Program-made: the position numbers and the translations under genes
The notes under the pieces: generated by a model
Database searches by the model: none
Told to the model about the DNA's origin: nothing
What the model saw: only the letters and a program-made list of their open reading frames with translations
Origin: Ostreococcus lucimarinus
Taxonomy: Eukaryota
DNA: 64,000 bases
Assembly: GCA_000092065.1 (NCBI GenBank)
Contig: CP000589.1
Reading direction: 5' to 3' (one strand)
Shown here: positions 1 through 64,000 of the stretch, piece by piece
How the letters are laid out: every line of letters begins with the position of its first letter
Numbering within the stretch: the stretch's first letter is position 1

Positions 1-1
1 T

Positions 2-496
2 CTCGAATCTGGCTTGTACTCTCGCACGTACCTTGAGAACCAAATGGCTGTCGCCATGGGTGGTCGCGTCGCCGAAGAACTCATCTTCGGCGCTGAAGAC
101 GTCACCACGGGCGCGTCCGGTGATTTCCAGCAAGTCACCCGCACCGCGCGTATGATGATCGAGCAAATGGGTTTCTCCAAGCGAATTGGTCAAATCGCCA
201 TCAAGTCTGGCGGCGGTAACTCTTTCCTTGGCAACGACATGGGTCGCGCCGCTGATTACTCCGCCGCCACCGCCGCCATCGTCGATGAAGAAGTCAAGAT
301 CTTGGTCACTGCGGCCTACCGCCGCGCCAAGGACTTGGTTCAATTGAACATGGACGTCTTGCACGCCGTCGCGGACGTGTTGATGGAGAAGGAGAACATC
401 GACGGCGACGAATTCGAGCGCATCATGCTCGGCGCCAAGTCGGAGCTCTACCTCAAGGCGGACGAGCCTTCGGTCGCAGTGCCGTACCAAAACTGA
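2..496 (+). CDS. FTSH: ATP-dependent zinc metalloprotease FtsH, thylakoid type (FtsH1/5-like). Only the C-terminal 164 codons are here; the 5' end is cut by the window edge.
   Basis: The translation LESGLYSRTYLENQMAVAMGGRVAEELIFG...VTTGASGDFQQV...ELYLK is collinear with the C-terminal peptidase M41 region of plant and cyanobacterial FtsH. The ORF-track M at 14 is a TTG. The frame continues to position 2. Confidence 0.9.
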   Translation, partial: LESGLYSRTYLENQMAVAMGGRVAEELIFGAEDVTTGASGDFQQVTRTARMMIEQMGFSKRIGQIAIKSGGGNSFLGNDMGRAADYSAATAAIVDEEVKILVTAAYRRAKDLVQLNMDVLHAVADVLMEKENIDGDEFERIMLGAKSELYLKADEPSVAVPYQN

Positions 497-965
497 TTCG
501 CGCGCCAAAAGCAACACATTCGAAACGATAGATGTATCTAATAGCAATTACAACTGACATGTAGTCGAACCATTCACCGTTGAACCGAACCGAACCGAAC
601 CGCGCTCGACGTTCGTCGTCGCGCGTCTCGTCTACTTCTTCCCCACGCGTCGCCCCGTCCCTCGGAACTTCCCTTTCCCGCGCGTCCGCCCGCGCCCGCC
701 GAACGCCTCTCGCAGATCATCCCTCACCCTTCGCACGCATCTCGACGCGAACGCGAACGCGTCGACGCCGTATCGCGCTTTAAAGTGCTCGTTCGCCGTC
801 TTCGCGAGCATCGCCATCAGACCAAACTTCACGACGGCGTCGCTCGACACCGCGGTGCGCCTCTTCGGGACGAGCGCCCCCGTCGCGCGGTCGAACGCGT
901 CGCCGACGGCGCCCGCGCGACGGGGCGCGCGTCGAGGCATGACGCGGCGAAGTGCGGCACCGCAC

Positions 966-1367
966 ATGGCGACTCGCAAGGTGACCATCGCGACGCTCAC
1001 GCGCGACGCGCGGTGCGAGACGCGCGACGACGGCGCGGTGACGTTCACGCTCGATCGGGCGCGATCGGGCGCGCGCGCGACGGCGCTGCGCGCGGTGTGG
1101 ACGCAGGGCGAGGCGATGGAGGACGACGGGGCGCGCCTCATCGTGCGCGACGGTGACGCGCGCGTGCGCGTGCGACGACGCGCGACGGCGACGGCGGTGC
1201 GCGAGGGGACGTACGTGTGCGTGCGGGGCGAGCCGGCGCGCGCGAGCGACGGAGAGGTGGAACTGGCGAACGCGGTGGTGGCGGCGGCGGAGGACGCGGG
1301 ACGACGCGAGGCGTGGAGCGACGAGTGCGCGGAGGCGTGGCGCGCGATCGAGCGGCTCGAGGGATGA
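966..1367 (+). CDS. Hypothetical small protein of 133 aa, possibly an OB-fold-like protein (Ten1/RPA3-like size).
   Basis: An ATG sits at 966 inside ORF 855..1367. The protein MATRKVTIATL...GTYVCVRGEP...ELANAVV has non-trivial composition and is flanked by AT-rich UTR-like sequence. I cannot assign a family. Confidence 0.3.
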   Translation: MATRKVTIATLTRDARCETRDDGAVTFTLDRARSGARATALRAVWTQGEAMEDDGARLIVRDGDARVRVRRRATATAVREGTYVCVRGEPARASDGEVELANAVVAAAEDAGRREAWSDECAEAWRAIERLEG

Positions 1368-1550
1368 TCGCGTGTGTATCAAAACCATTCCAGCACATGC
1401 ACCTGTTGGAGACAATGTCTAATAGACCGCCTCGGGAACGCGGACGTCTCGCAGGAAAAAGCCAGACTTTTGATTCGGCGCGTAGCGTAGCGTATCGCGT
1501 AAGAATGATGATGTACATGTAACAACAGATGTAAAACTAAGGTGAATGTT

Positions 1551-2651
1551 TCAAAAGAATCGATCGTTCGTGGCGTTGAACTCGATTCGCAGGCGCGGCC
1601 GACCGCGCGGTCCCGTTCGACGACTCGGTTCGCTTTGCGCTTCTCGAGAGACGGGCAAGGACAGCACGGGATATTGCGTGATGAATCGCACGACTTGGTG
1701 TAATGGGTGCGTAAGCGAGACGAGCGCGCTGAGCGGGCCGCTGCACAACCCCAGAAGCGCGCGTCCGACGCCCGCGATGGGCTCGGCGATTCGCGGCGCC
1801 ATTTCGGGCTCCGCCGTCACCGCCGCGGACGCCATGAGATCGATCCCAATCTCGCTCAATCCCGCACCGAGGTACAAAAACACAAACAAACTGTGCGTCC
1901 ACTCGCACGCGTGGCTAAAAGTCGCGAGCGAGCGGAAGAACCGATTCCCCTTTCTGATCTCTCGGTTGGCCCAAATCCGCGCCTCGTTCGCCGACACCAC
2001 GGGCACCAACTGCCTCGGCCTCGTCAGCGTCTCCGCGTCGTCCCCCCCGAGCACCGTATTCAACACCGTTCGCAGCGCGAACTTCGCGTACTGCTCCACG
2101 CGATCGTGCGCGCACGGCGAGAACCACTGCGCCAGCCTCGCCGCCGCCGGCGCCTTGGCCAACGCGAACGTCTCCCCGCACACCCGACACGCGTTCTCCT
2201 CCACGCCGTGCGTGCGCAGCGACACGCGCTGCCACCGCCTGAGACAGTGCACGTGTACGAACGCCGCCGTTCCCGCGCACGCGCACGGGCTCACGAGATC
2301 GCCGCGCGGCTCGAAGCAAAATCGACAACTCGGCCGCGCGGCTTCGTCGCCGTCCTCGTCGCCGTCGTCCTCCTCGTCCTCCATCGCCGTCGTCGCCGCC
2401 GTCTTCGCGCTCGCGCGCGCGCTCGACGTTCGTCGACGTCCCTCCGCGCTCGCGAACCACCGTCTCGCGCGCGCGTCGTCGTCGCCGTCGTCGTCGTCGT
2501 CGCCGTCGCGAATTCTGTCGAGCGCGCGCTCGTCAACCTCGAGCGCGAGCGCGAGCGCGTCCCGCGCGCGCCGCGACGCCGCGGCGCGCTCGCGATCGGC
2601 GCGCGCCTTGACCGCGCACGCCGCGCACGCGACGAGCGCGAGCGGGAGCAT
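1551..2651 (-). CDS. RING-CH (MARCH-type, C4HC3) zinc-finger membrane E3 ubiquitin ligase.
   Basis: CRFCFEP...LVSPCACAGTAAFVHVHCLRRW...CRVCGETF is a RING-variant C4HC3 signature, and hydrophobic segments follow it. An alternative ATG at 2384 (MEDEEDD...) may be the real start. Confidence 0.6.
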   Translation of the reverse strand: MLPLALVACAACAVKARADRERAAASRRARDALALALEVDERALDRIRDGDDDDDGDDDARARRWFASAEGRRRTSSARASAKTAATTAMEDEEDDGDEDGDEAARPSCRFCFEPRGDLVSPCACAGTAAFVHVHCLRRWQRVSLRTHGVEENACRVCGETFALAKAPAAARLAQWFSPCAHDRVEQYAKFALRTVLNTVLGGDDAETLTRPRQLVPVVSANEARIWANREIRKGNRFFRSLATFSHACEWTHSLFVFLYLGAGLSEIGIDLMASAAVTAEPEMAPRIAEPIAGVGRALLGLCSGPLSALVSLTHPLHQVVRFITQYPVLSLPVSREAQSEPSRRTGPRGRPRLRIEFNATNDRFF

Positions 2652-3349
2652 GGCGCGCGCGAGTCGGTGCCGTCACACGTCGACGTGTGACGGCACGCGC
2701 GCGCGCGGCGCTCGCCGCGCGATGCGGCGACGACGGCGCTCGCGCGCGCGCGCGCGCGCGGTGGTCATCGCGTGCGTCGTCGCCGCGCTGTGCGCGGGGT
2801 GCGAGGTGCGCGCGCGACGCCGCGGGCGCGCGAAGGCGACGTCGCGAACATCGTTGACGCGACGACGAACGACTGACGACGACGACGCGACGACGGGGGC
2901 TCGCGACGCGCGCAGGGCGCGAGCGGGAATAAAAAACGACGGCAGCGCGCGCACCGCGCGAATTCGCTCGATCGAGAGCTGTCGGTGAAGCGGGAGGCGT
3001 GCGCGGCGAGCGCGCGCGCGGAGCGGCCCGAGTGCGACGACGGGGACGACGCGTCGGTGATGGAGAATTGCGTGTTGAGGTGCGCGAGCGCGAGTTGTTA
3101 CGACGAAGTGTACGGACGCGATGCGCTGGAGGAGGGAGAGGTGGACACGGAGCGTGGACGGGCGTTTCGGTCGTGCGCGAGGGAGGAGTTGAGGCGGTTG
3201 CGCGGGTATCAGACGTTCGGGACGGAGTGACGCGACGACGGCCGTTTCGCGACGCGCGCGTTCGCGCCGTCGCGCGCGCGAACGCGCGCGTAGTCGTAGA
3301 CGTAGTGTAGTGAAGTGAATTAAAATTAGACAGCGGCGCGTGAACAAAT

Positions 3350-4012
3350 CTACTTTTCCTCAACCGCCGACGACTCGTCGCCGACGACGTCCGCCTCACC
3401 CGCGAACACCCCCTTCTGCGCGTACACCACCGCCATGAGCAGCACATCCGCCGAAAACACCCCCGCAAACGATTTCCACACGAACGGAATCAACACGTTC
3501 ACCAACGGCATCGCCACAAACAACAAATTCAACGCGTCCTTTTCCTTGGCGTCGCAGTCCCGCGCCCGCAGGCTCGGCACCGTAAACATCCACAAGCTCC
3601 ACATCCCCATCAACCGCGCGATCGACGGTTCATCCGACGGATATATCACATTAAACGCCAACAATCCACCGACGATGACGGCCAGATACGCCTGTACCTC
3701 GAACACCGTGTACAAAACGCTTCCCTTGTACGCCGGGTTCTTCTTCTTCTTCGCCTCCCCCGACGAGCTCGGCGCGAACGTCGTCGCCGTCTTCTTGACG
3801 AACTTGCTCAGATTGCGCTCGAGTTCGGCGTCGGTGATGCTCTTCGTTTTATCGTCGTCCGTGTCCGTCGTCGCGCGCGTCGTCGTCGTCGTCGCGCGTT
3901 CGACGCGCGCGAGGTGCGTCGTCGTCGTCGTCGTCATCGCGCGTCTGTTTCGCGCGCGCGCGCTCGCGGGCGCACCGCGCGCGACGCCGAGGCGCGCACC
4001 GATCGTCATCAT
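3350..4012 (-). CDS. Conserved small membrane protein with two C-terminal TM helices, probably chloroplast-targeted. Function unknown.
   Basis: Only the last 220 codons of ORF 3350..5017 look protein-like. The N-terminus (MMTIGARLGVARG...) is rich in Ala, Arg and Thr, like a transit peptide, and is followed by a poly-Thr run. Then comes a KKKK stretch and two hydrophobic helices (VLYTVFEVQAYLAVIVGGLLAF, LLFVAMPLVNVLIPFVW). The upstream part of the ORF overlaps the opposite-strand gene and is spurious. Confidence 0.5.
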   Translation of the reverse strand: MMTIGARLGVARGAPASARARNRRAMTTTTTTHLARVERATTTTTRATTDTDDDKTKSITDAELERNLSKFVKKTATTFAPSSSGEAKKKKNPAYKGSVLYTVFEVQAYLAVIVGGLLAFNVIYPSDEPSIARLMGMWSLWMFTVPSLRARDCDAKEKDALNLLFVAMPLVNVLIPFVWKSFAGVFSADVLLMAVVYAQKGVFAGEADVVGDESSAVEEK

Positions 4013-4368
4013 CGCGCGCGACGTTCGCGCGCCGTTCGCGCGGCGTCGTGTGCGGCGCGGCGCGCGTCGATCGCGTCGGTGGATAACATTGGCGCCGCGC
4101 GCGAGTGTCAAATCTCTCGACGTCGCGACGACGCGCGGCACACGCGCGCGCGGCGACGCCGAGCGCGCGCGCCAACGGCGAGGATGGTGCGCGCGAACGA
4201 TGCGCGTCGAACGGCGCGCGCGATGCGCGCTCGCGACGCGCGCGCGCGCGCGGCGGGAGATGATTGCGTCGAACGAACGAATGCGCGACGACGCGTTCGA
4301 CGCGCTGACGACGACGCGATGAGGGACTGACGACGGCGCGAACGCGCGAACGCGCGCAGAGTTCGTTC

Positions 4369-5055
4369 GTGAAAGCGGGGTCGTACGACCCGACGCTCGT
4401 GGACGTGGAGCTGACGGCGGAGGAGGCGAAGACGCGGGCCAACCGCCGGGACGCGTTTCGGGAGCACCTGCGCGCGACGCTCGCGGAGAAGGAGCTCGTG
4501 GGGGCGTTCGCGAAGATGTATAGGATGAATGAGAAACCGAAGGATCCGTTACAGTGGTTGCTGGATTACTTTGAACGCGATCAGAGGGAGCATATACGAC
4601 GCGCGGAGGAGACGGCGGAGACGTATCGCTCAGAGTTGCTGAGAGCGGAACAAGAGCGGGATTCGTTGATCGCGAAGATGGAAGTGATGCGGCAAAAGGT
4701 GAGCAATTTGGAGCGCACGGTGCAGGAGCTTCGCGACGGAGGGCGCAAGCACGTCGTGGGAGTGTACGGTGGGGAGGAGATGCCCACGGGGGCCGACGCA
4801 CCCGCGCCCGCCGAAAAGGAGAACGACAAAAAGGAGAAGAAGGAGAAGAAAGAGAAGAAGGAGAAGAAGGAGAAGAAAGAGAAGAAAGAGAAGAAGGAAA
4901 AGGAGAGCGCGGCGAGGCCTCCATCCGATGATGAGTTTTTCGGCAACTCGAAGGAAACCTTCGGGTCGATGAAAATGAAGACGACTCCCGATATGTTCGA
5001 CGACAGCGACAGCTCAAGCCTACCGAAACAACAATCTCTTCGCGATCAAGTGTAA
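4369..5055 (+). CDS. Coiled-coil protein with a Dpy-30/RIIa-like dimerisation motif and a C-terminal (KEKKE)n repeat. The start is uncertain.
   Basis: The motif PKDPLQWLLDYFE resembles a Dpy-30/RIIa docking helix, and a heptad-rich stretch follows. The ORF-track start is a GTG, so the true ATG is probably in an upstream exon. Codon usage is visibly less GC3-biased than in neighbouring genes. Confidence 0.5.
   Translation: MKAGSYDPTLVDVELTAEEAKTRANRRDAFREHLRATLAEKELVGAFAKMYRMNEKPKDPLQWLLDYFERDQREHIRRAEETAETYRSELLRAEQERDSLIAKMEVMRQKVSNLERTVQELRDGGRKHVVGVYGGEEMPTGADAPAPAEKENDKKEKKEKKEKKEKKEKKEKKEKKEKESAARPPSDDEFFGNSKETFGSMKMKTTPDMFDDSDSSSLPKQQSLRDQV
4804..4905 (+). repeat. (AAGGAGAAGAAG)-type purine repeat encoding a (KEKKE)n tail.
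   Basis: It encodes KKEKKEKKEKKEKKEKKEKKEKKEKE at the C-terminus of the 4369..5055 gene. Confidence 0.8.
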
Positions 5056-5297
5056 TCGTGTATGTATTCTCAAGCTAAACGATCCGTTCGTGTGCGTCGC
5101 CATCGCTCGGTCGTTTTTTGTGCGGGCGCACGAGTGCCGCCACGACGGGCGCGGGAAAAAGAAGGTAAGAGTGTGTATGGGCAAGCGGTACGCGAACGGC
5201 ACCCGTTTGAACGGCACCGATGTGAAAATGTCTGTTCGCGAAATGTCTGTTCGCGGCGGGACGCGGCGAAGGGAAACTAATGTAAAACGACAAGAGG

Positions 5298-8200
5298 CTA
5301 GGTGTACAGTGAATCGGCGAAGACGATGCCGTGGCGCAGACTCTCCGCGCCTTGCTCGAACTTTTTCGCCAAGCCGTCGTCGCCGACGGCGACGCACGAG
5401 CGATGTAATTCCATCATGAGTTCGTCCAGGCGACGCATGGCGCGAATGATGGTGCCCTCGAATAGATCTGTCTTTTTGACGATTTCGGAAAACGGTTCGC
5501 CTTTGGCCCAGCAGTACACGATTTCGACCATGGTTGGCTTGAATGATTCGACGAAGTCGTCGACTTCGATGTCGATTTTACACTCTTTTTGTACGTTGCC
5601 AATTTCTCGAGCGGCGTCCTGAAGGGCTTTGAGCGGCTTCGCGAGCGCCTTTGCGGATTTATCCATGTTCGATGTGTTGCTTTTCTCTACGGGCATGAAG
5701 CACGACGCCAAGGCAACGAGCTCGTGAGGGCTTAGACCGGCGAATACGCCATTGAACATGAGCTCGGTGACTAGGAGTTCGTCAGCGGTGTCGATTTCGC
5801 ACGCGGCGCGACCTTTCGTCAAAACGACGCCATCATTGTCGATGTGCCCGAGTTTCTTCAAAACTCGACTTCGCGCGCTCAAATCGTCGCGGAACTTTGT
5901 CAACTCGCTCGATTGAATCTGTGTCTCCAGTCTCGACGCTTCAGCGAGGAGCTCTGATTTCTGCTCGATGACGTCGATTTTTGCCGTCATTTCGCTGCGC
6001 TCGAGCGCATCCGCTTCGCTGTACAACGCGTGCGAGTGGAACTTGTCGCGTAACGCGCCAAGTGAACGGTATGTGCGCACAAATGCGACGTCATTAATCC
6101 CCATATCATCGACAGGATGTATTTGCGGAATCACCTGGCCTTTTTCGGTGAGTTTCTTCGTAACAGTTTCGACGGCAATCCAAACGCTTTCGCGCGCTTC
6201 TTTCGTGCGCAAATCACCTGGAAGCGTGAAGCGCATCGCGCTAATAGCATCAACGAGATGTGTGCCCACAGGTACGATTTCCGTTGTGTTCATCTTCAGA
6301 TTCTTTGCGTCCGCAGGCGCAAGTCTACCCTCTGCCGCGCCTGGACCGCAACGAAGCAAACAGTCGAGCACGTGTACGTCGCCACCCTTCGCATCTTTAA
6401 CTGTGGAAACTTGGATGACAACACCCCACCCCCAATTCGTGTCGCCATCTCTTATGCGAACTAGTCTACCCGAAGTGAAGAATCGCAAGCAGTTTGCCGG
6501 TTGGAGCATCGTGCGCAAGACCACTTTCTCGGCTTCGCGATAATCGCGTCTGAGTTTGATATACTCTTGAATCTCTTCGCTACCCACCGACTTTATCTTC
6601 GCCGCCTCCTGTTGTACTTCAGTGAGCCGAGCCTTTAATTCTGGTAACTGTTTGGCGTGCTGAAACTGATGAAACGAGCGAGCGATGACGTACTCTGCGT
6701 CAATCGTCCCCGTCGCGCGTTTTAAGAGGTTCAAAATACTGTAATAACTCAGCTTAAACTCTGAGTTCAACGGCTGCGGCTTCCCAAGAATCATCTCCTT
6801 CATCGCGTGTTCTTCCATGCGCTCATCGCACATGACGATGCAGATACCACGGTCGTCTTTACCACGTCGACCAGCTCGGCCGGACATTTGCGTATACTCT
6901 CCGGGCGCGAGAACGCGCATATCGGTGCCATCAAACTTTTTAACAGCGGTGAAAATGACGGTTCTCGCCGGCATATTCAGTCCCATGGCGAACGTCTCAG
7001 TTGCAAATAAGCACTTAATCAGCGACTCGCCGAACAGAATTTCTATGAGCTCCTTCAAAACCGGAAGTAAACCACTGTGATGAATGCCGATGCCCGCCTC
7101 GAGCAATGGCAAAATCGCTTGCACCGCCGTCAACTGACGGTCTTCTTCGGACAAATTCAGCAGTGCGGCGTTGTACACCTCACGAACCTGCTCAGCCTCC
7201 TCGGGAGTGTTGAAATTCAATTTTGACACGAATTTGGCGTACTCTTCGCACTCGCGTCGGCTAAAACTAAACACGATGACGGGGAAGAAGGTTTTCTCCT
7301 TCACCATACGCACGATGCGCAAAATATCGGCGTCCGCCATCGACCCGCCGCCGCGACCGCCACCGCCACCGCCACGACCGCCGCCGCCGCCGCGTGCGCG
7401 TCCACCGCCACGACCGCGACCGCGACCGCCGCCTCCTGAACCACCGCTCTTCTCAGCCCCATCCGCGATCGCCTGCTGCAACCTCGCAAAATTGTCCGAA
7501 CGAAACTGACTCTGCTCGTTGACGACTAAATGTAAACCGCTCCCGCCCTTGGGAAACGCGTAATGCTGCAGCGGCGTCGGTCGATGATCCGTGTACACCA
7601 CGTGACACGGATGATTATGTAAGCTCGTCACCCACTGCGCGAACTCGAGCGCATTCGGCAGCGTGGCGCTCAAAAACACCAACCGCGCGTCCTTCGGCGC
7701 AAAGATGATCGACTCTTCCCACACCACCCCGCGTTCTCTGTCCCGCATGTAATGCACCTCGTCGAACACGATCCACTTCACCTCGCGAATTACGTCCCCG
7801 CCTCGATATAACATCGACCGCAGCACCTCCGTCGTCATCACGATGCACGTACTATTCGGATTAATCGACGCGTCCCCCGTCATCAACCCGACGTCGCCGA
7901 ATTCCTCGCTCAACTCCCGATACTTTTGATTACTCAGCGCCTTCAACGGCGACGTATATATCACCCGCTGTTTATCCCGAAACGCCATCGCGATCGCGTA
8001 TTCCGCCACCACCGTCTTCCCCGCCGACGTGTGCGCGGCGACGAGCACGCTTTCGTTTCGTTCCAGCACCGCCGTCGCCGCGCGCTGAAACGCGTCCAGC
8101 TCGAACGGGTACTCCTTCGCCCTCGCGCCGTCGTACCGCGGGTCCCGCAGCGCTTTCACGTCGCCGACCCAGTCTCGCGGCACCGCGACTTCGTGCACGC

Positions 8201-8369
8201 AGCTCGTCCTCGCGCGCGCGCGCGCGTCGCCGTCGTCGTCGCCGCCGCCGTCCGCGATTCCATCCGCCGCCGCCTCCGTCGCCTTGCGTCGCTTCGCCGC
8301 GTCGCGCGCGCGCGCCGAGTGTTCGGACGCGCGCGCGTTCGCGCACTCGAGCTCGGCCGTCGCGGACAT
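5298..8369 (-). CDS. MTR4: Mtr4-like (Ski2 family, DExH-box) exosome RNA helicase.
   Basis: The motifs AHTSAGKT (Walker A), DEVH and SAT are present, along with an arch/KOW region and a DSHCT-like C-terminus ending in ...GIVFADSLYT. An ATG at 8369 (MSATAELE...) lies inside ORF 5298..8615. A 37-residue Gly/Arg-rich insertion sits between the two RecA lobes. Confidence 0.9.
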   Translation of the reverse strand: MSATAELECANARASEHSARARDAAKRRKATEAAADGIADGGGDDDGDARARARTSCVHEVAVPRDWVGDVKALRDPRYDGARAKEYPFELDAFQRAATAVLERNESVLVAAHTSAGKTVVAEYAIAMAFRDKQRVIYTSPLKALSNQKYRELSEEFGDVGLMTGDASINPNSTCIVMTTEVLRSMLYRGGDVIREVKWIVFDEVHYMRDRERGVVWEESIIFAPKDARLVFLSATLPNALEFAQWVTSLHNHPCHVVYTDHRPTPLQHYAFPKGGSGLHLVVNEQSQFRSDNFARLQQAIADGAEKSGGSGGGGRGRGRGGGRARGGGGGRGGGGGGRGGGSMADADILRIVRMVKEKTFFPVIVFSFSRRECEEYAKFVSKLNFNTPEEAEQVREVYNAALLNLSEEDRQLTAVQAILPLLEAGIGIHHSGLLPVLKELIEILFGESLIKCLFATETFAMGLNMPARTVIFTAVKKFDGTDMRVLAPGEYTQMSGRAGRRGKDDRGICIVMCDERMEEHAMKEMILGKPQPLNSEFKLSYYSILNLLKRATGTIDAEYVIARSFHQFQHAKQLPELKARLTEVQQEAAKIKSVGSEEIQEYIKLRRDYREAEKVVLRTMLQPANCLRFFTSGRLVRIRDGDTNWGWGVVIQVSTVKDAKGGDVHVLDCLLRCGPGAAEGRLAPADAKNLKMNTTEIVPVGTHLVDAISAMRFTLPGDLRTKEARESVWIAVETVTKKLTEKGQVIPQIHPVDDMGINDVAFVRTYRSLGALRDKFHSHALYSEADALERSEMTAKIDVIEQKSELLAEASRLETQIQSSELTKFRDDLSARSRVLKKLGHIDNDGVVLTKGRAACEIDTADELLVTELMFNGVFAGLSPHELVALASCFMPVEKSNTSNMDKSAKALAKPLKALQDAAREIGNVQKECKIDIEVDDFVESFKPTMVEIVYCWAKGEPFSEIVKKTDLFEGTIIRAMRRLDELMMELHRSCVAVGDDGLAKKFEQGAESLRHGIVFADSLYT
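7341..7452 (-). repeat. GC-rich Gly/Arg (RGG-like) coding repeat inserted in the MTR4 helicase core.
   Basis: It encodes SGGSGGGGRGRGRGGGRARGGGGGRGGGGGGRGGGS between the two RecA-like lobes. The opposite strand reads as poly-Pro. Confidence 0.8.
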
Positions 8370-8513
8370 CGCGCGCGTCGCGCGCGCGCGTGCCGCGCGC
8401 GCGCGTCGACGAATGTCGCCGACACTCGCCGACGCGACGTTCGGCGTCGCGCGCGCGCGCGCGCGCCGCGGCGACGCCGACGCGCTCGCGGCGACGCGCG
8501 ACCGTCGCGCGCG

Positions 8514-8939
8514 ATGTCGGACGACGACGCGTCGTCGGACGGCGAGGTGTACGCGAACGGCGTCGCGTTCGCGCGCGCGGCGTCCTGGCTCGGCGCGGCG
8601 TCGACGCTCACGCACGACGCGTTCGCGGCGGTGGAGACGCGCGAGAGCGCGCGCGAGGCCGCGGCGCGCGCGCCGCGGTTAGGGCTGGGGGCGACGCGGT
8701 CGAGGGCGAAGGCGACGTGGGAGGAGACGGCGAATCAGGGGGCGACGGCGACGGCGCTGCGCAAGGCGTTGGCGCGAGGACGGCGAGAGGGCGACGGCGA
8801 TGGGAAGCGCGAAAGGGATCGGGCCGCGCGCGAAGAGAGCGAAAGCGAGAGTGAGGACGATCGGTCGAGGGCGGTGGCGCGGGAGAAGAAACGGAAGGGT
8901 AAGATTGGCGTGTACGGCGGAGGGAAACGCGCGAAGTGA
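8514..8939 (+). CDS. Candidate small basic/acidic protein of 141 aa, diverging from MTR4. This is speculative.
   Basis: An ATG at 8514 lies in frame within ORF 7926..8939. The C-terminal third uses AT-containing codons (aag, aaa, att, agt), which is atypical for GC-driven noise in this window. No recognisable domain is present. Confidence 0.25.
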   Translation: MSDDDASSDGEVYANGVAFARAASWLGAASTLTHDAFAAVETRESAREAAARAPRLGLGATRSRAKATWEETANQGATATALRKALARGRREGDGDGKRERDRAAREESESESEDDRSRAVAREKKRKGKIGVYGGGKRAK

Positions 8940-9002
8940 CGGCGAGAACGAAGAACGCCGTGTAATGCTACTGTTGTGTAATGTGATTTGAATGGTCCTA
9001 CT

Positions 9003-10847
9003 TCACACGTCGATTGGTTTGTGCACGACGTACTCGACGTCACCGGCGTCGTTGGCGACGGACTCGACTCCGACGCGCTCGAGCAACCGCTCGCTCGCCG
9101 GAACGCGAAGGGCGAGTAGACTCCACGCGAGCACCTCGCAGTCTGCCTCGGAGTACTCGTCCAAATATCGTTCGATGACGTCATCTAATATGTTCTTCAC
9201 GCGCGCGTCGTCTTCGTCGAAGACGAAGTGCAGACGCGCCAGAGATTGAAGGATGGTTTTCGTCTCGAGCGCGGAAGCGATCGGCGCGACGTCGAGGTAC
9301 GCGTACGCGGCCATGCGCGAGGTGTCTTCACCGATATCGTACTCCGCCGCCGCGAACGACCAAAGCATTAACGTGAGGTTTTGAGGCTTCTCCGCGTAAC
9401 CCGAAACGTCGGCGCGAAACCTGTCTCGCGCGAGTTCCAAGAGCTTTGGATTCGTCACGCGAAGCGACGTGAGCGCGTGCATCGTCGGCGCCAACTCGAA
9501 AGGCGCGAACGCGTGCACAGACCGCTGAACCGCACCGCCCAGCGCGTCAAGAAACGTTGAATGAATGTATACGTTATCCTCGCTCGGTCGCATGGTGTTC
9601 AACGACCACGCAATCATTAGAAGAGCGCGTTGGTTGAGGGTGTCGATTTCTTTCGCCAGCGTCTTGCACGCCACGTCGTGGTAATCGCCATCGGCAAAAC
9701 CGACGTGTTCGGCACCGAGCCTGGCGACGGCGTACATATTCATCGCGATATCGCGCGAAGCCACTTTTTCGCCACGATCGAGTTTTGCGCGAGTGACAAA
9801 GTGCAACTCATCCGTGTGCTTCGTCGACACCAAACCGCTCTTCAACGCGTCCATCTTCGCGTAGCTCCACAACAGCGCTGAAACAGCCGCAAAGGGCGTC
9901 GATTCGTCGACTTGCATGATGTGTGAGAATGATGCGATGACTCGCTCCGTTAAAATATCCGTCGCCTTCGCCGAGACAACGTCGTGCAAGATGAACGACA
10001 CTTGCATCGGCGAAAATGCCACCGCGTTATGCGACGCCACGTTCACGAGCGAGGCGATGAAATCCATCGGCACGGGCTCGCCCGTGATTTTATGAATCGC
10101 GATCACGTGCTTCAGCGCCCGACACAGCGTCGCCGCCCCTCGCTTGTCCTTGGCCGAATCCCACTCGACGAAGACGCTCGCCGCCGCGGCGCTCGCGACG
10201 CGCGCAAACTCTCGAAGCGCCCGCATATCCTCCGAGTCCTCGCGCACGTCCCGCCGCCGCCAATAGTTCTCCACGCCCCAAATCGCGCTCGTCACGTCCC
10301 TCGCCGCCGTCGAAGCTTCCCGCTCGCGTTCGATCCGCGCCGCCGCCGCGCGCAGCAACGTAGTCGCCGGCGCGTCGAATCGCGCGCGAGCGGAATCGTG
10401 AAACGCCCGCGCCAACGCCCTCAAACTCATCGTCCCAGACGCGCTTTCGAACGCGTCGCGCAGCTTCGCCGCCAGCGCCTTCCCTCCTTCGCCTTCGAAC
10501 GCGTCGCGAGCGTCCGCCGCGTCGACGCTTCGCAGCGCCGCGAGCGCCGCCGCCGCGCTCACCGCGCTCGTCTCCAACGCCGCGCGGTGCAGCGCGTCCA
10601 CCGTGCGCGCGGTCGCGAACGCCTCGAGGCCTCCGTCGCGATCGATCGCGCGCGCGCGTCGTCGGCGTTCGCGCTTTCGCGCGAGGAGTTCGTCCAAGTT
10701 TAACGACTTTTCGTCGCCGTCTTCACGACCGAGCGACGCGCGCGCGACGTCCGCGCTCGAACCGACGGACGCGCGCGCGACGCCGACGCGCGGCGACGCC
10801 GCGACGCCGCGCGAGGCGGCGGCGCGACGGGCGATTCGAGCGAACAT
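9003..10847 (-). CDS. Organelle-targeted helical-repeat protein (heptatricopeptide/FASTK-like repeats), a putative organellar RNA-binding protein.
   Basis: The N-terminus MFARIARRAAASRGVAASPR... looks like a presequence. A L-x-x-x-W-S-x-A motif (LLWSYAKM, LMIAWSLNTM, LMLWSFAAAEY, VLAWSLLAL) recurs at about 37-40 residue spacing, as in FASTK/HPR repeat proteins. No RAP domain is seen. Confidence 0.5.
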   Translation of the reverse strand: MFARIARRAAASRGVAASPRVGVARASVGSSADVARASLGREDGDEKSLNLDELLARKRERRRRARAIDRDGGLEAFATARTVDALHRAALETSAVSAAAALAALRSVDAADARDAFEGEGGKALAAKLRDAFESASGTMSLRALARAFHDSARARFDAPATTLLRAAAARIEREREASTAARDVTSAIWGVENYWRRRDVREDSEDMRALREFARVASAAAASVFVEWDSAKDKRGAATLCRALKHVIAIHKITGEPVPMDFIASLVNVASHNAVAFSPMQVSFILHDVVSAKATDILTERVIASFSHIMQVDESTPFAAVSALLWSYAKMDALKSGLVSTKHTDELHFVTRAKLDRGEKVASRDIAMNMYAVARLGAEHVGFADGDYHDVACKTLAKEIDTLNQRALLMIAWSLNTMRPSEDNVYIHSTFLDALGGAVQRSVHAFAPFELAPTMHALTSLRVTNPKLLELARDRFRADVSGYAEKPQNLTLMLWSFAAAEYDIGEDTSRMAAYAYLDVAPIASALETKTILQSLARLHFVFDEDDARVKNILDDVIERYLDEYSEADCEVLAWSLLALRVPASERLLERVGVESVANDAGDVEYVVHKPIDV

Positions 10848-10914
10848 GACGAGGTGTGCGGCGGCGAGGCGACGAACGCGGCTTCGCGAGCGAAAACGTA
10901 ATCACTTCTATCCC

Positions 10915-11560
10915 TTACAAAGCGTGGTCGATCAATCCGAAATCTATCGCTTCGTCCACGCCCATATACGTGTCGCGCGCCATCATCGCCTCCAACTCGT
11001 CCGCGTCGCGCCCGGTGTACTTGGCGATGAAACCGACTTGCGCCTTCGCGTTTCTGTTCAACTCCGTGGCTTGAATCTTCACCTCGATGGACGTCCCCGC
11101 CAACCCCCCGAGCGGTTGACTGAGCACGATTCTCGCGCTCGACATCCCATATCTCTTCCCCTTATCCCCCGCCGCGACGAGCATCACCGGCGGTCCCGCC
11201 ACGCACCCGAGCGCGACGGTGCTCACCGGGCACGACACGTACTCCATCGTGTCCAAGATGGCCGTCACGCAATACTGCGTCCCCGCCACGCAGTTCACCC
11301 ACACGCGAATCTCCCCCTCGGGATCCTCCGATTCGAGCTGCAACAATCGCGCGCACGTCTCCGCGGCGACTTGCTCGTCGATCCGCGTCCCCAGGAACAC
11401 GATGCGGTCTCGCGCGAGCGCGCCGAAGACGTCCTCGCCGCCGCCGCGCCCGTCCGGCACCATCACCGGCACCGTCTCCGGCCCGCTCGTGATCGCGCCC
11501 GGTGGCGCGTGCGGTCGACGCGCGCGCGTCGTTCGCGTCGTTCGCATCCCTCGCGTCCCT

Positions 11561-11604
<44 letters not shown>

Positions 11605-11610
11605 GCGCAT
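10915..11610 (-). CDS. CLPR: ClpR-type subunit: a non-catalytic ClpP paralog of the chloroplast Clp protease core.
   Basis: It shows the ClpP/crotonase fold, including EIRVWVNCVAGTQY...LGCVAGPPVMLVAAGDKGKRY...IVLSQPLGG. The catalytic Ser and His positions are replaced (GxSMG becomes GPPVM, and HQP becomes SQP). The N-terminus is rich in Thr and Arg, like a transit peptide, and contains a 13-residue poly-Thr run. Confidence 0.8.
11566..11603. repeat. (GTC)13 trinucleotide microsatellite encoding poly-Thr at the CLPR N-terminus. Similar (GAC/GTC)n runs occur at about 37316-37350, 37726-37760, 49741-49775 and 49921-49950.
   Basis: Direct reading. Each run lies at a gene's 5' coding end and encodes poly-Asp or poly-Thr. 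Confidence 0.8.
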
Positions 11611-11618
11611 GATGGATG

Positions 11619-11626
11619 CGAAACCC
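11619..11626. promoter_or_regulatory. Telo-box AAACCCTA in the CLPR/CTL bidirectional promoter.
   Basis: It is an exact match to the plant telo-box (the complement of the TTTAGGG telomere unit), about 10 nt upstream of the CLPR ATG. Confidence 0.3.
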
Positions 11627-11915
11627 TACGCCCGTTCGCCGCGTCTTCGCGCGTCTTCGCGCGTCTTCGTCACCGCGTTCGCGCGTCTTCGTCACCGCGG
11701 TCGCGCGTTCGCGTCGCGCGTCCTCGTCTCGCGCGCGCTCGACCGTCGCGCGCGCGCGTCGCGGTGTGCGCGCCGGACGCGCGCGCGCGGGGGTCGCGGC
11801 GAGACCGACGACACGAAGCGACAACACGGACCATCCGAGCGCCCGATGGTGTTGGCGCGCGCGCGACCGCGACGGCGCGCCGGACGCGCGCGCGCGACGG
11901 CGACGCGACCGCGGC

Positions 11916-13616
11916 ATGGACGCGCCGCACGCGCCGCGCGAACGGCGACCGCGACGCGACCTCGCGTGGTCGGCGGCGTTCCTGACGACGATCGGACTCG
12001 CGCTCGCGCTCGGCATCGCGGCGACGGCGACGACGACGACGACGCGCGACGCGAGGGACGCGCGCGCGCGGTGGACGGACGTGCGCGACGGAGGCGCGTG
12101 CTTGGTCGGGGACGAAAGCGCGTGGCGCGAGACGCTGGCGACGAACGCGGCGAGGATCGAGACGACGACGGGACGCGCGGCGAGCGCGCTGGGCCTGGGC
12201 GCGGCGAAAGGGCTGGGACGACGGTCGTCGGTGTTCTTGGGACGGCTGGGCGCGAACGAGAGCGCGGTGGAGGGAGATGACGACGGCGAGACGCTCGCGG
12301 ACGGCGCGGCGGTGATGCGAAGGTTCGCGCCGTGGGCGGCGAGCGCGTTCGCGGCGTCGTTCGCGCTCGGCGCGGGGCTGATGTACGCGCTGAAGAATCA
12401 CGCGCGCAGGGTGGTTTGGGGGGTGATGATCGCCGAGGTGGGGTTGATGGCGGCGTACACGCTGTACGCGATGATGACGCTCGATGGGAATTGGGTGCTG
12501 TTGTTGGTTTTCACGCTGCTCTCGGCGCTCGTGGCGTACACGTGGAGGGACGAGTTGAACTTGGTGGCGTCGATGATTTCTGTGTCGACGATTAGCTTGT
12601 CGGATAACCCGCACCTGGTGACGGTGACGATCGGTTTGCAGTGTCTCGTGATGGCGTTCGTGGCGCCGATGGCGTGGTTCGCCGTCCAGGCGTCGCAGCA
12701 CGGCTCGGCGATTATCAACCAATACGCCACCGAATTCAGTAACGACGCGTGCACTGGGTATTACGGTCAATCCGTCGATTGTTGCAAGTGGAACATCGAC
12801 AGTTGGGTGGGGCCTTATTACGCGCTCGTCGTCATAGCGTGCGTGTGGTTCACGTCGTGCGCGCTCGAAGCGCGCATGTACGTCATCGGAGGCGTCGTCT
12901 CGCAGTGGTACTTTGCCCCGGCCGGGACAAAGAGTTTCAAGGGCACGACGAGAACGTCCGTGAGTAACGCGTACGGACCGTCGTTTGGGACGATTGCGTA
13001 CGGCGGCTTCGTGATCACCGTCGTCGAAATAATTCGAAGCATGGCGAACAAGTCTCGCCGGGAACGCAACAATTACGGCAACCCGCTTTGTTGCCTCTTT
13101 TACGCGATGCTGGACTGCATCTTTGCCGTTATCGAGTACCTCAGTCGATTTGCCATGATTCAGGCTTCGATCACCGGCGAAGCGTTTTGCGATGCCGCGA
13201 GGAGCATCAACGATCTCCTCAAAAGAAACTTTCTCTTGGCGTACGGCGCGTACGCCTTTCCGAAACATATTTTGGGCTTCCTCGTCTTCGTCTTGGCCGC
13301 CCTTCTCGGCTACTGCGTCAACATTTTGAGCAAGCACGTCTTCGCCGCGAACTCCCTCGGCGCGATCGTCAACGGAATCGGCTCCTTCTTCATCGCTTAC
13401 ATCGTCCTCAGCTTCTTCGTCATGATTTTGCTCAACTGCGTCGACGCCGTCTTCGTCTGTTACGCCTTGGACAAGGATCGCGCCGCGGTGCACCATCCAG
13501 ACTTGCACAAAGTCTTCGACGAGGTCACGCGCAAGCAGCGCGCGATCGAAGAGTCCGATGCGGAGGGTATGGAAGAGCCATTGATCTCGGGCAAGCCCAA
13601 GTACGCGTCCATGTAG
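11916..13616 (+). CDS. Choline transporter-like protein (CTL/SLC44/PNS1 family).
   Basis: About ten TM segments are present with the family motifs VVSQWYF and FGTIAYGGFVITVVEIIRSMANK. An ATG at 11916 (MDAPHAP...) lies within ORF 11616..13616. Confidence 0.8.
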   Translation: MDAPHAPRERRPRRDLAWSAAFLTTIGLALALGIAATATTTTTRDARDARARWTDVRDGGACLVGDESAWRETLATNAARIETTTGRAASALGLGAAKGLGRRSSVFLGRLGANESAVEGDDDGETLADGAAVMRRFAPWAASAFAASFALGAGLMYALKNHARRVVWGVMIAEVGLMAAYTLYAMMTLDGNWVLLLVFTLLSALVAYTWRDELNLVASMISVSTISLSDNPHLVTVTIGLQCLVMAFVAPMAWFAVQASQHGSAIINQYATEFSNDACTGYYGQSVDCCKWNIDSWVGPYYALVVIACVWFTSCALEARMYVIGGVVSQWYFAPAGTKSFKGTTRTSVSNAYGPSFGTIAYGGFVITVVEIIRSMANKSRRERNNYGNPLCCLFYAMLDCIFAVIEYLSRFAMIQASITGEAFCDAARSINDLLKRNFLLAYGAYAFPKHILGFLVFVLAALLGYCVNILSKHVFAANSLGAIVNGIGSFFIAYIVLSFFVMILLNCVDAVFVCYALDKDRAAVHHPDLHKVFDEVTRKQRAIEESDAEGMEEPLISGKPKYASM

Positions 13617-13706
13617 AGCGCCCGCCGCGTGTAAAACAACTCAGTAACAGTGTGGAATCAGTTCCACGCCTCTCTCCCCGCCGCACTTCCCGTCGCGCGT
13701 CCCGGC

Positions 13707-15320
13707 ATGTGGCGCCGGCGCGCGGGCACCGCCCTGAAGGCCACGCTCGCGGCGTACACCGCCGCCGAGCTCACCGCCTTCGTCGGGCACCAGCGACGCA
13801 TCGCGAGCGTCGAAAACGCCCCCACGCGCAAGCTCGACCCAAACTTTGACGTCAAGGCGCACGCCGCGTGGTTCGCCCGCGAGCTGCGACGGGAGCCGAA
13901 CCCGCGGCGATTGTTCGAAGAAGTCTTCAACGATCGCGCGATCGAGACGATACCGCGGAACCGCGCGCACGCGATGCTGTGCTTTTACCTGAGCGCGAAG
14001 GAGGCGAACGAGTTCGCGAGCGGGACGTACCCGAGCGTCATCACGCGACGCGCGGATTCGTTGCTGCGAGAGCTCGAACGCGCGCATGGATTGAAATTTG
14101 CGCGCGATTGCCCGGTGTGGCCGGCGAAACTCGGGGATGAGCGATTGGCGGATGTGGTGGAGGACGAGCGGAAGGCGGCGGAGAGCACGGTGGCGGCGGG
14201 CGCCAAGGCGGTGGGGGATTGGAATCACGGCGTGTGGCGGTGGGTGATGCGATCTTTCGGGTACAGAGAATCGAGAATATCGAGTCCGGTTGAGGGCACG
14301 CCGGATTTCATACGGACAAATACGCATAACATTACGGCGTGGTACAAGCCTTTGGCGTTGCGGTTTATGATTTGGCGGTACAGAGAGCGAAGCGAGAGGA
14401 CGCTCAGGGCGAATGGGTTTAAGATGTACAGGGACGTAGACACCGACGTGAAACTGTGGGTGCGCATTCCTGAGGAGTGCTCGACGGATACGGTGCTTTA
14501 CTTTCTACACGGCTTTGGCATGGGCGTGCCGCCTTACACGTCGTTCATAGAAAAGTTACCAAAGGACAGAATAGTGGTTTGTCCCGAGTGGCCGAACATT
14601 TCGTACGGACTGGATCGGTCGCACGAGTACCCAACGCCGCGAGAACTATCGAATGTGCTCGCGCGCACCGTTGAGCGCGTGCAAGACGAGAAGTTGCTGC
14701 TGTATCCGCAAATCGAAGAAGTCGACGACGCGCGTTGGTATCGCGAACGCTTTGGCGGTTGGTTTCGTAAGAAGCCATCAAAGCGCGAGATCACGAAGTG
14801 CGACGTCATCGCACACTCATACGGCACAGTAGTGCTCACTGGTTTCAAGCGGCACTTCCCCGAAATGTTGCGACGTTGTGTGTACATCGATCCGGTGTGC
14901 TTTCTGCCGGCATTTGGGAGCTATCTCAAGTACGCGTACGACGACCATTTGCTTGAGTGGCAAAACCTCATGCATTACGTGTCCAATAAACTCGCCAATC
15001 CAGACGAGCCTATGGATCTTTTTAACATCCTTTTGAGTTCGTGGTTTGTCAAGGGCGATGTTGGCACGCAGCAGTTGATGAAGCGCTTGTTGTTCCCGCA
15101 CGAGGCTTGGGAACGCGGACCGATGACGAGCGAAGATATGATCGTGCTCTCGGGTTTGGATGAAATAGTCGCGTCGAAAGAAGTGTCCACGCGTTTACGT
15201 ATCGCTTGGCCTAGCGTGCGTATGATTTACGAGAAACAGTGGCAGCACGGCGGGTTTTTACTAGAGCCTGACCCCCACGACGTAGTTCCTCGCATTATTC
15301 GTTTTGTGAGCAAAGTTTAG
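13707..15320 (+). CDS. Alpha/beta-hydrolase fold protein (lipase/esterase-like) with an unknown specific function.
   Basis: A nucleophile elbow VIAHSYGTVV is present, along with a downstream Asp/His. The ORF-track start at 13650 is a GTG. The first ATG is at 13707 (MWRRRAG...). Confidence 0.6.
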   Translation: MWRRRAGTALKATLAAYTAAELTAFVGHQRRIASVENAPTRKLDPNFDVKAHAAWFARELRREPNPRRLFEEVFNDRAIETIPRNRAHAMLCFYLSAKEANEFASGTYPSVITRRADSLLRELERAHGLKFARDCPVWPAKLGDERLADVVEDERKAAESTVAAGAKAVGDWNHGVWRWVMRSFGYRESRISSPVEGTPDFIRTNTHNITAWYKPLALRFMIWRYRERSERTLRANGFKMYRDVDTDVKLWVRIPEECSTDTVLYFLHGFGMGVPPYTSFIEKLPKDRIVVCPEWPNISYGLDRSHEYPTPRELSNVLARTVERVQDEKLLLYPQIEEVDDARWYRERFGGWFRKKPSKREITKCDVIAHSYGTVVLTGFKRHFPEMLRRCVYIDPVCFLPAFGSYLKYAYDDHLLEWQNLMHYVSNKLANPDEPMDLFNILLSSWFVKGDVGTQQLMKRLLFPHEAWERGPMTSEDMIVLSGLDEIVASKEVSTRLRIAWPSVRMIYEKQWQHGGFLLEPDPHDVVPRIIRFVSKV

Positions 15321-15373
15321 ATATTAGACACCGTTTAGAACAATAGAGATTCTTTGAATAGGAAACAAATGGT

Positions 15374-17533
15374 CTAGGTTAAAACGCCCATTCTCTTCAA
15401 GAATGGGTCCAGTGACGCGCCTCTTCCGAGGAAATTTTGCAACATGCTGTCGCCGTCCACCGTAGCGCACGGGGACAAAATCGTCTCTCTGTATTTGCGG
15501 CCGAGCGCCGGATCACACACGTTCGGTTTCTTCGCCTCGAATTCACTGAATAAATCCGCAGCGAACGCTTCACTCCACAAGTATCCGTAGTAACCAGCGG
15601 CATATCCCATCATCGGGTGATACCAACTCGCCGCAGGGAACGCCCCCTCGACGCTCGGAATTTTGCTCAACGACTCGGTTATGACGTTGTAGAAGTCAAT
15701 TGTGTCGTGTTTTTCACCTTCGAACTCGTACGGGCCCGGGCCACCGTGCACCGCTAAGTCAAAGAGCGCCATCGAGATAAAACGCGAGCGAGCGTAGCCT
15801 TCGAGCGCTCCGCGGCTCGCGCTCAACGCGTCGATGTCATCTTCGGGTAAACTGTCTCCCGTTTCGTAGTGCTTCGACAAACGCCGAAGGACCTCGGGTT
15901 GCCAGACAAAGTTTTCGAGCATCATCGACGGCACTTCCAGGAAATCCTGCTCTACGCCCCCCGGCCATGGCACCGCGCTCCATGCCCACGCGTGCACGCT
16001 GTATTTGCTCTTGCTCAATACGCAGTGCATGACGTGACCGAATTCGTGAAAGAACGTCTCAACTTCGCGAAAGCGCAACAGCGCGGGTTTGCCATCCGCC
16101 CCCGGCTTGCTCAGATTACCTATGTTCACGCATGCGGCGGTAACAACATCATCGCCGTCTTCGAAAGCGGGGCGCAATGGATACACACACTGATGCGCGT
16201 ATTTCCCAGGCCGAGGGAACAAATCGAGATAAAAGAATCCCAACACCTGTTGTTCACCCCCCGCCTCGCGAACCGAATAGCACTCCACCTCCTCGTGCCA
16301 CACCTCGGCGTCGACGCGCGCGAACGTTAGGCCGAGCAAGTTTTGATACGTGCTCAAAATTTCGTGTTTCACGTGCTCGAGAGGAAAATACTCGCGAATC
16401 TTCGCCTCGTTGACGCCGAGCGTCGCCTTATACTTGGTCGAGTAGTACGACACGTCCCAGCTCTGCAGCGGGCCGGCGTTCGGGCCTTCTTCCTCGTCCT
16501 TCAGCTTTTGTAAGTCCGTAAGATCTTCGTGAAGCTTGCCTTGCGCTTTATCGAGCAAGTCTCTCAAGAAAGCTTCCGCACGCGCCGGTGTGCTCGCCAT
16601 CTTTGGCTTCAACATGTACTCGGCGTGCGACGCGTACCCGAGCATTTGCGCGCATTCGTTTCGCAACTCGATGACGCGAAGGAATCGATCGGTGTTCACG
16701 TCTTGGCACTGCTTTGCCTTGGCTTCCGCCATGCGTTTACGCGTCGAAGCTCGCCTCGCAAACTGCAGCACGGGCATGATGTCCGGTGCGATGAGACCAA
16801 CGCGACGCGTGCCCTCCATATCGCCCTGCGCGTAGGCGCTTACGTCGACACCGTCCAATTCGGCCTCGGCAAAATCTACGCATGTCGCGTCCTCATTCAA
16901 CGCAGCGCAAAAGCTCGAGCATAGCGCCTCGATTTCTCCGAGCTTACTCATGAGCACCTCTTGTTTCTCGGCGCTCAACGCCGCACCGTTCCTCTCAAAC
17001 TCTCGCATCAAATACTCGCTCGCGCGTCTCGCCTCGCTCGTCGGCGCCGCGTCCGCGCCGACCGCTTTCATCGCCTCGTACACCTCCCTTCGCGCGAATG
17101 TCCCGTCAAACATCGCTTTCAACTTATCCTTCGCCTTCGTGCTCGCCTCTCGCACGTCGCGTTCGCGATGCGTCATCGCCGGAAGCGTCGCCGCGGCGCT
17201 CGCCTCGCTCGCGCGTCCAAGCGCGCGCAGCGTCGTTGAAAACGTCGATTCCCACGTCGTCCCGCGCGCGGCGTCGCGCAGCGCGCGCTCGTACTCGGAG
17301 ACGATCGTCGTTACCAACGCATCGACGCCATCGGCGGTGATATCAGAGGTGAAGCGCGGCGTCGAGGGCGGTGCGGGCGCGACGGTGACTGGCGAAGCCT
17401 GGACGCGCATTCGTCTCGCGCGCGGCGGCGGTGCGCGCGCGCCGGGCGCGACGACGCGCGGAGTCGACGCGTGACCAACGACGCGTCTCGCACCGTTCTC
17501 GACGAGCGTTTTGGCGAGCGCGCTCGCGCGCAT
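15374..17533 (-). CDS. Peptidase family M3 oligopeptidase (thimet oligopeptidase / organellar oligopeptidase-like).
   Basis: The HEFGHVMH zinc motif and a full-length M3 fold are present. The N-terminus MRASALAKTLV...RARRMRVQASP is presequence-like. Confidence 0.85.
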   Translation of the reverse strand: MRASALAKTLVENGARRVVGHASTPRVVAPGARAPPPRARRMRVQASPVTVAPAPPSTPRFTSDITADGVDALVTTIVSEYERALRDAARGTTWESTFSTTLRALGRASEASAAATLPAMTHRERDVREASTKAKDKLKAMFDGTFARREVYEAMKAVGADAAPTSEARRASEYLMREFERNGAALSAEKQEVLMSKLGEIEALCSSFCAALNEDATCVDFAEAELDGVDVSAYAQGDMEGTRRVGLIAPDIMPVLQFARRASTRKRMAEAKAKQCQDVNTDRFLRVIELRNECAQMLGYASHAEYMLKPKMASTPARAEAFLRDLLDKAQGKLHEDLTDLQKLKDEEEGPNAGPLQSWDVSYYSTKYKATLGVNEAKIREYFPLEHVKHEILSTYQNLLGLTFARVDAEVWHEEVECYSVREAGGEQQVLGFFYLDLFPRPGKYAHQCVYPLRPAFEDGDDVVTAACVNIGNLSKPGADGKPALLRFREVETFFHEFGHVMHCVLSKSKYSVHAWAWSAVPWPGGVEQDFLEVPSMMLENFVWQPEVLRRLSKHYETGDSLPEDDIDALSASRGALEGYARSRFISMALFDLAVHGGPGPYEFEGEKHDTIDFYNVITESLSKIPSVEGAFPAASWYHPMMGYAAGYYGYLWSEAFAADLFSEFEAKKPNVCDPALGRKYRETILSPCATVDGDSMLQNFLGRGASLDPFLKRMGVLT

Positions 17534-17685
17534 GTCACGGAGTGGCGCGGCGAGTCGGGACGGGACGCGCTACGCGGCGACGCGGCGACGCGCTCGCGGA
17601 CGGCTTGAGTCGCTAGAGAATCTACTGATATTGACGATGACTAAATGGTTGAGCACTCGACGCGCGCGCGCCGAACGAGGGAAAT

Positions 17686-18960
17686 CTAGAGGTATCGCAC
17701 CAACGACGTGAAGAAGTGCTTGTCCGTGCACGCGCGATGCCACACGAAGGACGTCTTCGCCTTGAAACCGCCCTCGGTGGGGATATTTTGCACCCAATCC
17801 TCCACGTCTGATTCGGATTTCGTGGGCGATCCCGTGCGCGCGGCGGATTCGGCTGACTCTAACATCGCAGCCTTGCGCTTCGCGTGGGCGTCCGTCTCCA
17901 TGTCGTCGCGGCTGTCTTCGTAGTCGTCGTCCGAATCGCGCATTAATCCTAAAGCCTCTTTCCTCATGTCCGTGCGCTCGCGACGGCGCGTCATGTCGTT
18001 GAATAGGTTCACGCAGAAGATAGCCATCTCCAATCCGTGCCCGATGAGCGGAGGCCCCCACGTGGACCAAGACTCGTGCATCACCGCCTTTTGAATCGTC
18101 GCCCCGAGCCCGCCCGCGACGGACAGCGCTAATCGCATGTAACTCATCGCCCCCGAACCTTTGGAGTGTACGGACTCCCACAACTGCGGCACGTATCGCG
18201 TGGTTTCTAAAACTGCGTTCGTCAACCCTAAGAAAATCGCATAACGTTCAAACTCAAAACACGTCGATCCGAACAACATCCTCGCGACGGGCGCCGCGAG
18301 CAACGCGCACGGCACCGCCCACAACGCTAACCCGTACCACGCCGCCTTACGCTTAGACATGACGTACCCAAAGTATTCCGTCTTGCGATCGCTCGTGAAG
18401 TGCGCCGCGAGCGGGTAGAGCGGTATCCACAGCAACGTGTAAATCAACGTGTAATACAGCGTCAACAGCGACGCCTGACACCGCTCGTACTCGTACCCCG
18501 CCGCTCCCGCGACGCACCGTCGGATCTGCTCGTAATGCAGAATGAACACATTCATCGTCGCGCACACGTTCGACACGTTCATCAGCGCCAACGAGCTCAG
18601 CGACAGCCCCTCCGAAGTCCCCAACACCACCACCTTCAGGTACTGCGGCACCGCCCCGAGCACGCACCCGCTGATGAAGACGAACATCACCGCCGTCGCC
18701 GCGTCGCTCGAGCGATACGCGTCGACGAAGCACGACGTGTCCGTCACCGGCCGGAAATCGACGCCGTCGGTGATGATTTTCGCGTGTTCGTTCAAGTCAT
18801 CGAGCGACGACGTCCCGCGCGTCTTCGCCGCGCCGAGTCGCCGCAGCGTCGCCGCGCCGGCGTCCGCGACGCCGCTCGCGGACGTCGACGCGCTCGAGGC
18901 CGTGCGTCCGAGCGCGGCGACGCGTCCGAGCGTCGCCTCGACGACCGACGCGAGCACCAT
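17686..18960 (-). CDS. PQ-loop repeat membrane protein (cystinosin/LCT family).
   Basis: There are two PQ-loop motifs (KVVVLGTSEGLSLSSL... and RYVPQLWESVHSKGSGAMS), seven predicted TM segments and an acidic C-terminal tail. An ATG at 18960 lies within ORF 17686..19479. Confidence 0.7.
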   Translation of the reverse strand: MVLASVVEATLGRVAALGRTASSASTSASGVADAGAATLRRLGAAKTRGTSSLDDLNEHAKIITDGVDFRPVTDTSCFVDAYRSSDAATAVMFVFISGCVLGAVPQYLKVVVLGTSEGLSLSSLALMNVSNVCATMNVFILHYEQIRRCVAGAAGYEYERCQASLLTLYYTLIYTLLWIPLYPLAAHFTSDRKTEYFGYVMSKRKAAWYGLALWAVPCALLAAPVARMLFGSTCFEFERYAIFLGLTNAVLETTRYVPQLWESVHSKGSGAMSYMRLALSVAGGLGATIQKAVMHESWSTWGPPLIGHGLEMAIFCVNLFNDMTRRRERTDMRKEALGLMRDSDDDYEDSRDDMETDAHAKRKAAMLESAESAARTGSPTKSESDVEDWVQNIPTEGGFKAKTSFVWHRACTDKHFFTSLVRYL

Positions 18961-19161
18961 GCGCGCCGTTCTGGCGCCGTGGGTGTTGCGGGGCGGTCGC
19001 AGACGCCGACGCGCGGCGACGCGCGGCGACGCGCGCGCGCTCGAGCGCGCGAATCGCGCGAATCGCGCGCGGGCGTTCGAGCGCGCATGCGCGGACTCGC
19101 GCGCGCGCTCGCGCTCGCGGACGCGCGCGCGTGGACGCGCGGACGCGCGCGCGCGGGACGG

Positions 19162-19875
19162 ATGGCGTCGAGCGCGCGCGACGGCGACGGCGATGGCGAC
19201 GCGAAGCGGTCGATGCGCCGCGCGGCGCGGGACGCGCTGAGACTGATGACGACGGAGGCGATGCGCGCCGCGGACGCGGCGATCGCGGGACGGTTGAGGG
19301 AGATGAAGGCGTCGGCGAACGCGCGGCGCGTCGGCGCGTACTTGGCGAGCGAACGCCTGCGAGAGTGCTCGATGGCGACGTACATCGACGACGCCGCGGT
19401 GCGAGGGGCGACGGACGACGTCATGGTTTTCGTGCCGATCGTTGACGACGCCGGGTCGTCGTCGATGCGCATGCTTCACGTGCGAGACGTCGAGGCGGAC
19501 GCGACTCGCGGCGCGTACGATTTGGCCGAGCCGCGCGAGACGTACGCGGACGGGTCGCGGCGCTTAGACGCGGTGAGGGACATCGCGAAGGTTGGCGCGT
19601 TGGACGTCGTCGTCGTTCCTGGCGTGGCGTTCGGCGAGGATGGGCGCAGACTCGGTCGCGGAGGCGGGTATTACGACGCGTTTTTGACGCGGTACGCCGA
19701 CGAGGCGGCGCGCGTCGGCGCGACGCCGCCACTCGTCGTCGCCCTCGCGTACGGGTGTCAAGTCTACCCCCCAGGTGCCGTTCCCGTGGACGCGCACGAT
19801 AAGTTAGTCGATATCATCGTCACCGAAACCCGCACGATCGCGTGCACCGACCGAGGCGTCGCCGCGGCGTCGTAA
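19162..19875 (+). CDS. MTHFS: 5-formyltetrahydrofolate cyclo-ligase family protein (MTHFS / 5-FCL).
   Basis: The family signature VVVPGVAFGEDGRRLGRGGGYYDAFL is present. An ATG at 19162 lies within ORF 18400..19875. Confidence 0.75.
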   Translation: MASSARDGDGDGDAKRSMRRAARDALRLMTTEAMRAADAAIAGRLREMKASANARRVGAYLASERLRECSMATYIDDAAVRGATDDVMVFVPIVDDAGSSSMRMLHVRDVEADATRGAYDLAEPRETYADGSRRLDAVRDIAKVGALDVVVVPGVAFGEDGRRLGRGGGYYDAFLTRYADEAARVGATPPLVVALAYGCQVYPPGAVPVDAHDKLVDIIVTETRTIACTDRGVAAAS

Positions 19876-19917
19876 CCGCCGCACTGCGGGACGCGCCGTG
19901 GCGACGGCTCGCGCGTC

Positions 19918-20832
19918 ATGTCCGACACCGTGAGCGATTTTTGGCGCCAAAAATACGAAACAGACGCGCGAAAAAACTGGGACGTCTTTTACAAGACGCA
20001 CGCGACGAATTTCTTCAAGGATCGGCACTGGTTGGCGCGCGAATGGCCGGACGTGTTCGCCAAACCTCCCGAGGAAACCGCGCTCGAGGACGTCGACGAG
20101 GACATGGGCGCGCGCGTGGACCGCGCGCGAGGTCCCGCGCCGTCGTACGCGCCTCGTGAAGACGCGCCGCGCGCGTTTCTAGAGCTCGGGTGCGGGGTCG
20201 GGAACACGGTGTTTCCGCTGCTCGAGCTCGACGCCGAAGCGACGGTGTACTGCTGCGATTTTAGTAAGCGCGCGATAGATATGGTGCTCGAACGCGCGGC
20301 GACGCTGCCGCCACGCGATCGCGATCGCGTCAAGGCGTTCGTGTGCGACGCGACGTGTGAGAGCTTGTTGGAGAACGTACCCGCCGGATGCGTCGACGTC
20401 GCCACGATGGTGTTCGCGCTGAGCGCGATGTCGCGAGAGAAGATGAAGTACTGCGTACGAAATCTATCGACCGTCATGCGAGACGGTCAACGAGGCGCAA
20501 TATGCGTTCGTGACTACGCCGCGGGGGATTTAGCGCAGGAAAGGTTCGAAGGGAAGGTGGCGGCGAATCAAAAGTTGTCGGAAAACTTTTATGTGCGACA
20601 CGACGGCACGCGCGCGTACTACTTCACAATAGAAGATTTGGTGGCTTTATTCGCCGAGGAGGGAATGGAGATGCGCGAGGTGTTCATTCATCAGCGCACG
20701 ATCACCAATAGAGCGGATTCTTTGGACATGAATAGACGATGGATCCAAGCGAATTTCGCCAGCGCAAAAATCTGTCCAATGACGTTTGCGCCTCCCGAGC
20801 GTCTCAAACCGACGACGCCGTGGGGAAAGTGA
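19918..20832 (+). CDS. METTL2/6/8-family S-adenosylmethionine-dependent methyltransferase (tRNA m3C methyltransferase-like).
   Basis: The N-terminal motif FWRQKYETDARKNWDVFYKTHATNFFKDRHW matches this family. SAM motif I is present as LELGCGVGNT. Confidence 0.8.
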   Translation: MSDTVSDFWRQKYETDARKNWDVFYKTHATNFFKDRHWLAREWPDVFAKPPEETALEDVDEDMGARVDRARGPAPSYAPREDAPRAFLELGCGVGNTVFPLLELDAEATVYCCDFSKRAIDMVLERAATLPPRDRDRVKAFVCDATCESLLENVPAGCVDVATMVFALSAMSREKMKYCVRNLSTVMRDGQRGAICVRDYAAGDLAQERFEGKVAANQKLSENFYVRHDGTRAYYFTIEDLVALFAEEGMEMREVFIHQRTITNRADSLDMNRRWIQANFASAKICPMTFAPPERLKPTTPWGK

Positions 20833-21028
20833 ACATCTGCGCATGGATGTGGTGGTGGTTGTTGAAAGTAGTACGCGTGGAACGCGTGGGGTGTTAGTGC
20901 GTTGGAACCTCTTCGGCGCGTCTTCGCGAAACCGTCTGGAAACGACACGAATGGACGAAGAACGATGCGCGCGCGTAAGCAATACGATGGTATTATTAAT
21001 GTGCAACGATCGAGGCGATACGACGAGA

Positions 21029-21760
21029 TCAATCAGCCTTCAAGAATCCCTTGGCGTCCAAATACTCGATGATTTTGTGCGCCATGTCTCGCGGCGGCGC
21101 CAAGACGCCGTCCTCCTTGGCGACTTCCATTTCAATCTCCGCGTTCACCGGTTCTTCGTACGGATCGTCGATGCCGGTGAATCCCTTAATCTTACCCGCC
21201 CGAGCAGCCTTGTAAAGCCCCTTCGGGTCGCGTTCCTCGCACACGCTCAACGGAATCTTCATGTACACCTCGACGAAGCGGTCGCCGACGCGTTCCCGCA
21301 CCGCCAACCGATCCTTCTTATACGGCGAAATGAAGCTCACGAGCGTGATCATCCCGCTATCCGCGTACAGTTTCGAAACCTCACCGATCCTGCGAATGTT
21401 CTCCTCTCGATCGGCCGCGGTGAACCCCAAATTCGAGTTCAACCCGTGTCGAATGTTGTCGCCGTCGAGCACCTGCGCGATCTTCCCTCGCTTGAACAGT
21501 TCGTGCTCGAGCGTGTACGCCACCGTGGACTTCCCCGATCCCGACAGGCCGGTGAACCAAAGCACGCACCCTCGCTGCCCGAGCGCCCTCTCGCGCGTCT
21601 CGCGATCGACCGCGCCCTCGTGCCACTTGATGTTCGTCGACTCGCCCACCTTGTACGCGTCGACCGCGCGCGCGCGCGCGTGCGTCATCGTCGCCGGCGT
21701 CGCGAGCGCGCGCGCGTCGACCGCGCGCCGCGCGAGTTCCCTCGCTCCGCGGCGAAGCAT
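21029..21760 (-). CDS. APK: Adenylyl-sulfate (APS) kinase.
   Basis: The kinase core is GCVLWFTGLSGSGKSTVA...DGDNIRHGLN...ISPYKKDR, with an Ala- and Arg-rich presequence. The start is chosen at the ATG at 21760. An alternative ATG at 21688 would give an N-terminus lacking the presequence. Confidence 0.85.
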   Translation of the reverse strand: MLRRGARELARRAVDARALATPATMTHARARAVDAYKVGESTNIKWHEGAVDRETRERALGQRGCVLWFTGLSGSGKSTVAYTLEHELFKRGKIAQVLDGDNIRHGLNSNLGFTAADREENIRRIGEVSKLYADSGMITLVSFISPYKKDRLAVRERVGDRFVEVYMKIPLSVCEERDPKGLYKAARAGKIKGFTGIDDPYEEPVNAEIEMEVAKEDGVLAPPRDMAHKIIEYLDAKGFLKAD

Positions 21761-21828
21761 GCGTCGCGCGTCGTGCGCGCGCGCGCGTGTGCGCGCGCGC
21801 GCGGGTCGACCGCGAAACCCTCGCGCGC

Positions 21829-21895
21829 GGGTCGATCGACGCGCGATCGATCGCGCGTCGATCGCGATCGACCCTCGCGCGAGTTTCGATCGCCG
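21829..21895. promoter_or_regulatory. CGATCG palindrome cluster with an adjacent AAACCCT telo-box-like motif, in the APK/VDAC bidirectional promoter.
   Basis: The cluster reads gggtcgatcgacgcgcgatcgatcgcgcgtcgatcgcgatcgaccc. The motif gaaaccctc sits at about 21815. Confidence 0.3.
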
Positions 21896-22055
21896 AAATT
21901 CGAACCTCGCCCGCGCGGGTCGAAAAAGCGCGGGAGAGGGGAACCGTCGCTGAGTCAGTGCCTTTTCACGAAGTCGCATGCGATTGCGCGCATCGCGACG
22001 CGCGACGCGACACACGGCGACGCGCGCGCTCGTAAACGACGCGCACCGACGCGAA

Positions 22056-22886
22056 ATGACGTACTTTGAAGCGCTCGGCGAAGCGCTGCGCGATTTGCTC
22101 GAACCCGCGGCGGTGGGGGCGACGAAGGTGACGACGAAGGGACCGAAGAATTCGGCGCTCGCGGACGCGGACGTGACCGTGGACGTGAACGGCGCGGCGA
22201 GAGCGATCGCGGTGGACGCGAAGCAAACGTTTGAACTGCCGATCGATGGGGTGAAGTTGGTGGCGAAGGCGAATCATCACGGGGATCTGAGCGCGGACGT
22301 GGTGGCGAGCGGATTGGCGCTGAGCGGACTCGACGTGGCGGTGGAGGGATTGGCGCGCGATACCGCGAACGCGACGATCGGGGCGAAGCTCGCGATCGAT
22401 TCCGTCGGGATCACGGCTGATTCGGCGTTGGCGGGCGGTGATATCGTCGCGAGCGCGTGCTACGCGTTCGATGATAACACCGCGCTCGGGGCCAAGGCGA
22501 CGGTGTCGCCCTCGAGCGGGGGTCTGGCCGACTGGACGCTCGCGGCCCAGCGACGAGATGGACCGACGACTTTGAGCGCGGCGTTGAGTGATGGTGGGAA
22601 TACCGTCGCTTTGGGCGTCACGAGCGAGCTCGACGCGAAGACGACCGCGGGTTTGGAAGCCAAGCTCGCGATGGGCGGAGAACGCAATTCGTTGAGCTAC
22701 GCGCTCGGCGTGAGCAAGACGCTCCAATCCGGCGACACCATGCGTGTCGTGCACTCGAATCACGGTGACACGGACGTGACATACACCACGACGCTCTGCG
22801 AAGGCGCCATCGCCACGGGGTGCTTGCGTATGGCGTCCAAGGGGCATCACTACAAGACTGGCTTCTCCGTCGCGATGGGGCAATAA
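22056..22886 (+). CDS. Putative mitochondrial outer-membrane porin (VDAC-like beta-barrel), 276 aa.
   Basis: The length is typical of VDAC. An amphipathic N-terminal helix (MTYFEALGEALRDLL) is followed by alternating hydrophobic beta-strand patterns throughout. The C-terminus ends ...YKTGFSVAMGQ. This call rests on architecture and size, not on a verified signature. Confidence 0.5.
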   Translation: MTYFEALGEALRDLLEPAAVGATKVTTKGPKNSALADADVTVDVNGAARAIAVDAKQTFELPIDGVKLVAKANHHGDLSADVVASGLALSGLDVAVEGLARDTANATIGAKLAIDSVGITADSALAGGDIVASACYAFDDNTALGAKATVSPSSGGLADWTLAAQRRDGPTTLSAALSDGGNTVALGVTSELDAKTTAGLEAKLAMGGERNSLSYALGVSKTLQSGDTMRVVHSNHGDTDVTYTTTLCEGAIATGCLRMASKGHHYKTGFSVAMGQ

Positions 22887-23091
22887 TCCCCCGCCGTTCG
22901 TCGTCGCACCAGACTCATCGAACAAATTTTGTTTTACAAAACCAACGTGTACGTTGACCGACATGAATAAATATGTCCTACCGGTCTCTTTTCTACAGAT
23001 CTACTCGTATACCCACGCCAAAGTAGGTGGCGAATAATACAATCTTGTCAATAACATGCGTATTCGTATTCAAACTTTTTGCGGTCTCTCT

Positions 23092-25281
23092 TCACTTTTG
23101 CAGCGGATTATACGCCATGGCGCTTCGGGATACATTCCGCGTGAGCGTCTGCACGTCTCTCGAGTGCTCCAGCTCGTGCGCCTTTTCCATGATGCTCTCC
23201 ATCGTGGCGTCGGCGTCGGGGAACGATGTGGAAAATCCGAGCATGGAGACGCGATGTTGCTCGTCGGAATTTCTCGGCGAATCCGAGCCAGCTTGAAGCG
23301 AGAGTTGCTTGAGACTCGCGAAAGTATCACTGTCGCCTCGCGCCGATTTATCACGCACCATTGTACTGAATCGATTTATGACTTCGAACACGTTTCGCAC
23401 GCTTTGCCGTCGCGCGCTCTTTTGATTCGACTCGTCAGGCGCCGAAGTCGACAAGACGTCCTTCTCTGCGGCTTCAACTTCGACCAGCGCTGCGTCGACG
23501 ACTTTTGCGGCTTCGAGATGCCGCTCCTCGGCGATCGCGTAGTCTTTGTTCAGCTGTGCGATTTCGTCGTCGAGTGAGCTCGCCCAAGTGTGAGCCTCGT
23601 CGGACATGTTCTTCGTGGCGTTGTATTGCTCTTCGTACACCTTGACCGCAGCGTGCGCCATCTTGCACGCAATCGTCGCTCGTTGCGCCTCCATATAGCA
23701 CACGCGCTCGTCGTCCGCGGCAGCATAATACTCCTCTATGCCGTTTTTGATTTCCTCATCGACGTCATCCAGCAAAGTACGCGTCGACGCCTCGAGCGCG
23801 CGCATCTCAGCCATGCACTGACTCGTGGCGTCATTTAACGAGGCTTCGGCGCGATCGCGTGCGGTGAGCGCGGCGGCGGCCTCGATGTCGAACACTTTAT
23901 CGATCTTCTTCGGTGACTTCCGCCCCACCGCGTCGATAGCGTTCATGAGCGCCTCTTCGAGCCTTGACGTCATCTCGTCGTACGCGGTGAACATAGTCTT
24001 CGTGACGTTGGACGCCCGCAGGGCAAACTCCTTCTGCCTAAACTCCAACAAATCAACGCTCGAGTCCATGGACGTTCGCACGGCTTGACGAAACGTCGTT
24101 AAAATACCCTTTTTGCGGTCGCGCGCGTTCTGCAACGCCGTCCGCGCGGCGTGGATTCGCGCCGAAGCCTCCGCCATGTTCACGTCGGCGGCGAGACGCT
24201 TGTCTTCCAACACTCGCGTGTTCTCAAACTCGCGATCGCGCGTCTCTTCGGCGGCTATAAACGTAGCCCGAGCGCGCGTCGCAGACGCCAGTCGTCTACC
24301 CTTCTTTTCTTTAATCTTCGTCAAGTGTTCACCGATATCCGAATGCGCCCGCTTCGTCGACTTGAGCTCCCAGAGCGCCACCGTGTGCGCGAGCTTCTTC
24401 ACCACGAGCGTCGCTTTGTGCGCCGCAGCGCGCGCATCGCCTTCTCTAGCTCGCGCGACGGTCACCATTACATCCCATGGCATCAATGTCGCCGTCTTCA
24501 CGCGTGGCGGCGTCGATACAACCGCACCGTCGTCCTCGCCGCCGTCTCCGCCGCTCGACCCCGCGCGCGGCTCGTCGTGTTCGCCTTCGCTCTTCGCGCG
24601 CGCCTCCGCTTCCGCCTCTCGCGTCGCCGCTTCCGCCTCGATCACGAGCTCACGCAGCCGCTCTTCCTCCACGCGCGCCGCCGCGAGTCTGCTCTCCATC
24701 ACGCGCGCCGCGGCCAACCGCGTATCGACGCCAATCGACAGAAACCAGTGCGCCTCCTCCTCGTGCTCCACCACCGGCACCGAGCTCGTGAAGCTTCCCC
24801 GTCGTTCGTGCGTCGGCATCCCGTAAATCGTCCCTCCGCCGACCTCGCGCCCGGAAGAATCGCTCTCGAATCCATTCCCGTGCGTCGTCGTCGCGCCGTC
24901 GTCGTCCCGTTCGCCGCCGCCGCCGCCGCCGCCGCTCGCCACCGCGCGTCCGCCGAACAGCCGTCCCCGCCATCCCTCCCCGTGTTCCTCCCCCTCGTCG
25001 TCGCTCAGTCCCGCGAACTTCACCAGCGACACCTTTCGCGTCATTCCTCGCTCCCGTCCCTCCAGATCGCGCTCGCTCCCGCACGGCGTCGTCGCCGCGC
25101 TCGACGCCGCCGTCCCGGTCGAGTGCGAATCGCGCGCGCTCGCCAATTCGCCCGCGATCGACGACGATTTCAGGATCGATCGCGCCGGCAGCGCGTGCGG
25201 GCCCGGCGGCGCGCGCTTCGTCGACGGCGCGCCCGCGCGCGCGCCGTCGCGGTCGATCGCGCGCGCGCACGCCGCGCCCAT
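23092..25281 (-). CDS. Large coiled-coil protein with a disordered Ser/Gly/Glu-rich N-terminus. It is hypothetical.
   Basis: About 430 residues of the central and C-terminal regions form a heptad-rich helix. The ORF-track start at 25335 is a GTG. The first ATG is at 25281. Confidence 0.45.
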   Translation of the reverse strand: MGAACARAIDRDGARAGAPSTKRAPPGPHALPARSILKSSSIAGELASARDSHSTGTAASSAATTPCGSERDLEGRERGMTRKVSLVKFAGLSDDEGEEHGEGWRGRLFGGRAVASGGGGGGGERDDDGATTTHGNGFESDSSGREVGGGTIYGMPTHERRGSFTSSVPVVEHEEEAHWFLSIGVDTRLAAARVMESRLAAARVEEERLRELVIEAEAATREAEAEARAKSEGEHDEPRAGSSGGDGGEDDGAVVSTPPRVKTATLMPWDVMVTVARAREGDARAAAHKATLVVKKLAHTVALWELKSTKRAHSDIGEHLTKIKEKKGRRLASATRARATFIAAEETRDREFENTRVLEDKRLAADVNMAEASARIHAARTALQNARDRKKGILTTFRQAVRTSMDSSVDLLEFRQKEFALRASNVTKTMFTAYDEMTSRLEEALMNAIDAVGRKSPKKIDKVFDIEAAAALTARDRAEASLNDATSQCMAEMRALEASTRTLLDDVDEEIKNGIEEYYAAADDERVCYMEAQRATIACKMAHAAVKVYEEQYNATKNMSDEAHTWASSLDDEIAQLNKDYAIAEERHLEAAKVVDAALVEVEAAEKDVLSTSAPDESNQKSARRQSVRNVFEVINRFSTMVRDKSARGDSDTFASLKQLSLQAGSDSPRNSDEQHRVSMLGFSTSFPDADATMESIMEKAHELEHSRDVQTLTRNVSRSAMAYNPLQK

Positions 25282-25729
25282 GATCGCGATCGGCGCGACG
25301 CGATGTGCCGCCGCGCGAACGATTCGACCGCACACCGATGCGCGCCGTCGGCGCGACGAGCGAGCGCGGCGTCGAGCGCGCGACGACCGCGACGCGCGCG
25401 ACGACGCGCGCGACGACGCGCGCGGGCATGCGTCGAGCGCGGGCGCTCGCGCGCGCGCTCGAACGGATTCGGTTGACGACGAGACGACGAGACGTGTGGA
25501 CGCGCGGCGTCGCGGACGGCGATGGCGCGGGCGCGCGGGACGGCGCGAGCGTCGCGACGAGCGATTCGCTCGACGCGCGCGCGGTCGTGGTGCGTGCGAG
25601 CGCGCGAGGGCGTCGAGGGCGAGGGATCTCTGGTGAACGCGCGCGCGGTTTGATTTTTAAAAGATTGGACGGAGGAAAGACGGGCGACGGGCGAGCGATG
25701 GCGGACTGACGACGACGACGCGCGCGCGA

Positions 25730-28700
25730 ATGATGACGCAGGATCGATTGCGCGCGGGGCTGGCGTACGAGATGAGCAATGGGTGCGCGAACGCGAAGGG
25801 GAAGGCGTTCGACGATTTTCAGAGCTTTCTCACGGCGTCGCTTCGGGAGTTGGAGCGATCGCACGCGTCGCCGATGCTCGCGCACATGGTGCGGGATTCG
25901 ACGGTGTATGGGAATTTGGACGTCGATCGACGACAGCGGTTGCTGCAGAATATGTCGACGGCGCTGCCTGGGGTGATTCAGCGCGGCGAAACGGCGCCGC
26001 CGGCGAGGTCGCCGCAGACGCCGCGAGCGTGGTCGCCGCCGAGCGCTGCGCCGGTGGTCGAGCGCGCGGGGGCGACGTCGGTAGTTTCATCGAACATGGG
26101 TGGTGTCGCGAGCGGGTCGAAGCGGACTCCGGCGGTGGCGGCTGCGAAGACGAAGGAGGACGCGCCGAAGACGAAGGCGCCGACGGTGTCGCGAGATTCG
26201 TCCGAGTTCCCCACCATTATTGTTTTCGATTTAGAGACCACCGGGTTGAGCAAGGAGAAGAGTCGAATCATCGAGCTCGCGGCGCAGTCGCTCTCGGATC
26301 CGTCCGCGGCGTTCAGCACGCTCGTGAATCCCGGTCGGTTTACGATTCCAGCCGCCATCACCTCGCTCACGGGCATCACCAACAGCATGGTGAGCGCTTC
26401 GAACGTGCCGTCGTTCGCGATGGCGGCCGAGCAGTTGGAAGCATTTATTGAAAGCGCCCGCCAGTCGCGCCCGGGGGCGCCGATCTTGCTTGTCGCGCAC
26501 AACGCGCGTCAGTTTGACGCGGCTTTTATGCAGCATGAATACCGTCGTCTTGGGCGTGAGTTGCCGTCGAGTTGGAGATTCTGTGATACCTTGCCGCTCG
26601 CGCGCGCGCTGCTGCGTCCGGAAGGATTGGCAAAGTTCAACATGGATGTCCTACGGGAATACTACGGCGTGTCGATCGATGGTGAAGACACACAAATGCA
26701 CCGCGCAGGGACGGACGCTCGAGTGTTGGCTGAAATCCTCAACAAACTACTCGAGCATCCCAATGCGAAGGACGACGAGCTTGGGTGCTTGGAGAAGTAC
26801 TCATTTTCGCTCGGCGATCCGGGCGCGGGGAGTTTGAAGCGAGCGACCGCGGATGCCAAGTCTGAGAGCGAACGCTCGTCCTACGCGGGCGGCGCGCCGG
26901 GCTGGGGCGGCGGCGGTACAGTGAACTTGAGCGACGGCGAAGAAGCCGACGTCGGTGGTGGATGGGCCGCGGTCGATGAATTCGCAAACGAAGAAAATAT
27001 GGAATTTGAGAGTGACTCGAGCTCGATGTCGTCAAACGATGTGCCTCTTCGAGGTATGCAGAAGCCGTTTTGGGCCGCCGAGGATCCCATCAACGGTATT
27101 CTCCCCGAAACTGTCGACTTTCAGAAACTCGCCGAAATCGCCGCTAAGACGGACACCTCCGAGCTTCGTCTCGACCTAGAGCGATGGAAAGAAACATCGA
27201 TCGAAGCGCTCAAGGATAAAGTCCCGAAGTCGACTATGAAGGCGCTGAAAGCCGAAGGCATCAACACCATCGAAGCCGTATTGCGCAACTGCCCGCGCAA
27301 GTATCAAGAGTACAGCGTTTGGAACAAGTCTCTCGCACAAGGCACACAAGTGACCCTCACTGGGACAGTTCGTTCGATGCAAGTGCGCGATTACATGCGT
27401 GGGCGTGCGATCCCGAACACGGTGTTGGTCGAAGTCGACGTACGCGAGGACGAACTCACGCCGACAGAGGACGATCCGTGGGGCGCAAATAAGCCTCGGT
27501 GCAAAGTTAAAGTGTGGGACTACATTTCGAAGGATGCTCGCGAAGAAATGCCGATCGGTGCTCGGGTGAGTGTCCGCGGCACTTTGGGTACGGGCGATAG
27601 GAACTGCCAGTTCAGCGTGGACGGCGGTCGTGTCGTTCCGATTGCCGCAGATGCGCCGGTATTTGCGTCCGACTCGTCGGAAATTGTCGCCACGTACGCC
27701 AAGCGTGGAGCGATGAGCAATGTTGAGTGGCATCGCGCGGTGAACGCATCGATGGACATTTTCCTAGCGAAGCTTCCCGCCGATCCCATGGAGGTATCGA
27801 TGGGCCGCGATAATCCATTGCTCGCCGAACTCGGATTGCTTTCGCATTCGGAGGCGGTGAAGAATATTCACAGGCCACGAAACGTCGAGGCTGTGGCGCA
27901 AGCGCGAGAGCGATTGGCGTTTGAAGAATTGGTTTTATTACAAGTGGCGCTTCTACAAGAACGCAGTCGTTTACAGGCGCTTCCCGTGTCCGAGTCGACC
28001 GAAGGCGTGTGCATTGTCGGCACTGCTCTCACGGACGAGTTGCGCAGCGAGTTACCGTTTGCGCTTACGCGATCTCAAGAGTCTTCACTCGAAGAAATTT
28101 TGAGCGATATGGCCGGGCCGGCACCGATGTTGCGCCTACTCCAAGGTGATGTGGGGTGCGGTAAGACTGTCGTTGCCGCCATGGCGCTCCTCGCGGCGGT
28201 CGGTGCAGGACATCAAGGCGCGTTCATGGCGCCGACTGAAGTACTCGCCACGCAGCACCACCGCGTGCTCACGGATTTGCTTTCACAAATGCGAGATCCA
28301 CCGAAAGTGGCGTTACTCACTGGTTCAACGAAAACTGCTGAACGTGCGCAAATTCTCGAGGATTTGAATGACGGAAAGATTGGAATTATTGTTGGCACGC
28401 ACGCTTTGATTCACGAAAAAGTTGTATTCAGCTCACTCGGCATCGCCGTCGTCGATGAACAGCATCGTTTTGGCGTGGAGCAACGCGCTGGATTATTGGC
28501 AAAAGGTAAGCTCCCACCGCACATGCTTACCATGAGCGCAACGCCGATTCCGCGCACACTCGCGATGACAAAGTTTGGCGAGATGGCTTTGAGCGTCATC
28601 GACGAGAAACCCGCTGGCCGTTTGCCAATCATCACAACGGTGTGCGGTGTCGACGAGCACTCGCAAGCCTACGATTCGATGTGCGAAGAAGTGAGCCGCG

Positions 28701-29419
28701 GCGGGCAGGCTTACGTCATCTTGCGTCTCGTGAACGAATCCGGATCGTCTCGCATGTCTGAAGTGAAGGGCGCGGAGGAGGAATACGCTCGTCTCGTGAG
28801 CAAGTATCCAAATGTACGATTCGGACTCTTGCACGGGCAGTTGGGCGCGGACGAAAAAGCCGCGGCGCTAGAAAAGTTTAGTTCTGGAGAAACTCAAGCC
28901 CTGGTCGCTACGTCAGTCGTTGAAGTTGGTGTGGACGTGCCGAATGCGAGCGTCATCATCATCGAAGACGCAGACGGTTTCGGTCTCGCCGCGCTTCACC
29001 AGCTTCGAGGTCGTGTCGGACGCGGCGCACGTCAGTCGAAGTGCTTCTTGTTACACTCTCCTGGCGCAGGGGAGAACGCGGAGTTGAAGGGAGATCGCGC
29101 GCGCGACCGTCTTCGTGTGCTCGAGCAATCAAACAACGGCTTCCGAATTGCCGAGAGCGATTTACAGCTCCGCGGCGCTGGCGAGCTCTTCGGCACGAAA
29201 CAAAGCGGCCAGCAGGTGAACCTGTTCCACGCATCGATGTCAACAGATCTCTATTTACTCGAAGCCGCTCGCAAGGCGGCGGCAGAGATGATTTCACGCG
29301 CCTCCTTGCAACAGGAACCACTCCCGGCGCCGGTGACGGTCGCTTTAGAAACGCGGCCCGCGTTGATCCTCGACAACGCCATCATCTCTGGCGGTGCTCA
29401 AGCAGCGGCGACGAATTGA
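25730..29419 (+). CDS. RECG: Fusion protein: an N-terminal DEDDh 3'-5' exonuclease domain (DnaQ/RNase T-like) joined to a full-length RecG DNA helicase.
   Basis: The exonuclease motifs are Exo I FDLETTG, Exo II LVAHNARQFD and Exo III HRAGTDARVL, at about residues 170-345. The RecG part has a wedge-like OB region, then GDVGCGKT, VVDEQHRFG, MSATPIPRT, the C-terminal helicase lobe and QLRGRVGRG. It forms a single uninterrupted 1229-codon ORF starting at an ATG. Confidence 0.8.
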   Translation: MMTQDRLRAGLAYEMSNGCANAKGKAFDDFQSFLTASLRELERSHASPMLAHMVRDSTVYGNLDVDRRQRLLQNMSTALPGVIQRGETAPPARSPQTPRAWSPPSAAPVVERAGATSVVSSNMGGVASGSKRTPAVAAAKTKEDAPKTKAPTVSRDSSEFPTIIVFDLETTGLSKEKSRIIELAAQSLSDPSAAFSTLVNPGRFTIPAAITSLTGITNSMVSASNVPSFAMAAEQLEAFIESARQSRPGAPILLVAHNARQFDAAFMQHEYRRLGRELPSSWRFCDTLPLARALLRPEGLAKFNMDVLREYYGVSIDGEDTQMHRAGTDARVLAEILNKLLEHPNAKDDELGCLEKYSFSLGDPGAGSLKRATADAKSESERSSYAGGAPGWGGGGTVNLSDGEEADVGGGWAAVDEFANEENMEFESDSSSMSSNDVPLRGMQKPFWAAEDPINGILPETVDFQKLAEIAAKTDTSELRLDLERWKETSIEALKDKVPKSTMKALKAEGINTIEAVLRNCPRKYQEYSVWNKSLAQGTQVTLTGTVRSMQVRDYMRGRAIPNTVLVEVDVREDELTPTEDDPWGANKPRCKVKVWDYISKDAREEMPIGARVSVRGTLGTGDRNCQFSVDGGRVVPIAADAPVFASDSSEIVATYAKRGAMSNVEWHRAVNASMDIFLAKLPADPMEVSMGRDNPLLAELGLLSHSEAVKNIHRPRNVEAVAQARERLAFEELVLLQVALLQERSRLQALPVSESTEGVCIVGTALTDELRSELPFALTRSQESSLEEILSDMAGPAPMLRLLQGDVGCGKTVVAAMALLAAVGAGHQGAFMAPTEVLATQHHRVLTDLLSQMRDPPKVALLTGSTKTAERAQILEDLNDGKIGIIVGTHALIHEKVVFSSLGIAVVDEQHRFGVEQRAGLLAKGKLPPHMLTMSATPIPRTLAMTKFGEMALSVIDEKPAGRLPIITTVCGVDEHSQAYDSMCEEVSRGGQAYVILRLVNESGSSRMSEVKGAEEEYARLVSKYPNVRFGLLHGQLGADEKAAALEKFSSGETQALVATSVVEVGVDVPNASVIIIEDADGFGLAALHQLRGRVGRGARQSKCFLLHSPGAGENAELKGDRARDRLRVLEQSNNGFRIAESDLQLRGAGELFGTKQSGQQVNLFHASMSTDLYLLEAARKAAAEMISRASLQQEPLPAPVTVALETRPALILDNAIISGGAQAAATN

Positions 29420-29578
29420 TGAAACCCTAGTATTAACAATCGAACACATAGGCTCGCGCATGTTGACCATTTAGCGCTCACGTACACGCTAAACAAATCA
29501 TTCGACGCGCGCATTTAACCCTGCTTTCGGGTATCCGAACAACCACTCGACGCATCGACCGCATACTCGCACTCAACC

Positions 29579-30818
29579 ATGTCCACCATGTCCGCTTCCC
29601 TCCGCACCACGTCAACCGTCAACTTGCGCGCCTGCACGTACGTTTTCGGTCGCGTTAGCGCGTCGCGTCGCGCGTCACGACGTCGCGCACGTCGAGTAAT
29701 CCGCCTTATCCGCCGAGGGCCGACAAACAGGGCGCTTACGACAGTGTCGCGGTGTCTTCTCGGTGCAGTGACGGCGCGATCACGAAGCGATAAAGTATAC
29801 TGACGATGAACCGCGTTTTCGTGTGATACGCAGGACCCGACGCGCTAGCGTTCGAGCGTCCCGCTCGGTCACCGTGCGCGCCGCCGCCGACTACTCGCCG
29901 AAGAAGGCCTTCTTCTTCCCGGGACAAGGCGCGCAAACGGTCGGCATGGCGAAGGAGCTGTGCGAAGAGTGCCCCGCGGCGAAGGCGATGTTTGACACCG
30001 CGTCCGGCGTGCTCGGGTACGACTTGCTCGATGTGTGCGTCAACGGCCCGGCGGAGCGCTTGAACTCGACGGCGGTTTCCCAGCCGGCGATTTACGTGTC
30101 TTCTTTGGCGGCGCTCGAAAAGATGAAGATGTCGGACGAAGGTAAGGCGATGATCGACTCCATCGACGTCGCCGCGGGCTTGTCTCTCGGCGAGTACACG
30201 GCTTTGACCTTTGCCGAGGCGTTGTCTTTCGAAGACGGCTTGAAGCTCGTGAAGATTCGCGGTGAGTCCATGCAAGAGGCTGCCGATGCCACGCCCTCCG
30301 GTATGGCGTCCGTCATCGGCCTCTCCGCGGATAAGGCCGAAGAACTCGCCGCACGCGCCGCCGCCGAGTCCGGGGCGCCGTGCTCGGTTGCCAACTACTT
30401 GTGCAACGGTAACTACGCCGTGTCCGGCGCCATCCCGGCTATCGACAAGGTTGAAGAAATCGCCAAGCCGGAATTCAAGGCGCGTATGGTCGTGCGTCTC
30501 GCCGTCGCCGGTGCGTTCCACACCGACTTCATGGCCCCGGCCGCGGACAAGCTCAAGGCTGCGCTCGAAGCGACACCGATTAAGGAGCCGCGCATCCCGG
30601 TCATTTCCAACGTCGACGTCAACCCGCACACGGACGCCGCGAGCATTCGCGCCACGTTGGCGAAGCAGCTCACCAACCCGGTGCAATGGGAAACCACGAT
30701 GACCACGCTCCTCGGTAAGGGCTTGGAGTCTGCGACGGAAGTTGGTCCGGGCAAGGTGATCAGCGGTATCATGAAGCGCGTGGATAAGGCGTTTGCGTGC
30801 GACAACTTCACCGTTTAA
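29579..30818 (+). CDS. FABD: Malonyl-CoA:ACP transacylase (FabD/MCAT), plastid type. I propose a two-exon model: join(29579..29637, 29834..30818).
   Basis: FFFPGQGAQ and GLSLGEY (GxSxG) are present, plus the rest of the MCAT fold. The long ORF's own start at 29823 is a GTG, not an ATG. An upstream ATG exon (MSTMSASLRTTSTVNLRAC) ends at an AC|GTACGT donor and joins in frame at a ...gtgatacgcag|G acceptor. Together these give a Ser/Thr/Arg-rich transit peptide of about 44 aa. Confidence 0.75.
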
Positions 30819-30897
30819 ACTCGAACGCGTGTAATAAATTATTAGCTACAACATCCAATGGGTGCGTCATTAAATAATAGGGAAACGGATGCTACGG

Positions 30898-31959
30898 TTA
30901 CTTGACTTGTCTGATTTTGCACTCGCGCACGAGCGGAAATTTTGTTTTGATGGCTTGCGCGATGGAGAAGGCGAGCGCTTTCGGTCCTCTAAACTTCAAC
31001 ACGCACACGCCCCTTTCGAGCGACTCCACGCTCGCCTCGCCCCCGTAGCTCGCGATAGACTTTCGAAGCTTTTCCAAATGCCCCTCGATCGTCTCGATCG
31101 TCATCTCTTCCAATTCACCGCTCACGTCGACGACTTCTTCCACGGCGTCGCCGAATTTTTGCTTTAAAAGTTTTTCGATCCCCCCCTTCATCGTCGCCGA
31201 CGACGACGCGCACGTCCCGCACGCCCCATTCAACCGCACGACGATGATCTTGCCTTCAATCTTCACGAGCTCGACGTTACCACCGTCGGCGACCAAATAC
31301 GGTCGCACCTCGTCGAGCGCTTCGTCCACGTTTTCCATCGTCGGCGGCAACTTCGGCGACTCGTCCACCGCGTCCGCGTTCTCCTCTTTCGCCGCCTCCG
31401 CGAACGGACTCACCACGCTCGCGCTCGCATCCGCGCCCTCGATTCCCGTCGCGCTCACCTCCGCCTCCGCCGTCCCGCTCGCCGCCCCGTCCTCCGCGTC
31501 CCGCGCCCCGTTCGCCCCCCCCGTCTCCCCCTCTCCCAGCGCCTCCCGCCACCGTCGCGCCTCCGCGCGCAGCGTCGCTCGCGTCGCCATCGCCGCGTTC
31601 CGAAACGCCATCACGCGCGCCGTGCGCGCGCCCTCGCCGTCCCGCGCTCGCGCCGCCCGCAGCGCCGTCGCCACGTTCGTCGCGTAGTCCACCCCCGTGC
31701 ACGTCCCTCGCGCGTCGAACGTCGCGAACACCCCCGCCGGCGCGTCGCGCGCGTACAGTTCCAGCCACGCGTCGACGCTCGCGCGCGCCGTGCCGTCCTC
31801 GGCGAGCGCTCGCGGCGCGCGCGCTCGCGCCGTCGCGCGCCGACGGTCCGCGCGCGCGCGCACGCGCCGCGCCGCGACGCGCGCGTCGCGCGCGCGCGTC
31901 GGCGCGCGCGCGGGACCGCGCGACGCGACGCGCGCGTCGGCGCCTCGCGTCGCGCGCAT
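30898..31959 (-). CDS. NFU: Chloroplast-type NFU (NifU-like) iron-sulfur scaffold protein with an extended N-terminal region.
   Basis: The NFU domain with CxxC (LNGACGTCASSS) is followed by a degenerate second NFU domain, as in plant NFU1-3. About 200 residues precede the NFU domain. The ORF-track start at 32163 is a TTG. The first ATG is at 31959. Confidence 0.75.
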   Translation of the reverse strand: MRATRGADARVASRGPARAPTRARDARVAARRVRARADRRRATARARAPRALAEDGTARASVDAWLELYARDAPAGVFATFDARGTCTGVDYATNVATALRAARARDGEGARTARVMAFRNAAMATRATLRAEARRWREALGEGETGGANGARDAEDGAASGTAEAEVSATGIEGADASASVVSPFAEAAKEENADAVDESPKLPPTMENVDEALDEVRPYLVADGGNVELVKIEGKIIVVRLNGACGTCASSSATMKGGIEKLLKQKFGDAVEEVVDVSGELEEMTIETIEGHLEKLRKSIASYGGEASVESLERGVCVLKFRGPKALAFSIAQAIKTKFPLVRECKIRQVK

Positions 31960-32270
31960 CGTCGGCGCGTCGCGCGGCGTCGCGCGGCGTCGGCGTGTGC
32001 GGCGCCATCGCGCGACGCGAGTCTTCGACGCGCGAGCGCGCGCGAGCGAGCGCGAGCGCGCGAGCGACGCGCGAGCGAACGCGCGAGCGAACGCGCGAGA
32101 CGCCGCGGCGCCGACGCGACGCGCGCGCGCGAGAGGGCGACGACGCGAGAGGCGCGAAAACAAGATCGATCGCGAACGTTCGATCGACGACGCGCGCGCG
32201 GCGAGGGCTCGACGCTGAACACGAGGCGAAACGCGCGAAAGCGTCGTGAAACGCGCGCGCGCGACGCGAG

Positions 32271-33932
32271 ATGTCGGCGATGGATCTGCAGGGCGTCGGG
32301 CGAGAGACGCGGAAGGCGGCGGCGGAGGACGATCGCGCGGAGGACGCGCCGGCGACGAACGCGGAGGACGAGAGCGAGCTCGATATTTGGCGCGCGGCGG
32401 CGTATGGGAACGTCGACGCGATGAAACGGATGATCGATGCGGACGAAGGGTGCGTGAACGCGCCGGATGGGTCGGGATTCCGCGCGCTGCAGTGGGCGGC
32501 GCTGAATAATAGAGTCGCGGCGGCGACGTTGTTGCTCGAACGCGGGAGTTCGATAAACGCGGGGGATAACGATGGACAGACGGCGCTGCATTGGGCGTGC
32601 GTGCGAGGGTCGCTGCCGTGCGCGGAGTTGCTGCTGCGGAAAGGAGCGGAGTTGAACGCGGCGGATTCGCGGGGATACGTGCCGCTGCACGTCGCGGCGC
32701 AGTACGGTCACACCGGGATGATTTATCACTTTAAAATGCGATGGAACATCGATGTTGACGTCACCGATCACGACGGTCGAACGGCGCTGCACTGGGCGGC
32801 GTACAAAGGGTTTCCCGATCCCGTCAAGTTGTTGGTGTGCATGGACGCGGACGTGTACCGGGCGGATAAGGAAGGCTGCACCGCGCTGCACTGGGCCGCC
32901 ATCAAGGGCAAGAGCGAAGCCGCGCATTTAATAGTCCGCGCCGGCGGTTTGAACGCCATGACGGCGGTCGACGTCGACGGAAACACGGCGGAGGCGCTCG
33001 CGCTCGAGAAAGGCCATCACCTCCTGGCGAATTTCCTCGCCAAGGAGCAGCGCGCGCTTTTGAGGCGCGATAATTTTTGGACGCAAAAAGGCTTGGCTGT
33101 CGCGTGCCTCGGCCTCATCGTCGGATTGATGCTGATGTTCTCGCATTACGTCATCTTCGCCGAAGGCGTCGCCACGATGGACGTGACGTTGTCGTTTTGG
33201 TCGCTCGTCAGCCTCGCCTCGGCGAGCTGCGGATTGTACTACATGAAGCGCGTCTCGCAAGCCGACCCGGGGGTCGTCACCGCCTCTATTTTATCCTCCA
33301 TTCGCCGAGGCGCGCGACCGAGCTCGGCGGCGCATGACGTGGACGAGCGATTAAATCACGCCGAGCTTTGGGCCGGAAACTGGAACCAGCTCTGCGTGAC
33401 GTGCAAATTCGTCAAGCCGTTCGGCACGAAGCACTGCGCGGTGCGCGACAAGTGCGTGGCGCGTTTCGATCACTACTGTCCGTGGATGGGGAACACGATC
33501 GGGAAGAGAAATCACAGAGACTTCGTCATCTTTCTCATTCTCGAGTCTCTCGCCATGGCGATCGCCTTTTGCGTCGCCATCGCGCGTTTCAACGAAGAGT
33601 CTCCGACGGAGCGCTTTCGCTCCACCGGGGGCATCGCCTGCTTCGCCGTCTTCGACGCCCTCACTCTCCTCCCCGTCGCCTTGCTCACCGTCGCCCAGCT
33701 CAGTCAAGCCGCCCGGAACATCACCACCAACGAGCTCTCCAACGTCCATCGCTACGCCTACCTCAAATCCGCCGAGGGCAGGTTCGCCAATCCGTTCGAC
33801 CGCGGCTCGTTCGCGCGCAACCTTCGCGCGTTTTTCCTCGTCGGCAAGAAGGAGCCTCTGATCGACGACGTCGCCGCGCGCGGCGTCGCCGTCGGGTTCG
33901 ACGAGCGCCACCCCTTAGATCGCATCGCTTGA
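32271..33932 (+). CDS. Ankyrin-repeat DHHC-type protein S-acyltransferase (Akr1/ZDHHC17/TIP1-like).
   Basis: About six ANK repeats (GxTALHWAA...) are followed by TM helices and a DHHC-CRD: CVTCKFVKPFGTKHCAVRDKCVARFDHYCPWMGNTIG. Confidence 0.85.
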   Translation: MSAMDLQGVGRETRKAAAEDDRAEDAPATNAEDESELDIWRAAAYGNVDAMKRMIDADEGCVNAPDGSGFRALQWAALNNRVAAATLLLERGSSINAGDNDGQTALHWACVRGSLPCAELLLRKGAELNAADSRGYVPLHVAAQYGHTGMIYHFKMRWNIDVDVTDHDGRTALHWAAYKGFPDPVKLLVCMDADVYRADKEGCTALHWAAIKGKSEAAHLIVRAGGLNAMTAVDVDGNTAEALALEKGHHLLANFLAKEQRALLRRDNFWTQKGLAVACLGLIVGLMLMFSHYVIFAEGVATMDVTLSFWSLVSLASASCGLYYMKRVSQADPGVVTASILSSIRRGARPSSAAHDVDERLNHAELWAGNWNQLCVTCKFVKPFGTKHCAVRDKCVARFDHYCPWMGNTIGKRNHRDFVIFLILESLAMAIAFCVAIARFNEESPTERFRSTGGIACFAVFDALTLLPVALLTVAQLSQAARNITTNELSNVHRYAYLKSAEGRFANPFDRGSFARNLRAFFLVGKKEPLIDDVAARGVAVGFDERHPLDRIA

Positions 33933-34873
33933 TTCGTAATCAACGTTTCACAGTCGTCCCGCGCGTCCTCGTCGATCCGCCTCGTCGATCCGTCGTCGCC
34001 TCGCGCGCTCGCCTGGGTGCCCACGCCAACGGTCGTGGCATTTTCCACATCGATCGTCATCGCGCGACGCACCGTCGCGTCGACGCCGCGCCGATCGCGC
34101 GCCGCGCGCGACGCGAACGATCGACTCGAGCGCGACGCGCGACGCGCGCGCGCGACGCCGAACGAACGACGAACGACGAACGATCGAACGATCGAACGAT
34201 CGCTCGCGGTTTGAACAGATTTGAAACCGAAACGACTCGACGACGGCGATGCCCAACGCGACGACGCGCGGGACGACGCGGACGATCGCGGGACGCGCGA
34301 TGACGCGCGCGACGACGCGGTGCGTGACGCGCGCGCCGCCGAAACCGCGGACGCGGACGGGGAGCGACCGCGCGGTGCGAAGCGCGCCGGCGCCGGTGAG
34401 CGCGGCGCAGCGAAGAAAACCGCGAGGACGGCGATCGCGCGATGCGACGGACGACGATCGCGCGGACGATGGGAACGGTGGCGATGGTGGCGATTGGTTC
34501 GGCGGCGGCGGCGGCGGCGGCGACGGGGGCGACGGCGACGACGGCGAGGACGAGGACGCGTTTCGAATGGACGCCGACGAGTTGACGGCGTTCGAGCGCG
34601 CGTTGTTCTCGGAGATTGAGGTCATGGACGCGCACGCGTTGTACGCGTGGCAGAGCGCGTGCGCGGTGACGCTCGTCGGGTGCGTGCAGCACGTGATCGA
34701 CGTCGCCGCGGCGAGAGCGCGCGGGTTCGGCGACGCCGTCGCCTTCGCGTGAGCGATCCGAGACGACGAACCGGTCGTCCGCGCCGACGCGCGCTGTACG
34801 CTACGAAGCCATCACGTGGAGTGTTGTGCATTATCTTTTTCCGATCCACGGTGTTGTATATCAGTTGTAAACG

Positions 34874-35767
34874 ATGCGAAGCGAACGCGTTCGTCCGCAC
34901 TTCGCCGCGCGCGCGATGGCGTCGCGCCCTCGAGTCCTCGTCCTCGCCCGCGCGTCGTCCGCGTCGTCCGCGACGACGCGCGCTCCCGAGTACCGCGCCG
35001 CGGGCTATCGCACGTTCGTCGATCCATCGCCGAGCGCGAGCGCGACGCGCGTAAAGATTGACTGCGGACCCGTGCGCGCCTACACCGGCGGACGTTACGA
35101 CGGCGACACGCTCCGCGCGCCGTGGGATTCGGCGCAGACGACGCCCAAGGGCGACGGAGCGTCGAACTCGACGACGCAGCGCACGTACGTGTTCGACACG
35201 ACGCTCGCCGGGGCGAGCGAAGTGCTGAGCGTGACGGCGGCGAGGCCGCTGGGAATAATCTTCGAAGACGACGCCGACGGACGCGCGCGCGTCGCTGATT
35301 TCGTGAAAGGGAGCGATGCGGCGCGAGCGAACGACGTCGCGGCGCTGGCGCCGTTCGGAAGGCAGTGCGCGCGACGAGGGGACGTGCTGCGGGCGTTCAC
35401 GGCGACGCAGGTGGTGTATCGGACGACGGCGGCGCTGACGGGGGATTTGAGCGGTACGAAACGCGTGCGGACGCTGTTCGGCGCGGACGAGGTGCCGTGG
35501 GGGGAGGTGAGCGCGGCGTTGGCGAACGGGAGGGTGGCCGATGGGCCGATCACGTTGGTATTGGAACGCGACGGCGATCGCGAACGCGCCGAAAATTGGC
35601 CGAGAAGAGAAGAGGAGCTCGAGTTTAGGGGGTTGGGCGACGAGAGCACGCAGGCGAAGAGGCAGCGAGAACGCTTCGAATCGGATGAAGACACCGAACG
35701 GGCGAATATCGCCTTCGCGGGCGCGATCGCGGCGTTTGTTCTGTTGATCCTCGCCGGGTTCTCGTAG
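34874..35767 (+). CDS. Hypothetical protein with a presequence-like N-terminus, a PDZ-like segment and a C-terminal TM anchor.
   Basis: The ORF has an ATG start. GIIFEDDADGRARVADFVKGSDAARA...GDVLRA resembles a PDZ beta-strand/helix pattern. The C-terminus is hydrophobic (IAFAGAIAAFVLLILAGFS). Confidence 0.4.
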   Translation: MRSERVRPHFAARAMASRPRVLVLARASSASSATTRAPEYRAAGYRTFVDPSPSASATRVKIDCGPVRAYTGGRYDGDTLRAPWDSAQTTPKGDGASNSTTQRTYVFDTTLAGASEVLSVTAARPLGIIFEDDADGRARVADFVKGSDAARANDVAALAPFGRQCARRGDVLRAFTATQVVYRTTAALTGDLSGTKRVRTLFGADEVPWGEVSAALANGRVADGPITLVLERDGDRERAENWPRREEELEFRGLGDESTQAKRQRERFESDEDTERANIAFAGAIAAFVLLILAGFS

Positions 35768-35828
35768 AGCTGTAGAGGAGAAATCGAAATCGCGCGCGCA
35801 TTGTTTGTACATTGATTTATACATTCAT

Positions 35829-37308
35829 TTAAAGTTTCCTTCGCTCGGCTTCGACTTTTCCTTTCAGTCTTTCGTGCGTGCGGTTTCGAGACGGCGTCGG
35901 CTCCGGCGTCGTGTCGGTGTCGATGCCCACGACCGTGCCGCCGGCTATCTCCTCCGCCAGCGACGCGTCGACGCTCAGTTTGTTCGACGTGTCCAGGAAC
36001 AACATCAAGTCGCGATTTTCTTCCTCGAGTTCTTTGATTCTCGCGTCTTTTATCGCCAATTCGATCGTTTTACGCTTTTCAGCGCGCGTCGCTTCCGCCC
36101 TGAGCGTCTCGACGTTTTCAGCCAACGTATCGCTGAGCGCGTGCGCGTGCTCGAGCTCGTCGCGGAGCTGTTCAATCGACGCCACGTGCGACGCGTTCGC
36201 CTTTTGAAGCATTTTCAATTCACGTTTGGCGTCCTTCGCTTCGCTCATCGCTCGCGCCACCACGGCGGCGTTCCTACTGTCCTCGTCTTCTCGCGAGATC
36301 GTCCCCGCGCACCTCGCGTTGGCCGTCTGGAGCAAGCCTTCGAAATACTTGCGTTGCGATTCGAGCTGTGACGTCAAGAGTAAGTCGTACTCGCTCGCGA
36401 TGGCGTCGAGTTTGGACGCCACCAGCGCTTCCTCGAGTTGTGCGTCCAAATCGCCGACGTCTGGCGCGCGAATCGGCGAGCACGCCGCGCCGCTCGCGTC
36501 CGAAGACGACGCCCTTCGCGTCGACGGCGGCGGCGTCAGTTCGACGAGTCCGCTCTTGCTCTGAATCAACCGGTGCACGAAGCCATCTGAGACGTAATCC
36601 CACACGCGTTGCGTTCCGAGCTCGAGCGCGTACGTGTGATTCGTCTCCGTCCAGTGATTCACCGCGCACGCCCCCGCGTAGCGTCCGCACCGCACTTCGC
36701 CGCAAATCAAGCACACCCACAAATCGTGATCCTTACCGCACGTCGCGCACCGCGCCTTGCTCTCCGGCTCGTGCGCGTACCGACACACCGGACACGACGC
36801 GTCCGCCCACCCGCTCAGGCACTCCGCGTGAAACGCGTGTTCGCAAATCGTCGTCACTATTCCCGACGCCTCCGCGTCCAGCCTATCCAGGCACACCGGA
36901 CACGTCGGCACCTCCGTTCCCAGCGTCCCGCTCGCCTCCGCCCCCTCCTCCACGCGCACCACGCGCACCGCCACGCACGTCTCCTCCCGTCCCATCGCGT
37001 ACCTCCGCCCGTGATAATTCTCCACGAACGCGTCCGCCGCGTCGCCGTCGTCGAACTCCAGCACCGCGTCGTACGTCGACCGCGCGCCGTCGCCGCGTCC
37101 CGCCACCGCGCGCACCGACCGCGTCGTCGCCATCGCGCCCGCGACGAATCGACAGAAATCCGCGATCGCGATCGCGCTCGGCACGCCGACGACGCACGCC
37201 GCGTTCGCGTTCCGTCGCGTCGTCGTCGCGCATCCGTCGTCGCGCGTCGTCTTGAACAATCGCACGCGTCCGCGCGTCGCGCCGACCGTCGGCGCGCCGT
37301 CGGCGCGT

Positions 37309-37345
<37 letters not shown>

Positions 37346-37370
37346 GCTCGACGCGCGCGGCGTGCGCCAT
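35829..37370 (-). CDS. BRAP: BRCA1-associated protein (BRAP2/IMP) family E3 ligase, with a BRAP2 N-terminal domain, a RING, a UBP-type zinc finger and a coiled coil.
   Basis: CPVCLDRLD...CEHAFHAECLSGW...CPVCRY forms a RING. CATCGKDHDLWVCLICGEVRCGRY...NHW forms a ZnF-UBP. A long C-terminal coiled coil follows. The ATG is at 37370. Confidence 0.85.
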
Positions 37371-37422
37371 CGCGACGCGCCGACGGTCGTCTTTGACGCG
37401 TCACTCTCTGACGCGCGCGTCG

Positions 37423-38514
37423 ATGGCGACGACGACGACGGCGCGCGTCGACGCGCGCGGCGCCTTCTTCGAGCGATTGCACGCGCTCGCGCCCGCGCGC
37501 CGGCGCGACGACGGCGACGACGCGCGACCGCGCGGGAGGTTCGCGCGCGCGCCGAGCGCGAGGGCGGCGGCGCGACTGCAGCGAAAGACGACGAAACGGG
37601 CGGCGCTGACGCCGCGAGGGCGCGCGCGCGCGGGCGACGCGCGCGACGCGCGCGATGACGACGACGGCGCGAGCGATTCGGAGGCGAGCGCGGAGGACGG
37701 GCGCGCGGACGCGGACGGGAGGGGAGGCGACGACGACGACGACGACGACGAAGACGACGAAGACGCGCGGGCGAGGTGGAGCTTCGAGAGACGGTCGGAG
37801 GATAAGCTGGAGGCGCTGCGAGAGCGGTTGAGGAAGAAGATTGAGAGCAGTCGCACGGCGAGGCGGGCGGTGGAGACGGCGGAGACGGCGAGGGATGCGA
37901 AGGAGTGGCGGGAGCGGAGGAACGAGGCGAAGCGAGAGAAAAAGAGAAAGGAACGCGCGAACGCGACGTTGACGGAGGCGAGGAGGGGGGAGAAGAGGGC
38001 CAAGGGCGTCGATGGCGAGGCGAAGGGTGGGATGGGCGCGGGCGGGGGAGGCGCGAGCGATATGGCGTTCGGTCGGATCACGACGGACGACGTCGCGCTC
38101 AACTCGGGGCGGAAAAAGAAGAAGGAATCCAAGGAAGCGCTTTTGCGTAAAGTGCAAGCGCGCCAGAAGGCGATCGACGACGCCGGTGGCGAGGAAGGCG
38201 GTGGTAAGGCGGTCGCGGAGAAATTTGCGTGGGAGGCGGCGCTTTCGCGCGCGTCGGGTGAAAAGGTTTTAGACGACCCAAAACTCTTGCAAAAGAGCAT
38301 CAAACGCGAGGCCAGGGCGAAGAAGAAGAGCCGCGAGAAGTGGGAAGAACGCACGGCTAAGGTTAAAGAACAAATGGACGCGGCACAAACGAAACGCAAG
38401 AGCAACATCAAGGCTCGCAAGGACGGAAAGATGGAGCGAAAGATGGACAAGGCGTCGAACAAACGCAACCGTCCGGGGTTCGAGGGTCGAAGCGACGGCT
38501 TCATCAACAAGTAG
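37423..38514 (+). CDS. SURF6/Rrp14-family nucleolar protein.
   Basis: It is highly basic and acidic, and has the C-terminal SURF6 domain ending ...KRNRPGFEGRSDGF. An ATG at 37423 lies within ORF 37252..38514. Confidence 0.7.
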   Translation: MATTTTARVDARGAFFERLHALAPARRRDDGDDARPRGRFARAPSARAAARLQRKTTKRAALTPRGRARAGDARDARDDDDGASDSEASAEDGRADADGRGGDDDDDDDEDDEDARARWSFERRSEDKLEALRERLRKKIESSRTARRAVETAETARDAKEWRERRNEAKREKKRKERANATLTEARRGEKRAKGVDGEAKGGMGAGGGGASDMAFGRITTDDVALNSGRKKKKESKEALLRKVQARQKAIDDAGGEEGGGKAVAEKFAWEAALSRASGEKVLDDPKLLQKSIKREARAKKKSREKWEERTAKVKEQMDAAQTKRKSNIKARKDGKMERKMDKASNKRNRPGFEGRSDGFINK

Positions 38515-38571
38515 TCGAGCGATGCGCCCACGTGTCATATTATTCTCATGTTTTTACATTCGCCGTAAGCT

Positions 38572-41340
38572 CTAAATTCCATAGTAGCCGTTGAAGTCGA
38601 GTCGCGATAACAGACTCGCAACGTTGGTGTCGACGTCGCCGGCGTCGTTCAGAGCGTTTAATAAATCGCCGAGGAAGTGCCGGAACTGCGACCGCGTATC
38701 GCTCGTCACGGCTTCGATCTCTTCCTCCAATGCGACCAATCTATCCGCCGTCATAGCGTCCATGCTATTCTCCTTCAACCGTTCGATGGTGTCTGCGAAA
38801 CGCTGGCTGTCCCGGGCAAAGCGCAAGCACGCCGCTCGCGCGCGCTCCAAACGCTTCAAAATCTTGGGCCAGAACAACATCGCATCCTTCATGCAGGCCT
38901 CCAAAAACGCATCGTGTCCGGCGATCAGTTCATCCACGGACTGCGCGTCGTCCACGCGCGCGATCATCCTATCCCAATGAGGCTCGATGACCTCATTCGT
39001 GATGTAGTACAAATAGTTTTGCAAAAAGTTCAACATTCGCTGCGTGAGCGTGTGGGCCTGGGCGAACATGCGACCGAGTTGCGCGCCGCGCATGACTTGC
39101 AGACGCTGCCAACCCGCACAAAGTTCGCGTTCGGCGCACTTGAAATTGAACAGATGTCTGAAAAGAATTTGATACTTTGTCACGGCACGACGGTTGAGCA
39201 CGACGCTCGCCGGCCAAGGCGTGTCGTAATCGAGCACGAAGGCATCGAATCCAGAAAGCTCGTCCCCGTCACCGGTGGCTTTCGAAGGAGTCACAGCGGC
39301 AGAGTCGTCATCATCAATGCTGGAAAGTTGTCTCGATAGACCGTGACCGTCGATAGAGCATAACAAGTCGTCGCCGTGGTGGTCGGTCGCCGTGCTGGAC
39401 GACTTCACGGCGATATCCAAAAGCGTTTGAAGCTTGGGCAGACGAATGTCATCTGCGTCCTTTTCCAACTCAGACGCCGCGGTGTCTAGGAAATGCACGA
39501 GATAATCTCCTCGAGCGAGCAAGAAGTACATCTTCATGCTCATCAGTCGTGATTTCAACTCGCCGTCTTCCCACATGATTTGTAACAATTTGCGCGAAGC
39601 GTGCTCAAATCTATCGTCAATGCGATCCGCGTACTTCCCCGTGCCGATGATCATGTTCGGCCCGAAGTACATCTTACCGAGCCCGTCTCTCGGCTTCGCT
39701 GGGAGCTCGGCAATCGCGGACACCTTGGTCTCACGCACCGCGTTCAAATAGCGCCCCGTGGTGAGTATTTTTTGCGCAAGTTGTTTCCCTATGAATTGCG
39801 GAATCTCCTCGCGAAGGGAATAGCGTTTCGTCCAATACGCCGAGTTATAATCATCGGCCAGAGACGTTTTCTTCATCTCACGTTGCTCAACGATCAAAAA
39901 CTCGTCGTAAGGATCGTCGACTTGTCCATCGTAAACCCACAGCTCGATGGCGCGGCTGTACGGCGCCGAAGTCGCTTTGCTCAAACGCTGCACCAAAGCC
40001 GACACCGCACCATCGCCAGCGTGTTCGCAGCCTTCTCGGTGCAACAGATTGAGTATGCTCGCACCTTTCAAATGGTACGCTCTGCTCGCCACGCTCGCCA
40101 TGAGGCGCAAAGCCGGCGCGGCGGGTTGACAATAAAACCACGCCGCCTGAAGTGAAAGTGAGCCGATGTTGCGTTGGTGCTCGAGCTGCACGATCAACGT
40201 GTGCCAATCGTTCAGCAAATCGCGCATTTCCGCCGCTAACGCGTGGGATACGTAGCCATGCTTGAACTCATGCCGAGATTCGATGAAGGCACGCACGGTC
40301 GCCGCGTCCGAGCACAACGGAAGCATATTCTTAACCAACGCCGCGAGCGGCGCCTCGAGCCCCAGCTCAACCTCAAACTTTACTCGCGTCAGTCGATCGT
40401 CTTTGACCACGACACCCGAGCTCGTCTCGTCGTCTGTGCCCTTCCACGCGCTGATGTATCGCCCGTCGACGCCCATCATCGCGTATAACAAATCATCTAA
40501 AACCAGCAACTCTTGCTCGGCGGTGCCGTAATCGCTCAACGCCTTGACGTTTCTGTCTTGCTCCGCCCCACTCCCGAGATGCGCGCCCGTGAGAAACGGC
40601 CGCTTATAGTTCCAGTCGGGTAACTTTGGACCATCGGCGAGCTCGGTTGGTCGCGACACTATCGTGCGCTCTGGCTTACCGAACAATCCGCCCGAGCGTC
40701 TCTGCGAGCTTCCCACCGTCATGCGTCCGAAATCGCCAGCCAAGTTCGCGCTCACCCCCGACGCGCTCGCATCGCGCGAGCTCACGGAGCTCGTCATATT
40801 CTTTCCGAGCGCGGCGTAACGCTCTGGCGTCCCTAATCCACCCGGAGACGACACGAACGACGGCTCATCGCTCTCCGGCGTATCGCTCGCGCGTCGTCGT
40901 CCGCTCGCCGACGTCCCCATCCTCCCCGCCTCCATCTCCGCCTCCGCCGCGCGCGCCCCCGCCTCCGACACCGCAAACGCCAGCTCCTCATCGCTCGCGA
41001 TCTTCGCCATCACCGCCAAATACCGATCCAACTCCTCCACTCGCAGCGCTCGCAGCCGGTCGCACTCCGCCGCGAACGCCTCCGCGCGCGCCCCACTCCT
41101 CTCGCTCAGCACCCTCCGCGACTGCGCGATCGCCACCTTCGTCACGTCGTACTTCGATATCATCTTCCCCAGCATCGCCGTCGACGCCTGCGCGAGCGAT
41201 TCCGTGAACCGGTGCGTCGCGTCCAGCCCGAGCGCCTCGGTCAGCGCGCGCACCGCGCGTTCCAGCGTCTCCCGCGTCCGCGCGTCGTCGTCCGCGCCCT
41301 CGTCGTCGTCCGCGCCGTCGTCCATCGTCGCGCGACGCAT
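38572..41340 (-). CDS. GCP: Gamma-tubulin complex component (GCP2/GCP3, Spc97/Spc98 family).
   Basis: The GRIP1/GRIP2 regions are present, including LVLDDLLYAMMGVDGRYI and EMRDLLNDWHTLIVQLEHQ, over a full-length GCP architecture of about 920 aa. Confidence 0.85.
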   Translation of the reverse strand: MRRATMDDGADDDEGADDDARTRETLERAVRALTEALGLDATHRFTESLAQASTAMLGKMISKYDVTKVAIAQSRRVLSERSGARAEAFAAECDRLRALRVEELDRYLAVMAKIASDEELAFAVSEAGARAAEAEMEAGRMGTSASGRRRASDTPESDEPSFVSSPGGLGTPERYAALGKNMTSSVSSRDASASGVSANLAGDFGRMTVGSSQRRSGGLFGKPERTIVSRPTELADGPKLPDWNYKRPFLTGAHLGSGAEQDRNVKALSDYGTAEQELLVLDDLLYAMMGVDGRYISAWKGTDDETSSGVVVKDDRLTRVKFEVELGLEAPLAALVKNMLPLCSDAATVRAFIESRHEFKHGYVSHALAAEMRDLLNDWHTLIVQLEHQRNIGSLSLQAAWFYCQPAAPALRLMASVASRAYHLKGASILNLLHREGCEHAGDGAVSALVQRLSKATSAPYSRAIELWVYDGQVDDPYDEFLIVEQREMKKTSLADDYNSAYWTKRYSLREEIPQFIGKQLAQKILTTGRYLNAVRETKVSAIAELPAKPRDGLGKMYFGPNMIIGTGKYADRIDDRFEHASRKLLQIMWEDGELKSRLMSMKMYFLLARGDYLVHFLDTAASELEKDADDIRLPKLQTLLDIAVKSSSTATDHHGDDLLCSIDGHGLSRQLSSIDDDDSAAVTPSKATGDGDELSGFDAFVLDYDTPWPASVVLNRRAVTKYQILFRHLFNFKCAERELCAGWQRLQVMRGAQLGRMFAQAHTLTQRMLNFLQNYLYYITNEVIEPHWDRMIARVDDAQSVDELIAGHDAFLEACMKDAMLFWPKILKRLERARAACLRFARDSQRFADTIERLKENSMDAMTADRLVALEEEIEAVTSDTRSQFRHFLGDLLNALNDAGDVDTNVASLLSRLDFNGYYGI

Positions 41341-41440
41341 CGCTCGCCGCGCGCGTCGCCGGCGCCGTCGCCCGCGCCGCGGCGCTCGAGTGCCGCGCGC
41401 GCGTCAACGGATTTCGAATTTTCCGACGCCGCGCGCGCGC

Positions 41441-41530
41441 GTCGATCGATCGCGCGATCGATCGCGCGCCGATCGTCCATCGATGGACCGTCGATCGACG
41501 CCGTCGCGATCGATCGATCGAACGGCGGTC
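41441..41530. promoter_or_regulatory. Cluster of four perfect palindromes built on CGATCG/ATCGAT cores in the GCP/RPL18 bidirectional promoter.
   Basis: The palindromes are cgatcgatcgcgcgatcgatcg, ccatcgatgg, gtcgatcgac and cgatcgatcgatcg. All are self-complementary and lie 110-200 bp upstream of the RPL18 ATG. Confidence 0.35.
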
Positions 41531-41638
41531 GCGCGGGGCGAGATTTCGCCAAACGGCGGCGAATGCGAACGACGCCGTCGCGCGCGCGTCGCGCGCGCGC
41601 GCCGTCTCTCTTCGACGCGTCGAACCGACGCCGCGACC

Positions 41639-42700
41639 ATGGTGCGTGCGCGCGCGATCGACGACGGCGCGGTGATGCGTTCGATGCGCGGGGTCGCGAC
41701 GCGCGGGCGCGCGACGCGCGACGGGCGCGCGCGACGGGCGCGACGCGAGAAGCGCGATGCGAGACGCGTGGGGTTTCGGCGCGGCGACGCGGGGCGTCGA
41801 TGGCGACGACGGCGGGCGATGGCGCGCGCCGGGGAGGGGGGAGAGGGTGGAGATGAATACGTGGGATCGATCGCGCGACGCGCGGGGACGCGGGCGGCGG
41901 GGGGGGCGACGGGGGGGGCGAGGGATGGGCGATCGAGCGATCGGCGCGACTGACGGGACGACGCGATGTTTCGACGACGTAGGGTATCGATCTTAAGGCT
42001 GGTGGCCGTAACAAGAAGACCAATCGCACGGCGCCGAAGTCTGACAATGTGTACTTGAAGCTCTTGGTGAAGGTGCGCGAACGACGCGACGGAGGGACGG
42101 GGGAAGGATGGGGACGACGGCGAGGAAAGCCCTAGCCGGGAGGTCGCGCGCGACGACGCGCGAAACGCGAAGGCGAGGCGATGATGATGCGATTGGAGAG
42201 ACTGACGAATGATGATGCGCTCGCGATGACAGCTTTACCGATTTTTGGCTCGCCGTACGGATTCCAAGTTCAACGACACCGTGCTCAAGCGCTTGTTCAT
42301 GTCGAAGACGAACCGCCCGCCGTTGTCCTTGTCCAAGGTGGCCAAGTTCATGAAGGGTAAGGAGGGCAAGGTTGCGGCGATCGTGGGGACGGTGACCGAT
42401 GACGTGCGTCTCCACGACGTGCCGGCGTTGAAGGTGTGCGCGCTTCGTTTCACCGAAACCGCGCGCGCGCGTATCATCAAGGCGGGCGGACAGTGCATGA
42501 CGTTCGACCAGCTCGCGCTCTCCGCGCCGACGGGTGAAGGCGTCGTGCTCTTGCGAGGTCCGAAGAACTCGCGCGAGGCAGTCAAGCACTTCGGCGCGCC
42601 GGGTGTTCCGGGCTCCCACGCCAAGCCGTACGTCCGCGCCAAGGGCCGCAAGTTCGAGAAGGCTCGCGGTCGACGCGCCAGCCGCGGTTACAAGGCATAA
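41639..42700 (+). CDS. RPL18: 60S ribosomal protein L18 (eL18). I propose a three-exon model: join(41639..41641, 41983..42072, 42233..42700).
   Basis: Exon 3 encodes [30 protein letters not shown]...[10 protein letters not shown]. Exon 2 encodes [30 protein letters not shown] and is flanked by a ...cgtag| acceptor and an AAG|gtgcgc donor. Exon 1 is the ATG alone, followed by a GTGCGT donor. The joined product is collinear with eL18 from its N-terminus (MGIDL...). Confidence 0.85.
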
Positions 42701-42837
42701 ACTTAAACGCTTCGGGGCGTTTTTTTACTGTGTTTGTGATCAGATTAGCGACGCGCTTGGATGGTATAGCGAATTCTTTGAAATGTGAGACATCGAGCGT
42801 AAACTTAAAACATCTACACGACTTCCTACTCTTGCGG

Positions 42838-43050
42838 CGTAGCGTACAACTGGTGCTCATCTGGACGTGATCTCGACCGACTGCGACGAGTCGTCCTCCT
42901 CGGCGACTCGTCGCAGTCGGTGTACGTGATCTCGACCGACTGCGACGAGTCGTCCTCCTCGGCGACTCGTCGCAGTAGCGTACAACTGGTGCTCATCTGG
43001 ACGTGATCTCGACCGACTGCGACGAGTCGTCCTCCTCGGCGTCGGTGTAG
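42838..43050. repeat. Complex tandem repeat straddling the MEX1 stop codon. It has units of about 26 nt (A) and about 51 nt (B), arranged A-B-B-A-B'.
   Basis: agcgtacaactggtgctcatctggac occurs twice. gtgatctcgaccgactgcgacgagtcgtcctcctcggcgactcgtcgcagt occurs three times. One B copy encodes the C-terminal EEDDSSQSVEIT. Confidence 0.8.
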
Positions 43051-44285
43051 AATTGAGTCTTCAGCTGTCCACCGATGACCACGACGGTATACGCCGCCAA
43101 CAGCGCGGTGATGGTGGAAAACTCCATCTCTGATAAGTAGCGCTCGCCCGTGAGCGGGTTGTGCGCCATGAAAAGGGTCAGTAAAACGCCCCAACCACCT
43201 ACGAAGGTGGCCCAAAACGATCCGGCGATCCACACGGCGTCTCGAGTGAAGAGCGCGCGTGAAAGCATCAAGGCGTTACCGCTCGTGATGAACACGCTCG
43301 TGAGCACGGACAACCCCTGTAACAACTCTGGAGTGCTCAAATTGCTCGCGATTTGCGCCACGGGCATGGACATGAAGAGCGCGGTGGCGGTCCAACCGCT
43401 ACATTCGCTCCATTTGCTCGGCAGCGCGTCGGCTCGCGAGGCGAAGACGAGCGCTAAAATGGCGAGCTCAGACGGAAGCCACCCCAGCGCCGGGGTCAAC
43501 GCGTTCGATATGATCTGCGGCGTCGCGATGATGCCGATGATTCCCAAAGCGGCTTGGTACAGCTCCCACATTTTCTGCCCTCGCTCGCCGTGGGCGTAGT
43601 CGAAGTATCGCGCCACGCTGAGCGACGTCCCGGCGATGATGAACGCGCTCGACGCAAACATCACCGCCGGCGCGACGTTGTGAATGTTCCCCGTCCACGC
43701 GATTTGCGTGAGGAGCATGAACGACGTCGTCACCCCGATCGCCTGCGCCGCCGTCGCCGCGGGTTCGCGCTTATCGGCGAAGTAACTCAGCAGCAACAAG
43801 TTCCCGAGCATCCCGGCGCCGTACCCCTGCCACGAAACCGCGCCCAACGCCATCAAATCCCCCGCCATCACGTTCACGTAATTCTTCCAAATCTGCGGAA
43901 ACGTCAGCAGCGTCAACGGCGCCATCGCGAAGAAGGACAAAGTCTCCGTCGTCGCGTCCAACTTTTCCAGCGCCGTCGCCTCGCCGCGCCGTCCCTCGAT
44001 CGCGTCCCTCTCCCCTCCTCGTCGCGTCTCCCTCGCGCGCGTCGCGCGCGCCGTCCCTCCCGCGCCATCCTCTCGACCCTCCCGCGCGGCTTTCGCGGCC
44101 GTCGCGCGTCGCGCGTCGTCGTCGCGCCCCCGACTTCTGAGATTCGCCGTCGCGCGTCCAACGAACTCGCGTCCGCGCCGTCGCCCGCGTCGTCGTCCCG
44201 TCGCCTCGCCGCGCGCGTCGCGCGCGACGACGCGCGCGCGCGGCGTCACCGCCATCGCCGTCGCCCGCGCGACGGTCGTCGGCAT
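42993..44285 (-). CDS. MEX1: Maltose excess protein 1-like chloroplast envelope maltose exporter.
   Basis: FPQIWKNYVNVMAGDLMALGAVSWQGYGAGMLGNLLLLSYFADKRE and SGWTATALFMSMPVAQIASN match MEX1 signature blocks as I recall them (LPQIILNTQNLLAGN...LGNLSLLSYFAKKRE, SGWTATLMFMWMPVSQ). An ATG at 44285 gives a Thr/Ala/Arg-rich presequence. The 5' part of ORF 42993..45263 is spurious. Confidence 0.8.
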   Translation of the reverse strand: MPTTVARATAMAVTPRARVVARDARGEATGRRRGRRRGREFVGRATANLRSRGRDDDARRATAAKAAREGREDGAGGTARATRARETRRGGERDAIEGRRGEATALEKLDATTETLSFFAMAPLTLLTFPQIWKNYVNVMAGDLMALGAVSWQGYGAGMLGNLLLLSYFADKREPAATAAQAIGVTTSFMLLTQIAWTGNIHNVAPAVMFASSAFIIAGTSLSVARYFDYAHGERGQKMWELYQAALGIIGIIATPQIISNALTPALGWLPSELAILALVFASRADALPSKWSECSGWTATALFMSMPVAQIASNLSTPELLQGLSVLTSVFITSGNALMLSRALFTRDAVWIAGSFWATFVGGWGVLLTLFMAHNPLTGERYLSEMEFSTITALLAAYTVVVIGGQLKTQFYTDAEEDDSSQSVEITSR

Positions 44286-44759
44286 CGCCGCCGTCGCGCT
44301 CTCCCGCGCCGTCGTCGTCGTCGTCGTCGATCGCGCGTCGAAAGATCCAATCGTCGATCGTCGCGTCGGTCGCTTTTTCGACCGTCGACGACGATCGCGC
44401 GCCGATGGGCGTTCGTATCGCGTCTGTACGAGACGCGCGACGCGCGCGCGCGACGCGCCGGCGCGCGCGATCGGTCGGTCGCCGCGATCGGCGCGCGGCG
44501 ACCGACCGACCGCGCGCGCGCGTCGCGTGACTGTTTGCGCACACGGCGCGTCGACCGCGCGTCGCGCCGCGCGCGAAAATCTCGTCGCGCGGCGCCAGAC
44601 CCTGACGTTGGATGTGTTTACCTCGACGTCGCGGCGCGTCTCGCGGTGCGTATTTCGGACGACGTTTGCGGTATCGATCGATCGCGGGCGATCGACGTCG
44701 CGCTGTCGGGCGATCGCGCGCGCGCGTCGCGAGACGGCGACGCGACGACGTCGCGCGCG

Positions 44760-46355
44760 ATGGCGACGATGATGAACGCGATGGCGCGCGCGACGGCGCG
44801 CGCGTCGACGCGACGCGGCGCGCGCGAGGGACGCGCGAGGGACGGGGAGGGAAACCTCGCGCGCGAAGATTATCGGCGTCGTCGGGGGCGCGGACGTCGG
44901 CGTCGCGCGGGAACGATCGGCGGCGCGGCGTCGACGGAGGAGACGACGTCGACGCGCGGGCGCGCGGAGAGCGCGCGATACGACGACGCGGAGATACCGC
45001 GAGGCGTGGGGAGCGCGACGAAGGCGGAGCTCGCGCGGTGGCTGGAGGGGCGACGCCTGCCGGGGCAAAAGATGGCGCTGGAGGTGAACCTGGCGGAGGG
45101 ACGAGGGTTGGTGGCGACGGAGGAGATCAAGCGGGGAGAGGCGTTGCTCGGGGTGCCCAGGACGACGCTGATCACGGTGGAGCGAGCGATCGCGGAGGCG
45201 AAGTTGGGGCCGAAGCACGCCGAGCTGCAGGAGTGGAGCGTGCTGGCGACGTTTTTGGCGCAACAGGCGCTGGCGTTGGAGAGCGGGACCGCGGGGACGT
45301 TCGGGGAGTACATCAGGGCGCTGCCTCGACGCACGGGGAGCGTGTTAGATTGGCCGGAAGATGAGGTGGATAAGCTTTTGAAGGGGTCGCCGTCGCGCTT
45401 GGCGGCGGCGGAGCGACAGGATAGCGTCAACGCGGCGATTGATGAGATTCGCTCGTACTTTCCCGAAATCACGGTCGGAGCGCTTCGATGGGCGTTCGAT
45501 ATTCTTTTCAGTCGTTTGATTCGTTTGGACGCCATGGGGGGCGAGCTCGCGCTCGTGCCGTGGGCGGATATGTTGAACCACAAGCCGGGGTGCGCGGCGT
45601 TCATCGACTTGAACGGCGACGCCGTCAACCTCACCACCGATCGATCGTACGTCAAGGGCGAGCAAGTGTGGGCGTCCTACGGTCAACGACCATCGAGTGA
45701 GCTTTTGATCTCGTACGGTTTCGCCCCAGAGGTTGGTGAAAACCCAGACGACGAATACGCCCTCACGCTCGGCGTCGACGTCAACGACCCGCTCGCCGAC
45801 GCCAAGGCGCAAGTGCTCAGAGATATGGGCCTGAGTCCGGTGGAAACGTTCCCGCTTCGCTTGAACGGGTACCCGCGTCAGTTGTTGCAGTACGCGTCCT
45901 TCATTCTTTGTAACCCGGAGAAGCCGAGCGAGCTTAAGGGTTTGGCGCAGTCGGCGTTCACGGGGAGCGCGAACATCGGGCAGTCGATTTTCGATTCGGT
46001 GCGCGGCTTGACTAATGGCAAGGCGCGCGGGAAGCAAGGGGTGATTTTGGGTGGCGTCGCGGGTGAGATAGCGGTTCGAGAAATGCTCGCGGACTTGTGC
46101 GCCGAGGCGTTGAGCGCGTACCCGAACACGCTCGAAAAAGACAAGGGTCTGGCTCAAGGGCGCATGCCCGATTTCCCCGGCGCCGACGCGTGGACGGGCG
46201 TGGCGCCGGACGCGATCCGGGCGACGCAGCGTTCGGTCTCCGCGGCGCGTGTGCGCGTGTCTGAGCGACGCATCTTGGCCAAGACCGATAGTGAAGTGCG
46301 TTTGCAGTTGCGCAAATTGAAACAAAAGTCGTTGATGGACGACTTCAAGCAGTAG
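44760..46355 (+). CDS. SET-domain protein-lysine N-methyltransferase of the Rubisco LSMT / SETD6 class, with a Rubisco-LSMT substrate-binding-like C-terminal domain.
   Basis: The SET core is ...LVPWADMLNHKPG...VWASYGQRPSSELLISYGF, followed by a helical C-terminal domain. An ATG at 44760 lies within ORF 43554..46355, whose upstream part is antisense to MEX1. Confidence 0.75.
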   Translation: MATMMNAMARATARASTRRGAREGRARDGEGNLAREDYRRRRGRGRRRRAGTIGGAASTEETTSTRGRAESARYDDAEIPRGVGSATKAELARWLEGRRLPGQKMALEVNLAEGRGLVATEEIKRGEALLGVPRTTLITVERAIAEAKLGPKHAELQEWSVLATFLAQQALALESGTAGTFGEYIRALPRRTGSVLDWPEDEVDKLLKGSPSRLAAAERQDSVNAAIDEIRSYFPEITVGALRWAFDILFSRLIRLDAMGGELALVPWADMLNHKPGCAAFIDLNGDAVNLTTDRSYVKGEQVWASYGQRPSSELLISYGFAPEVGENPDDEYALTLGVDVNDPLADAKAQVLRDMGLSPVETFPLRLNGYPRQLLQYASFILCNPEKPSELKGLAQSAFTGSANIGQSIFDSVRGLTNGKARGKQGVILGGVAGEIAVREMLADLCAEALSAYPNTLEKDKGLAQGRMPDFPGADAWTGVAPDAIRATQRSVSAARVRVSERRILAKTDSEVRLQLRKLKQKSLMDDFKQ

Positions 46356-46578
46356 AAATCGCAGTCATCGCTTACCTTTTAATTAATTCCCAGCGGCTTT
46401 CACCTCGGCCGTGGATCGCGCTTCGTTCGCCGAGTCGCGCGCGCGCGCACGCGTAATGTTAAATTCGATTTTCTCTCAAATCTGTATTACACCCAAGCAC
46501 CACTAATCGTCTAGAGCGATCTAATCGCTCGCGACGCGCGTTCCAATCCCTCGCCAATTCGCGAAACGACTTCACGCC

Positions 46579-47612
46579 TTAAGCTTCCGGGAACTGGAAC
46601 GAGCATTCCTTCCCGGTGAGCTTCTTGTACACACCCGCGAACGTGTCGAGCTTGTACTCGGTCGTGCTGCGGTCCTTCGGGTCCAAGTACACCTTGAGGA
46701 GGCGAGAGCCGTCCAATCGGTAGCGCTGGCGCTTGCCGACAATCTCCGTCGGGTAAACCAAATCTTCCAACAACGCCGCGTGGACCGCGGTGAGAGTGCG
46801 AGATCTAGGGCGCGAGCGCGCCATGTTGTTCGACGGAACCGGCATAATGCGACGGTTCGCGACGATCACCACATCCTTACCGCTGAACTTCTTCTCGAGC
46901 TCGCGCACCAAGCGTTGTTGAATCTTGTGGTACGACTTCAACGCGCGGTACGGCACGTGAATCACGATCGCGGTACGACCGCCCGCAACCTCAACCTCAG
47001 CCGCGGAGTTGATGTAAAGATCCTTAAGATCCGCCTTGAGCTCGGCGTTCGACGCCTCGAGTTCGATCATGGCCTGCTCAAGAAAAGCGTTTCGCGCGCG
47101 TCAGTCGTCAAGCCCCGCGCGCGTCGTCCTCACCCATCGCACCATCGCGCCGTCTCGCGCCTATGCCCGCGCCCGTCCATCGCCGCGCACTCTCCCGAGC
47201 GACGCGCCGAAATACAATTCCCGCATTCATCGCCCTCGTCGCGCCGCCGCGCGCGCGCGCGCGCCCCGCCGCGCGCGCGATCGTCCCGACAAACCCTAAA
47301 GCCGCGCAACGCGCATCGCATCGCGTCGTCTCTCATCGTACCTGCGCCACGGTCTCCTCAAACGGGGTCAACGCCGCGCCGTTCGCCTTGACAATCTATT
47401 CGTTCGTAATCGTCTCTCCGTCAGTCGCGGTTCGAGGCGCGTCGCGTCGGGCGCGGCGCGGCGTCGTCGCGACGTCGCGATCGTCGAAAGCCCCAGCGCG
47501 CGCGCCGCGGTCGGCGCGGGCGCGGACGCGCGGTGCGCGGGACGGCGCGCGGTGAGGCGCGCGCGATGGTCGGCGCGTCGTTCTTCTCGCGGCGCACCTT
47601 CGTGGACGACAT
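46579..47612 (-). CDS. RPS7: 40S ribosomal protein S7 (eS7). I propose a three-exon model: join(46579..47073, 47342..47395, 47598..47612).
   Basis: Exon 1 is MSSTK, confirmed by ORF 47421..47612, with donor AAG|gtgcgcc. Exon 2 is [18 protein letters not shown], between an ...aatag| acceptor and a CAG|gtacga donor. Exon 3 is A+[21 protein letters not shown]...FQFPEA, after a cttttcttgagcag| acceptor. The joined product is 187 aa and collinear with eS7. Confidence 0.85.
47291..47299. promoter_or_regulatory. Telo-box AAACCCTAA within RPS7 intron 2. A second AAACCCT lies at about 47685, upstream of the RPS7 ATG.
   Basis: Exact matches. Telo-boxes are known cis-elements of plant ribosomal-protein genes, and they often sit in the 5' UTR or the first introns. 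Confidence 0.35.
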
Positions 47613-47803
47613 GTTCGCGTGAGTCGCTGCGCGCGTCGGAAAGACGGATGCCGCGACGCGCGCGGCGGACTCGAGGCGGTTCTAAACCCTCGTCCTTTTG
47701 GAGCGCGAGACGACGAACGCGAGACCAGGGCGAACGAGAGTGAACAAAAATAGTGTGTGTGTGCATTCAATAGAAGCCGCGAAAAAGACAGTTGAGCTTT
47801 GCT

Positions 47804-49768
47804 TTAGACGGGCATCGGACGGAATTTCAGGGGCTTGGGCTCTTCGCCACCCATGCGCTCGAGGCGGTGGGCCTCGTACTCGTCGTACGAGCCTTCGAAA
47901 AAGACGACGTTGGAGTCGCCCTCGTAGGCCAAGATGTGGGTGGCGATCTTGTTCAGGAACCAGCGATCGTGAGAGATGCAGATTGTGGTGCCGTTCCAGC
48001 TTTGGATGGCGTCCTCGAGGCATCGAAGGGTGGCGACGTCCAAGTCGTTGGTGGGCTCGTCAAGGAGGAGGCAGTTGCCGCCGCTCGTGAGCGTGCGAGC
48101 GAGCTGTAAGCGGTTGCGCTCACCGCCGGACAAAGTGCCGACCTTCTTTTGTTGATCAGCACTTTTGAAGTTGTACCAGCTGCAATACGCACGCGCGTTC
48201 ACTTGGCGAGTGCCGAGACTGATTTCTTCGGCGCCGCCGCTCAAGGTGTCGAACACCGTCTTCTCCGGGTCGAGGCTATCGCGACTTTGATCGACATACA
48301 TGAGCTTCACGGTCTCGCCCACCGTGAGTTCACCGCCGTCGGGCTTCTCTTCGCCCGTGACCATTCTGAAAAGCGTCGTCTTACCGGCGCCGTTGCCGCC
48401 GACGATGCCGACCACGGACCCGGGCGGGATGATACAGTTCAAGTCATCGATCAGCAGACCGCGACCGTCGTAGCCCTTGCGCACGCCGTTAGCGGTAATG
48501 ACGACGTCACCAAGTCGCGGCGCGGCGGGGATGGTGATGGAGTCCAGATCTTGACGCGCTTGGAACTGCGCGGCGGCTTGGCAGAGCTCTTCGTATTGTC
48601 GAAGTCTCGCCTTACCTTTTTTAACCTGACCCTTTGCGTTCGAACGCACCCACTCGAGCTCTTGCTCGATTTGACGATCGAGTGAGCTCTTCTTCTTGTT
48701 CTCAGCCTCTAGACGCTTGCTCTTACTCTCCAGCCACGTGGAATAGTTGCCTTCGAACGGGATACCCTCCCCGCGATCGAGCTCTAAAATCCAACCGGCG
48801 ACGTTGTCCAAGAAATAGCGGTCGTGCGTGATGGCGACGACGGTGCCCTTGAACGTCGCCAAGAACTGTTCGAGCCACGCGACGGATTGCGCGTCCAAGT
48901 GGTTCGTGGGTTCGTCCAGAAGCAAGATGTCGGGTTGCGAAAGTAACAACCGGCAAATGGCAACGCGTCTGCGCTCCCCTCCGGAAAGGTTTTTCACCAA
49001 AGCATCGCCTGGTGGGCAGCGAAGGGCGTCCATGGCGCGCGACACCGTGCGCTCGAGCTCCCACGCGTTGGACGCGTCGAGCTTATTCTGTAACTGGTCC
49101 ATGCGCTTCATGAGCGCGTCCACGTCGGCGTCCGGCGCCGTCATATCCACCGCGATTTGATTGTACTCATCCAAATCCGCCTGCACCGCCTTCACCCCGA
49201 CGGCGATGTTCTCAGCCACCGTTTCGCCGTCGTCCAAATCCGGCTCCTGCGCCAAGTACCCAATCTTTATCCCGGGCTCGAGATACACGTCGCCGTCGAA
49301 CGCCGTATCCGCCCCCGCCAAAATTTTCATGAGCGTTGATTTCCCCGCCCCGTTCGCCCCCAAGATCCCGATCTTCGCCCCGAGGTACATTCCAAGGTTT
49401 ATATTTTTTATCAGCTCCTTTCCGTTCGGCGTCACCTTGCGCACTTTGGACATGCTCAGGATTATCTTTCGCGTCTCCGTCTGGTACGCGCTCCCCTCCT
49501 TCACCTCCCCCGGGCTCTTGTACTTCCCCCCCGCCGGCTTCGCGCCCGCGCCGCCGCCTCCCGGCGCCGGTTTCGCGCTCGCGCCGCCCTTTCGCGCGCT
49601 CTTCTTCCCCGCCCGCGTCACCGTCGACGCCGCGCGCGCGCTCGCGCGCGCGCGGTGTCGACAACCCTCGAGCGCGCCGCCGCCCGTCGCGAACGCCGCG
49701 CGTCGCGACGCGCACCGCGCGCCTCGCGCCGTCGCGCGCGGCATCGTCGTCGTCGTCGTCGTCGCCAT
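47804..49768 (-). CDS. ABC-F family ATPase of the bacterial EttA/Uup type, with an N-terminal presequence-like extension. It is probably organellar.
   Basis: It has two ABC domains without TM domains. The N-terminus of the first domain is KIILSMSKVRKVTPNGKELIKNINLGMYLGAKIGILGANGAGKST (EttA-like). The signature motifs LSGGERRRV and LSGGERNRL are present. The ORF-track start at 49828 is a GTG, and the first ATG is at 49768. Confidence 0.85.
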   Translation of the reverse strand: MATTTTTTMPRATARGARCASRRAAFATGGGALEGCRHRARASARAASTVTRAGKKSARKGGASAKPAPGGGGAGAKPAGGKYKSPGEVKEGSAYQTETRKIILSMSKVRKVTPNGKELIKNINLGMYLGAKIGILGANGAGKSTLMKILAGADTAFDGDVYLEPGIKIGYLAQEPDLDDGETVAENIAVGVKAVQADLDEYNQIAVDMTAPDADVDALMKRMDQLQNKLDASNAWELERTVSRAMDALRCPPGDALVKNLSGGERRRVAICRLLLSQPDILLLDEPTNHLDAQSVAWLEQFLATFKGTVVAITHDRYFLDNVAGWILELDRGEGIPFEGNYSTWLESKSKRLEAENKKKSSLDRQIEQELEWVRSNAKGQVKKGKARLRQYEELCQAAAQFQARQDLDSITIPAAPRLGDVVITANGVRKGYDGRGLLIDDLNCIIPPGSVVGIVGGNGAGKTTLFRMVTGEEKPDGGELTVGETVKLMYVDQSRDSLDPEKTVFDTLSGGAEEISLGTRQVNARAYCSWYNFKSADQQKKVGTLSGGERNRLQLARTLTSGGNCLLLDEPTNDLDVATLRCLEDAIQSWNGTTICISHDRWFLNKIATHILAYEGDSNVVFFEGSYDEYEAHRLERMGGEEPKPLKFRPMPV

Positions 49769-49896
49769 CGCTCGCGCGCGCGTCGGTCGCGCGCGGTCGA
49801 CGCGCGTCGCGACGATCAGTGTCGTCACTGCGACGCGACGCGTCGACGCGCGTCGTCGCGCGCGCGGCGCGATCGCGACGCGCGAGTCGCGCGCGC

Positions 49897-51549
49897 ATGT
49901 CGATCGCGCGTCATCGCGCGAGCGACGACGACGACGACGACGACGCGGAGGACGCGCGCGCGACGCGCGAGGACGCCGCGGCGGATGACGATGGGCGCGA
50001 GACGGCGACGGCGATCGCGCGGCGCGACGACGCGACGACGCGATGGTCCGCGGTGACGATCGCGTGCGCGTGCGCGGCGATCGGAACGGTGCTCGCGGTG
50101 GCGAGCGCGACGACGGGGGGGGTGGAGAGCGTGATGAGGGAGGGGTACGCGCGCGCGCGGGTGGCGAATTTGGCGAGCGAAGCGCCGAGACGGTACGGAC
50201 GCGTCGATGGCGCGTTGGAGCGCGAGTCGGGAGCGATGGGAGCGCGAGCGATGGATGTTAAATCGGCGATGAAGTCGGTGTCGGCGTCGCCGCCGACGTG
50301 GTCGCCGCCGAAGCCGAAGCCGAAGCCGAAGCCGAAGCCGAAGCCGAAGCCGAAGCCGAAGCCGAAGCCGCCGTCGCCGTCGCCGCCGTCGCCGTCGCCG
50401 CCGCCACCGCCGAAGCCGACGACGGCGATCGAGCCGATCATCGATCCGAAGTGCGACGAATGGACGGCAAAGCTCGCGGCCGCGGCGTCGGCTCCAGAGT
50501 TTGAGTATGATTTTCCCGCGTACACGTGCTCGAACGAGCACGAGGCGCCGTGCATTCAGGATTTTCAATTCATGAAGCTGCAGCCGGACGCGTGCGATGT
50601 GTTGAAGAGGGACGAGGACTGGCCGGGGAGGTTCATGCAGCGAGCGCCGGGCGTCAAAAATGGAGGCGATCTCGTGCGCGCGCTGGGCGCTGATAATACG
50701 ATCGTTGTCATCGGGGCTTCGATGACCAAACAAATAGAAATCGCTATGGACTGCAGCATTCGGCGCGCGGGCGTCGACAAGTCTCAATCTGCGAAAATCA
50801 TGAAGCGATGGGGGTGGGCGAGATGGTCGTTCGATAGTCAAACGTGTGAACTGGATCACATGGTGGCGGCTCGGACGGGGGGTGACATTAACTATTGGTT
50901 CTCGGCGAAGGAGTACGTCGACGGATGTTGGAAGGATACGAAGGCGTTCGACATCAATGTGCTCGGTTGCGAAGGCGCCATTGACGACTGTGACGCGTCC
51001 TCACGCGTCGTCGTACTGATGTACAACATCGAGCATTACGGGGGACTCGGTAACGTGGAATTTTTCGAAAAAGAGACCGAGTTTCTCGTGAAGCGAGCCG
51101 TATCGTTGGGCGCCAAGGTGGTTCTCGCCACGAGCCCGCCTAAGCACTTCAGCGCCGATGGCGCGTATAGTAAAGAGGCATACATAACGAAAATCAAGAG
51201 TGAAACAGTGTGCACGTGTACACCAACGGTCGAGTCGATAGACAAAAACCCGGCGTGGCGCGGCTATTTCGAAGCCATCGAACGTCTGTCGCGAATACCG
51301 GGCGTTCTCGGCGTCATCGATATTTTACGGTCGTCCATGAAAGAATTCTACCGTAGTCACAAAGGCGGTCACTGCGGGTATTATGTGGACGAAGTTCCGG
51401 GCGAGAATTCGCAAAAGCCCAAGCGCGAGGTGAAGTATAAAGCGTGCTGCGATTGCACGCACTACTGCTTCGATCCAGCGCTCTGGGACCAATACTTCCT
51501 CGATCCTCTCGTCGACATTTTAGACCGCGGGACATCGCCCGCGAGTTAG
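49897..51549 (+). CDS. Type-II membrane protein with a Pro-Lys/Pro-Ser repeat stalk and a PC-esterase (TBL/PMR5/Cas1-like) domain. It is a putative polysaccharide O-acetyltransferase or esterase.
   Basis: A signal anchor (WSAVTIACACAAIGTVLAVASA) is followed by a (PK)10 and PS-rich stalk. A Cys-rich PMR5N-like region then leads to the IGAS(M) block (GDS-like). The C-terminus has the DCTHYCFDPALWDQY motif (compare DCxHWCLPGxxDxWN in TBL proteins). An ATG at 49897 lies within ORF 49336..51549. Confidence 0.65.
   Translation: MSIARHRASDDDDDDDAEDARATREDAAADDDGRETATAIARRDDATTRWSAVTIACACAAIGTVLAVASATTGGVESVMREGYARARVANLASEAPRRYGRVDGALERESGAMGARAMDVKSAMKSVSASPPTWSPPKPKPKPKPKPKPKPKPKPKPPSPSPPSPSPPPPPKPTTAIEPIIDPKCDEWTAKLAAAASAPEFEYDFPAYTCSNEHEAPCIQDFQFMKLQPDACDVLKRDEDWPGRFMQRAPGVKNGGDLVRALGADNTIVVIGASMTKQIEIAMDCSIRRAGVDKSQSAKIMKRWGWARWSFDSQTCELDHMVAARTGGDINYWFSAKEYVDGCWKDTKAFDINVLGCEGAIDDCDASSRVVVLMYNIEHYGGLGNVEFFEKETEFLVKRAVSLGAKVVLATSPPKHFSADGAYSKEAYITKIKSETVCTCTPTVESIDKNPAWRGYFEAIERLSRIPGVLGVIDILRSSMKEFYRSHKGGHCGYYVDEVPGENSQKPKREVKYKACCDCTHYCFDPALWDQYFLDPLVDILDRGTSPAS
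50307..50412 (+). repeat. Perfect (CCGAAG)10 hexanucleotide microsatellite followed by a GCCGTC-type repeat. Together they encode the (PK)10 and PSPSPPSPSPPPPP stalk.
   Basis: Direct reading of the sequence. The opposite strand encodes (GF)n. Confidence 0.85.
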
Positions 51550-51679
51550 ATTCACGCAGCTATTTCCCTCGCGCGCGCGCGCGCGCGCGTTGTAACGCAT
51601 CCAATCCGCGCCCGCTCGCCGCCGCCTCGCTCGCCCAACCGCTCGCCCAACCGCTCGACGCCGCACACGTCGGCGCGCC

Positions 51680-53647
51680 ATGGCGCCCGCGCGTCGTCGC
51701 CCCGCGGTGCGCGCGCCGTCCAAGCGCGCGTCCTCTGCCTCGCGCGCGGGCGCGCGAGACGCCTCGCGCGCGTCGCCATCGCCGTCGACGACCGCGTGGA
51801 CCGTCCTGTCGAGACTCTTCGCAACGACGTTTTCACGCCGCGCCGCGCGCCGCGAGGACGTCGAGCGACGACGAACTCGCGCGCGCGCGCTCGCCGTCGC
51901 GTGTGTCGCGTGCGCAGCGACGTACCTGCGAGAGGTGTACGTCCCGGCGGCGGTGCGGGACACGTTCGTGGACTCGCTGCCGGATTGGGTGAACGACACG
52001 GTGCTCGCGCGATTGCCGGCGTTGGAGTTGCAGCCCGAAACGAGGTCTCGCGAGCGTGGACCGGGCGTCGAACTCCGCGAACGAGGTCTGACGCCGAAAC
52101 ACCCGGTCGTCATCGTGCCGGGATTCGTGAGCACGGGATTGGAACTGTGGCGAGGAAAGGCGTGCGGCGCACATTTTTTTCGACGGCGAATGTGGGGAAC
52201 GCCCGCGATGGCGCGCGCGTTCTTCAGTAATCAAAAGTGTTGGATGGAACACATGCGACTCGATGGACGCACAGGATCTGATCCGGAATCCGTTCGGCTG
52301 CGCGCCGTCCGAGGGCTCGAAGGCGTTGATTGGTTTCTGCCTGGTTATTTCGTATGGGGTAAGGTGATAGAAGAGCTCTCGGAGTTGGGATACGATTCAA
52401 ACACACTTCACAGCGCGGCGTACGATTGGCGTCTGAGTCCCACGATGTTAGAGCGTCGGGATGGGTATTTCACTCGGCTCAAGAGCGTTATAGAGACGCT
52501 ATACTCGGTGCACGGAGAGCGCGTTGCCTTGCTCGCGCACTCGTACGGCGATACGATTTCTAGATACTTCTTTGAATGGGTCGAGACACCTGTGGCGAAA
52601 GGCGGTGGCGGTGGAGGGAAGCGGTGGGTGGACAAACACGTCCACGCGTACGTAGACATAGCGGGCCCCATGTTGGGTATTCCGAAGACGATTCCGAGCT
52701 TGTTGAGTGGAGAAATGCGAGACACGGCTATTCTCGGGGAGCTCGAGGGAATGCTCGGCGGACTTCTAGAGACTGCTGTCGGGCGCTTGATTGGCACACA
52801 GATTAAAGAGGTTTGTGACACCTTTCGCACGTGGGGTGCGCTGTGGGCCATGCTCCCTCGCGGCGGCGCGGCGGTGTGGGGGGACGATGACGCCGGCGCG
52901 CCCGAGAGCGGCGCGCTGAATTTCTTCCTGCAAATGCGCGCCGCAGGCACGTCGCGCGAAACCAGCTTCAATCACACCGTGGATAGCGCTCTTGGATTCC
53001 TCTTCGAGCAACTCGCCGATTCGGTGCCGCACAACGTGGCCGAGTTTAGCTCGACCATCGATCGAGCGTCGCGAGAGCGACTGAAGACGCGCGTGCCGGA
53101 CTTGGAGGCGAAAACGGCGCCGAACTTCGGCGACCCTTTGCGAAGTGCTCTGCCGAGGGCGCCGAACATGAAGATTTTCTGCCTGTATGGTGCGGGAAAG
53201 CCGACGGAACGCGCGTACGTATACGAGCGATTCGACGCCGACGCGCTTCGCCCCTACCAGCTCGACGTCCAGTCGCGAGATGCCGCTCTCACGCACGGCG
53301 TCTGGCAGGTCGACGGCGACGGCTCCATCCCCCTTGCCTCCCTCGGCTACGTCTGCCGCGAATGGCGCGTCAATCGCGCCCTCAATCCCGCCAACGTCTC
53401 CGTCGTCACTCGCGAGTACGCCCACCGCCCGCTCCCGCTCTCCGTCGGCGGCTTCCAGGGCAAATCCGAGGGCGATCACGTCAACATCATGGGCAACGAG
53501 GACATGATTCGCGACCTCCTCACCATCGTCGCCGGTCGCGCGCACGCCGTCCCCCCCCGCGTCGTCAGCGACGTCGACGCGCTCGCCGCGACGATTCGCG
53601 CCCGCCTCGCCGCCGCCGCCCCCCTCCCGTCTCCCCAATCCTTCTGA
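51680..53647 (+). CDS. PDAT: Phospholipid:diacylglycerol acyltransferase (PDAT, LCAT family).
   Basis: An N-terminal TM segment is followed by VVIVPGFVSTGLELW, FSNQKCWMEHMRLD and the lipase motif AHSYGD, with conserved C-terminal PDAT blocks. Confidence 0.8.
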   Translation: MAPARRRPAVRAPSKRASSASRAGARDASRASPSPSTTAWTVLSRLFATTFSRRAARREDVERRRTRARALAVACVACAATYLREVYVPAAVRDTFVDSLPDWVNDTVLARLPALELQPETRSRERGPGVELRERGLTPKHPVVIVPGFVSTGLELWRGKACGAHFFRRRMWGTPAMARAFFSNQKCWMEHMRLDGRTGSDPESVRLRAVRGLEGVDWFLPGYFVWGKVIEELSELGYDSNTLHSAAYDWRLSPTMLERRDGYFTRLKSVIETLYSVHGERVALLAHSYGDTISRYFFEWVETPVAKGGGGGGKRWVDKHVHAYVDIAGPMLGIPKTIPSLLSGEMRDTAILGELEGMLGGLLETAVGRLIGTQIKEVCDTFRTWGALWAMLPRGGAAVWGDDDAGAPESGALNFFLQMRAAGTSRETSFNHTVDSALGFLFEQLADSVPHNVAEFSSTIDRASRERLKTRVPDLEAKTAPNFGDPLRSALPRAPNMKIFCLYGAGKPTERAYVYERFDADALRPYQLDVQSRDAALTHGVWQVDGDGSIPLASLGYVCREWRVNRALNPANVSVVTREYAHRPLPLSVGGFQGKSEGDHVNIMGNEDMIRDLLTIVAGRAHAVPPRVVSDVDALAATIRARLAAAAPLPSPQSF

Positions 53648-54117
53648 CCGCGCCTTCGCTTCGTTTCCGACGCTTTAGCCACGCGCAGAATATATTTTCG
53701 CCGCGCGCCCGCGCCTCGTTCGCGCTTTCGGTCGTCGTCGTCGCTTCGCGCGTTCGCCTTCGCGTCGCGCTCGCCTTCGCGTCGCCGCGCCTCTATGCGC
53801 AAACAGTCACGACCGAACGACTTTCGCGCGCGCGACCGCGATCCATCGCCCGATCGCGTTCGATCGCGGTCGCCACTCGCGCGCGCGAGATTCGTCGCGC
53901 ACGAACGCCGCGAACGCTCGCCTCGCGAGGGCGCGCGGCGGTAAAAGTCGCGCGCGCCGATCGCGACGCGCGCGCTCGACGGCGACCGCGCGACGGAGTC
54001 GACGACGCGCGCGACGCATCGTTCGAACGGTCGAAGGATTCGAAGGAATCGCGGCGGCGCGCGAAACCGAAGCGCGAGGGCGCGAGGCGGCGAGGAGACG
54101 ACGCGAGCGCGCTGGGA

Positions 54118-55200
54118 ATGACCTCGCGGGGATTGCCGATGGACGTGAGCCTGCGATTCCTGTCGGACGAGGACGATGGACAGCGCGGGGGGGGCGGGAA
54201 GCCGTACGCGCGGCGAGGCGGGAAGAAGGCGAGCGGAAGCGCGAACGGGAAAGGGAGCGGTGGATCGAGGGGAACGACGTCGGAGGCGAATGTGAAGCGG
54301 AGCGAGAAGTACGGGGCACCGAAACCGCGGAAACCGCGCACGTTACGGCTGGATGTGGACGAAGATCGAGTGGAGGAGTATTGCGTCGCGTTGCGCGAGC
54401 ACCAGGAGTTGACGCGCGTGTACGACTATCACGCGAAGATTGTGGATAAATGCGACGAGTCGCAACTTCTGGCGTTCATGGCGCGCGTGTTGAAGTCTGT
54501 CATCGATAACATTGTCGAGGAGAACACCGCGCACGGACAGTACTTGGCGAAGGCGACGTTGAGATGCGACGTCGGCGCGTTGCACATTCTCGACGCGTTT
54601 TGCGTGACTCTCTACAAAAAGGCGGAGGAGTATAACAAGTATTCCCCGGATTTGCTCTTGCTCGAATCCGTGATGAGTGATTCGCGTCAAGACCCAGACG
54701 CTGCCGTCGATATGAACCTTCTCGCCATAGAATTCGGCTTCAACGCCAGATTGTGCGATTGCTTGAACAAAGTCATCGAAGAGACGGCGGAGAAGAAGGG
54801 GCTGACGGAGGCGGACAAGAAGCGCTTGCAACGACGATGGCGACTTTGGTTGAAGAACAAAAGCTTTGACGACTGCCGACCCAATCCATTCAATCATGCG
54901 CAGTTATCCACGTACGTCGAGCCGCCGTACACGATCAACTACCAGCTGCATACCAACGAGAGCGCGGTGTTCGCGGTTCTGACGTCGGACCAGATCAACC
55001 CCTTCGCGATGCAGTGCAAAACGCTCGGCGAGGCGCCGAAGAACGCTCCCGAAGAGATCGAAATCTACGACAGTAAAACCAAGAAGGGAAAAACGTTTCA
55101 GGAAATTGTCGACATATTGCAGAAGATCGTCAAGAGCCCTCGAGCGACGCAAGGCGCCCAAAAGGCCAAGGACGAAAACATCTTTCGCTACCAACGCTAA
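54118..55200 (+). CDS. Hypothetical protein with a basic N-terminal region and a conserved-looking helical C-terminal region.
   Basis: An ATG at 54118 (MTSRGLPMDV...) lies within ORF 53362..55200. The upstream part of that ORF overlaps PDAT in another frame. Codon usage is mixed, as expected for real coding sequence. Confidence 0.4.
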   Translation: MTSRGLPMDVSLRFLSDEDDGQRGGGGKPYARRGGKKASGSANGKGSGGSRGTTSEANVKRSEKYGAPKPRKPRTLRLDVDEDRVEEYCVALREHQELTRVYDYHAKIVDKCDESQLLAFMARVLKSVIDNIVEENTAHGQYLAKATLRCDVGALHILDAFCVTLYKKAEEYNKYSPDLLLLESVMSDSRQDPDAAVDMNLLAIEFGFNARLCDCLNKVIEETAEKKGLTEADKKRLQRRWRLWLKNKSFDDCRPNPFNHAQLSTYVEPPYTINYQLHTNESAVFAVLTSDQINPFAMQCKTLGEAPKNAPEEIEIYDSKTKKGKTFQEIVDILQKIVKSPRATQGAQKAKDENIFRYQR

Positions 55201-55481
55201 ACGTTGAACTATATTTTTTGAACTATAATTTCGAAGAGGCTTCTTCGAAATCGTCGTCCGACACTTCGCCTTTCGTTTCCGCGGTAGACTGTTGACACAC
55301 TCATTAGTGACGTACCATCGTCCAGTATAATAATTACCGACCACTGTTGTGCCTTTCTTCGCTTCGCCGCGTCTTCGCGCCTCGCGTCTCCTCGTCGCCG
55401 ACGCCATCCACCGCCGACTCGCCTCTCGCCTCAGTTCACCGCGCGCTCGCGAGCGCCGCGCCTCGAGCGAGTGCGGTCACC

Positions 55482-56495
55482 ATGCTCACCGCGCGCTGCG
55501 TCATCGCGCTCCCCGCGCGCCGCGCGTCGCGCGCTGCGTCCCGTCGAGCGCGCGCGCCGTCGACGTCGACGTCAGCCATATCTCCCGGTCGCGCTCTATC
55601 CGCGTCCTACGACGCCGCGGACGCGATCGACCCGATGTCGAGCTACGATGGCGCGTCCTGCGTCGTCACCGACTCCATCGACGCCGACGAGATCGACCGC
55701 ACGCGCGTGGGGGAGACGCTGAGGGAACAAATCGCAAACATGGGAGGGGAGCAGCTGATGGACCCGCGAGACTTCGTGTCCACGGACGCGCAGCGACGAC
55801 AGTGCGCGGTGTTGTTCGCGTCGTGCGCGGCGTTAGTCGGGAAGGGGATGTATGAGTTCGGATGCGATGGATTCACGGCGATGGAGGCGATGATGGCTGT
55901 CGGAACGATCGGGTTGGCGTACTGGACGAGCGACCTGGGCACGGGGATATTTCACTGGAGCGTGGATAACTACGGGAGTAAGGCGACACCGTTGCTCGGT
56001 GGGGTGATTGATGCGTTTCAAGGGCACCACAAATACCCGTGGACGATCACGAAGCGGCAGTGGGCGAATAATGTGCACACCACGTGCGTGGCGCCGCTCG
56101 TGTTCACCACGCCGACGCTGTTGCTCAACGATCGGGCGACGGATTTGATATTCGTCGGCGTTTTCACGTCTTTGATCGTACTTAGTCAACAGTTCCACGC
56201 CTGGAGTCACATGAAAAAGAGCGAGTTGCCGCCGCTGGTGCTCAAGGCGCAAGATATGGGGCTTTTGGTCGGACGTCGCGACCATGGGCAGCACCACAAG
56301 TCGCCGTTTGAGGGTCACTATTGCATAGTCAGTGGGTACTGGAATCCGATTCTGGACGGCAGCGGGTTTTTTCGCGCGCTCGAACAAGCCGTGTTCAAGG
56401 CCACGGGCACGGCTCCGCGCTGCTGGTCGGATGACGTCGAGTTCATCGTGCAGGAAAGCGCCCCCGAAGGCTGGGGGCGAGGCGTGCTCAAGTGA
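55482..56495 (+). CDS. FAD4: FAD4-like / TMEM189 (CarF, Kua-domain) membrane fatty-acid desaturase.
   Basis: Three His motifs are present (FQGHHKYPW, HAWSH and HGQHH) within a TMEM189/Kua fold, preceded by a presequence-like N-terminus. The ORF-track start at 55347 is a TTG. The first ATG is at 55482. Confidence 0.7.
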   Translation: MLTARCVIALPARRASRAASRRARAPSTSTSAISPGRALSASYDAADAIDPMSSYDGASCVVTDSIDADEIDRTRVGETLREQIANMGGEQLMDPRDFVSTDAQRRQCAVLFASCAALVGKGMYEFGCDGFTAMEAMMAVGTIGLAYWTSDLGTGIFHWSVDNYGSKATPLLGGVIDAFQGHHKYPWTITKRQWANNVHTTCVAPLVFTTPTLLLNDRATDLIFVGVFTSLIVLSQQFHAWSHMKKSELPPLVLKAQDMGLLVGRRDHGQHHKSPFEGHYCIVSGYWNPILDGSGFFRALEQAVFKATGTAPRCWSDDVEFIVQESAPEGWGRGVLK

Positions 56496-56639
56496 GCTCG
56501 TGAGTTGTATGAATTAAATTGCATTTTTCTATCGCGTACAGCTGCCCCTATTGGGCTGTTTGCGGTTGTAGTCGTTGATACATTTTCGCTTGTAAAAAGC
56601 ACTCTCTGATGATACATGTCGTCCTCGGCGTCGGCGAAA

Positions 56640-57464
56640 TCACGCTCGTCGCAACGCCAACATCTCGTCGACGACGTCGACGCAATCAATGTGACGATTC
56701 ACCAACGCGATGTCGCGCGGCGAGACAGGCGCATTATTCGCACCGAGCGAGTGATCCGTGTGCAAACGATCGGCCTCCCACTGCCCCACTTCGACGCTCG
56801 CGCCGAGTCGAAGCAGCGTTCGAGCCGCGGCGGCTTCCCCCCACTCGCACGCAGAAAACAATGCCGTCTTTCCGTTGTAATACCTCGCATCGATATCCGC
56901 CCCACCGCGCACGAGTAATTCCACCGAAGCGCAATCTCCGCGCTTCGCCACGGCGTGCAACGGCTTCCATCCTTGATGATGGTTTCGACAGTTGGCGTCC
57001 GCGCCCCCTCGCAACAACAAGCCCACGCACGACGCCCGCGCGTCGTCCTCGACGCCATCCGCGCACGACGCCGACAACAACACGTCGTCCACGTCCATAT
57101 CGTGCGCCATGAGCACCCGCACGCACTCGCACTCCGCCCTCGCCGCCGCCGCGCGTCCCGCTCGCCCGAGCGTCTCCGCCCAGTCGCCCGCGCTCGCCCC
57201 TCCCTCGCGCTTCTCTAGCATTTTCTCCAGCTCGCGATGCCGTCCGCGGCTCGCGCACAACGCGAGCGCGGCGCCGACGTCGGCGTGCGGGAACGACACG
57301 AGGACTTCCAGGGCGTCCCAGTTCTCGTGCAGGGCTACCTGTTGCAAGTCGGCAAACCAACGCTTCAAACGAGGGTCGTTGCGCCGCGCGAACGAGGACG
57401 CGACGCTCAGCGCGGTGGCGGGAACTTGCTGCGCGTGCGCGGCGCGCGCGACGGGGTGAGCCAT
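56640..57464 (-). CDS. Ankyrin-repeat protein.
   Basis: It has four to five ANK repeats (GWKPLHAVAKRGDCASVELLVRGGADIDARYYNGKTALFSA...). An ATG at 57464 lies within ORF 56640..57626. Confidence 0.6.
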   Translation of the reverse strand: MAHPVARAAHAQQVPATALSVASSFARRNDPRLKRWFADLQQVALHENWDALEVLVSFPHADVGAALALCASRGRHRELEKMLEKREGGASAGDWAETLGRAGRAAAARAECECVRVLMAHDMDVDDVLLSASCADGVEDDARASCVGLLLRGGADANCRNHHQGWKPLHAVAKRGDCASVELLVRGGADIDARYYNGKTALFSACEWGEAAAARTLLRLGASVEVGQWEADRLHTDHSLGANNAPVSPRDIALVNRHIDCVDVVDEMLALRRA

Positions 57465-57550
57465 CGCGTCGCGCGCCGCTCGACGACGCCGCGCAGTGGG
57501 GGGGACGGCGGTTTCGGCGGAGACTTGCTTATTAAAAGCCGAGTAGAGTA

Positions 57551-58741
57551 TTAGGACGACTTCGTCTTGGCTTCCGCGGCGTCGCGCTCGGCCTGGGCCT
57601 CTTCTAATCCTTCGCAGTAATTCCACGTCACGCCGACTTCTTTCGCCAGAGCGGCGCGAATGAAGGTGGCGCCGAGGACGCCCGGGACGATGTACAACAG
57701 CGCCGGTTGGGCGGCGTCAAAGACGTTCATGACGACGATGGTGGTGACGATCCCGACGAGATAGCCGAACGCGACGGCGGGGAAATACGTTGTCACAGTC
57801 TTTCCGTCGTCGCGGACCGTTCGAGAGGCGGTCGCAGCTTTTTTGGACGCCGATCTCGTGAGCGACTTTCTCGGCTCGAGCGCCGCCGCGCGTCTCGCGT
57901 TGTCCATCCTCAAAATCATCGCCACGTAAAGCCCTGGAACGACGATATCCCCCAGACCTAGCATGCTAAACGGTCTATTAGCGCCCTCGATCGCACTGGC
58001 GGCGACTCGCGGGAAAAGTAGCTTGATCGGCGCGTCGAACGACCGCGCCACGCTCACCATCACCGGCGTGCAAAACACCCAAAACACGTCGTACACGAAC
58101 AACCCCGCGAGCAAGATTGACCCGATCTGCACGCTATCAATCGTCAAATACTCGATTCCTTGCAGCGCAAACGACATTCCCAGCGCATTATTCGCCAACC
58201 AATGACGCGAACGAACGTACGCCGCCGTTCCCGCCAACGCCGCGACGCCCGCCGCCGCCTCCGCCAGCGTGCACTCCGCCGTCCACCGCTCGCCGTTCAC
58301 CCACTTCATCTCCGGCACCGAAAACAGTTCGTAGCTCACGAGCTCGCGTCCCCCGAACGCAAATTTGTGCACGACCGGGGTCAGGATCGCGCTCATCGCC
58401 ACGACGCCGAGCATCCCAAAGTACGCCGTCGCGCACACGTCGAGCACGTTTTTGGGCAAAAACTTGAACGCCAGAAACGCCCCGAACAGCACGCACGACC
58501 CGAGCAGAGGGAACTTTTGCGCGTCTTCCTTGGTCATGACCTCTCCCGAGCCCTCGCTCGCCGGTCGCACGCTTCGGTACGCGCCGGCGACGACGCTCAG
58601 CGTGCTCACGGCGACGATCTGGGCGTTGGGATCGACGACCGCGACGGTCGGCGCGAGCGCGCAGAGCAGCAGGGCGACGTGCGCGAGCGGCGCGGCGATC
58701 GGGTCGGCGCCGACCATCGTCGGACGCGCGCTCGAGGGCAT
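57551..58741 (-). CDS. SPP: Signal peptide peptidase (presenilin-type GxGD aspartyl protease, family A22B).
   Basis: The active-site motif YD (LFVYDVFWVF), GLGD (MLGLGDIVVPG) and PAL (QPALLYIVP) lie in a nine-TM topology. Confidence 0.85.
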   Translation of the reverse strand: MPSSARPTMVGADPIAAPLAHVALLLCALAPTVAVVDPNAQIVAVSTLSVVAGAYRSVRPASEGSGEVMTKEDAQKFPLLGSCVLFGAFLAFKFLPKNVLDVCATAYFGMLGVVAMSAILTPVVHKFAFGGRELVSYELFSVPEMKWVNGERWTAECTLAEAAAGVAALAGTAAYVRSRHWLANNALGMSFALQGIEYLTIDSVQIGSILLAGLFVYDVFWVFCTPVMVSVARSFDAPIKLLFPRVAASAIEGANRPFSMLGLGDIVVPGLYVAMILRMDNARRAAALEPRKSLTRSASKKAATASRTVRDDGKTVTTYFPAVAFGYLVGIVTTIVVMNVFDAAQPALLYIVPGVLGATFIRAALAKEVGVTWNYCEGLEEAQAERDAAEAKTKSS

Positions 58742-58841
58742 GGCGACGTCGCGCGGGTGAGTGACGAGACGACGAGCGCGCGCGAGGGGAAGACGAGACG
58801 ACAGACGACGCTCCGATACAAACTTACGACGATGACGTCGT

Positions 58842-59464
58842 CTACGAGCGCACCTCCCTCGCGGTGCGCGCGGTGACTACTCTATCAGCGCGTCCGCTCG
58901 CCGCGGGCGCGTCGGCTTGCTGCTGTAACTGCGCCTCGGTCGCCTTGGCGAGCGCGTCGTTCGCGTACCGTCGCGCGAACCGCCGCGCGGCGGCGAGCGC
59001 CGCGCCCCCGTGCGTCCCGACGCGCTCGAACGTCGTCGCCAGCGCGTGATCGACGCGCGACTCGTTCGCGACCAAGATCGGCGCTAAGAACCTATCGTAC
59101 ACGTACAGCGCGCCCTGAAACCTCGGATGCCAGAGATAGACGCTAAACGCCACCTGCGCCGCGCGCGTCAGTCCTTCGATGTTCGAATCCTCCGCGCGCG
59201 TCCGCGCGTCGCGCGCGTCCCGTCCCGTTCCGGCGGTCACCGGCGCACCTTACACTCCCAATACATCACCGCTCGTCCCCCGAACGCGCGATCCAGCGCC
59301 GGCTGCGCCGCCATCCACGCGCTCGCGACGACCCAGTACACGCACCACCCGCGCGCGTTGTCCGCGCGCTTGCGGTCGTGCTCGAGCGTCTTGTACGTCA
59401 GGTACCCCGGGTAGAGCAGGACGACGACGCGGAGCACCGCGTCGGCGATCGCCGCGCTCGGCAT
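58842..59464 (-). CDS. HVA22: HVA22/TB2/DP1 (REEP/Yop1) family ER-shaping protein. I propose a two-exon model: join(58842..59153, 59249..59464).
   Basis: Exon 1 (MPSAAIADAVLRVVVLLYPGYLTYKTLE...WCVYWVV...AVMYWECK) ends at an AAG|gtgcgcc donor. Exon 2 starts after a gcgcag| acceptor with VAFSVYLWHPRFQGALYVYDRFLAPIL. The join is in frame and restores the family's conserved block (YYELK-LAF-L-WL...GA...Y..F). Confidence 0.75.
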
Positions 59465-59645
59465 CGCGCGCGCGCGTCGGCGACTCGCGCGTCGGCGACT
59501 CGCGCGTCGTCGACCGCACCTCGGTCGGTCGCCGCGGTCGCGTCGTGATTTTCGGAGCGTTTTTTTAGTAACGGTCGCCGCGACGAGGGCTGCGAGCGCG
59601 TCGAAGGCGCGACGGCGCGCGACGACGCGCGGGAGACGGCGACGC

Positions 59646-61097
59646 ATGGCGAAGACGTGGACGCCGTTCGAGCGCGCGCGCGTCATGCGCGCGGGACGCG
59701 CGAAACACGTCGCGGGGAGCGAGGCGTACGGAAGGGGGGATTACGGCGAAGCGATTGCGTGCTTCACGCGCGCGCTGGAGATCGACGCGCGGAATCAGTT
59801 TGCGCTGTGTAATCGAGCGCTGGCGCGGTTGCGACGGGGTGAGGACGGCGACGCGGCGCGAGCGCTGGAAGACGCGAGGGCGTGCGTGAGGAACGCGCCG
59901 ACGTGGCATAAGGCGTGGTTTCGGTTGGGGCAAGCGCGCGCGGCGAGCGGGGCGGAGGTGGAGGCGCTGAGCGCGTACGCCGAGGCGATTCGATGCGACG
60001 AGTGCGGACAAGATCGGGATGAGTGCGAAGCCGTGATGAAGAAATTGCGCGCGCGCGTGGAACTGGACGAGCGGAAGGCTGCGGAAGCGGCTGAGGCTGA
60101 GGCGCGGCGCGCGGTCGAGGTCGCGGAGGAAGACGACGAGATTGAACGCCGCCGCGCGAGACGCGAGGCGAAATTGGAAGCGAAACGCGCGAGACACAAA
60201 GTCGCGGAAGAAAGGCTGAGCAAACAACTGGGATATCCCGAAGGTATGAACGCGGTGGATGTGAACGCGTACGCGGATGAGTCTGATGATAGCGACGATA
60301 GCGCGCTGGAGACGTATGACGCGTGCGGGCGGGCGATGTTCATCGAGCGGAAAATTACAGACTTTGTCAGCATCGCGAGGCGCCTTCGAACGAGCGTGGG
60401 CGCGACGAAAACGATGGACATGATGTGCGAGTTGCGTCGGTACGGATGCTGCCAGATTTCGCTCGGGGCCGCGGTCGGGGCGACGGCGAAATTTAAAGTC
60501 GCCGCCGACGCGGCGGATCGATGCGCGCTGCCGTACGTCGTCATCCCGGCGTGGCGGGAAGCGTCGACGCCGTGGCCGATGTCGCTCGCGCAGTCGCACC
60601 AAGACGTTCAGGATGTGATGTGGCTCATGGAAACAGTCGCTCGCGTGACCACGGGAGCGATATATGAAGACGCAGGAAAATCTGAAGCCGAGCTCGACCG
60701 CGCGCTCGATTCGCCTCTCAGCGCGGGCGTTCTCGAAAGCGCGCCGTCCATCGACGAAGTTTCTCTTTCGGCGCTCGTCTTCGCGAATGACGAATCATTT
60801 CTTCGCGCTTACGCTGAGAAGAACTCGGCGCTCGTGCGCTTGGATTGGCTCGAGGCGTACGAAGAGGAAGACGCCGAGGCGGATGGAGATTCGACGCTCG
60901 TGGAGCTCTTCGTGGGCGCCGAGTTGACGCGCCGACTCGATGACGAATTTATCACCGTGGACGAGCTCGACCCACGCGATCGCGACGGGCACGGACCCGA
61001 TGGCACGAGTTTCGCGTGTCCTAGGGCAAAGCGTCCCGCCGATCGCACGCGCGTTTCATTTTTTCTTTGCCCGAAGAATTCGAATAGCCATTTTTAG
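59646..61097 (+). CDS. TPR-repeat protein with a central coiled coil. It is hypothetical.
   Basis: It has three N-terminal TPR motifs (AGSEAYGRGDYGEAIACFTRALEID..., ...WHKAWFRLGQARAASG...) and a Glu/Arg-rich helix. The 3' end may run into UTR. Confidence 0.5.
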   Translation: MAKTWTPFERARVMRAGRAKHVAGSEAYGRGDYGEAIACFTRALEIDARNQFALCNRALARLRRGEDGDAARALEDARACVRNAPTWHKAWFRLGQARAASGAEVEALSAYAEAIRCDECGQDRDECEAVMKKLRARVELDERKAAEAAEAEARRAVEVAEEDDEIERRRARREAKLEAKRARHKVAEERLSKQLGYPEGMNAVDVNAYADESDDSDDSALETYDACGRAMFIERKITDFVSIARRLRTSVGATKTMDMMCELRRYGCCQISLGAAVGATAKFKVAADAADRCALPYVVIPAWREASTPWPMSLAQSHQDVQDVMWLMETVARVTTGAIYEDAGKSEAELDRALDSPLSAGVLESAPSIDEVSLSALVFANDESFLRAYAEKNSALVRLDWLEAYEEEDAEADGDSTLVELFVGAELTRRLDDEFITVDELDPRDRDGHGPDGTSFACPRAKRPADRTRVSFFLCPKNSNSHF

Positions 61098-61138
61098 CGC
61101 CAGTCGCCTCATTCTTTGACTCTTCCCCACAACACCGC

Positions 61139-61711
61139 ATGGATCGCGAACTCGCGCTCGTCGACGACAAAGCATCGAATGTACTCGATGTAATCACCCG
61201 ACTTCGCTCGGACTTGCGCTCGATCGGCGCGTGTCGCCGTGACGCGTCTCGCGCAGACGCCTGCGCGTCGTTTCGACGACGCGAGCTCAAGGCGCAAACC
61301 GCGGCGTGGATGCTCAAACGGCGCAAACTCATGAAAAAGACGCTCGGCGAACGTAAACGTGCGCAACTTCGTGAACTTTTCGATGCGCTCGACGCCGACG
61401 GTGGCGGTGAGGTTGAATTCTCAGAGTTCGTCACGACGTGGCAGATGATTGGCGGTCGAGACGCGGCGTCGATGCGAGTCGCCCGCGAGCTCTTCGCCGC
61501 GATAGACGTTGATGGCTCGCAATCCATGGACTTTGACGAATTCGCGCTGCTGATGAGCGATCTCGACAGTCGGCACGTTCTCGGCGGCGGCGCGAACGAC
61601 GACCGAGGAGCGTTGTTTCGGCAGGCGGCGGCGGCGCTGCAGACGCGCCGAGCGATATCAGACTTCATCTCGTTTTGGGGCACCGCATCGGGCGGCGCGC
61701 ACCGGTGCTGA
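61139..61711 (+). CDS. EF-hand calcium-binding protein (two EF-hands).
   Basis: The two loops are DALDADGGGEVEFSEF and DVDGSQSMDFDEF, with an ATG start. Confidence 0.6.
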   Translation: MDRELALVDDKASNVLDVITRLRSDLRSIGACRRDASRADACASFRRRELKAQTAAWMLKRRKLMKKTLGERKRAQLRELFDALDADGGGEVEFSEFVTTWQMIGGRDAASMRVARELFAAIDVDGSQSMDFDEFALLMSDLDSRHVLGGGANDDRGALFRQAAAALQTRRAISDFISFWGTASGGAHRC

Positions 61712-61838
61712 ACCGATGCGATCGAACTGTCTTTCGTCGCCGCGTTCGCGGCTCTGTCGATCGCTGCGTTTCATCGTCGCGTTCGCCGCGGAGCGTTCGC
61801 CGACGACGTCACTGCGCGACTCTCGAGTCGTCGCTCGG

Positions 61839-62840
61839 ATGCCCACCGACGCCGCCCCGCGCTGCGTCGCGTACGACGACACTCGCACGGCGTGCGTTGT
61901 CGGCACCGCCGCGGGAGAGATCGTCTTCCGCGAGCGCGCATCGTCCGCGAGCGCGCTCGACGCCGCGGCGGTTGAAGATCATTCAAAACCGTCGGCGTCG
62001 CCCTGGACGCGTCAGGCCTCCGCGCGCGCCGCGGACGATACGTCCGCGATCGTTGACATCGCGCTGAGCGATGCCGCGCACGGGCGCGTGATCGCGGCTG
62101 CCACGGCGAGCGGAGAGGTGTCGTTTTGGCGCGCGAGCGCGAGCGGCGACTCGAACGGGACGCCGCGCGTCGAACGCGTCGGTCTCGTGCGCGTCGAGGG
62201 TGGCGCCAAAGCGCGGTGCGTCGCGTTCGCGCCCTCGCACGATGCGCTAACGCTCGCGGCGGCGTGCGATGATGGCGTGGTGCGGTTCTACGAACCTCGA
62301 GAAAAATTGACGGCGACGGCTTGGGAGTCGACGCTGGAATTCGAGGGGAAAAAGCCGGGCGGCGACGCCACGGCGTTGGCGTGGCGACGCTCGAGCGAGC
62401 GAACGAGTGCGGTGAACGTTCCCATTTTAGCTGTCGGTACGACGTGGACGAGCGAGGCGCGGCACGGTGTGAGTGTCTTGGCGTACGACGAGAAGTTCCG
62501 ACGATGGAACGTCGTCACGGAGATGGAGGATGGATTGACGACGAGCGCGAGACATTTGGCGTGGAGCGCGACGACGACGGCGCGCGGGGCGTTGAACTTA
62601 GTCGTCGCGAGTGGTTCGAAGTGCCTGGTGTACGAGTTCACGGGCGTCGTCATGAGAGGTGTGGAGGACGCGAAGCAAATAGGTCGATTGGATCATCCGT
62701 GCGAGGTGAACAGCGCGGAATGGAACGCGAGCGGAAGCGTCATCGCCACCGCCGCCGCGGACGGCGTCGTTCGTTTGTGGAGCGCGAACTTGAAAGATGG
62801 AACTTGGCGCGAACAGACGATGGGACAGACGATGCAATAA
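61839..62840 (+). CDS. WD40 beta-propeller protein with a Sec13/Seh1-like C-terminal blade.
   Basis: The last blade is ...HPCEVNSAEWNASGSVIATAAADGVVRLWSANLKDGTWREQ (compare the Sec13/Seh1 C-termini). WD-like repeats run throughout. An ATG at 61839 lies within ORF 61716..62840. Confidence 0.5.
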   Translation: MPTDAAPRCVAYDDTRTACVVGTAAGEIVFRERASSASALDAAAVEDHSKPSASPWTRQASARAADDTSAIVDIALSDAAHGRVIAAATASGEVSFWRASASGDSNGTPRVERVGLVRVEGGAKARCVAFAPSHDALTLAAACDDGVVRFYEPREKLTATAWESTLEFEGKKPGGDATALAWRRSSERTSAVNVPILAVGTTWTSEARHGVSVLAYDEKFRRWNVVTEMEDGLTTSARHLAWSATTTARGALNLVVASGSKCLVYEFTGVVMRGVEDAKQIGRLDHPCEVNSAEWNASGSVIATAAADGVVRLWSANLKDGTWREQTMGQTMQ

Positions 62841-62854
62841 CATAACTACACGAA

Positions 62855-63760
62855 TTAGTCGACGCGTAACGAGACGCTCGCGCCCGTCTCGTCGAATCGC
62901 GCAAACGCGTTTTCGGTTTCGTCGTCGCCGATTCCGGCGTCTCGCACGCACTCGAACATCTTTTTGCCCGCCTCTCGCGCGGTTCGCACGTGTACCTTGA
63001 GATCGTCGACGTCTTGCGGGGGGTACGCTCCCGCTCCGATTTCTTCGACACAATTTTGAAACTCCAAGCACGCGTCGACGATTGGCTCGAGCGCTTCCAG
63101 CCGCGCCGTCTTCTCTTTCACCGTCGGTAAAATCAAAGCCTTCAACAGCGCGACGCACTCCTTGACGAACACGCGCAGAGCCTTCGCGTTCGCCATCTCC
63201 GTCTCGCTGAAATCGTCGTCGCAAAATCTCAAATCATCCTCGTCCGTTCGCGTCGAAGCCGCCGCGCCTTCCTCGTCCTCGCCGAGCGCGCGCATCTCGT
63301 CGTCCACGTCCTTGACGAACCTCGCGCACGTCATCAAACGCGCCGCCACCGCGCGCACCGCATCTTTCGGCGCCTTTGCGAACGCTTTCGACGCCTCCCA
63401 AACGGCGCCCACGCCTCGTCGCACGTTCGCCGCGCGCCCTTCCCTCGCCCTCGCGCACGCCGCTCGAATCGTCGCCTTCGTCGCCTCGCAGCTCGCCCGC
63501 GCGAGATTCGATATCTCCTCTCGAAAGCACCGCCCCGCGTTTCCGCGCGCCTCGAGCGTCTTCGCCGTCTCCAGCGTCAGCGCCGCGTGCGCGTCGCGCA
63601 GCGCCGCGAGCACCGACCGCGCCGCGTCGTCGTCCTCGTCGAACGCGTCGTCGTCGTCGTTAAAGTACACCCCGACTGCGTCGCCGTCGCGCGCGCGTCC
63701 GTCGTCAGTCCGAATCCGTCGTCGTCGCTCGCGCGACGCGTCGTCTCGCGCGCGTCGCAC
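62855..63760 (-). CDS. Hypothetical acidic helical protein.
   Basis: The ORF has protein-like C-terminal two-thirds with mixed codon usage. No domain is recognised, and the N-terminal boundary is uncertain. Confidence 0.35.
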   Translation of the reverse strand: MRRARDDASRERRRRIRTDDGRARDGDAVGVYFNDDDDAFDEDDDAARSVLAALRDAHAALTLETAKTLEARGNAGRCFREEISNLARASCEATKATIRAACARAREGRAANVRRGVGAVWEASKAFAKAPKDAVRAVAARLMTCARFVKDVDDEMRALGEDEEGAAASTRTDEDDLRFCDDDFSETEMANAKALRVFVKECVALLKALILPTVKEKTARLEALEPIVDACLEFQNCVEEIGAGAYPPQDVDDLKVHVRTAREAGKKMFECVRDAGIGDDETENAFARFDETGASVSLRVD

Positions 63761-64000
63761 CTTTCGCCGCCTCGGCGTCGAGTCGCGCGCACGCCGCGAC
63801 GCACGCGCGCGTCGTCGCCGCGCCTTCGTCGTCGCCGCGCTCGCGCGCGCGCGCGTCGCGCGCGCGCGTCGTCGCCGCGTCCGCCGCCGGGACGCCCTTC
63901 GTCGCGCCTTCGTCGTCGCCGCGCGCGCGCGCGCGCGCGGTGGACGCGCCCGCGTCGCACGCGCGCGCGAGCTCTTCGCCGTGCGCCTCGAGATCGCGCG

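Follow-up and report, generated by a model that had tools for sequence, protein, structure and literature searches.

The window, that is the whole stretch of 64,000 nt analysed here at its full length, is nuclear DNA from an Ostreococcus lineage common in marine waters. Proteins with 100% identity to its APS kinase were found in no other source than metagenome assemblies from the sea, with the APK gene indexed in 424 blocks of the collection, and the nearest named relative of this protein is that of Ostreococcus tauri (88%). Over the whole window the DNA has 63% GC, an extreme excess of CpG (o/e 1.70) and a depletion of TpA. A codon-usage gene map places 44 tightly packed genes in it, with 53.9 kb of coding sequence (CDS) in total. 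All genes share a strong 5' gradient of GC and CpG: the first 250 bp of CDS have 71.6% GC and 235 CpG/kb, and the CDS beyond them 60.5% GC and 143 CpG/kb. The words CGGCCG, GGCC and CCGG fall far short of dinucleotide expectation, in CDS as well as upstream of genes (o/e 0.08-0.56); CGATCG is not depleted. A Rfam scan of the whole window at gathering thresholds gave no match and, as a consequence, an RNA element was dropped from the candidate explanations of the features described below.

The divergent genes for APS kinase (APK) and for VDAC, a eukaryotic porin, are separated by 296 bp, between their start codons at 21760 (minus strand) and 22057 (plus strand), the latter being matched by a 276-aa gene call in metagenome contigs L001-L003. 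The gene names that a preliminary description of this DNA had proposed around the sites it reported were confirmed by Pfam (Table 1). The APK/VDAC region contains six copies of CGATCG, where shuffling it with dinucleotides preserved leads one to expect 1.37 (P<0.0005). The "nested palindrome" that had been described there is real and consists of a perfect 32-bp palindrome within 19-nt inverted arms, which are offset by one extra CGATCG. The longest palindrome arm in the region is 16 nt, where shuffles give a mean of 10.2 and a maximum of 15. As single-stranded DNA, the array folds with -38.1 kcal/mol, vs -26.6±2.6 in shuffles (z = -4.4). Directly beside the array, ~30 nt of alternating purines and pyrimidines (21773-21805, GTGCGCGCGCGCGCGTGTGCGCGCGCGCGCG) have Z-DNA-forming potential.

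Table 1. Genes, CGATCG arrays and associated features. Positions are those of the window unless a contig is named.
Feature	Position	Strand	Details
APS kinase gene, left flank of the array promoter	21029-21760	minus	Pfam APS_kinase, E = 1.8e-68; metagenome-contig gene calls agree
VDAC/eukaryotic porin gene, right flank	22057-22886	plus	Pfam Porin_3, 27.0 bits, just under the 28.4-bit gathering cut-off
RecG-like helicase gene	25730-29419	plus	Pfam
NifU (NFU) gene	30898-31959	minus	Pfam
Ankyrin-DHHC gene	32271-33932	plus	Pfam
Gamma-tubulin complex protein (GCP) gene	38572-41340	minus	Pfam
RPL18 exon 2	42299-42700	plus	Pfam
SET/Rubisco-LSMT gene	44760-46355	plus	Pfam
APK/VDAC array	21829-21895		six CGATCG at 21833, 21844, 21848, 21859, 21865 and 21887 (span 21833-21892)
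Perfect 32-bp palindrome, APK/VDAC	21833-21864		halves CGATCGACGCGCGATC and GATCGCGCGTCGATCG
Outer inverted repeat around the 32-bp palindrome	21820-21883		19-nt arms 21820-21838 and 21865-21883, 95% complementary
Coiled-coil/RecG promoter	25254-25292		two isolated CGATCG (25254, 25287); not above expectation
NFU/DHHC promoter	32165-32187		two CGATCG (32167, 32181) flanking CGAACGTTCG; quasi-palindrome
Conserved GTGGGCACC block	33990-34060; L018 7740-7760; L022 17490-17510
Array upstream of gene 34249-34752	34051-34202		six CGATCG, including (CGATCGAA)x3 at 34181-34202
GCP/RPL18 divergent-promoter array	41443-41520		nine CGATCG, including CGATCGATCG-CG-CGATCGATCG and (CGAT)3.5
MEX1-like/SET promoter, patch a	44328-44397		three CGATCG
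MEX1-like/SET promoter, patch b	44461-44519		palindrome, 26-nt arms 96% complementary; two CGATCG (44468, 44485) at its centre
MEX1-like/SET promoter, patch c	44675-44716		four CGATCG
Region upstream of gene 54118-55200	53851-53963		three CGATCG vs 2.3 expected; not significant
Array upstream of a 1521-aa gene	L010 15995-16088		five sites
Divergent-promoter array, FtsH-side gene/MTPAP-like gene	L010 19606-19716		12-13 sites in 110 bp

Similar sites had been reported in the NFU/DHHC, MEX1-like/SET and coiled-coil/RecG promoters, and all were found within a few bases of where they had been placed. For the coiled-coil/RecG promoter, the "single copy" at about 25250 is indeed present (25254) but it is accompanied by a second CGATCG at 25287. 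The NFU/DHHC pair is not significant when taken alone (2 vs 1.2 expected), and the palindrome of patch b in the MEX1-like/SET promoter was reached by no shuffle. Two arrays were absent from the preliminary description: the nine-site GCP/RPL18 array, in an intergenic region that holds 13 CGATCG in all (5.2 expected, P = 0.0015), and the six-site array at 34051-34202 (2.7 expected, P = 0.03). The promoters that had been called motif-free proved to be so, with no CGATCG in 8370-8513, 11611-11915, 18961-19086 or 59465-59645, and these promoters (MTR4/8514, CLPR/CTL, PQ-loop/MTHFS and HVA22/TPR) do carry other short tandem repeats, as stated. On the RPL18 side (41638-42298), an apparent intron starts directly after the start codon (ATG|GTGCGT at 41638) and itself contains four CGATCG. 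Past RPL18, the convergent intergenic DNA carries a perfect 59-bp tandem duplication (42865-42976; 1.9 copies, 100% identity), each copy of which holds a hairpin with 20-nt arms (accgactgcgacgagtcgtc...).

Across the window as a whole, CGATCG is not significantly enriched (139 occurrences vs 123±12 expected) and a signal emerges only when the DNA is split by compartment. In CDS the word occurs as often as expected (91 vs 88.4, o/e 0.98), without excess, and there is therefore no genome-wide bias. All non-coding DNA taken together contains 48 sites vs 31.1±4.9 expected (P = 0.0005), a density of 4.75/kb vs 1.69/kb in CDS, and four regions hold 34 of these 48 sites. The excess over composition in upstream intergenic DNA is only 1.5-1.7x, and none is seen in 3' (convergent) intergenic DNA (one CGATCG in 1.8 kb). 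The first 250 bp of CDS appear rich in CGATCG (3.5/kb) because of their 72% GC and the GC-CpG gradient; this enrichment was discarded, being explained by composition (37 vs 34.2, o/e 1.08). The strong signal is the clustering of CGATCG rather than its overall frequency. With a cluster defined as at least three CGATCG sites, all five clusters of the window lie in intergenic DNA that contains upstream sequence and none in the 53.9 kb of CDS, whereas Markov simulations (orders 1-3, trained on the same regions) predict 0.36-0.44 clusters and never produced a 9-site cluster in 2000 runs. The density of CGATCG peaks at -150 to -50 from the ATG. Arrays of (T)CGATCG(A) recur in about 6 of the ~40 upstream regions of the species, or roughly one promoter in six, and stand in CpG-rich, mostly bidirectional promoters, in the most CpG-dense part of the locus.

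This distribution was replicated in 15.5 kb of new sequence, obtained from metagenome DNA of the same species that extends past both ends of the window. Two further arrays were found there, both upstream of genes (Table 1), with 18 sites in 1.16 kb of upstream DNA (15.5/kb) vs 23 sites in 14.3 kb of CDS (1.6/kb, P = 2e-12). Direct duplications are present inside the larger array on contig L010. The preliminary description had held that the recurrence of CGATCG palindromes was not due to chance, and had named two findings that would speak against it: equal frequencies in coding and promoter DNA, or a trivial restriction-modification bias. Both are contradicted by the absence of excess in CDS and the presence of clusters upstream, and the claim itself is upheld by clusters that are non-random, restricted to upstream DNA and reproduced outside the window. 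On the same contig, a 4.9-kb segment (L010 11226-16145) is missing from the window at ~1427-1429 and encodes a 1521-aa ORF without Pfam domain, with its own five-site CGATCG array upstream; the segment reflects either a presence/absence polymorphism or an assembly difference.

We then characterised the repeat unit and the construction of the arrays. Of the CGNNCG words, CGATCG ranks second in upstream enrichment, behind CGCGCG (o/e 1.69 for CGATCG; 0.98, hence neutral, in CDS), and TCGATC is among the top enriched hexamers (47 vs 18.5). The base 5' of CGATCG is T in 44% of upstream sites vs 23% in background, a preference that is not seen in CDS and that arises in part because overlapping (CGAT)n sites force a preceding T. 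Upstream, 76% of GATC words stand in a CGATCG context, vs 37% in CDS. As a 4-mer, GATC shows no upstream excess over the dinucleotide model (o/e 1.01), a model that is partly circular because 26% of upstream ApT lies inside GATC. The core is CGATCG, often in the form TCGATCG(A) and often embedded as CGCG-CGATCGATCG-CGCG. Pure CGAT runs of at least 10 bp number five, the longest being 15 bp (3.5 full CGAT units), and spacers (CG, A or CGCG) stand between most sites in the arrays. In two arrays the palindromes exceed those of every shuffle (32 bp in APK/VDAC; arms of 26 nt at 44461-44519). An 18-mer palindrome, CGCGCGATCGATCGCGCG, occurs in three unrelated promoters (APK/VDAC, GCP/RPL18 and L010) whose flanks have no homology; it has matches in only 7 IMG/VR contigs, and a viral connection was not retained. 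The strings common to arrays (the longest are 11-25 nt) consist of the motif plus CG runs only. As the arrays have no common sequence beyond the motif, they must have independent origins and, for the same reason, are not copies of a mobile element; they were clearly assembled by local tandem and inverted micro-duplication.

How stable are these arrays? The APK/VDAC array is identical in 6 haplotypes, five of which are other contigs of the same species. Beyond the species, sites are kept only in the sister lineage at 95% amino-acid identity, which retains 3 of the 6, where ~10% would be expected per hexamer at the estimated ~70% identity of the APK/VDAC intergenic region. The array was not found in the orthologous promoters of O. 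tauri, L007 and L009. Similarly, the GCP/RPL18 array was not found in relatives at 75% amino-acid identity, and at the orthologous position (L022 9840-9875, and upstream of GCP in L017 and L019) (CGAA)6 or (CCGA)3 replaces (CGAT)n/CGATCG. Conversely, the CLPR/CTL promoter, array-free in the window, bears a small CGATCG cluster in another species. Between species, the arrays thus change rapidly. When other Ostreococcus species are pooled, CGATCG is enriched only ~1.2x. In the intergenic region 33933-34248, dispersed CGATCG sites are kept in three species, with 3-4 in the orthologous regions of the two others. There, in the DNA that precedes the gene at 34249, a GTGGGCACC block of site II/TCP-like type adjoins a CGATCG and is likewise kept in three Ostreococcus lineages.

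Within the species, polymorphism inside intergenic CGATCG is not reduced (6 variable positions in 258 bp, or 23/kb, vs 17/kb outside), a comparison that is underpowered. No repeat-number polymorphism was seen in 6-11 haplotypes, and the differences are substitutions or replacements. In five strains, CGATCGATCG is changed to CGATCGTTCG. In strain L014, patch a of the MEX1-like/SET promoter is conserved and the 59-bp palindrome of patch b is replaced by a ~65-bp inverted copy of nearby downstream promoter sequence, which points to template-switch or inverted-duplication mutations in these promoters. Compared to a generic cis-element, the arrays display upstream restriction and positional preference, but neither conservation at orthologous promoters beyond neutral expectation (with the exception of 33933-34248) nor reduced within-species polymorphism. 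Compared to an (ATCG)n microsatellite, they lack uninterrupted head-to-tail runs with unit-number polymorphism.

The reading that we favour, with reserve, is that the arrays are lineage-specific clusters of one duplicated promoter element, probably multi-copy sites for a putative GATC-recognising factor such as a GATA protein. They would act as multi-copy binding sites for this GATC-core factor, for which the best candidate would be a C2C2-GATA zinc-finger protein. In land plants (Arabidopsis, Marchantia), all tested C2C2-GATA factors bind GATC (PMC12142463), and the GATA family is present in Ostreococcus (PMC4827209). The plant GATC motif, YVGATCBR, acts through GATA factors in a dose-dependent manner, with ~50% more transcription per copy (Voichek et al. 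2024, PMC11525189), and does so from within ~500 bp downstream of the TSS; its effect diminishes in lycophytes and is slight or lacking in bryophytes, algae not having been examined (PMC11525189). By analogy with this motif, the copy number of CGATCG could tune promoter strength. The symmetry of an array may let it serve both genes of a divergent pair, and if slippage or template switching makes and removes arrays rapidly, this could account for their movement between promoters in sister species.

The likeness to the plant motif lies in the GATC core, in a degenerate palindromic 8-mer to which TCGATCGA conforms and in the presence of several copies close to gene starts. The V and B positions of YVGATCBR are filled in every CGATCG (V=C, B=G), and TCGATCGA, which occurs 8 times, fits the full consensus; TCGATCGC and GCGATCGA (20 times) fail at one outer position. 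In total, the full land-plant consensus fits no more than 11 of the 62 GATC found upstream (1.33/kb vs 0.52/kb in CDS). The arrays also differ from the plant motif in that their flanks are fixed as C...G (CGATCG), in that their sites are packed into 40-110-bp palindromic arrays instead of being scattered over 500 bp, and in that they are placed here relative to the ATG, upstream of which they stand, the plant motif being one that acts downstream of the TSS. The genes beside arrays (those for APS kinase, VDAC, gamma-tubulin complex protein, RPL18, SET/LSMT, FtsH, an MTPAP-like polymerase and several unknowns) have no evident common function, ~6 promoters being too few for a pattern test. The "shared cis-regulatory module" that had been proposed for these promoters is plausible but unproven, and weakened by the lack of conservation in other species; against it also speak the unreduced polymorphism, the strain without the central MEX1-like/SET patch, the many other micro-repeats of the same intergenic regions and the lack of a common gene function. 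A stronger version, in which the arrays would be true GATA sites and the dose-dependent GATC/GATA system, known only from vascular plants, would already operate in a prasinophyte, the units perhaps being 6mA/5mC substrates as well, seems unlikely to us.

A possible alternative, nearly as likely as the functional one, is that the arrays are a neutral by-product of mutation, in which unconstrained, CpG-saturated, low-complexity upstream DNA yields micro-duplications and CGATCG has no sequence-specific function. Slippage and template switching would then make both tandem and inverted repeats, (CGAT)n would be the commonest CGNN class of the lineage, and CGATCG would look special because its unit is self-complementary. 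In keeping with this, the density of non-triplet micro-repeats upstream is 4-10x that in CDS, tetranucleotide runs of other classes occur beside those of ATCG (ATCG 5, AACG 3, ACCG 3, AGCG 1), other CpG words (CGAACG, CGACGA, CGCGAG) cluster too, and the CGATCG-free promoters have tandem repeats of their own. Several of the observations above point the same way: the (CGAA)6 or (CCGA)3 at the place of the array in GCP/RPL18 orthologues, the array-less orthologous promoters of O. tauri and others, the unreduced variant density inside CGATCG sites, the inverted-duplication polymorphism of L014 together with the direct duplications of the L010 array, and the modest 1.5-1.7x enrichment over composition. 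Promoter microsatellites are a close known counterpart, with which the arrays share (CGAT)2.5-3.5 runs, 8-27-bp local duplications and the presence of other CGNN repeats at the same place in sister species. Unlike them, the runs here are very short, interrupted and without length polymorphism among haplotypes, and the repeats are inverted as well as direct. Pure runs of at most 3.5 units are shorter than slippage usually requires to be efficient, and most sites are spaced. Moreover, the neutral model does not predict that density peaks between -150 and -50 from the ATG, and it is also challenged by the 18-mer palindrome, which arose in three promoters without common flanks, by a T/A flank preference that is specific to intergenic DNA and by the above-expectation retention of sites in the sister lineage.

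It is less probable that the arrays are a chromatin or methylation platform, concentrating substrates for TSS-proximal 6mA (AMT1-type) or 5mC (DNMT5), or excluding nucleosomes; they would then mark the nucleosome-free centre of bidirectional promoters and not be classical activator sites. CGATCG does combine a symmetric ApT with two CpGs, 20% of upstream ApT lies inside CGATCG (4% in CDS, 1% in 3' intergenic DNA), the arrays occupy the most CpG-dense part of the locus, and the two palindromes that are significantly longer than in shuffles could form cruciforms. In Ostreococcus and Micromonas, 6mA is found at ApT in the first linkers downstream of the TSS and 5mC further into the gene (PMC12695648). 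Yet every gene expressed above a threshold carries 6mA (PMC12695648) and only a minority of promoters have arrays, which moreover peak upstream of the ATG and are not conserved between species. A MITE-like palindromic mobile element, or a genome-wide word bias of the restriction-modification or HIP1 type, would account for palindromic units that recur at many loci, but both are highly improbable and already largely refuted. The mobile element was rejected for lack of flank homology, terminal repeats and target-site duplications, the common strings being motif plus CG. The bias was rejected on the CDS ratio of 0.98; in addition, GCGATCGC is not a preferred or frequent octamer in intergenic DNA and the genome is here a eukaryotic nuclear one.

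Among known palindromic words, the cyanobacterial HIP1 octamer (GCGATCGC) has the same palindromic CGATCG core. HIP1 is over-represented genome-wide, genes included; the arrays differ from it by their lack of excess in CDS, by their preferred intergenic flank (T/A and not G/C) and by their eukaryotic host. The Drosophila DRE TATCGATA (DREF/BEAF-32) is likewise a palindromic CpG-containing promoter element. So is human TCTCGCGAGA, which occurs in housekeeping or bidirectional promoters (PMC2920758). Like the arrays, these animal elements are short self-complementary CG motifs, orientation-independent by symmetry, that lie in TATA-less, CpG-rich and often bidirectional promoters of broadly expressed genes. 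Unlike them, they have another sequence, belong to another kingdom with unrelated factors, and are usually found at 1-2 copies per promoter as opposed to the 6-13-copy arrays here. We would class the arrays as a lineage-specific variant of clusters of palindromic motifs close to promoters. In the searchable literature we found no prior link of CGATCG to promoters of Ostreococcus or Mamiellophyceae, the papers in which these terms co-occur being, from their titles and abstracts, not about promoter motifs.

No free-living eukaryotes are smaller than the Mamiellales, which are major primary producers of the sea, and very few of their promoter elements are known. A recurrent and easily recognised palindromic element would offer a handle on their 200-400-bp bidirectional promoters and could yield parts for promoter engineering in Ostreococcus. 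Should the arrays be true GATA sites, GATC/GATA tuning would exist here in a compact palindromic form that is suited to such promoters, and binding by a GATA factor would trace the plant GATC system back to the base of the green lineage. Should they be neutral, they would be a case in which micro-repeats driven by mutation mimic regulatory motifs in CpG-saturated genomes, which calls for caution in motif discovery. Other words that are possible further promoter elements were also observed in upstream intergenic regions (for example 21813-21820, 21897-21905, 41412-41425; L010 19640-19660): a telo-box-like AACCCT(A) is enriched there, and TTCGAA and the E2F-like words TTTCGCGC and TTTGGCGA adjoin several arrays.

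Follow-up and report, generated by a model that had tools for sequence, protein, structure and literature searches.

A DPD1-like exonuclease inserted within RecG of Ostreococcus lucimarinus, a candidate unwind-and-trim enzyme

The uninterrupted ORF at 25730..29419 (plus strand) of the window, the 64,000-nucleotide stretch of Ostreococcus lucimarinus contig CP000589.1 analyzed here, encodes 1229 amino acids and joins a DEDDh 3'-5' exonuclease to a RecG helicase in one polypeptide. This fusion is real, confirmed far beyond chance, and is conserved over many green-algal lineages. The locus appears to be the Ostreococcus nuclear gene for a cyanobacterial-derived, organelle-type RecG that has carried a DPD1-type exonuclease as an insertion since early chlorophyte evolution. 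The protein probably serves in organellar recombination surveillance, where RecG would unwind branched DNA and the exonuclease would trim the 3' ends.

Conservation of the single-chain fusion

The first-pass annotation had read the exonuclease and RecG from one frame. That reading holds: there is no stop or intron between the domains, and the motifs it quoted were all found where it had placed them (ORF numbering, used throughout). The exonuclease precedes the RecG core in at least 60 near-full-length homologues, and in 77 of 77 proteins possessing all three parts the order is N-terminal module, exonuclease and helicase. On large contigs, the relatives that seemed to be "exonuclease-only" are fragments of this fused locus. 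The O. tauri orthologue is 82% identical over its full length and syntenic with the window gene, with a porin, a coiled-coil gene, FabD and NifU as common neighbors. A chance read-through of adjacent genes, a misassembly or an unrecognized intron or stop was considered because spurious long ORFs are common in high-GC genomes, many overlap this locus, and a 135-codon linker would be free of stops by chance about 2% of the time by a rough estimate. This explanation is effectively refuted by the identical protein on at least three independent metagenome contigs (among contigs with DNA returned), the recurrence of the architecture in the O. tauri reference genome and dozens of divergent lineages, and strong protein-level purifying selection on the linker that follows the exonuclease (linker 2). 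The single-chain reading thus rests on at least 60 homologues that keep the architecture, invariant DEDDh residues and a linker 2 dN/dS of 0.07 against O. tauri.

The fusion itself is already known. A DPD1-like exonuclease fused to RecG was reported in Micromonas, Ostreococcus, Volvox and Cymbomonas (Sloan et al., Plant Cell 2024, PMC12292046), the report was repeated in a 2025 review (PMC12079397), and the O. tauri orthologue is deposited in GenBank (CEF99124.1/XP_022839657.1 and OUS48841.1). The first-pass annotation had not recognized the architecture and had made its novelty depend on the absence of earlier annotation, so the novelty claim fails. Sloan et al. give the RecG fusion a single sentence, without insertion topology, linkers or gene structure, and the function of the DPD1-RecG fusion "remains to be explored" according to PMC12079397. 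Neither the insertion topology nor the coupling of exonuclease and RecG has been described before.

Gene start and insertion topology

Translation almost certainly does not begin at the ATG at 25730, because this codon lies within the 3' end of a conserved intron (25590..25741, plus strand; 152 nt, phase 0), as does the whole ATGATG taken as the start by the ORF finder. The predicted intron has the donor GTGCGTG, the branch-point-like ACTGAC at 25705-25710 and the acceptor CAG at 25739-25741, and its removal would give a two-exon gene. In the annotated O. tauri gene, an intron of 111 nt sits at the identical codon position and carries the same GTGCGTG, ACTGAC and CAG. Two further Ostreococcus-clade contigs share these splice signals, with introns of ~226 and ~178 nt. 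Exon 1 (25428..25589, plus strand) would contribute 54 codons from the ATG at 25428 and end in "...DARAVV"; its frame is that of a 134-aa ORF at 25305..25709. The O. tauri exon 1 is 50 aa and ends in "...SARVV" at the homologous point. An alternative in-frame ATG at 25338 would extend exon 1 to 84 codons, and the spacing to the divergent neighbor gene in O. tauri points to 25428 as the probable start.

The predicted presequence is Arg/Ala/Thr-rich with a net charge of +7 over the first 30 aa, and exon 1 has a dN/dS of 0.75, which is typical for targeting peptides. Targeting was judged from composition and orthology, and this Arg/Ala-rich, net-positive presequence suggests an organellar destination. 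The earlier statement that the protein has no transit peptide and an unclear compartment traces to the missed 5' exon; the spliced product would begin like its orthologues. It is very unlikely that the upstream "exon" is outside the gene and that a protein translated from ATG 25730 acts in the nucleus or cytosol. The long ORF does have its own ATG at that position, and the N-terminus read from it is a folded helical module with no transit peptide. However, an ATG is absent from that site in O. tauri and two other clades, and the splice signals and phase are kept while the intron length varies from 111 to ~226 nt. Net-positive N-termini are also present in orthologues of all lineages, very divergent ones included, and plant RecG is cyanobacterial-type and organelle-targeted.

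The first ~110 residues of the ORF are RecG-derived. Residues 5-112 (25742..26065, plus strand) form a helical module that matches positions 12-122 of the NCBIfam RecG model NF008170 (E = 7e-4), and positions 124-799 of the same model map to aa 482-1191. The Pfam scan returned no family covering the module; AlphaFold2 predicts four helices with pLDDT 84-92. It carries the motif L-x-x-G-L-x-Y-E-x-x-x-G-x-x-N-A-x-G-x-x-F-x-x-F-L. A profile of the module matches the extreme N-terminus of 18 exonuclease-less RecGs, Selaginella RECG included, and none of 120 exonuclease-only/DPD1 proteins. Alignment with Selaginella RECG and unfused RecGs of 800-870 aa places a block of 370-400 aa only in the fused proteins; in the unfused protein P0264, the module (aa 10-98) is followed directly by the Pfam wedge from aa 119. 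Because aa 5-112 are the RecG N-terminal module, the exonuclease is an internal insertion between module and wedge. The order first described, exonuclease and then a canonical RecG, is corrected accordingly: a cyanobacterial/plant-type RecG module precedes the exonuclease. In the 80 best prokaryotic loci, the module could be aligned only in those of Cyanobacteriota, one unclassified MAG and two Chloroflexota MAGs; an insertion in RecG was seen in none of them.

Exonuclease, linkers and helicase

The exonuclease domain (26210..26764, plus strand; aa 161-345) matches Pfam RNase_T (PF00929) at aa 164-337 over model positions 1-164 of 164 (E = 5e-23; 82.8 bits versus a cut-off of 24), which bears out its identification as a DEDD exonuclease. 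The motifs FDLETTG (aa 166-172), HNARQFD (aa 257-263) and HRAGTDARVL (aa 324-333) supply the catalytic residues Asp167 and Glu169 (Exo I, D-x-E), Asp263 (Exo II) and His324 and Asp329 (Exo III, H-x4-D). In an alignment of 70 fused and DPD1 sequences, these five residues are unchanged in 66-69; the exceptions are truncated or frameshifted entries. The AlphaFold2 pLDDT of the domain is 85-95 and its dN/dS against O. tauri is 0.076. Among named non-RecG relatives, angiosperm DPD1 proteins rank first (40-45% identity, E = 1e-32 to 1e-26), and bacterial DnaQ-like proteins reach only E ~1e-15. By sequence, then, no other DEDDh exonuclease among named non-RecG matches comes as near to the domain as plant DPD1, and DPD1 orthology of the RecG-fused exonuclease is asserted in PMC12292046. 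With its DEDDh residues intact the domain is predicted to be a working exonuclease. DPD1-RecG proteins have no measured activity in the literature (PMC12079397), which would leave room for a catalytically silent domain that binds DNA ends or regulates RecG. This is highly improbable given the low dN/dS, the end-to-end match to the Pfam model and the invariance of the five DEDDh residues across fused proteins down to ~35% identity.

The two linkers that flank the exonuclease evolve differently. Linker 1 (26066..26209, plus strand; aa 113-160) is of low complexity and predicted disordered, with pLDDT 24-44, a dN/dS of 0.63 and a length that differs between homologues. Linker 2 (26765..27169, plus strand; aa 346-480) is also mostly predicted disordered and is strongly conserved, with 78% identity and a dN/dS of 0.067 against O. 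tauri that indicate strong purifying selection. It returned zero Pfam or NCBIfam family matches. Its two motifs, SFSLGDP (aa 358-364) and PFWAAEDPINGILPETVDF (aa 446-464), are kept across Ostreococcus, Bathycoccus-like and Micromonas-like homologues. The AlphaFold2 model, with a pTM of only 0.58, has pLDDT <50 at residues 84-144 and 358-442 (model numbering) and high pLDDT in the module, exonuclease and RecG parts.

RecG domain 1 with the wedge (OB-fold) region (27170..27829, plus strand; aa 481-700) is followed by the SF2 helicase core of two RecA lobes and the TRG region (27830..29314, plus strand; aa 701-1195) and by a C-terminal tail with the stop codon (29315..29419, plus strand; aa 1196-1229; dN/dS 0.19). 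The helicase motifs GDVGCGKT (I, aa 806-813), DEQH (II, aa 909-912) and QLRGRVGRG (VI, aa 1091-1099) are present as claimed, and Pfam places DEAD at aa 781-945, Helicase_C at aa 989-1098 and RecG_dom3_C (PF19833) at aa 1135-1191 (E = 2e-11; 44.1 bits versus a cut-off of 26.8). The sequence LRGAGELFGTKQSG lies at aa 1147-1160 in the C-terminal TRG region. RecG models of NCBIfam cover aa 477-1194 (E = 2.6e-201), with alignments starting at aa 477-510. The equivalog cut-offs, which are tuned to bacterial proteins, were missed by NF008168 (670.9 bits versus 718) and TIGR00643 (589.6 versus 659.4); the shortfall is attributed to eukaryotic divergence and the inserted block, as no domain is missing. 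The Pfam RecG_wedge model gave no match at E ≤ 0.01, although model residues 520-651 are beta-rich in the AlphaFold2 prediction, and the claim of a full RecG with a wedge is upheld by fold: the modeled RecG part superposes on chain A of the RecG-junction complex 1GM5 over 725 columns of 729 target residues (E = 2.7e-37). The PDB sequence match is also to RecG (1gm5, E = 2.8e-112). The RecG portion is complete in wedge, RecA lobes and TRG with its helicase motifs intact, and translocase activity is predicted on this basis. Within the protein, purifying selection is strongest on helicase, wedge and TRG (dN/dS 0.035-0.054; 0.035 for the helicase core plus TRG region). In a few very divergent fused homologues helicase motif II has drifted with DEDDh intact, a hint that exonuclease activity may be the one less easily dispensed with.

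Proposed function and related systems

In the mechanism we favor, the protein would be imported into the plastid and/or mitochondrion like land-plant RECG1 and DPD1. The RecG wedge would bind a branched intermediate such as a D-loop, a 3' flap or a regressed or fused fork, and RecG would pump the duplex DNA so that a 3'-ended strand is peeled off. The exonuclease, held beside the wedge by two flexible tethers of ~50 and ~100 residues, would catch the freed 3'-OH single strand and degrade it. Ectopic strand invasions and 3' flaps would therefore be removed irreversibly, preventing re-invasion and replication priming. The earlier suggestion that branch remodeling is coupled to 3' end resection is reasonable: E. 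coli lacking 3' ssDNA exonucleases cannot do without RecG (PMC3542137), and 3' flaps at fork fusions are processed by 3' exonucleases (PMC6393302).

A more specific version, in which DPD1 is looped out between module and wedge, the linker 2 motifs (SFSLGDP and PFWxAxDPINGxxPExxDF) gate the nuclease through docking or regulation, and the unwind-and-trim enzyme replaces a lost MutS1-DPD1, is a tentative reading of less than even probability. The conserved motifs are unexplained by the unwind-and-trim model as such. If correct, rejection of ectopic strand invasion would be irreversible in chlorophyte organelles and the lost MutS1-DPD1 would be functionally replaced.

The documented role of DPD1 is not recombination control but the bulk breakdown of organelle DNA, both plastid and mitochondrial, as it occurs in pollen and senescing leaves (PMC12079397). 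The fused protein could accordingly be a disposal or salvage machine for organelle DNA, in which RecG mainly drives or targets the opening of branched or duplex DNA and so feeds the nuclease for bulk 3'-5' degradation, for example in phosphate recycling or uniparental inheritance. The proximity of the exonuclease to DPD1, which degrades organelle genomes and helps phosphate use (PMC12079397), and the invariance of DEDDh beside the drift of motif II in some divergent fused proteins fit this alternative. We consider it unlikely: a bulk nuclease constitutively attached to an essential maintenance factor would be hazardous, and the strongest purifying selection falls on helicase, wedge and TRG. 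In addition, the matches listed include no second RecG-like cluster from O. tauri or other fused lineages, which is weak evidence that the housekeeping RecG role also falls on the fused protein.

The reading of a RecG translocase with an inserted trimming nuclease can be set against known systems. The closest is the published green-algal DPD1-RecG fusion, of which the window protein is an orthologue from a different Ostreococcus lineage than O. tauri, with the same family, chlorophyte host, intron position and neighbors and no essential difference. Land-plant RECG/RECG1 (Arabidopsis, Physcomitrium and Selaginella XP_024516981.1) has the same cyanobacterial-type module, wedge, SF2 core and TRG and is expected to act in recombination surveillance after targeting to organelles, but it has no exonuclease: the stretch between its module and the wedge is non-exonuclease sequence. 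Arabidopsis DPD1 (AT5G26940) and its angiosperm orthologues are 40-45% identical to the inserted domain over 92-95% of its length and share DEDDh and the signatures TLVNP, AHNAR-FD and W-F-DTLPL. DPD1 stands alone, at ~330 aa and with a transit peptide of its own, whereas the corresponding domain of the window protein is part of RecG.

In non-seed plants and some algae, DPD1-MutS1 fusions (PMC12292046) carry the same exonuclease within an N-terminal extension of an organellar ATPase that recognizes DNA structure. That ATPase is MutS1 instead of RecG, and according to the same paper most algae with the RecG fusion have lost MutS1. In E. coli, RecG with ExoI, ExoVII and SbcCD brings the same activities to the same intermediates and limits 3' flaps and PriA-dependent over-replication. 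There the link between separate proteins is genetic only, and bacterial RecG has no nuclease domain; in the window protein the activities are in one polypeptide.

Both WRN (exonuclease plus RecQ) and Firmicute DinG (N-terminal DnaQ-like domain) follow the same principle of a 3'-5' DEDD exonuclease with an SF2 helicase. The WRN exonuclease is of the DEDDy type. The window protein is not WRN-type: its Exo III motif has the His of DEDDh, its helicase is RecG by HMM and fold, and Pfam, NCBIfam and fold comparison gave no RecQ, RQC or HRDC match. Nor is it DinG-type, as the weak matches to DinG models are confined to the exonuclease segment (aa 164-343) and the helicase part is RecG. Exonuclease plus DinG-like architectures occur among the distant matches. 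The helicase of WRN and DinG is RecQ or XPD-like and their exonuclease is truly N-terminal, in contrast to the inserted domain here, and WRN, DinG and DPD1-RecG are fusions of independent origin.

Exonuclease and RecG in one reading frame

The ORF scan of the window returned an uninterrupted frame of 1229 aa at 25730..29419 (+). The first-pass annotation had read this frame as an exonuclease joined to RecG, and every motif it quoted is present: FDLETTG (ORF aa 166-172), HNARQFD (aa 257-263) and HRAGTDARVL (aa 324-333) in the exonuclease, and GDVGCGKT (aa 806-813), DEQH (aa 909-912) and QLRGRVGRG (aa 1091-1099) in the helicase. Profile searches agree with these assignments. Pfam places RNase_T at aa 164-337 (164/164 model positions, E=5e-23), DEAD at aa 781-945, Helicase_C at aa 989-1098 and RecG_dom3_C at aa 1135-1191. 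NCBIfam DnaQ/PolC/DEDD models cover aa 161-345 and NCBIfam RecG models cover aa 477-1194 with a best E of 2.6e-201. The NCBIfam equivalog cut-off is narrowly missed (670.9 against 718 bits), which is attributed to eukaryotic divergence and not to an absent feature.

The Pfam RecG wedge HMM was not triggered. Nevertheless, 725 columns align when the AlphaFold2 model is superposed on Thermotoga maritima RecG (1GM5 chain A, 729 target residues; Foldseek E=2.7e-37), which indicates that the wedge domain is present. The Foldseek list for the whole model against the PDB is dominated by helicases. By sequence, the RecG part matches 1gm5 with E=2.8e-112 and also the 693-aa RecG 9wm0. Helicase motifs are intact in the window protein and in most fused homologues; motif II reads DEEQRFG, DDEQRFD or DELQHAG in a few very divergent ones. 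P0034, P0035 and similar very divergent, Ala-rich fused proteins carry GDFGCGKS, DDEQRFD or DELQHAG, and QLRDCVGRG with the DEDDh residues intact, which suggests that the helicase in these lineages may be weakened. Three Micromonas-like orthologues (P0014, P0026 and P0032) have an extra acidic low-complexity insertion of ~95-130 aa that splits the helicase core after motif II (DEQHRFG) and before PHMLAMSATPIPRT and is absent from the window protein and O. tauri.

Angiosperm proteins named exonuclease DPD1, chloroplastic/mitochondrial, came first among the named non-RecG relatives of the exonuclease in a domain-only search: E values were ~1e-32 to 1e-26, and 92-95% of the query aligned at 40-45% identity. 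Bacterial DnaQ-like proteins followed far behind (E ~1e-15). By sequence, the PolC and DnaQ proofreading domains are the nearest solved structures, and TREX2 matches weakly. Of 70 aligned fused and DPD1 sequences, 66-69 keep each of the DEDDh residues D167, E169, D263, H324 and D329; those that do not are truncated or frameshifted entries. A catalytically dead nuclease domain is unlikely.

Four lines of evidence indicate that both halves are translated as one chain. The fused homologues, the constraint on the segment that follows the exonuclease (linker 2) and the nature of the exonuclease-only matches bear out this reading, which the first-pass annotation had also made. An exhaustive search covering 1.84 billion representatives and a search of 5.8 billion proteins both gave top-scoring proteins that all combine exonuclease and RecG. 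Classification with segment queries gave at least 60 near-full-length proteins in which the exonuclease precedes the RecG core, and the top 150 include ~17 distinct fused representatives at 50% identity. Codon-level comparison with the O. tauri gene gave dN/dS values of 0.75 for the presequence (exon 1), 0.37 for the N-terminal module, 0.63 for linker 1 (the segment before the exonuclease), 0.076 for the exonuclease, 0.067 for linker 2, 0.054 for the wedge region and 0.035 for the helicase core. Linker 2 is constrained as much as the catalytic domains and is therefore functional coding sequence, not accidental read-through; that the fusion is an artefact is unlikely. Short exonuclease-only matches (P0316 and P0318; 56-62% identity, on contigs of 195-680 kb) were considered as stand-alone DPD1 in close relatives and rejected. 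Their loci encode RNase_T, DEAD, Helicase_C and RecG_dom3_C serially on one strand, which identifies the entries as fused genes broken by frameshifts or introns.

Genomic setting and gene model

The nearest named relatives come from O. tauri: CEF99124.1/XP_022839657.1, annotated as Helicase, C-terminal, and OUS48841.1, annotated as DNA helicase RecG. The representative of their cluster is 82% identical to the window protein over its full length. The window and O. tauri contig CAID01000009.2 share the gene order porin, coiled-coil gene (minus strand), exonuclease-RecG gene, FabD and NifU. An identical 1229-aa product is encoded on several marine metagenome contigs, with the DNA examined for three. 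The gene order, the closest relatives and the marine contigs together identify the window as nuclear DNA from an Ostreococcus lineage distinct from O. tauri. Bacterial contamination and recent horizontal transfer were considered and rejected: the gene has a spliceosomal intron, its neighbours are eukaryotic and the locus is syntenic with O. tauri chromosome 9.

The coiled-coil protein gene (23092-25335, -; 729-747 aa, no Pfam match) is transcribed divergently from the exonuclease-RecG gene, and the start codons are only ~55-145 bp from exon 1. Downstream lie FabD malonyl-CoA:ACP transacylase (29823-30818, +), with a transit-like N-terminus, and a NifU-domain protein (30898-32163, -). The order of these neighbours is kept in O. 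tauri. FabD also adjoins the fused gene on the Micromonas-like contig L090, where ClpP lies downstream. The intergenic and 5′ region at 24100-25900 has a GC content of ~68% and many long overlapping ORFs on both strands, for example 24650..25885 (-, 411 aa) and 24151..25476 (+, 441 aa), with Arg/Ala repeats; these are composition artefacts, not genes.

Comparison with O. tauri indicates that the ATG at 25730 is not the start codon of the exonuclease-RecG gene. In O. tauri the annotated gene covers 3966 nt and has 1284 codons, and its protein is encoded on two exons separated by a 111-nt intron, with SARVV ending exon 1, GTGCGTG...ACTGAC...CAG marking the intron and HRLRAGVEYE opening exon 2. 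The window matches this arrangement on the (+) strand, with the intron at the same codon. The upstream frame ends with DARAVV at 25589, followed by the GTGCGTG donor at 25590, ACTGAC at 25705-25710, CAG at 25739-25741 and exon 2 from 25742 (DRLRAGLAYE). Donor, branch-point and acceptor signals agree, as does the phase, in two more Ostreococcus-clade contigs; the introns there measure ~226 and ~178 nt, and beyond these signals the intron sequence is unconserved. The comparison covered four lineages; locus L089, whose N-terminal motif was not matched by the regular expression, was left out. From this conservation we infer that the window intron is spliced.

Exon 1 could start at ATG 25428 (54 aa) or ATG 25338 (84 aa), and ATG 25428 is preferred because the spacing to the divergent neighbour gene in O. 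tauri agrees with it. The exon 1 peptide is Arg/Ala/Thr-rich with a net charge of +7 over its first 30 residues. The first-pass annotation had found no resemblance to a transit peptide at the N-terminus, which arises because ATG 25730 is not the start codon; the spliced exon 1 would supply the presequence. Orthologue N-termini are net positive in all lineages examined, and a non-organellar role is unlikely. An ATGATG within the intron was considered as the start of an alternative untargeted isoform and given no weight, being absent from O. tauri and other clades.

The O. tauri intron (locus L001, 3151-3261) is 111 nt, in frame and apparently stop-free, and prokaryote-style gene callers applied to metagenomes seem to read through it, as in the 1317-aa homologue P0005. 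Read-through catalogue proteins are ~33-37 aa longer than the annotated O. tauri protein, a warning for metagenome-derived protein catalogues of picoeukaryotes.

Placement of the exonuclease and its linkers

The insertion idea came from a weak match. On their own, ORF aa 5-112 (window 25742-26065, the N-terminal module) align with positions 12-122 of NF008170, a long-form RecG model (E=7e-4), and aa 482-1191 match its positions 124-799. Pfam has no family for the module and the NF008170 match is its only signal. The module is a four-helix unit with the motif L..GL.YE...G..NA.G..F..FL. A module profile built from fused proteins matched the extreme N-terminus of 18 exonuclease-less RecGs, among them proteins of 791-872 aa and four entries from Selaginella annotated as ATP-dependent DNA helicase homolog RECG, chloroplastic; it matched 0/120 exonuclease-only or DPD1 proteins. 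The order module, exonuclease, helicase holds in 77/77 proteins with all three parts. When aligned together, fused and unfused sequences match across the module, are separated by a 370-400-aa block found only in the fused ones and come back into register at the start of RecG domain 1. In the unfused RecG P0264, the module occupies aa 10-98 and the Pfam wedge domain starts directly after it at aa 119.

Prokaryotic RecGs were surveyed with one genome per species (GTDB). Among the best 80 of at least 600 loci, alignment of the module was confined to Cyanobacteriota (Synechococcus, Cyanobium, Prochlorococcus and, within Vampirovibrionia, Vampirovibrio and Gastranaerophilales), two Chloroflexota MAGs and one unclassified MAG. 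Other phyla in this set have RecGs that align only from ~residue 95-130, and none of the 80 carries an insertion. The shared module and its distribution identify the host protein as the cyanobacterial-type RecG that plants inherited. The exonuclease lies after the N-terminal module of this RecG, as an internal insertion and not an N-terminal fusion.

The AlphaFold2 model (mean pLDDT 76.5, pTM 0.58; model residue n = ORF residue n+4) has a confident four-helix module at model residues 1-83 (pLDDT 84-92), predicted disorder in linker 1 (84-144), a confident exonuclease at 150-356 (pLDDT ~85-95), predicted disorder in linker 2 (358-442) and predicted order in RecG from ~471. Predicted disorder on either side of the confident exonuclease indicates a folded domain on two flexible tethers. 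Linker 2 matches neither a Pfam nor an NCBIfam family. Its motifs SFSLGDP (window 26801-26821, ORF aa 358-364) and PFWAAEDPINGILPETVDF (window 27065-27121, ORF aa 446-464) are kept in Ostreococcus, Bathycoccus-like and Micromonas-like homologues and may form a docking site or partner-binding peptide.

Function and relation to known systems

The exonuclease-RecG architecture, which the first-pass annotation had not recognised, has been published for the genus Ostreococcus and deposited in public databases; the existence of the fusion is no news. Cymbomonas has both DPD1-MutS1 and DPD1-RecG (Sloan et al., Plant Cell 2024, PMC12292046). An earlier paper (PMC3542137) lists O. tauri among green algae with recG and makes no mention of the exonuclease. 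No description of the insertion topology, the linkers, the gene structure or a role of the N-terminal module in RecG was found in the literature searched. The additions here are the corrected two-exon gene model (5′ exon, intron and presequence), the placement of the exonuclease as an internal insertion behind an N-terminal module of cyanobacterial type, and the strong constraint on linker 2, all of which help construct or mutant design.

RECG1 polices short-repeat recombination in plant organelles. DPD1 degrades plastid and mitochondrial DNA (PMC12079397). In the simplest model, the fused enzyme would perform strand stripping and degradation on one substrate. From a D-loop, flap or regressed fork, the RecG wedge and motor would strip a 3′-ended strand, which the tethered DEDDh domain would degrade, making the rejection of an ectopic invasion or the removal of an illegitimate-replication primer irreversible. 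In the main rival, evolution has conserved the protein for bulk DNA degradation or salvage of the DPD1 kind, and RecG is the motor. This is less likely, as purifying selection is strongest on the RecG part and the search matches include no second RecG. A RecG and an exonuclease joined naturally in a single chain offer a ready system for testing whether the two activities are mechanistically coupled. Such a test is feasible because O. tauri is genetically transformable.

A genetic link between RecG and 3′ exonucleases exists in bacteria, where both remove 3′ flaps, preventing illegitimate re-replication. In E. coli, RecG is essential once 3′ ssDNA exonucleases are missing (PMC3542137), and the 3′ flaps resulting from fork fusion are removed by 3′ exonucleases (PMC6393302).
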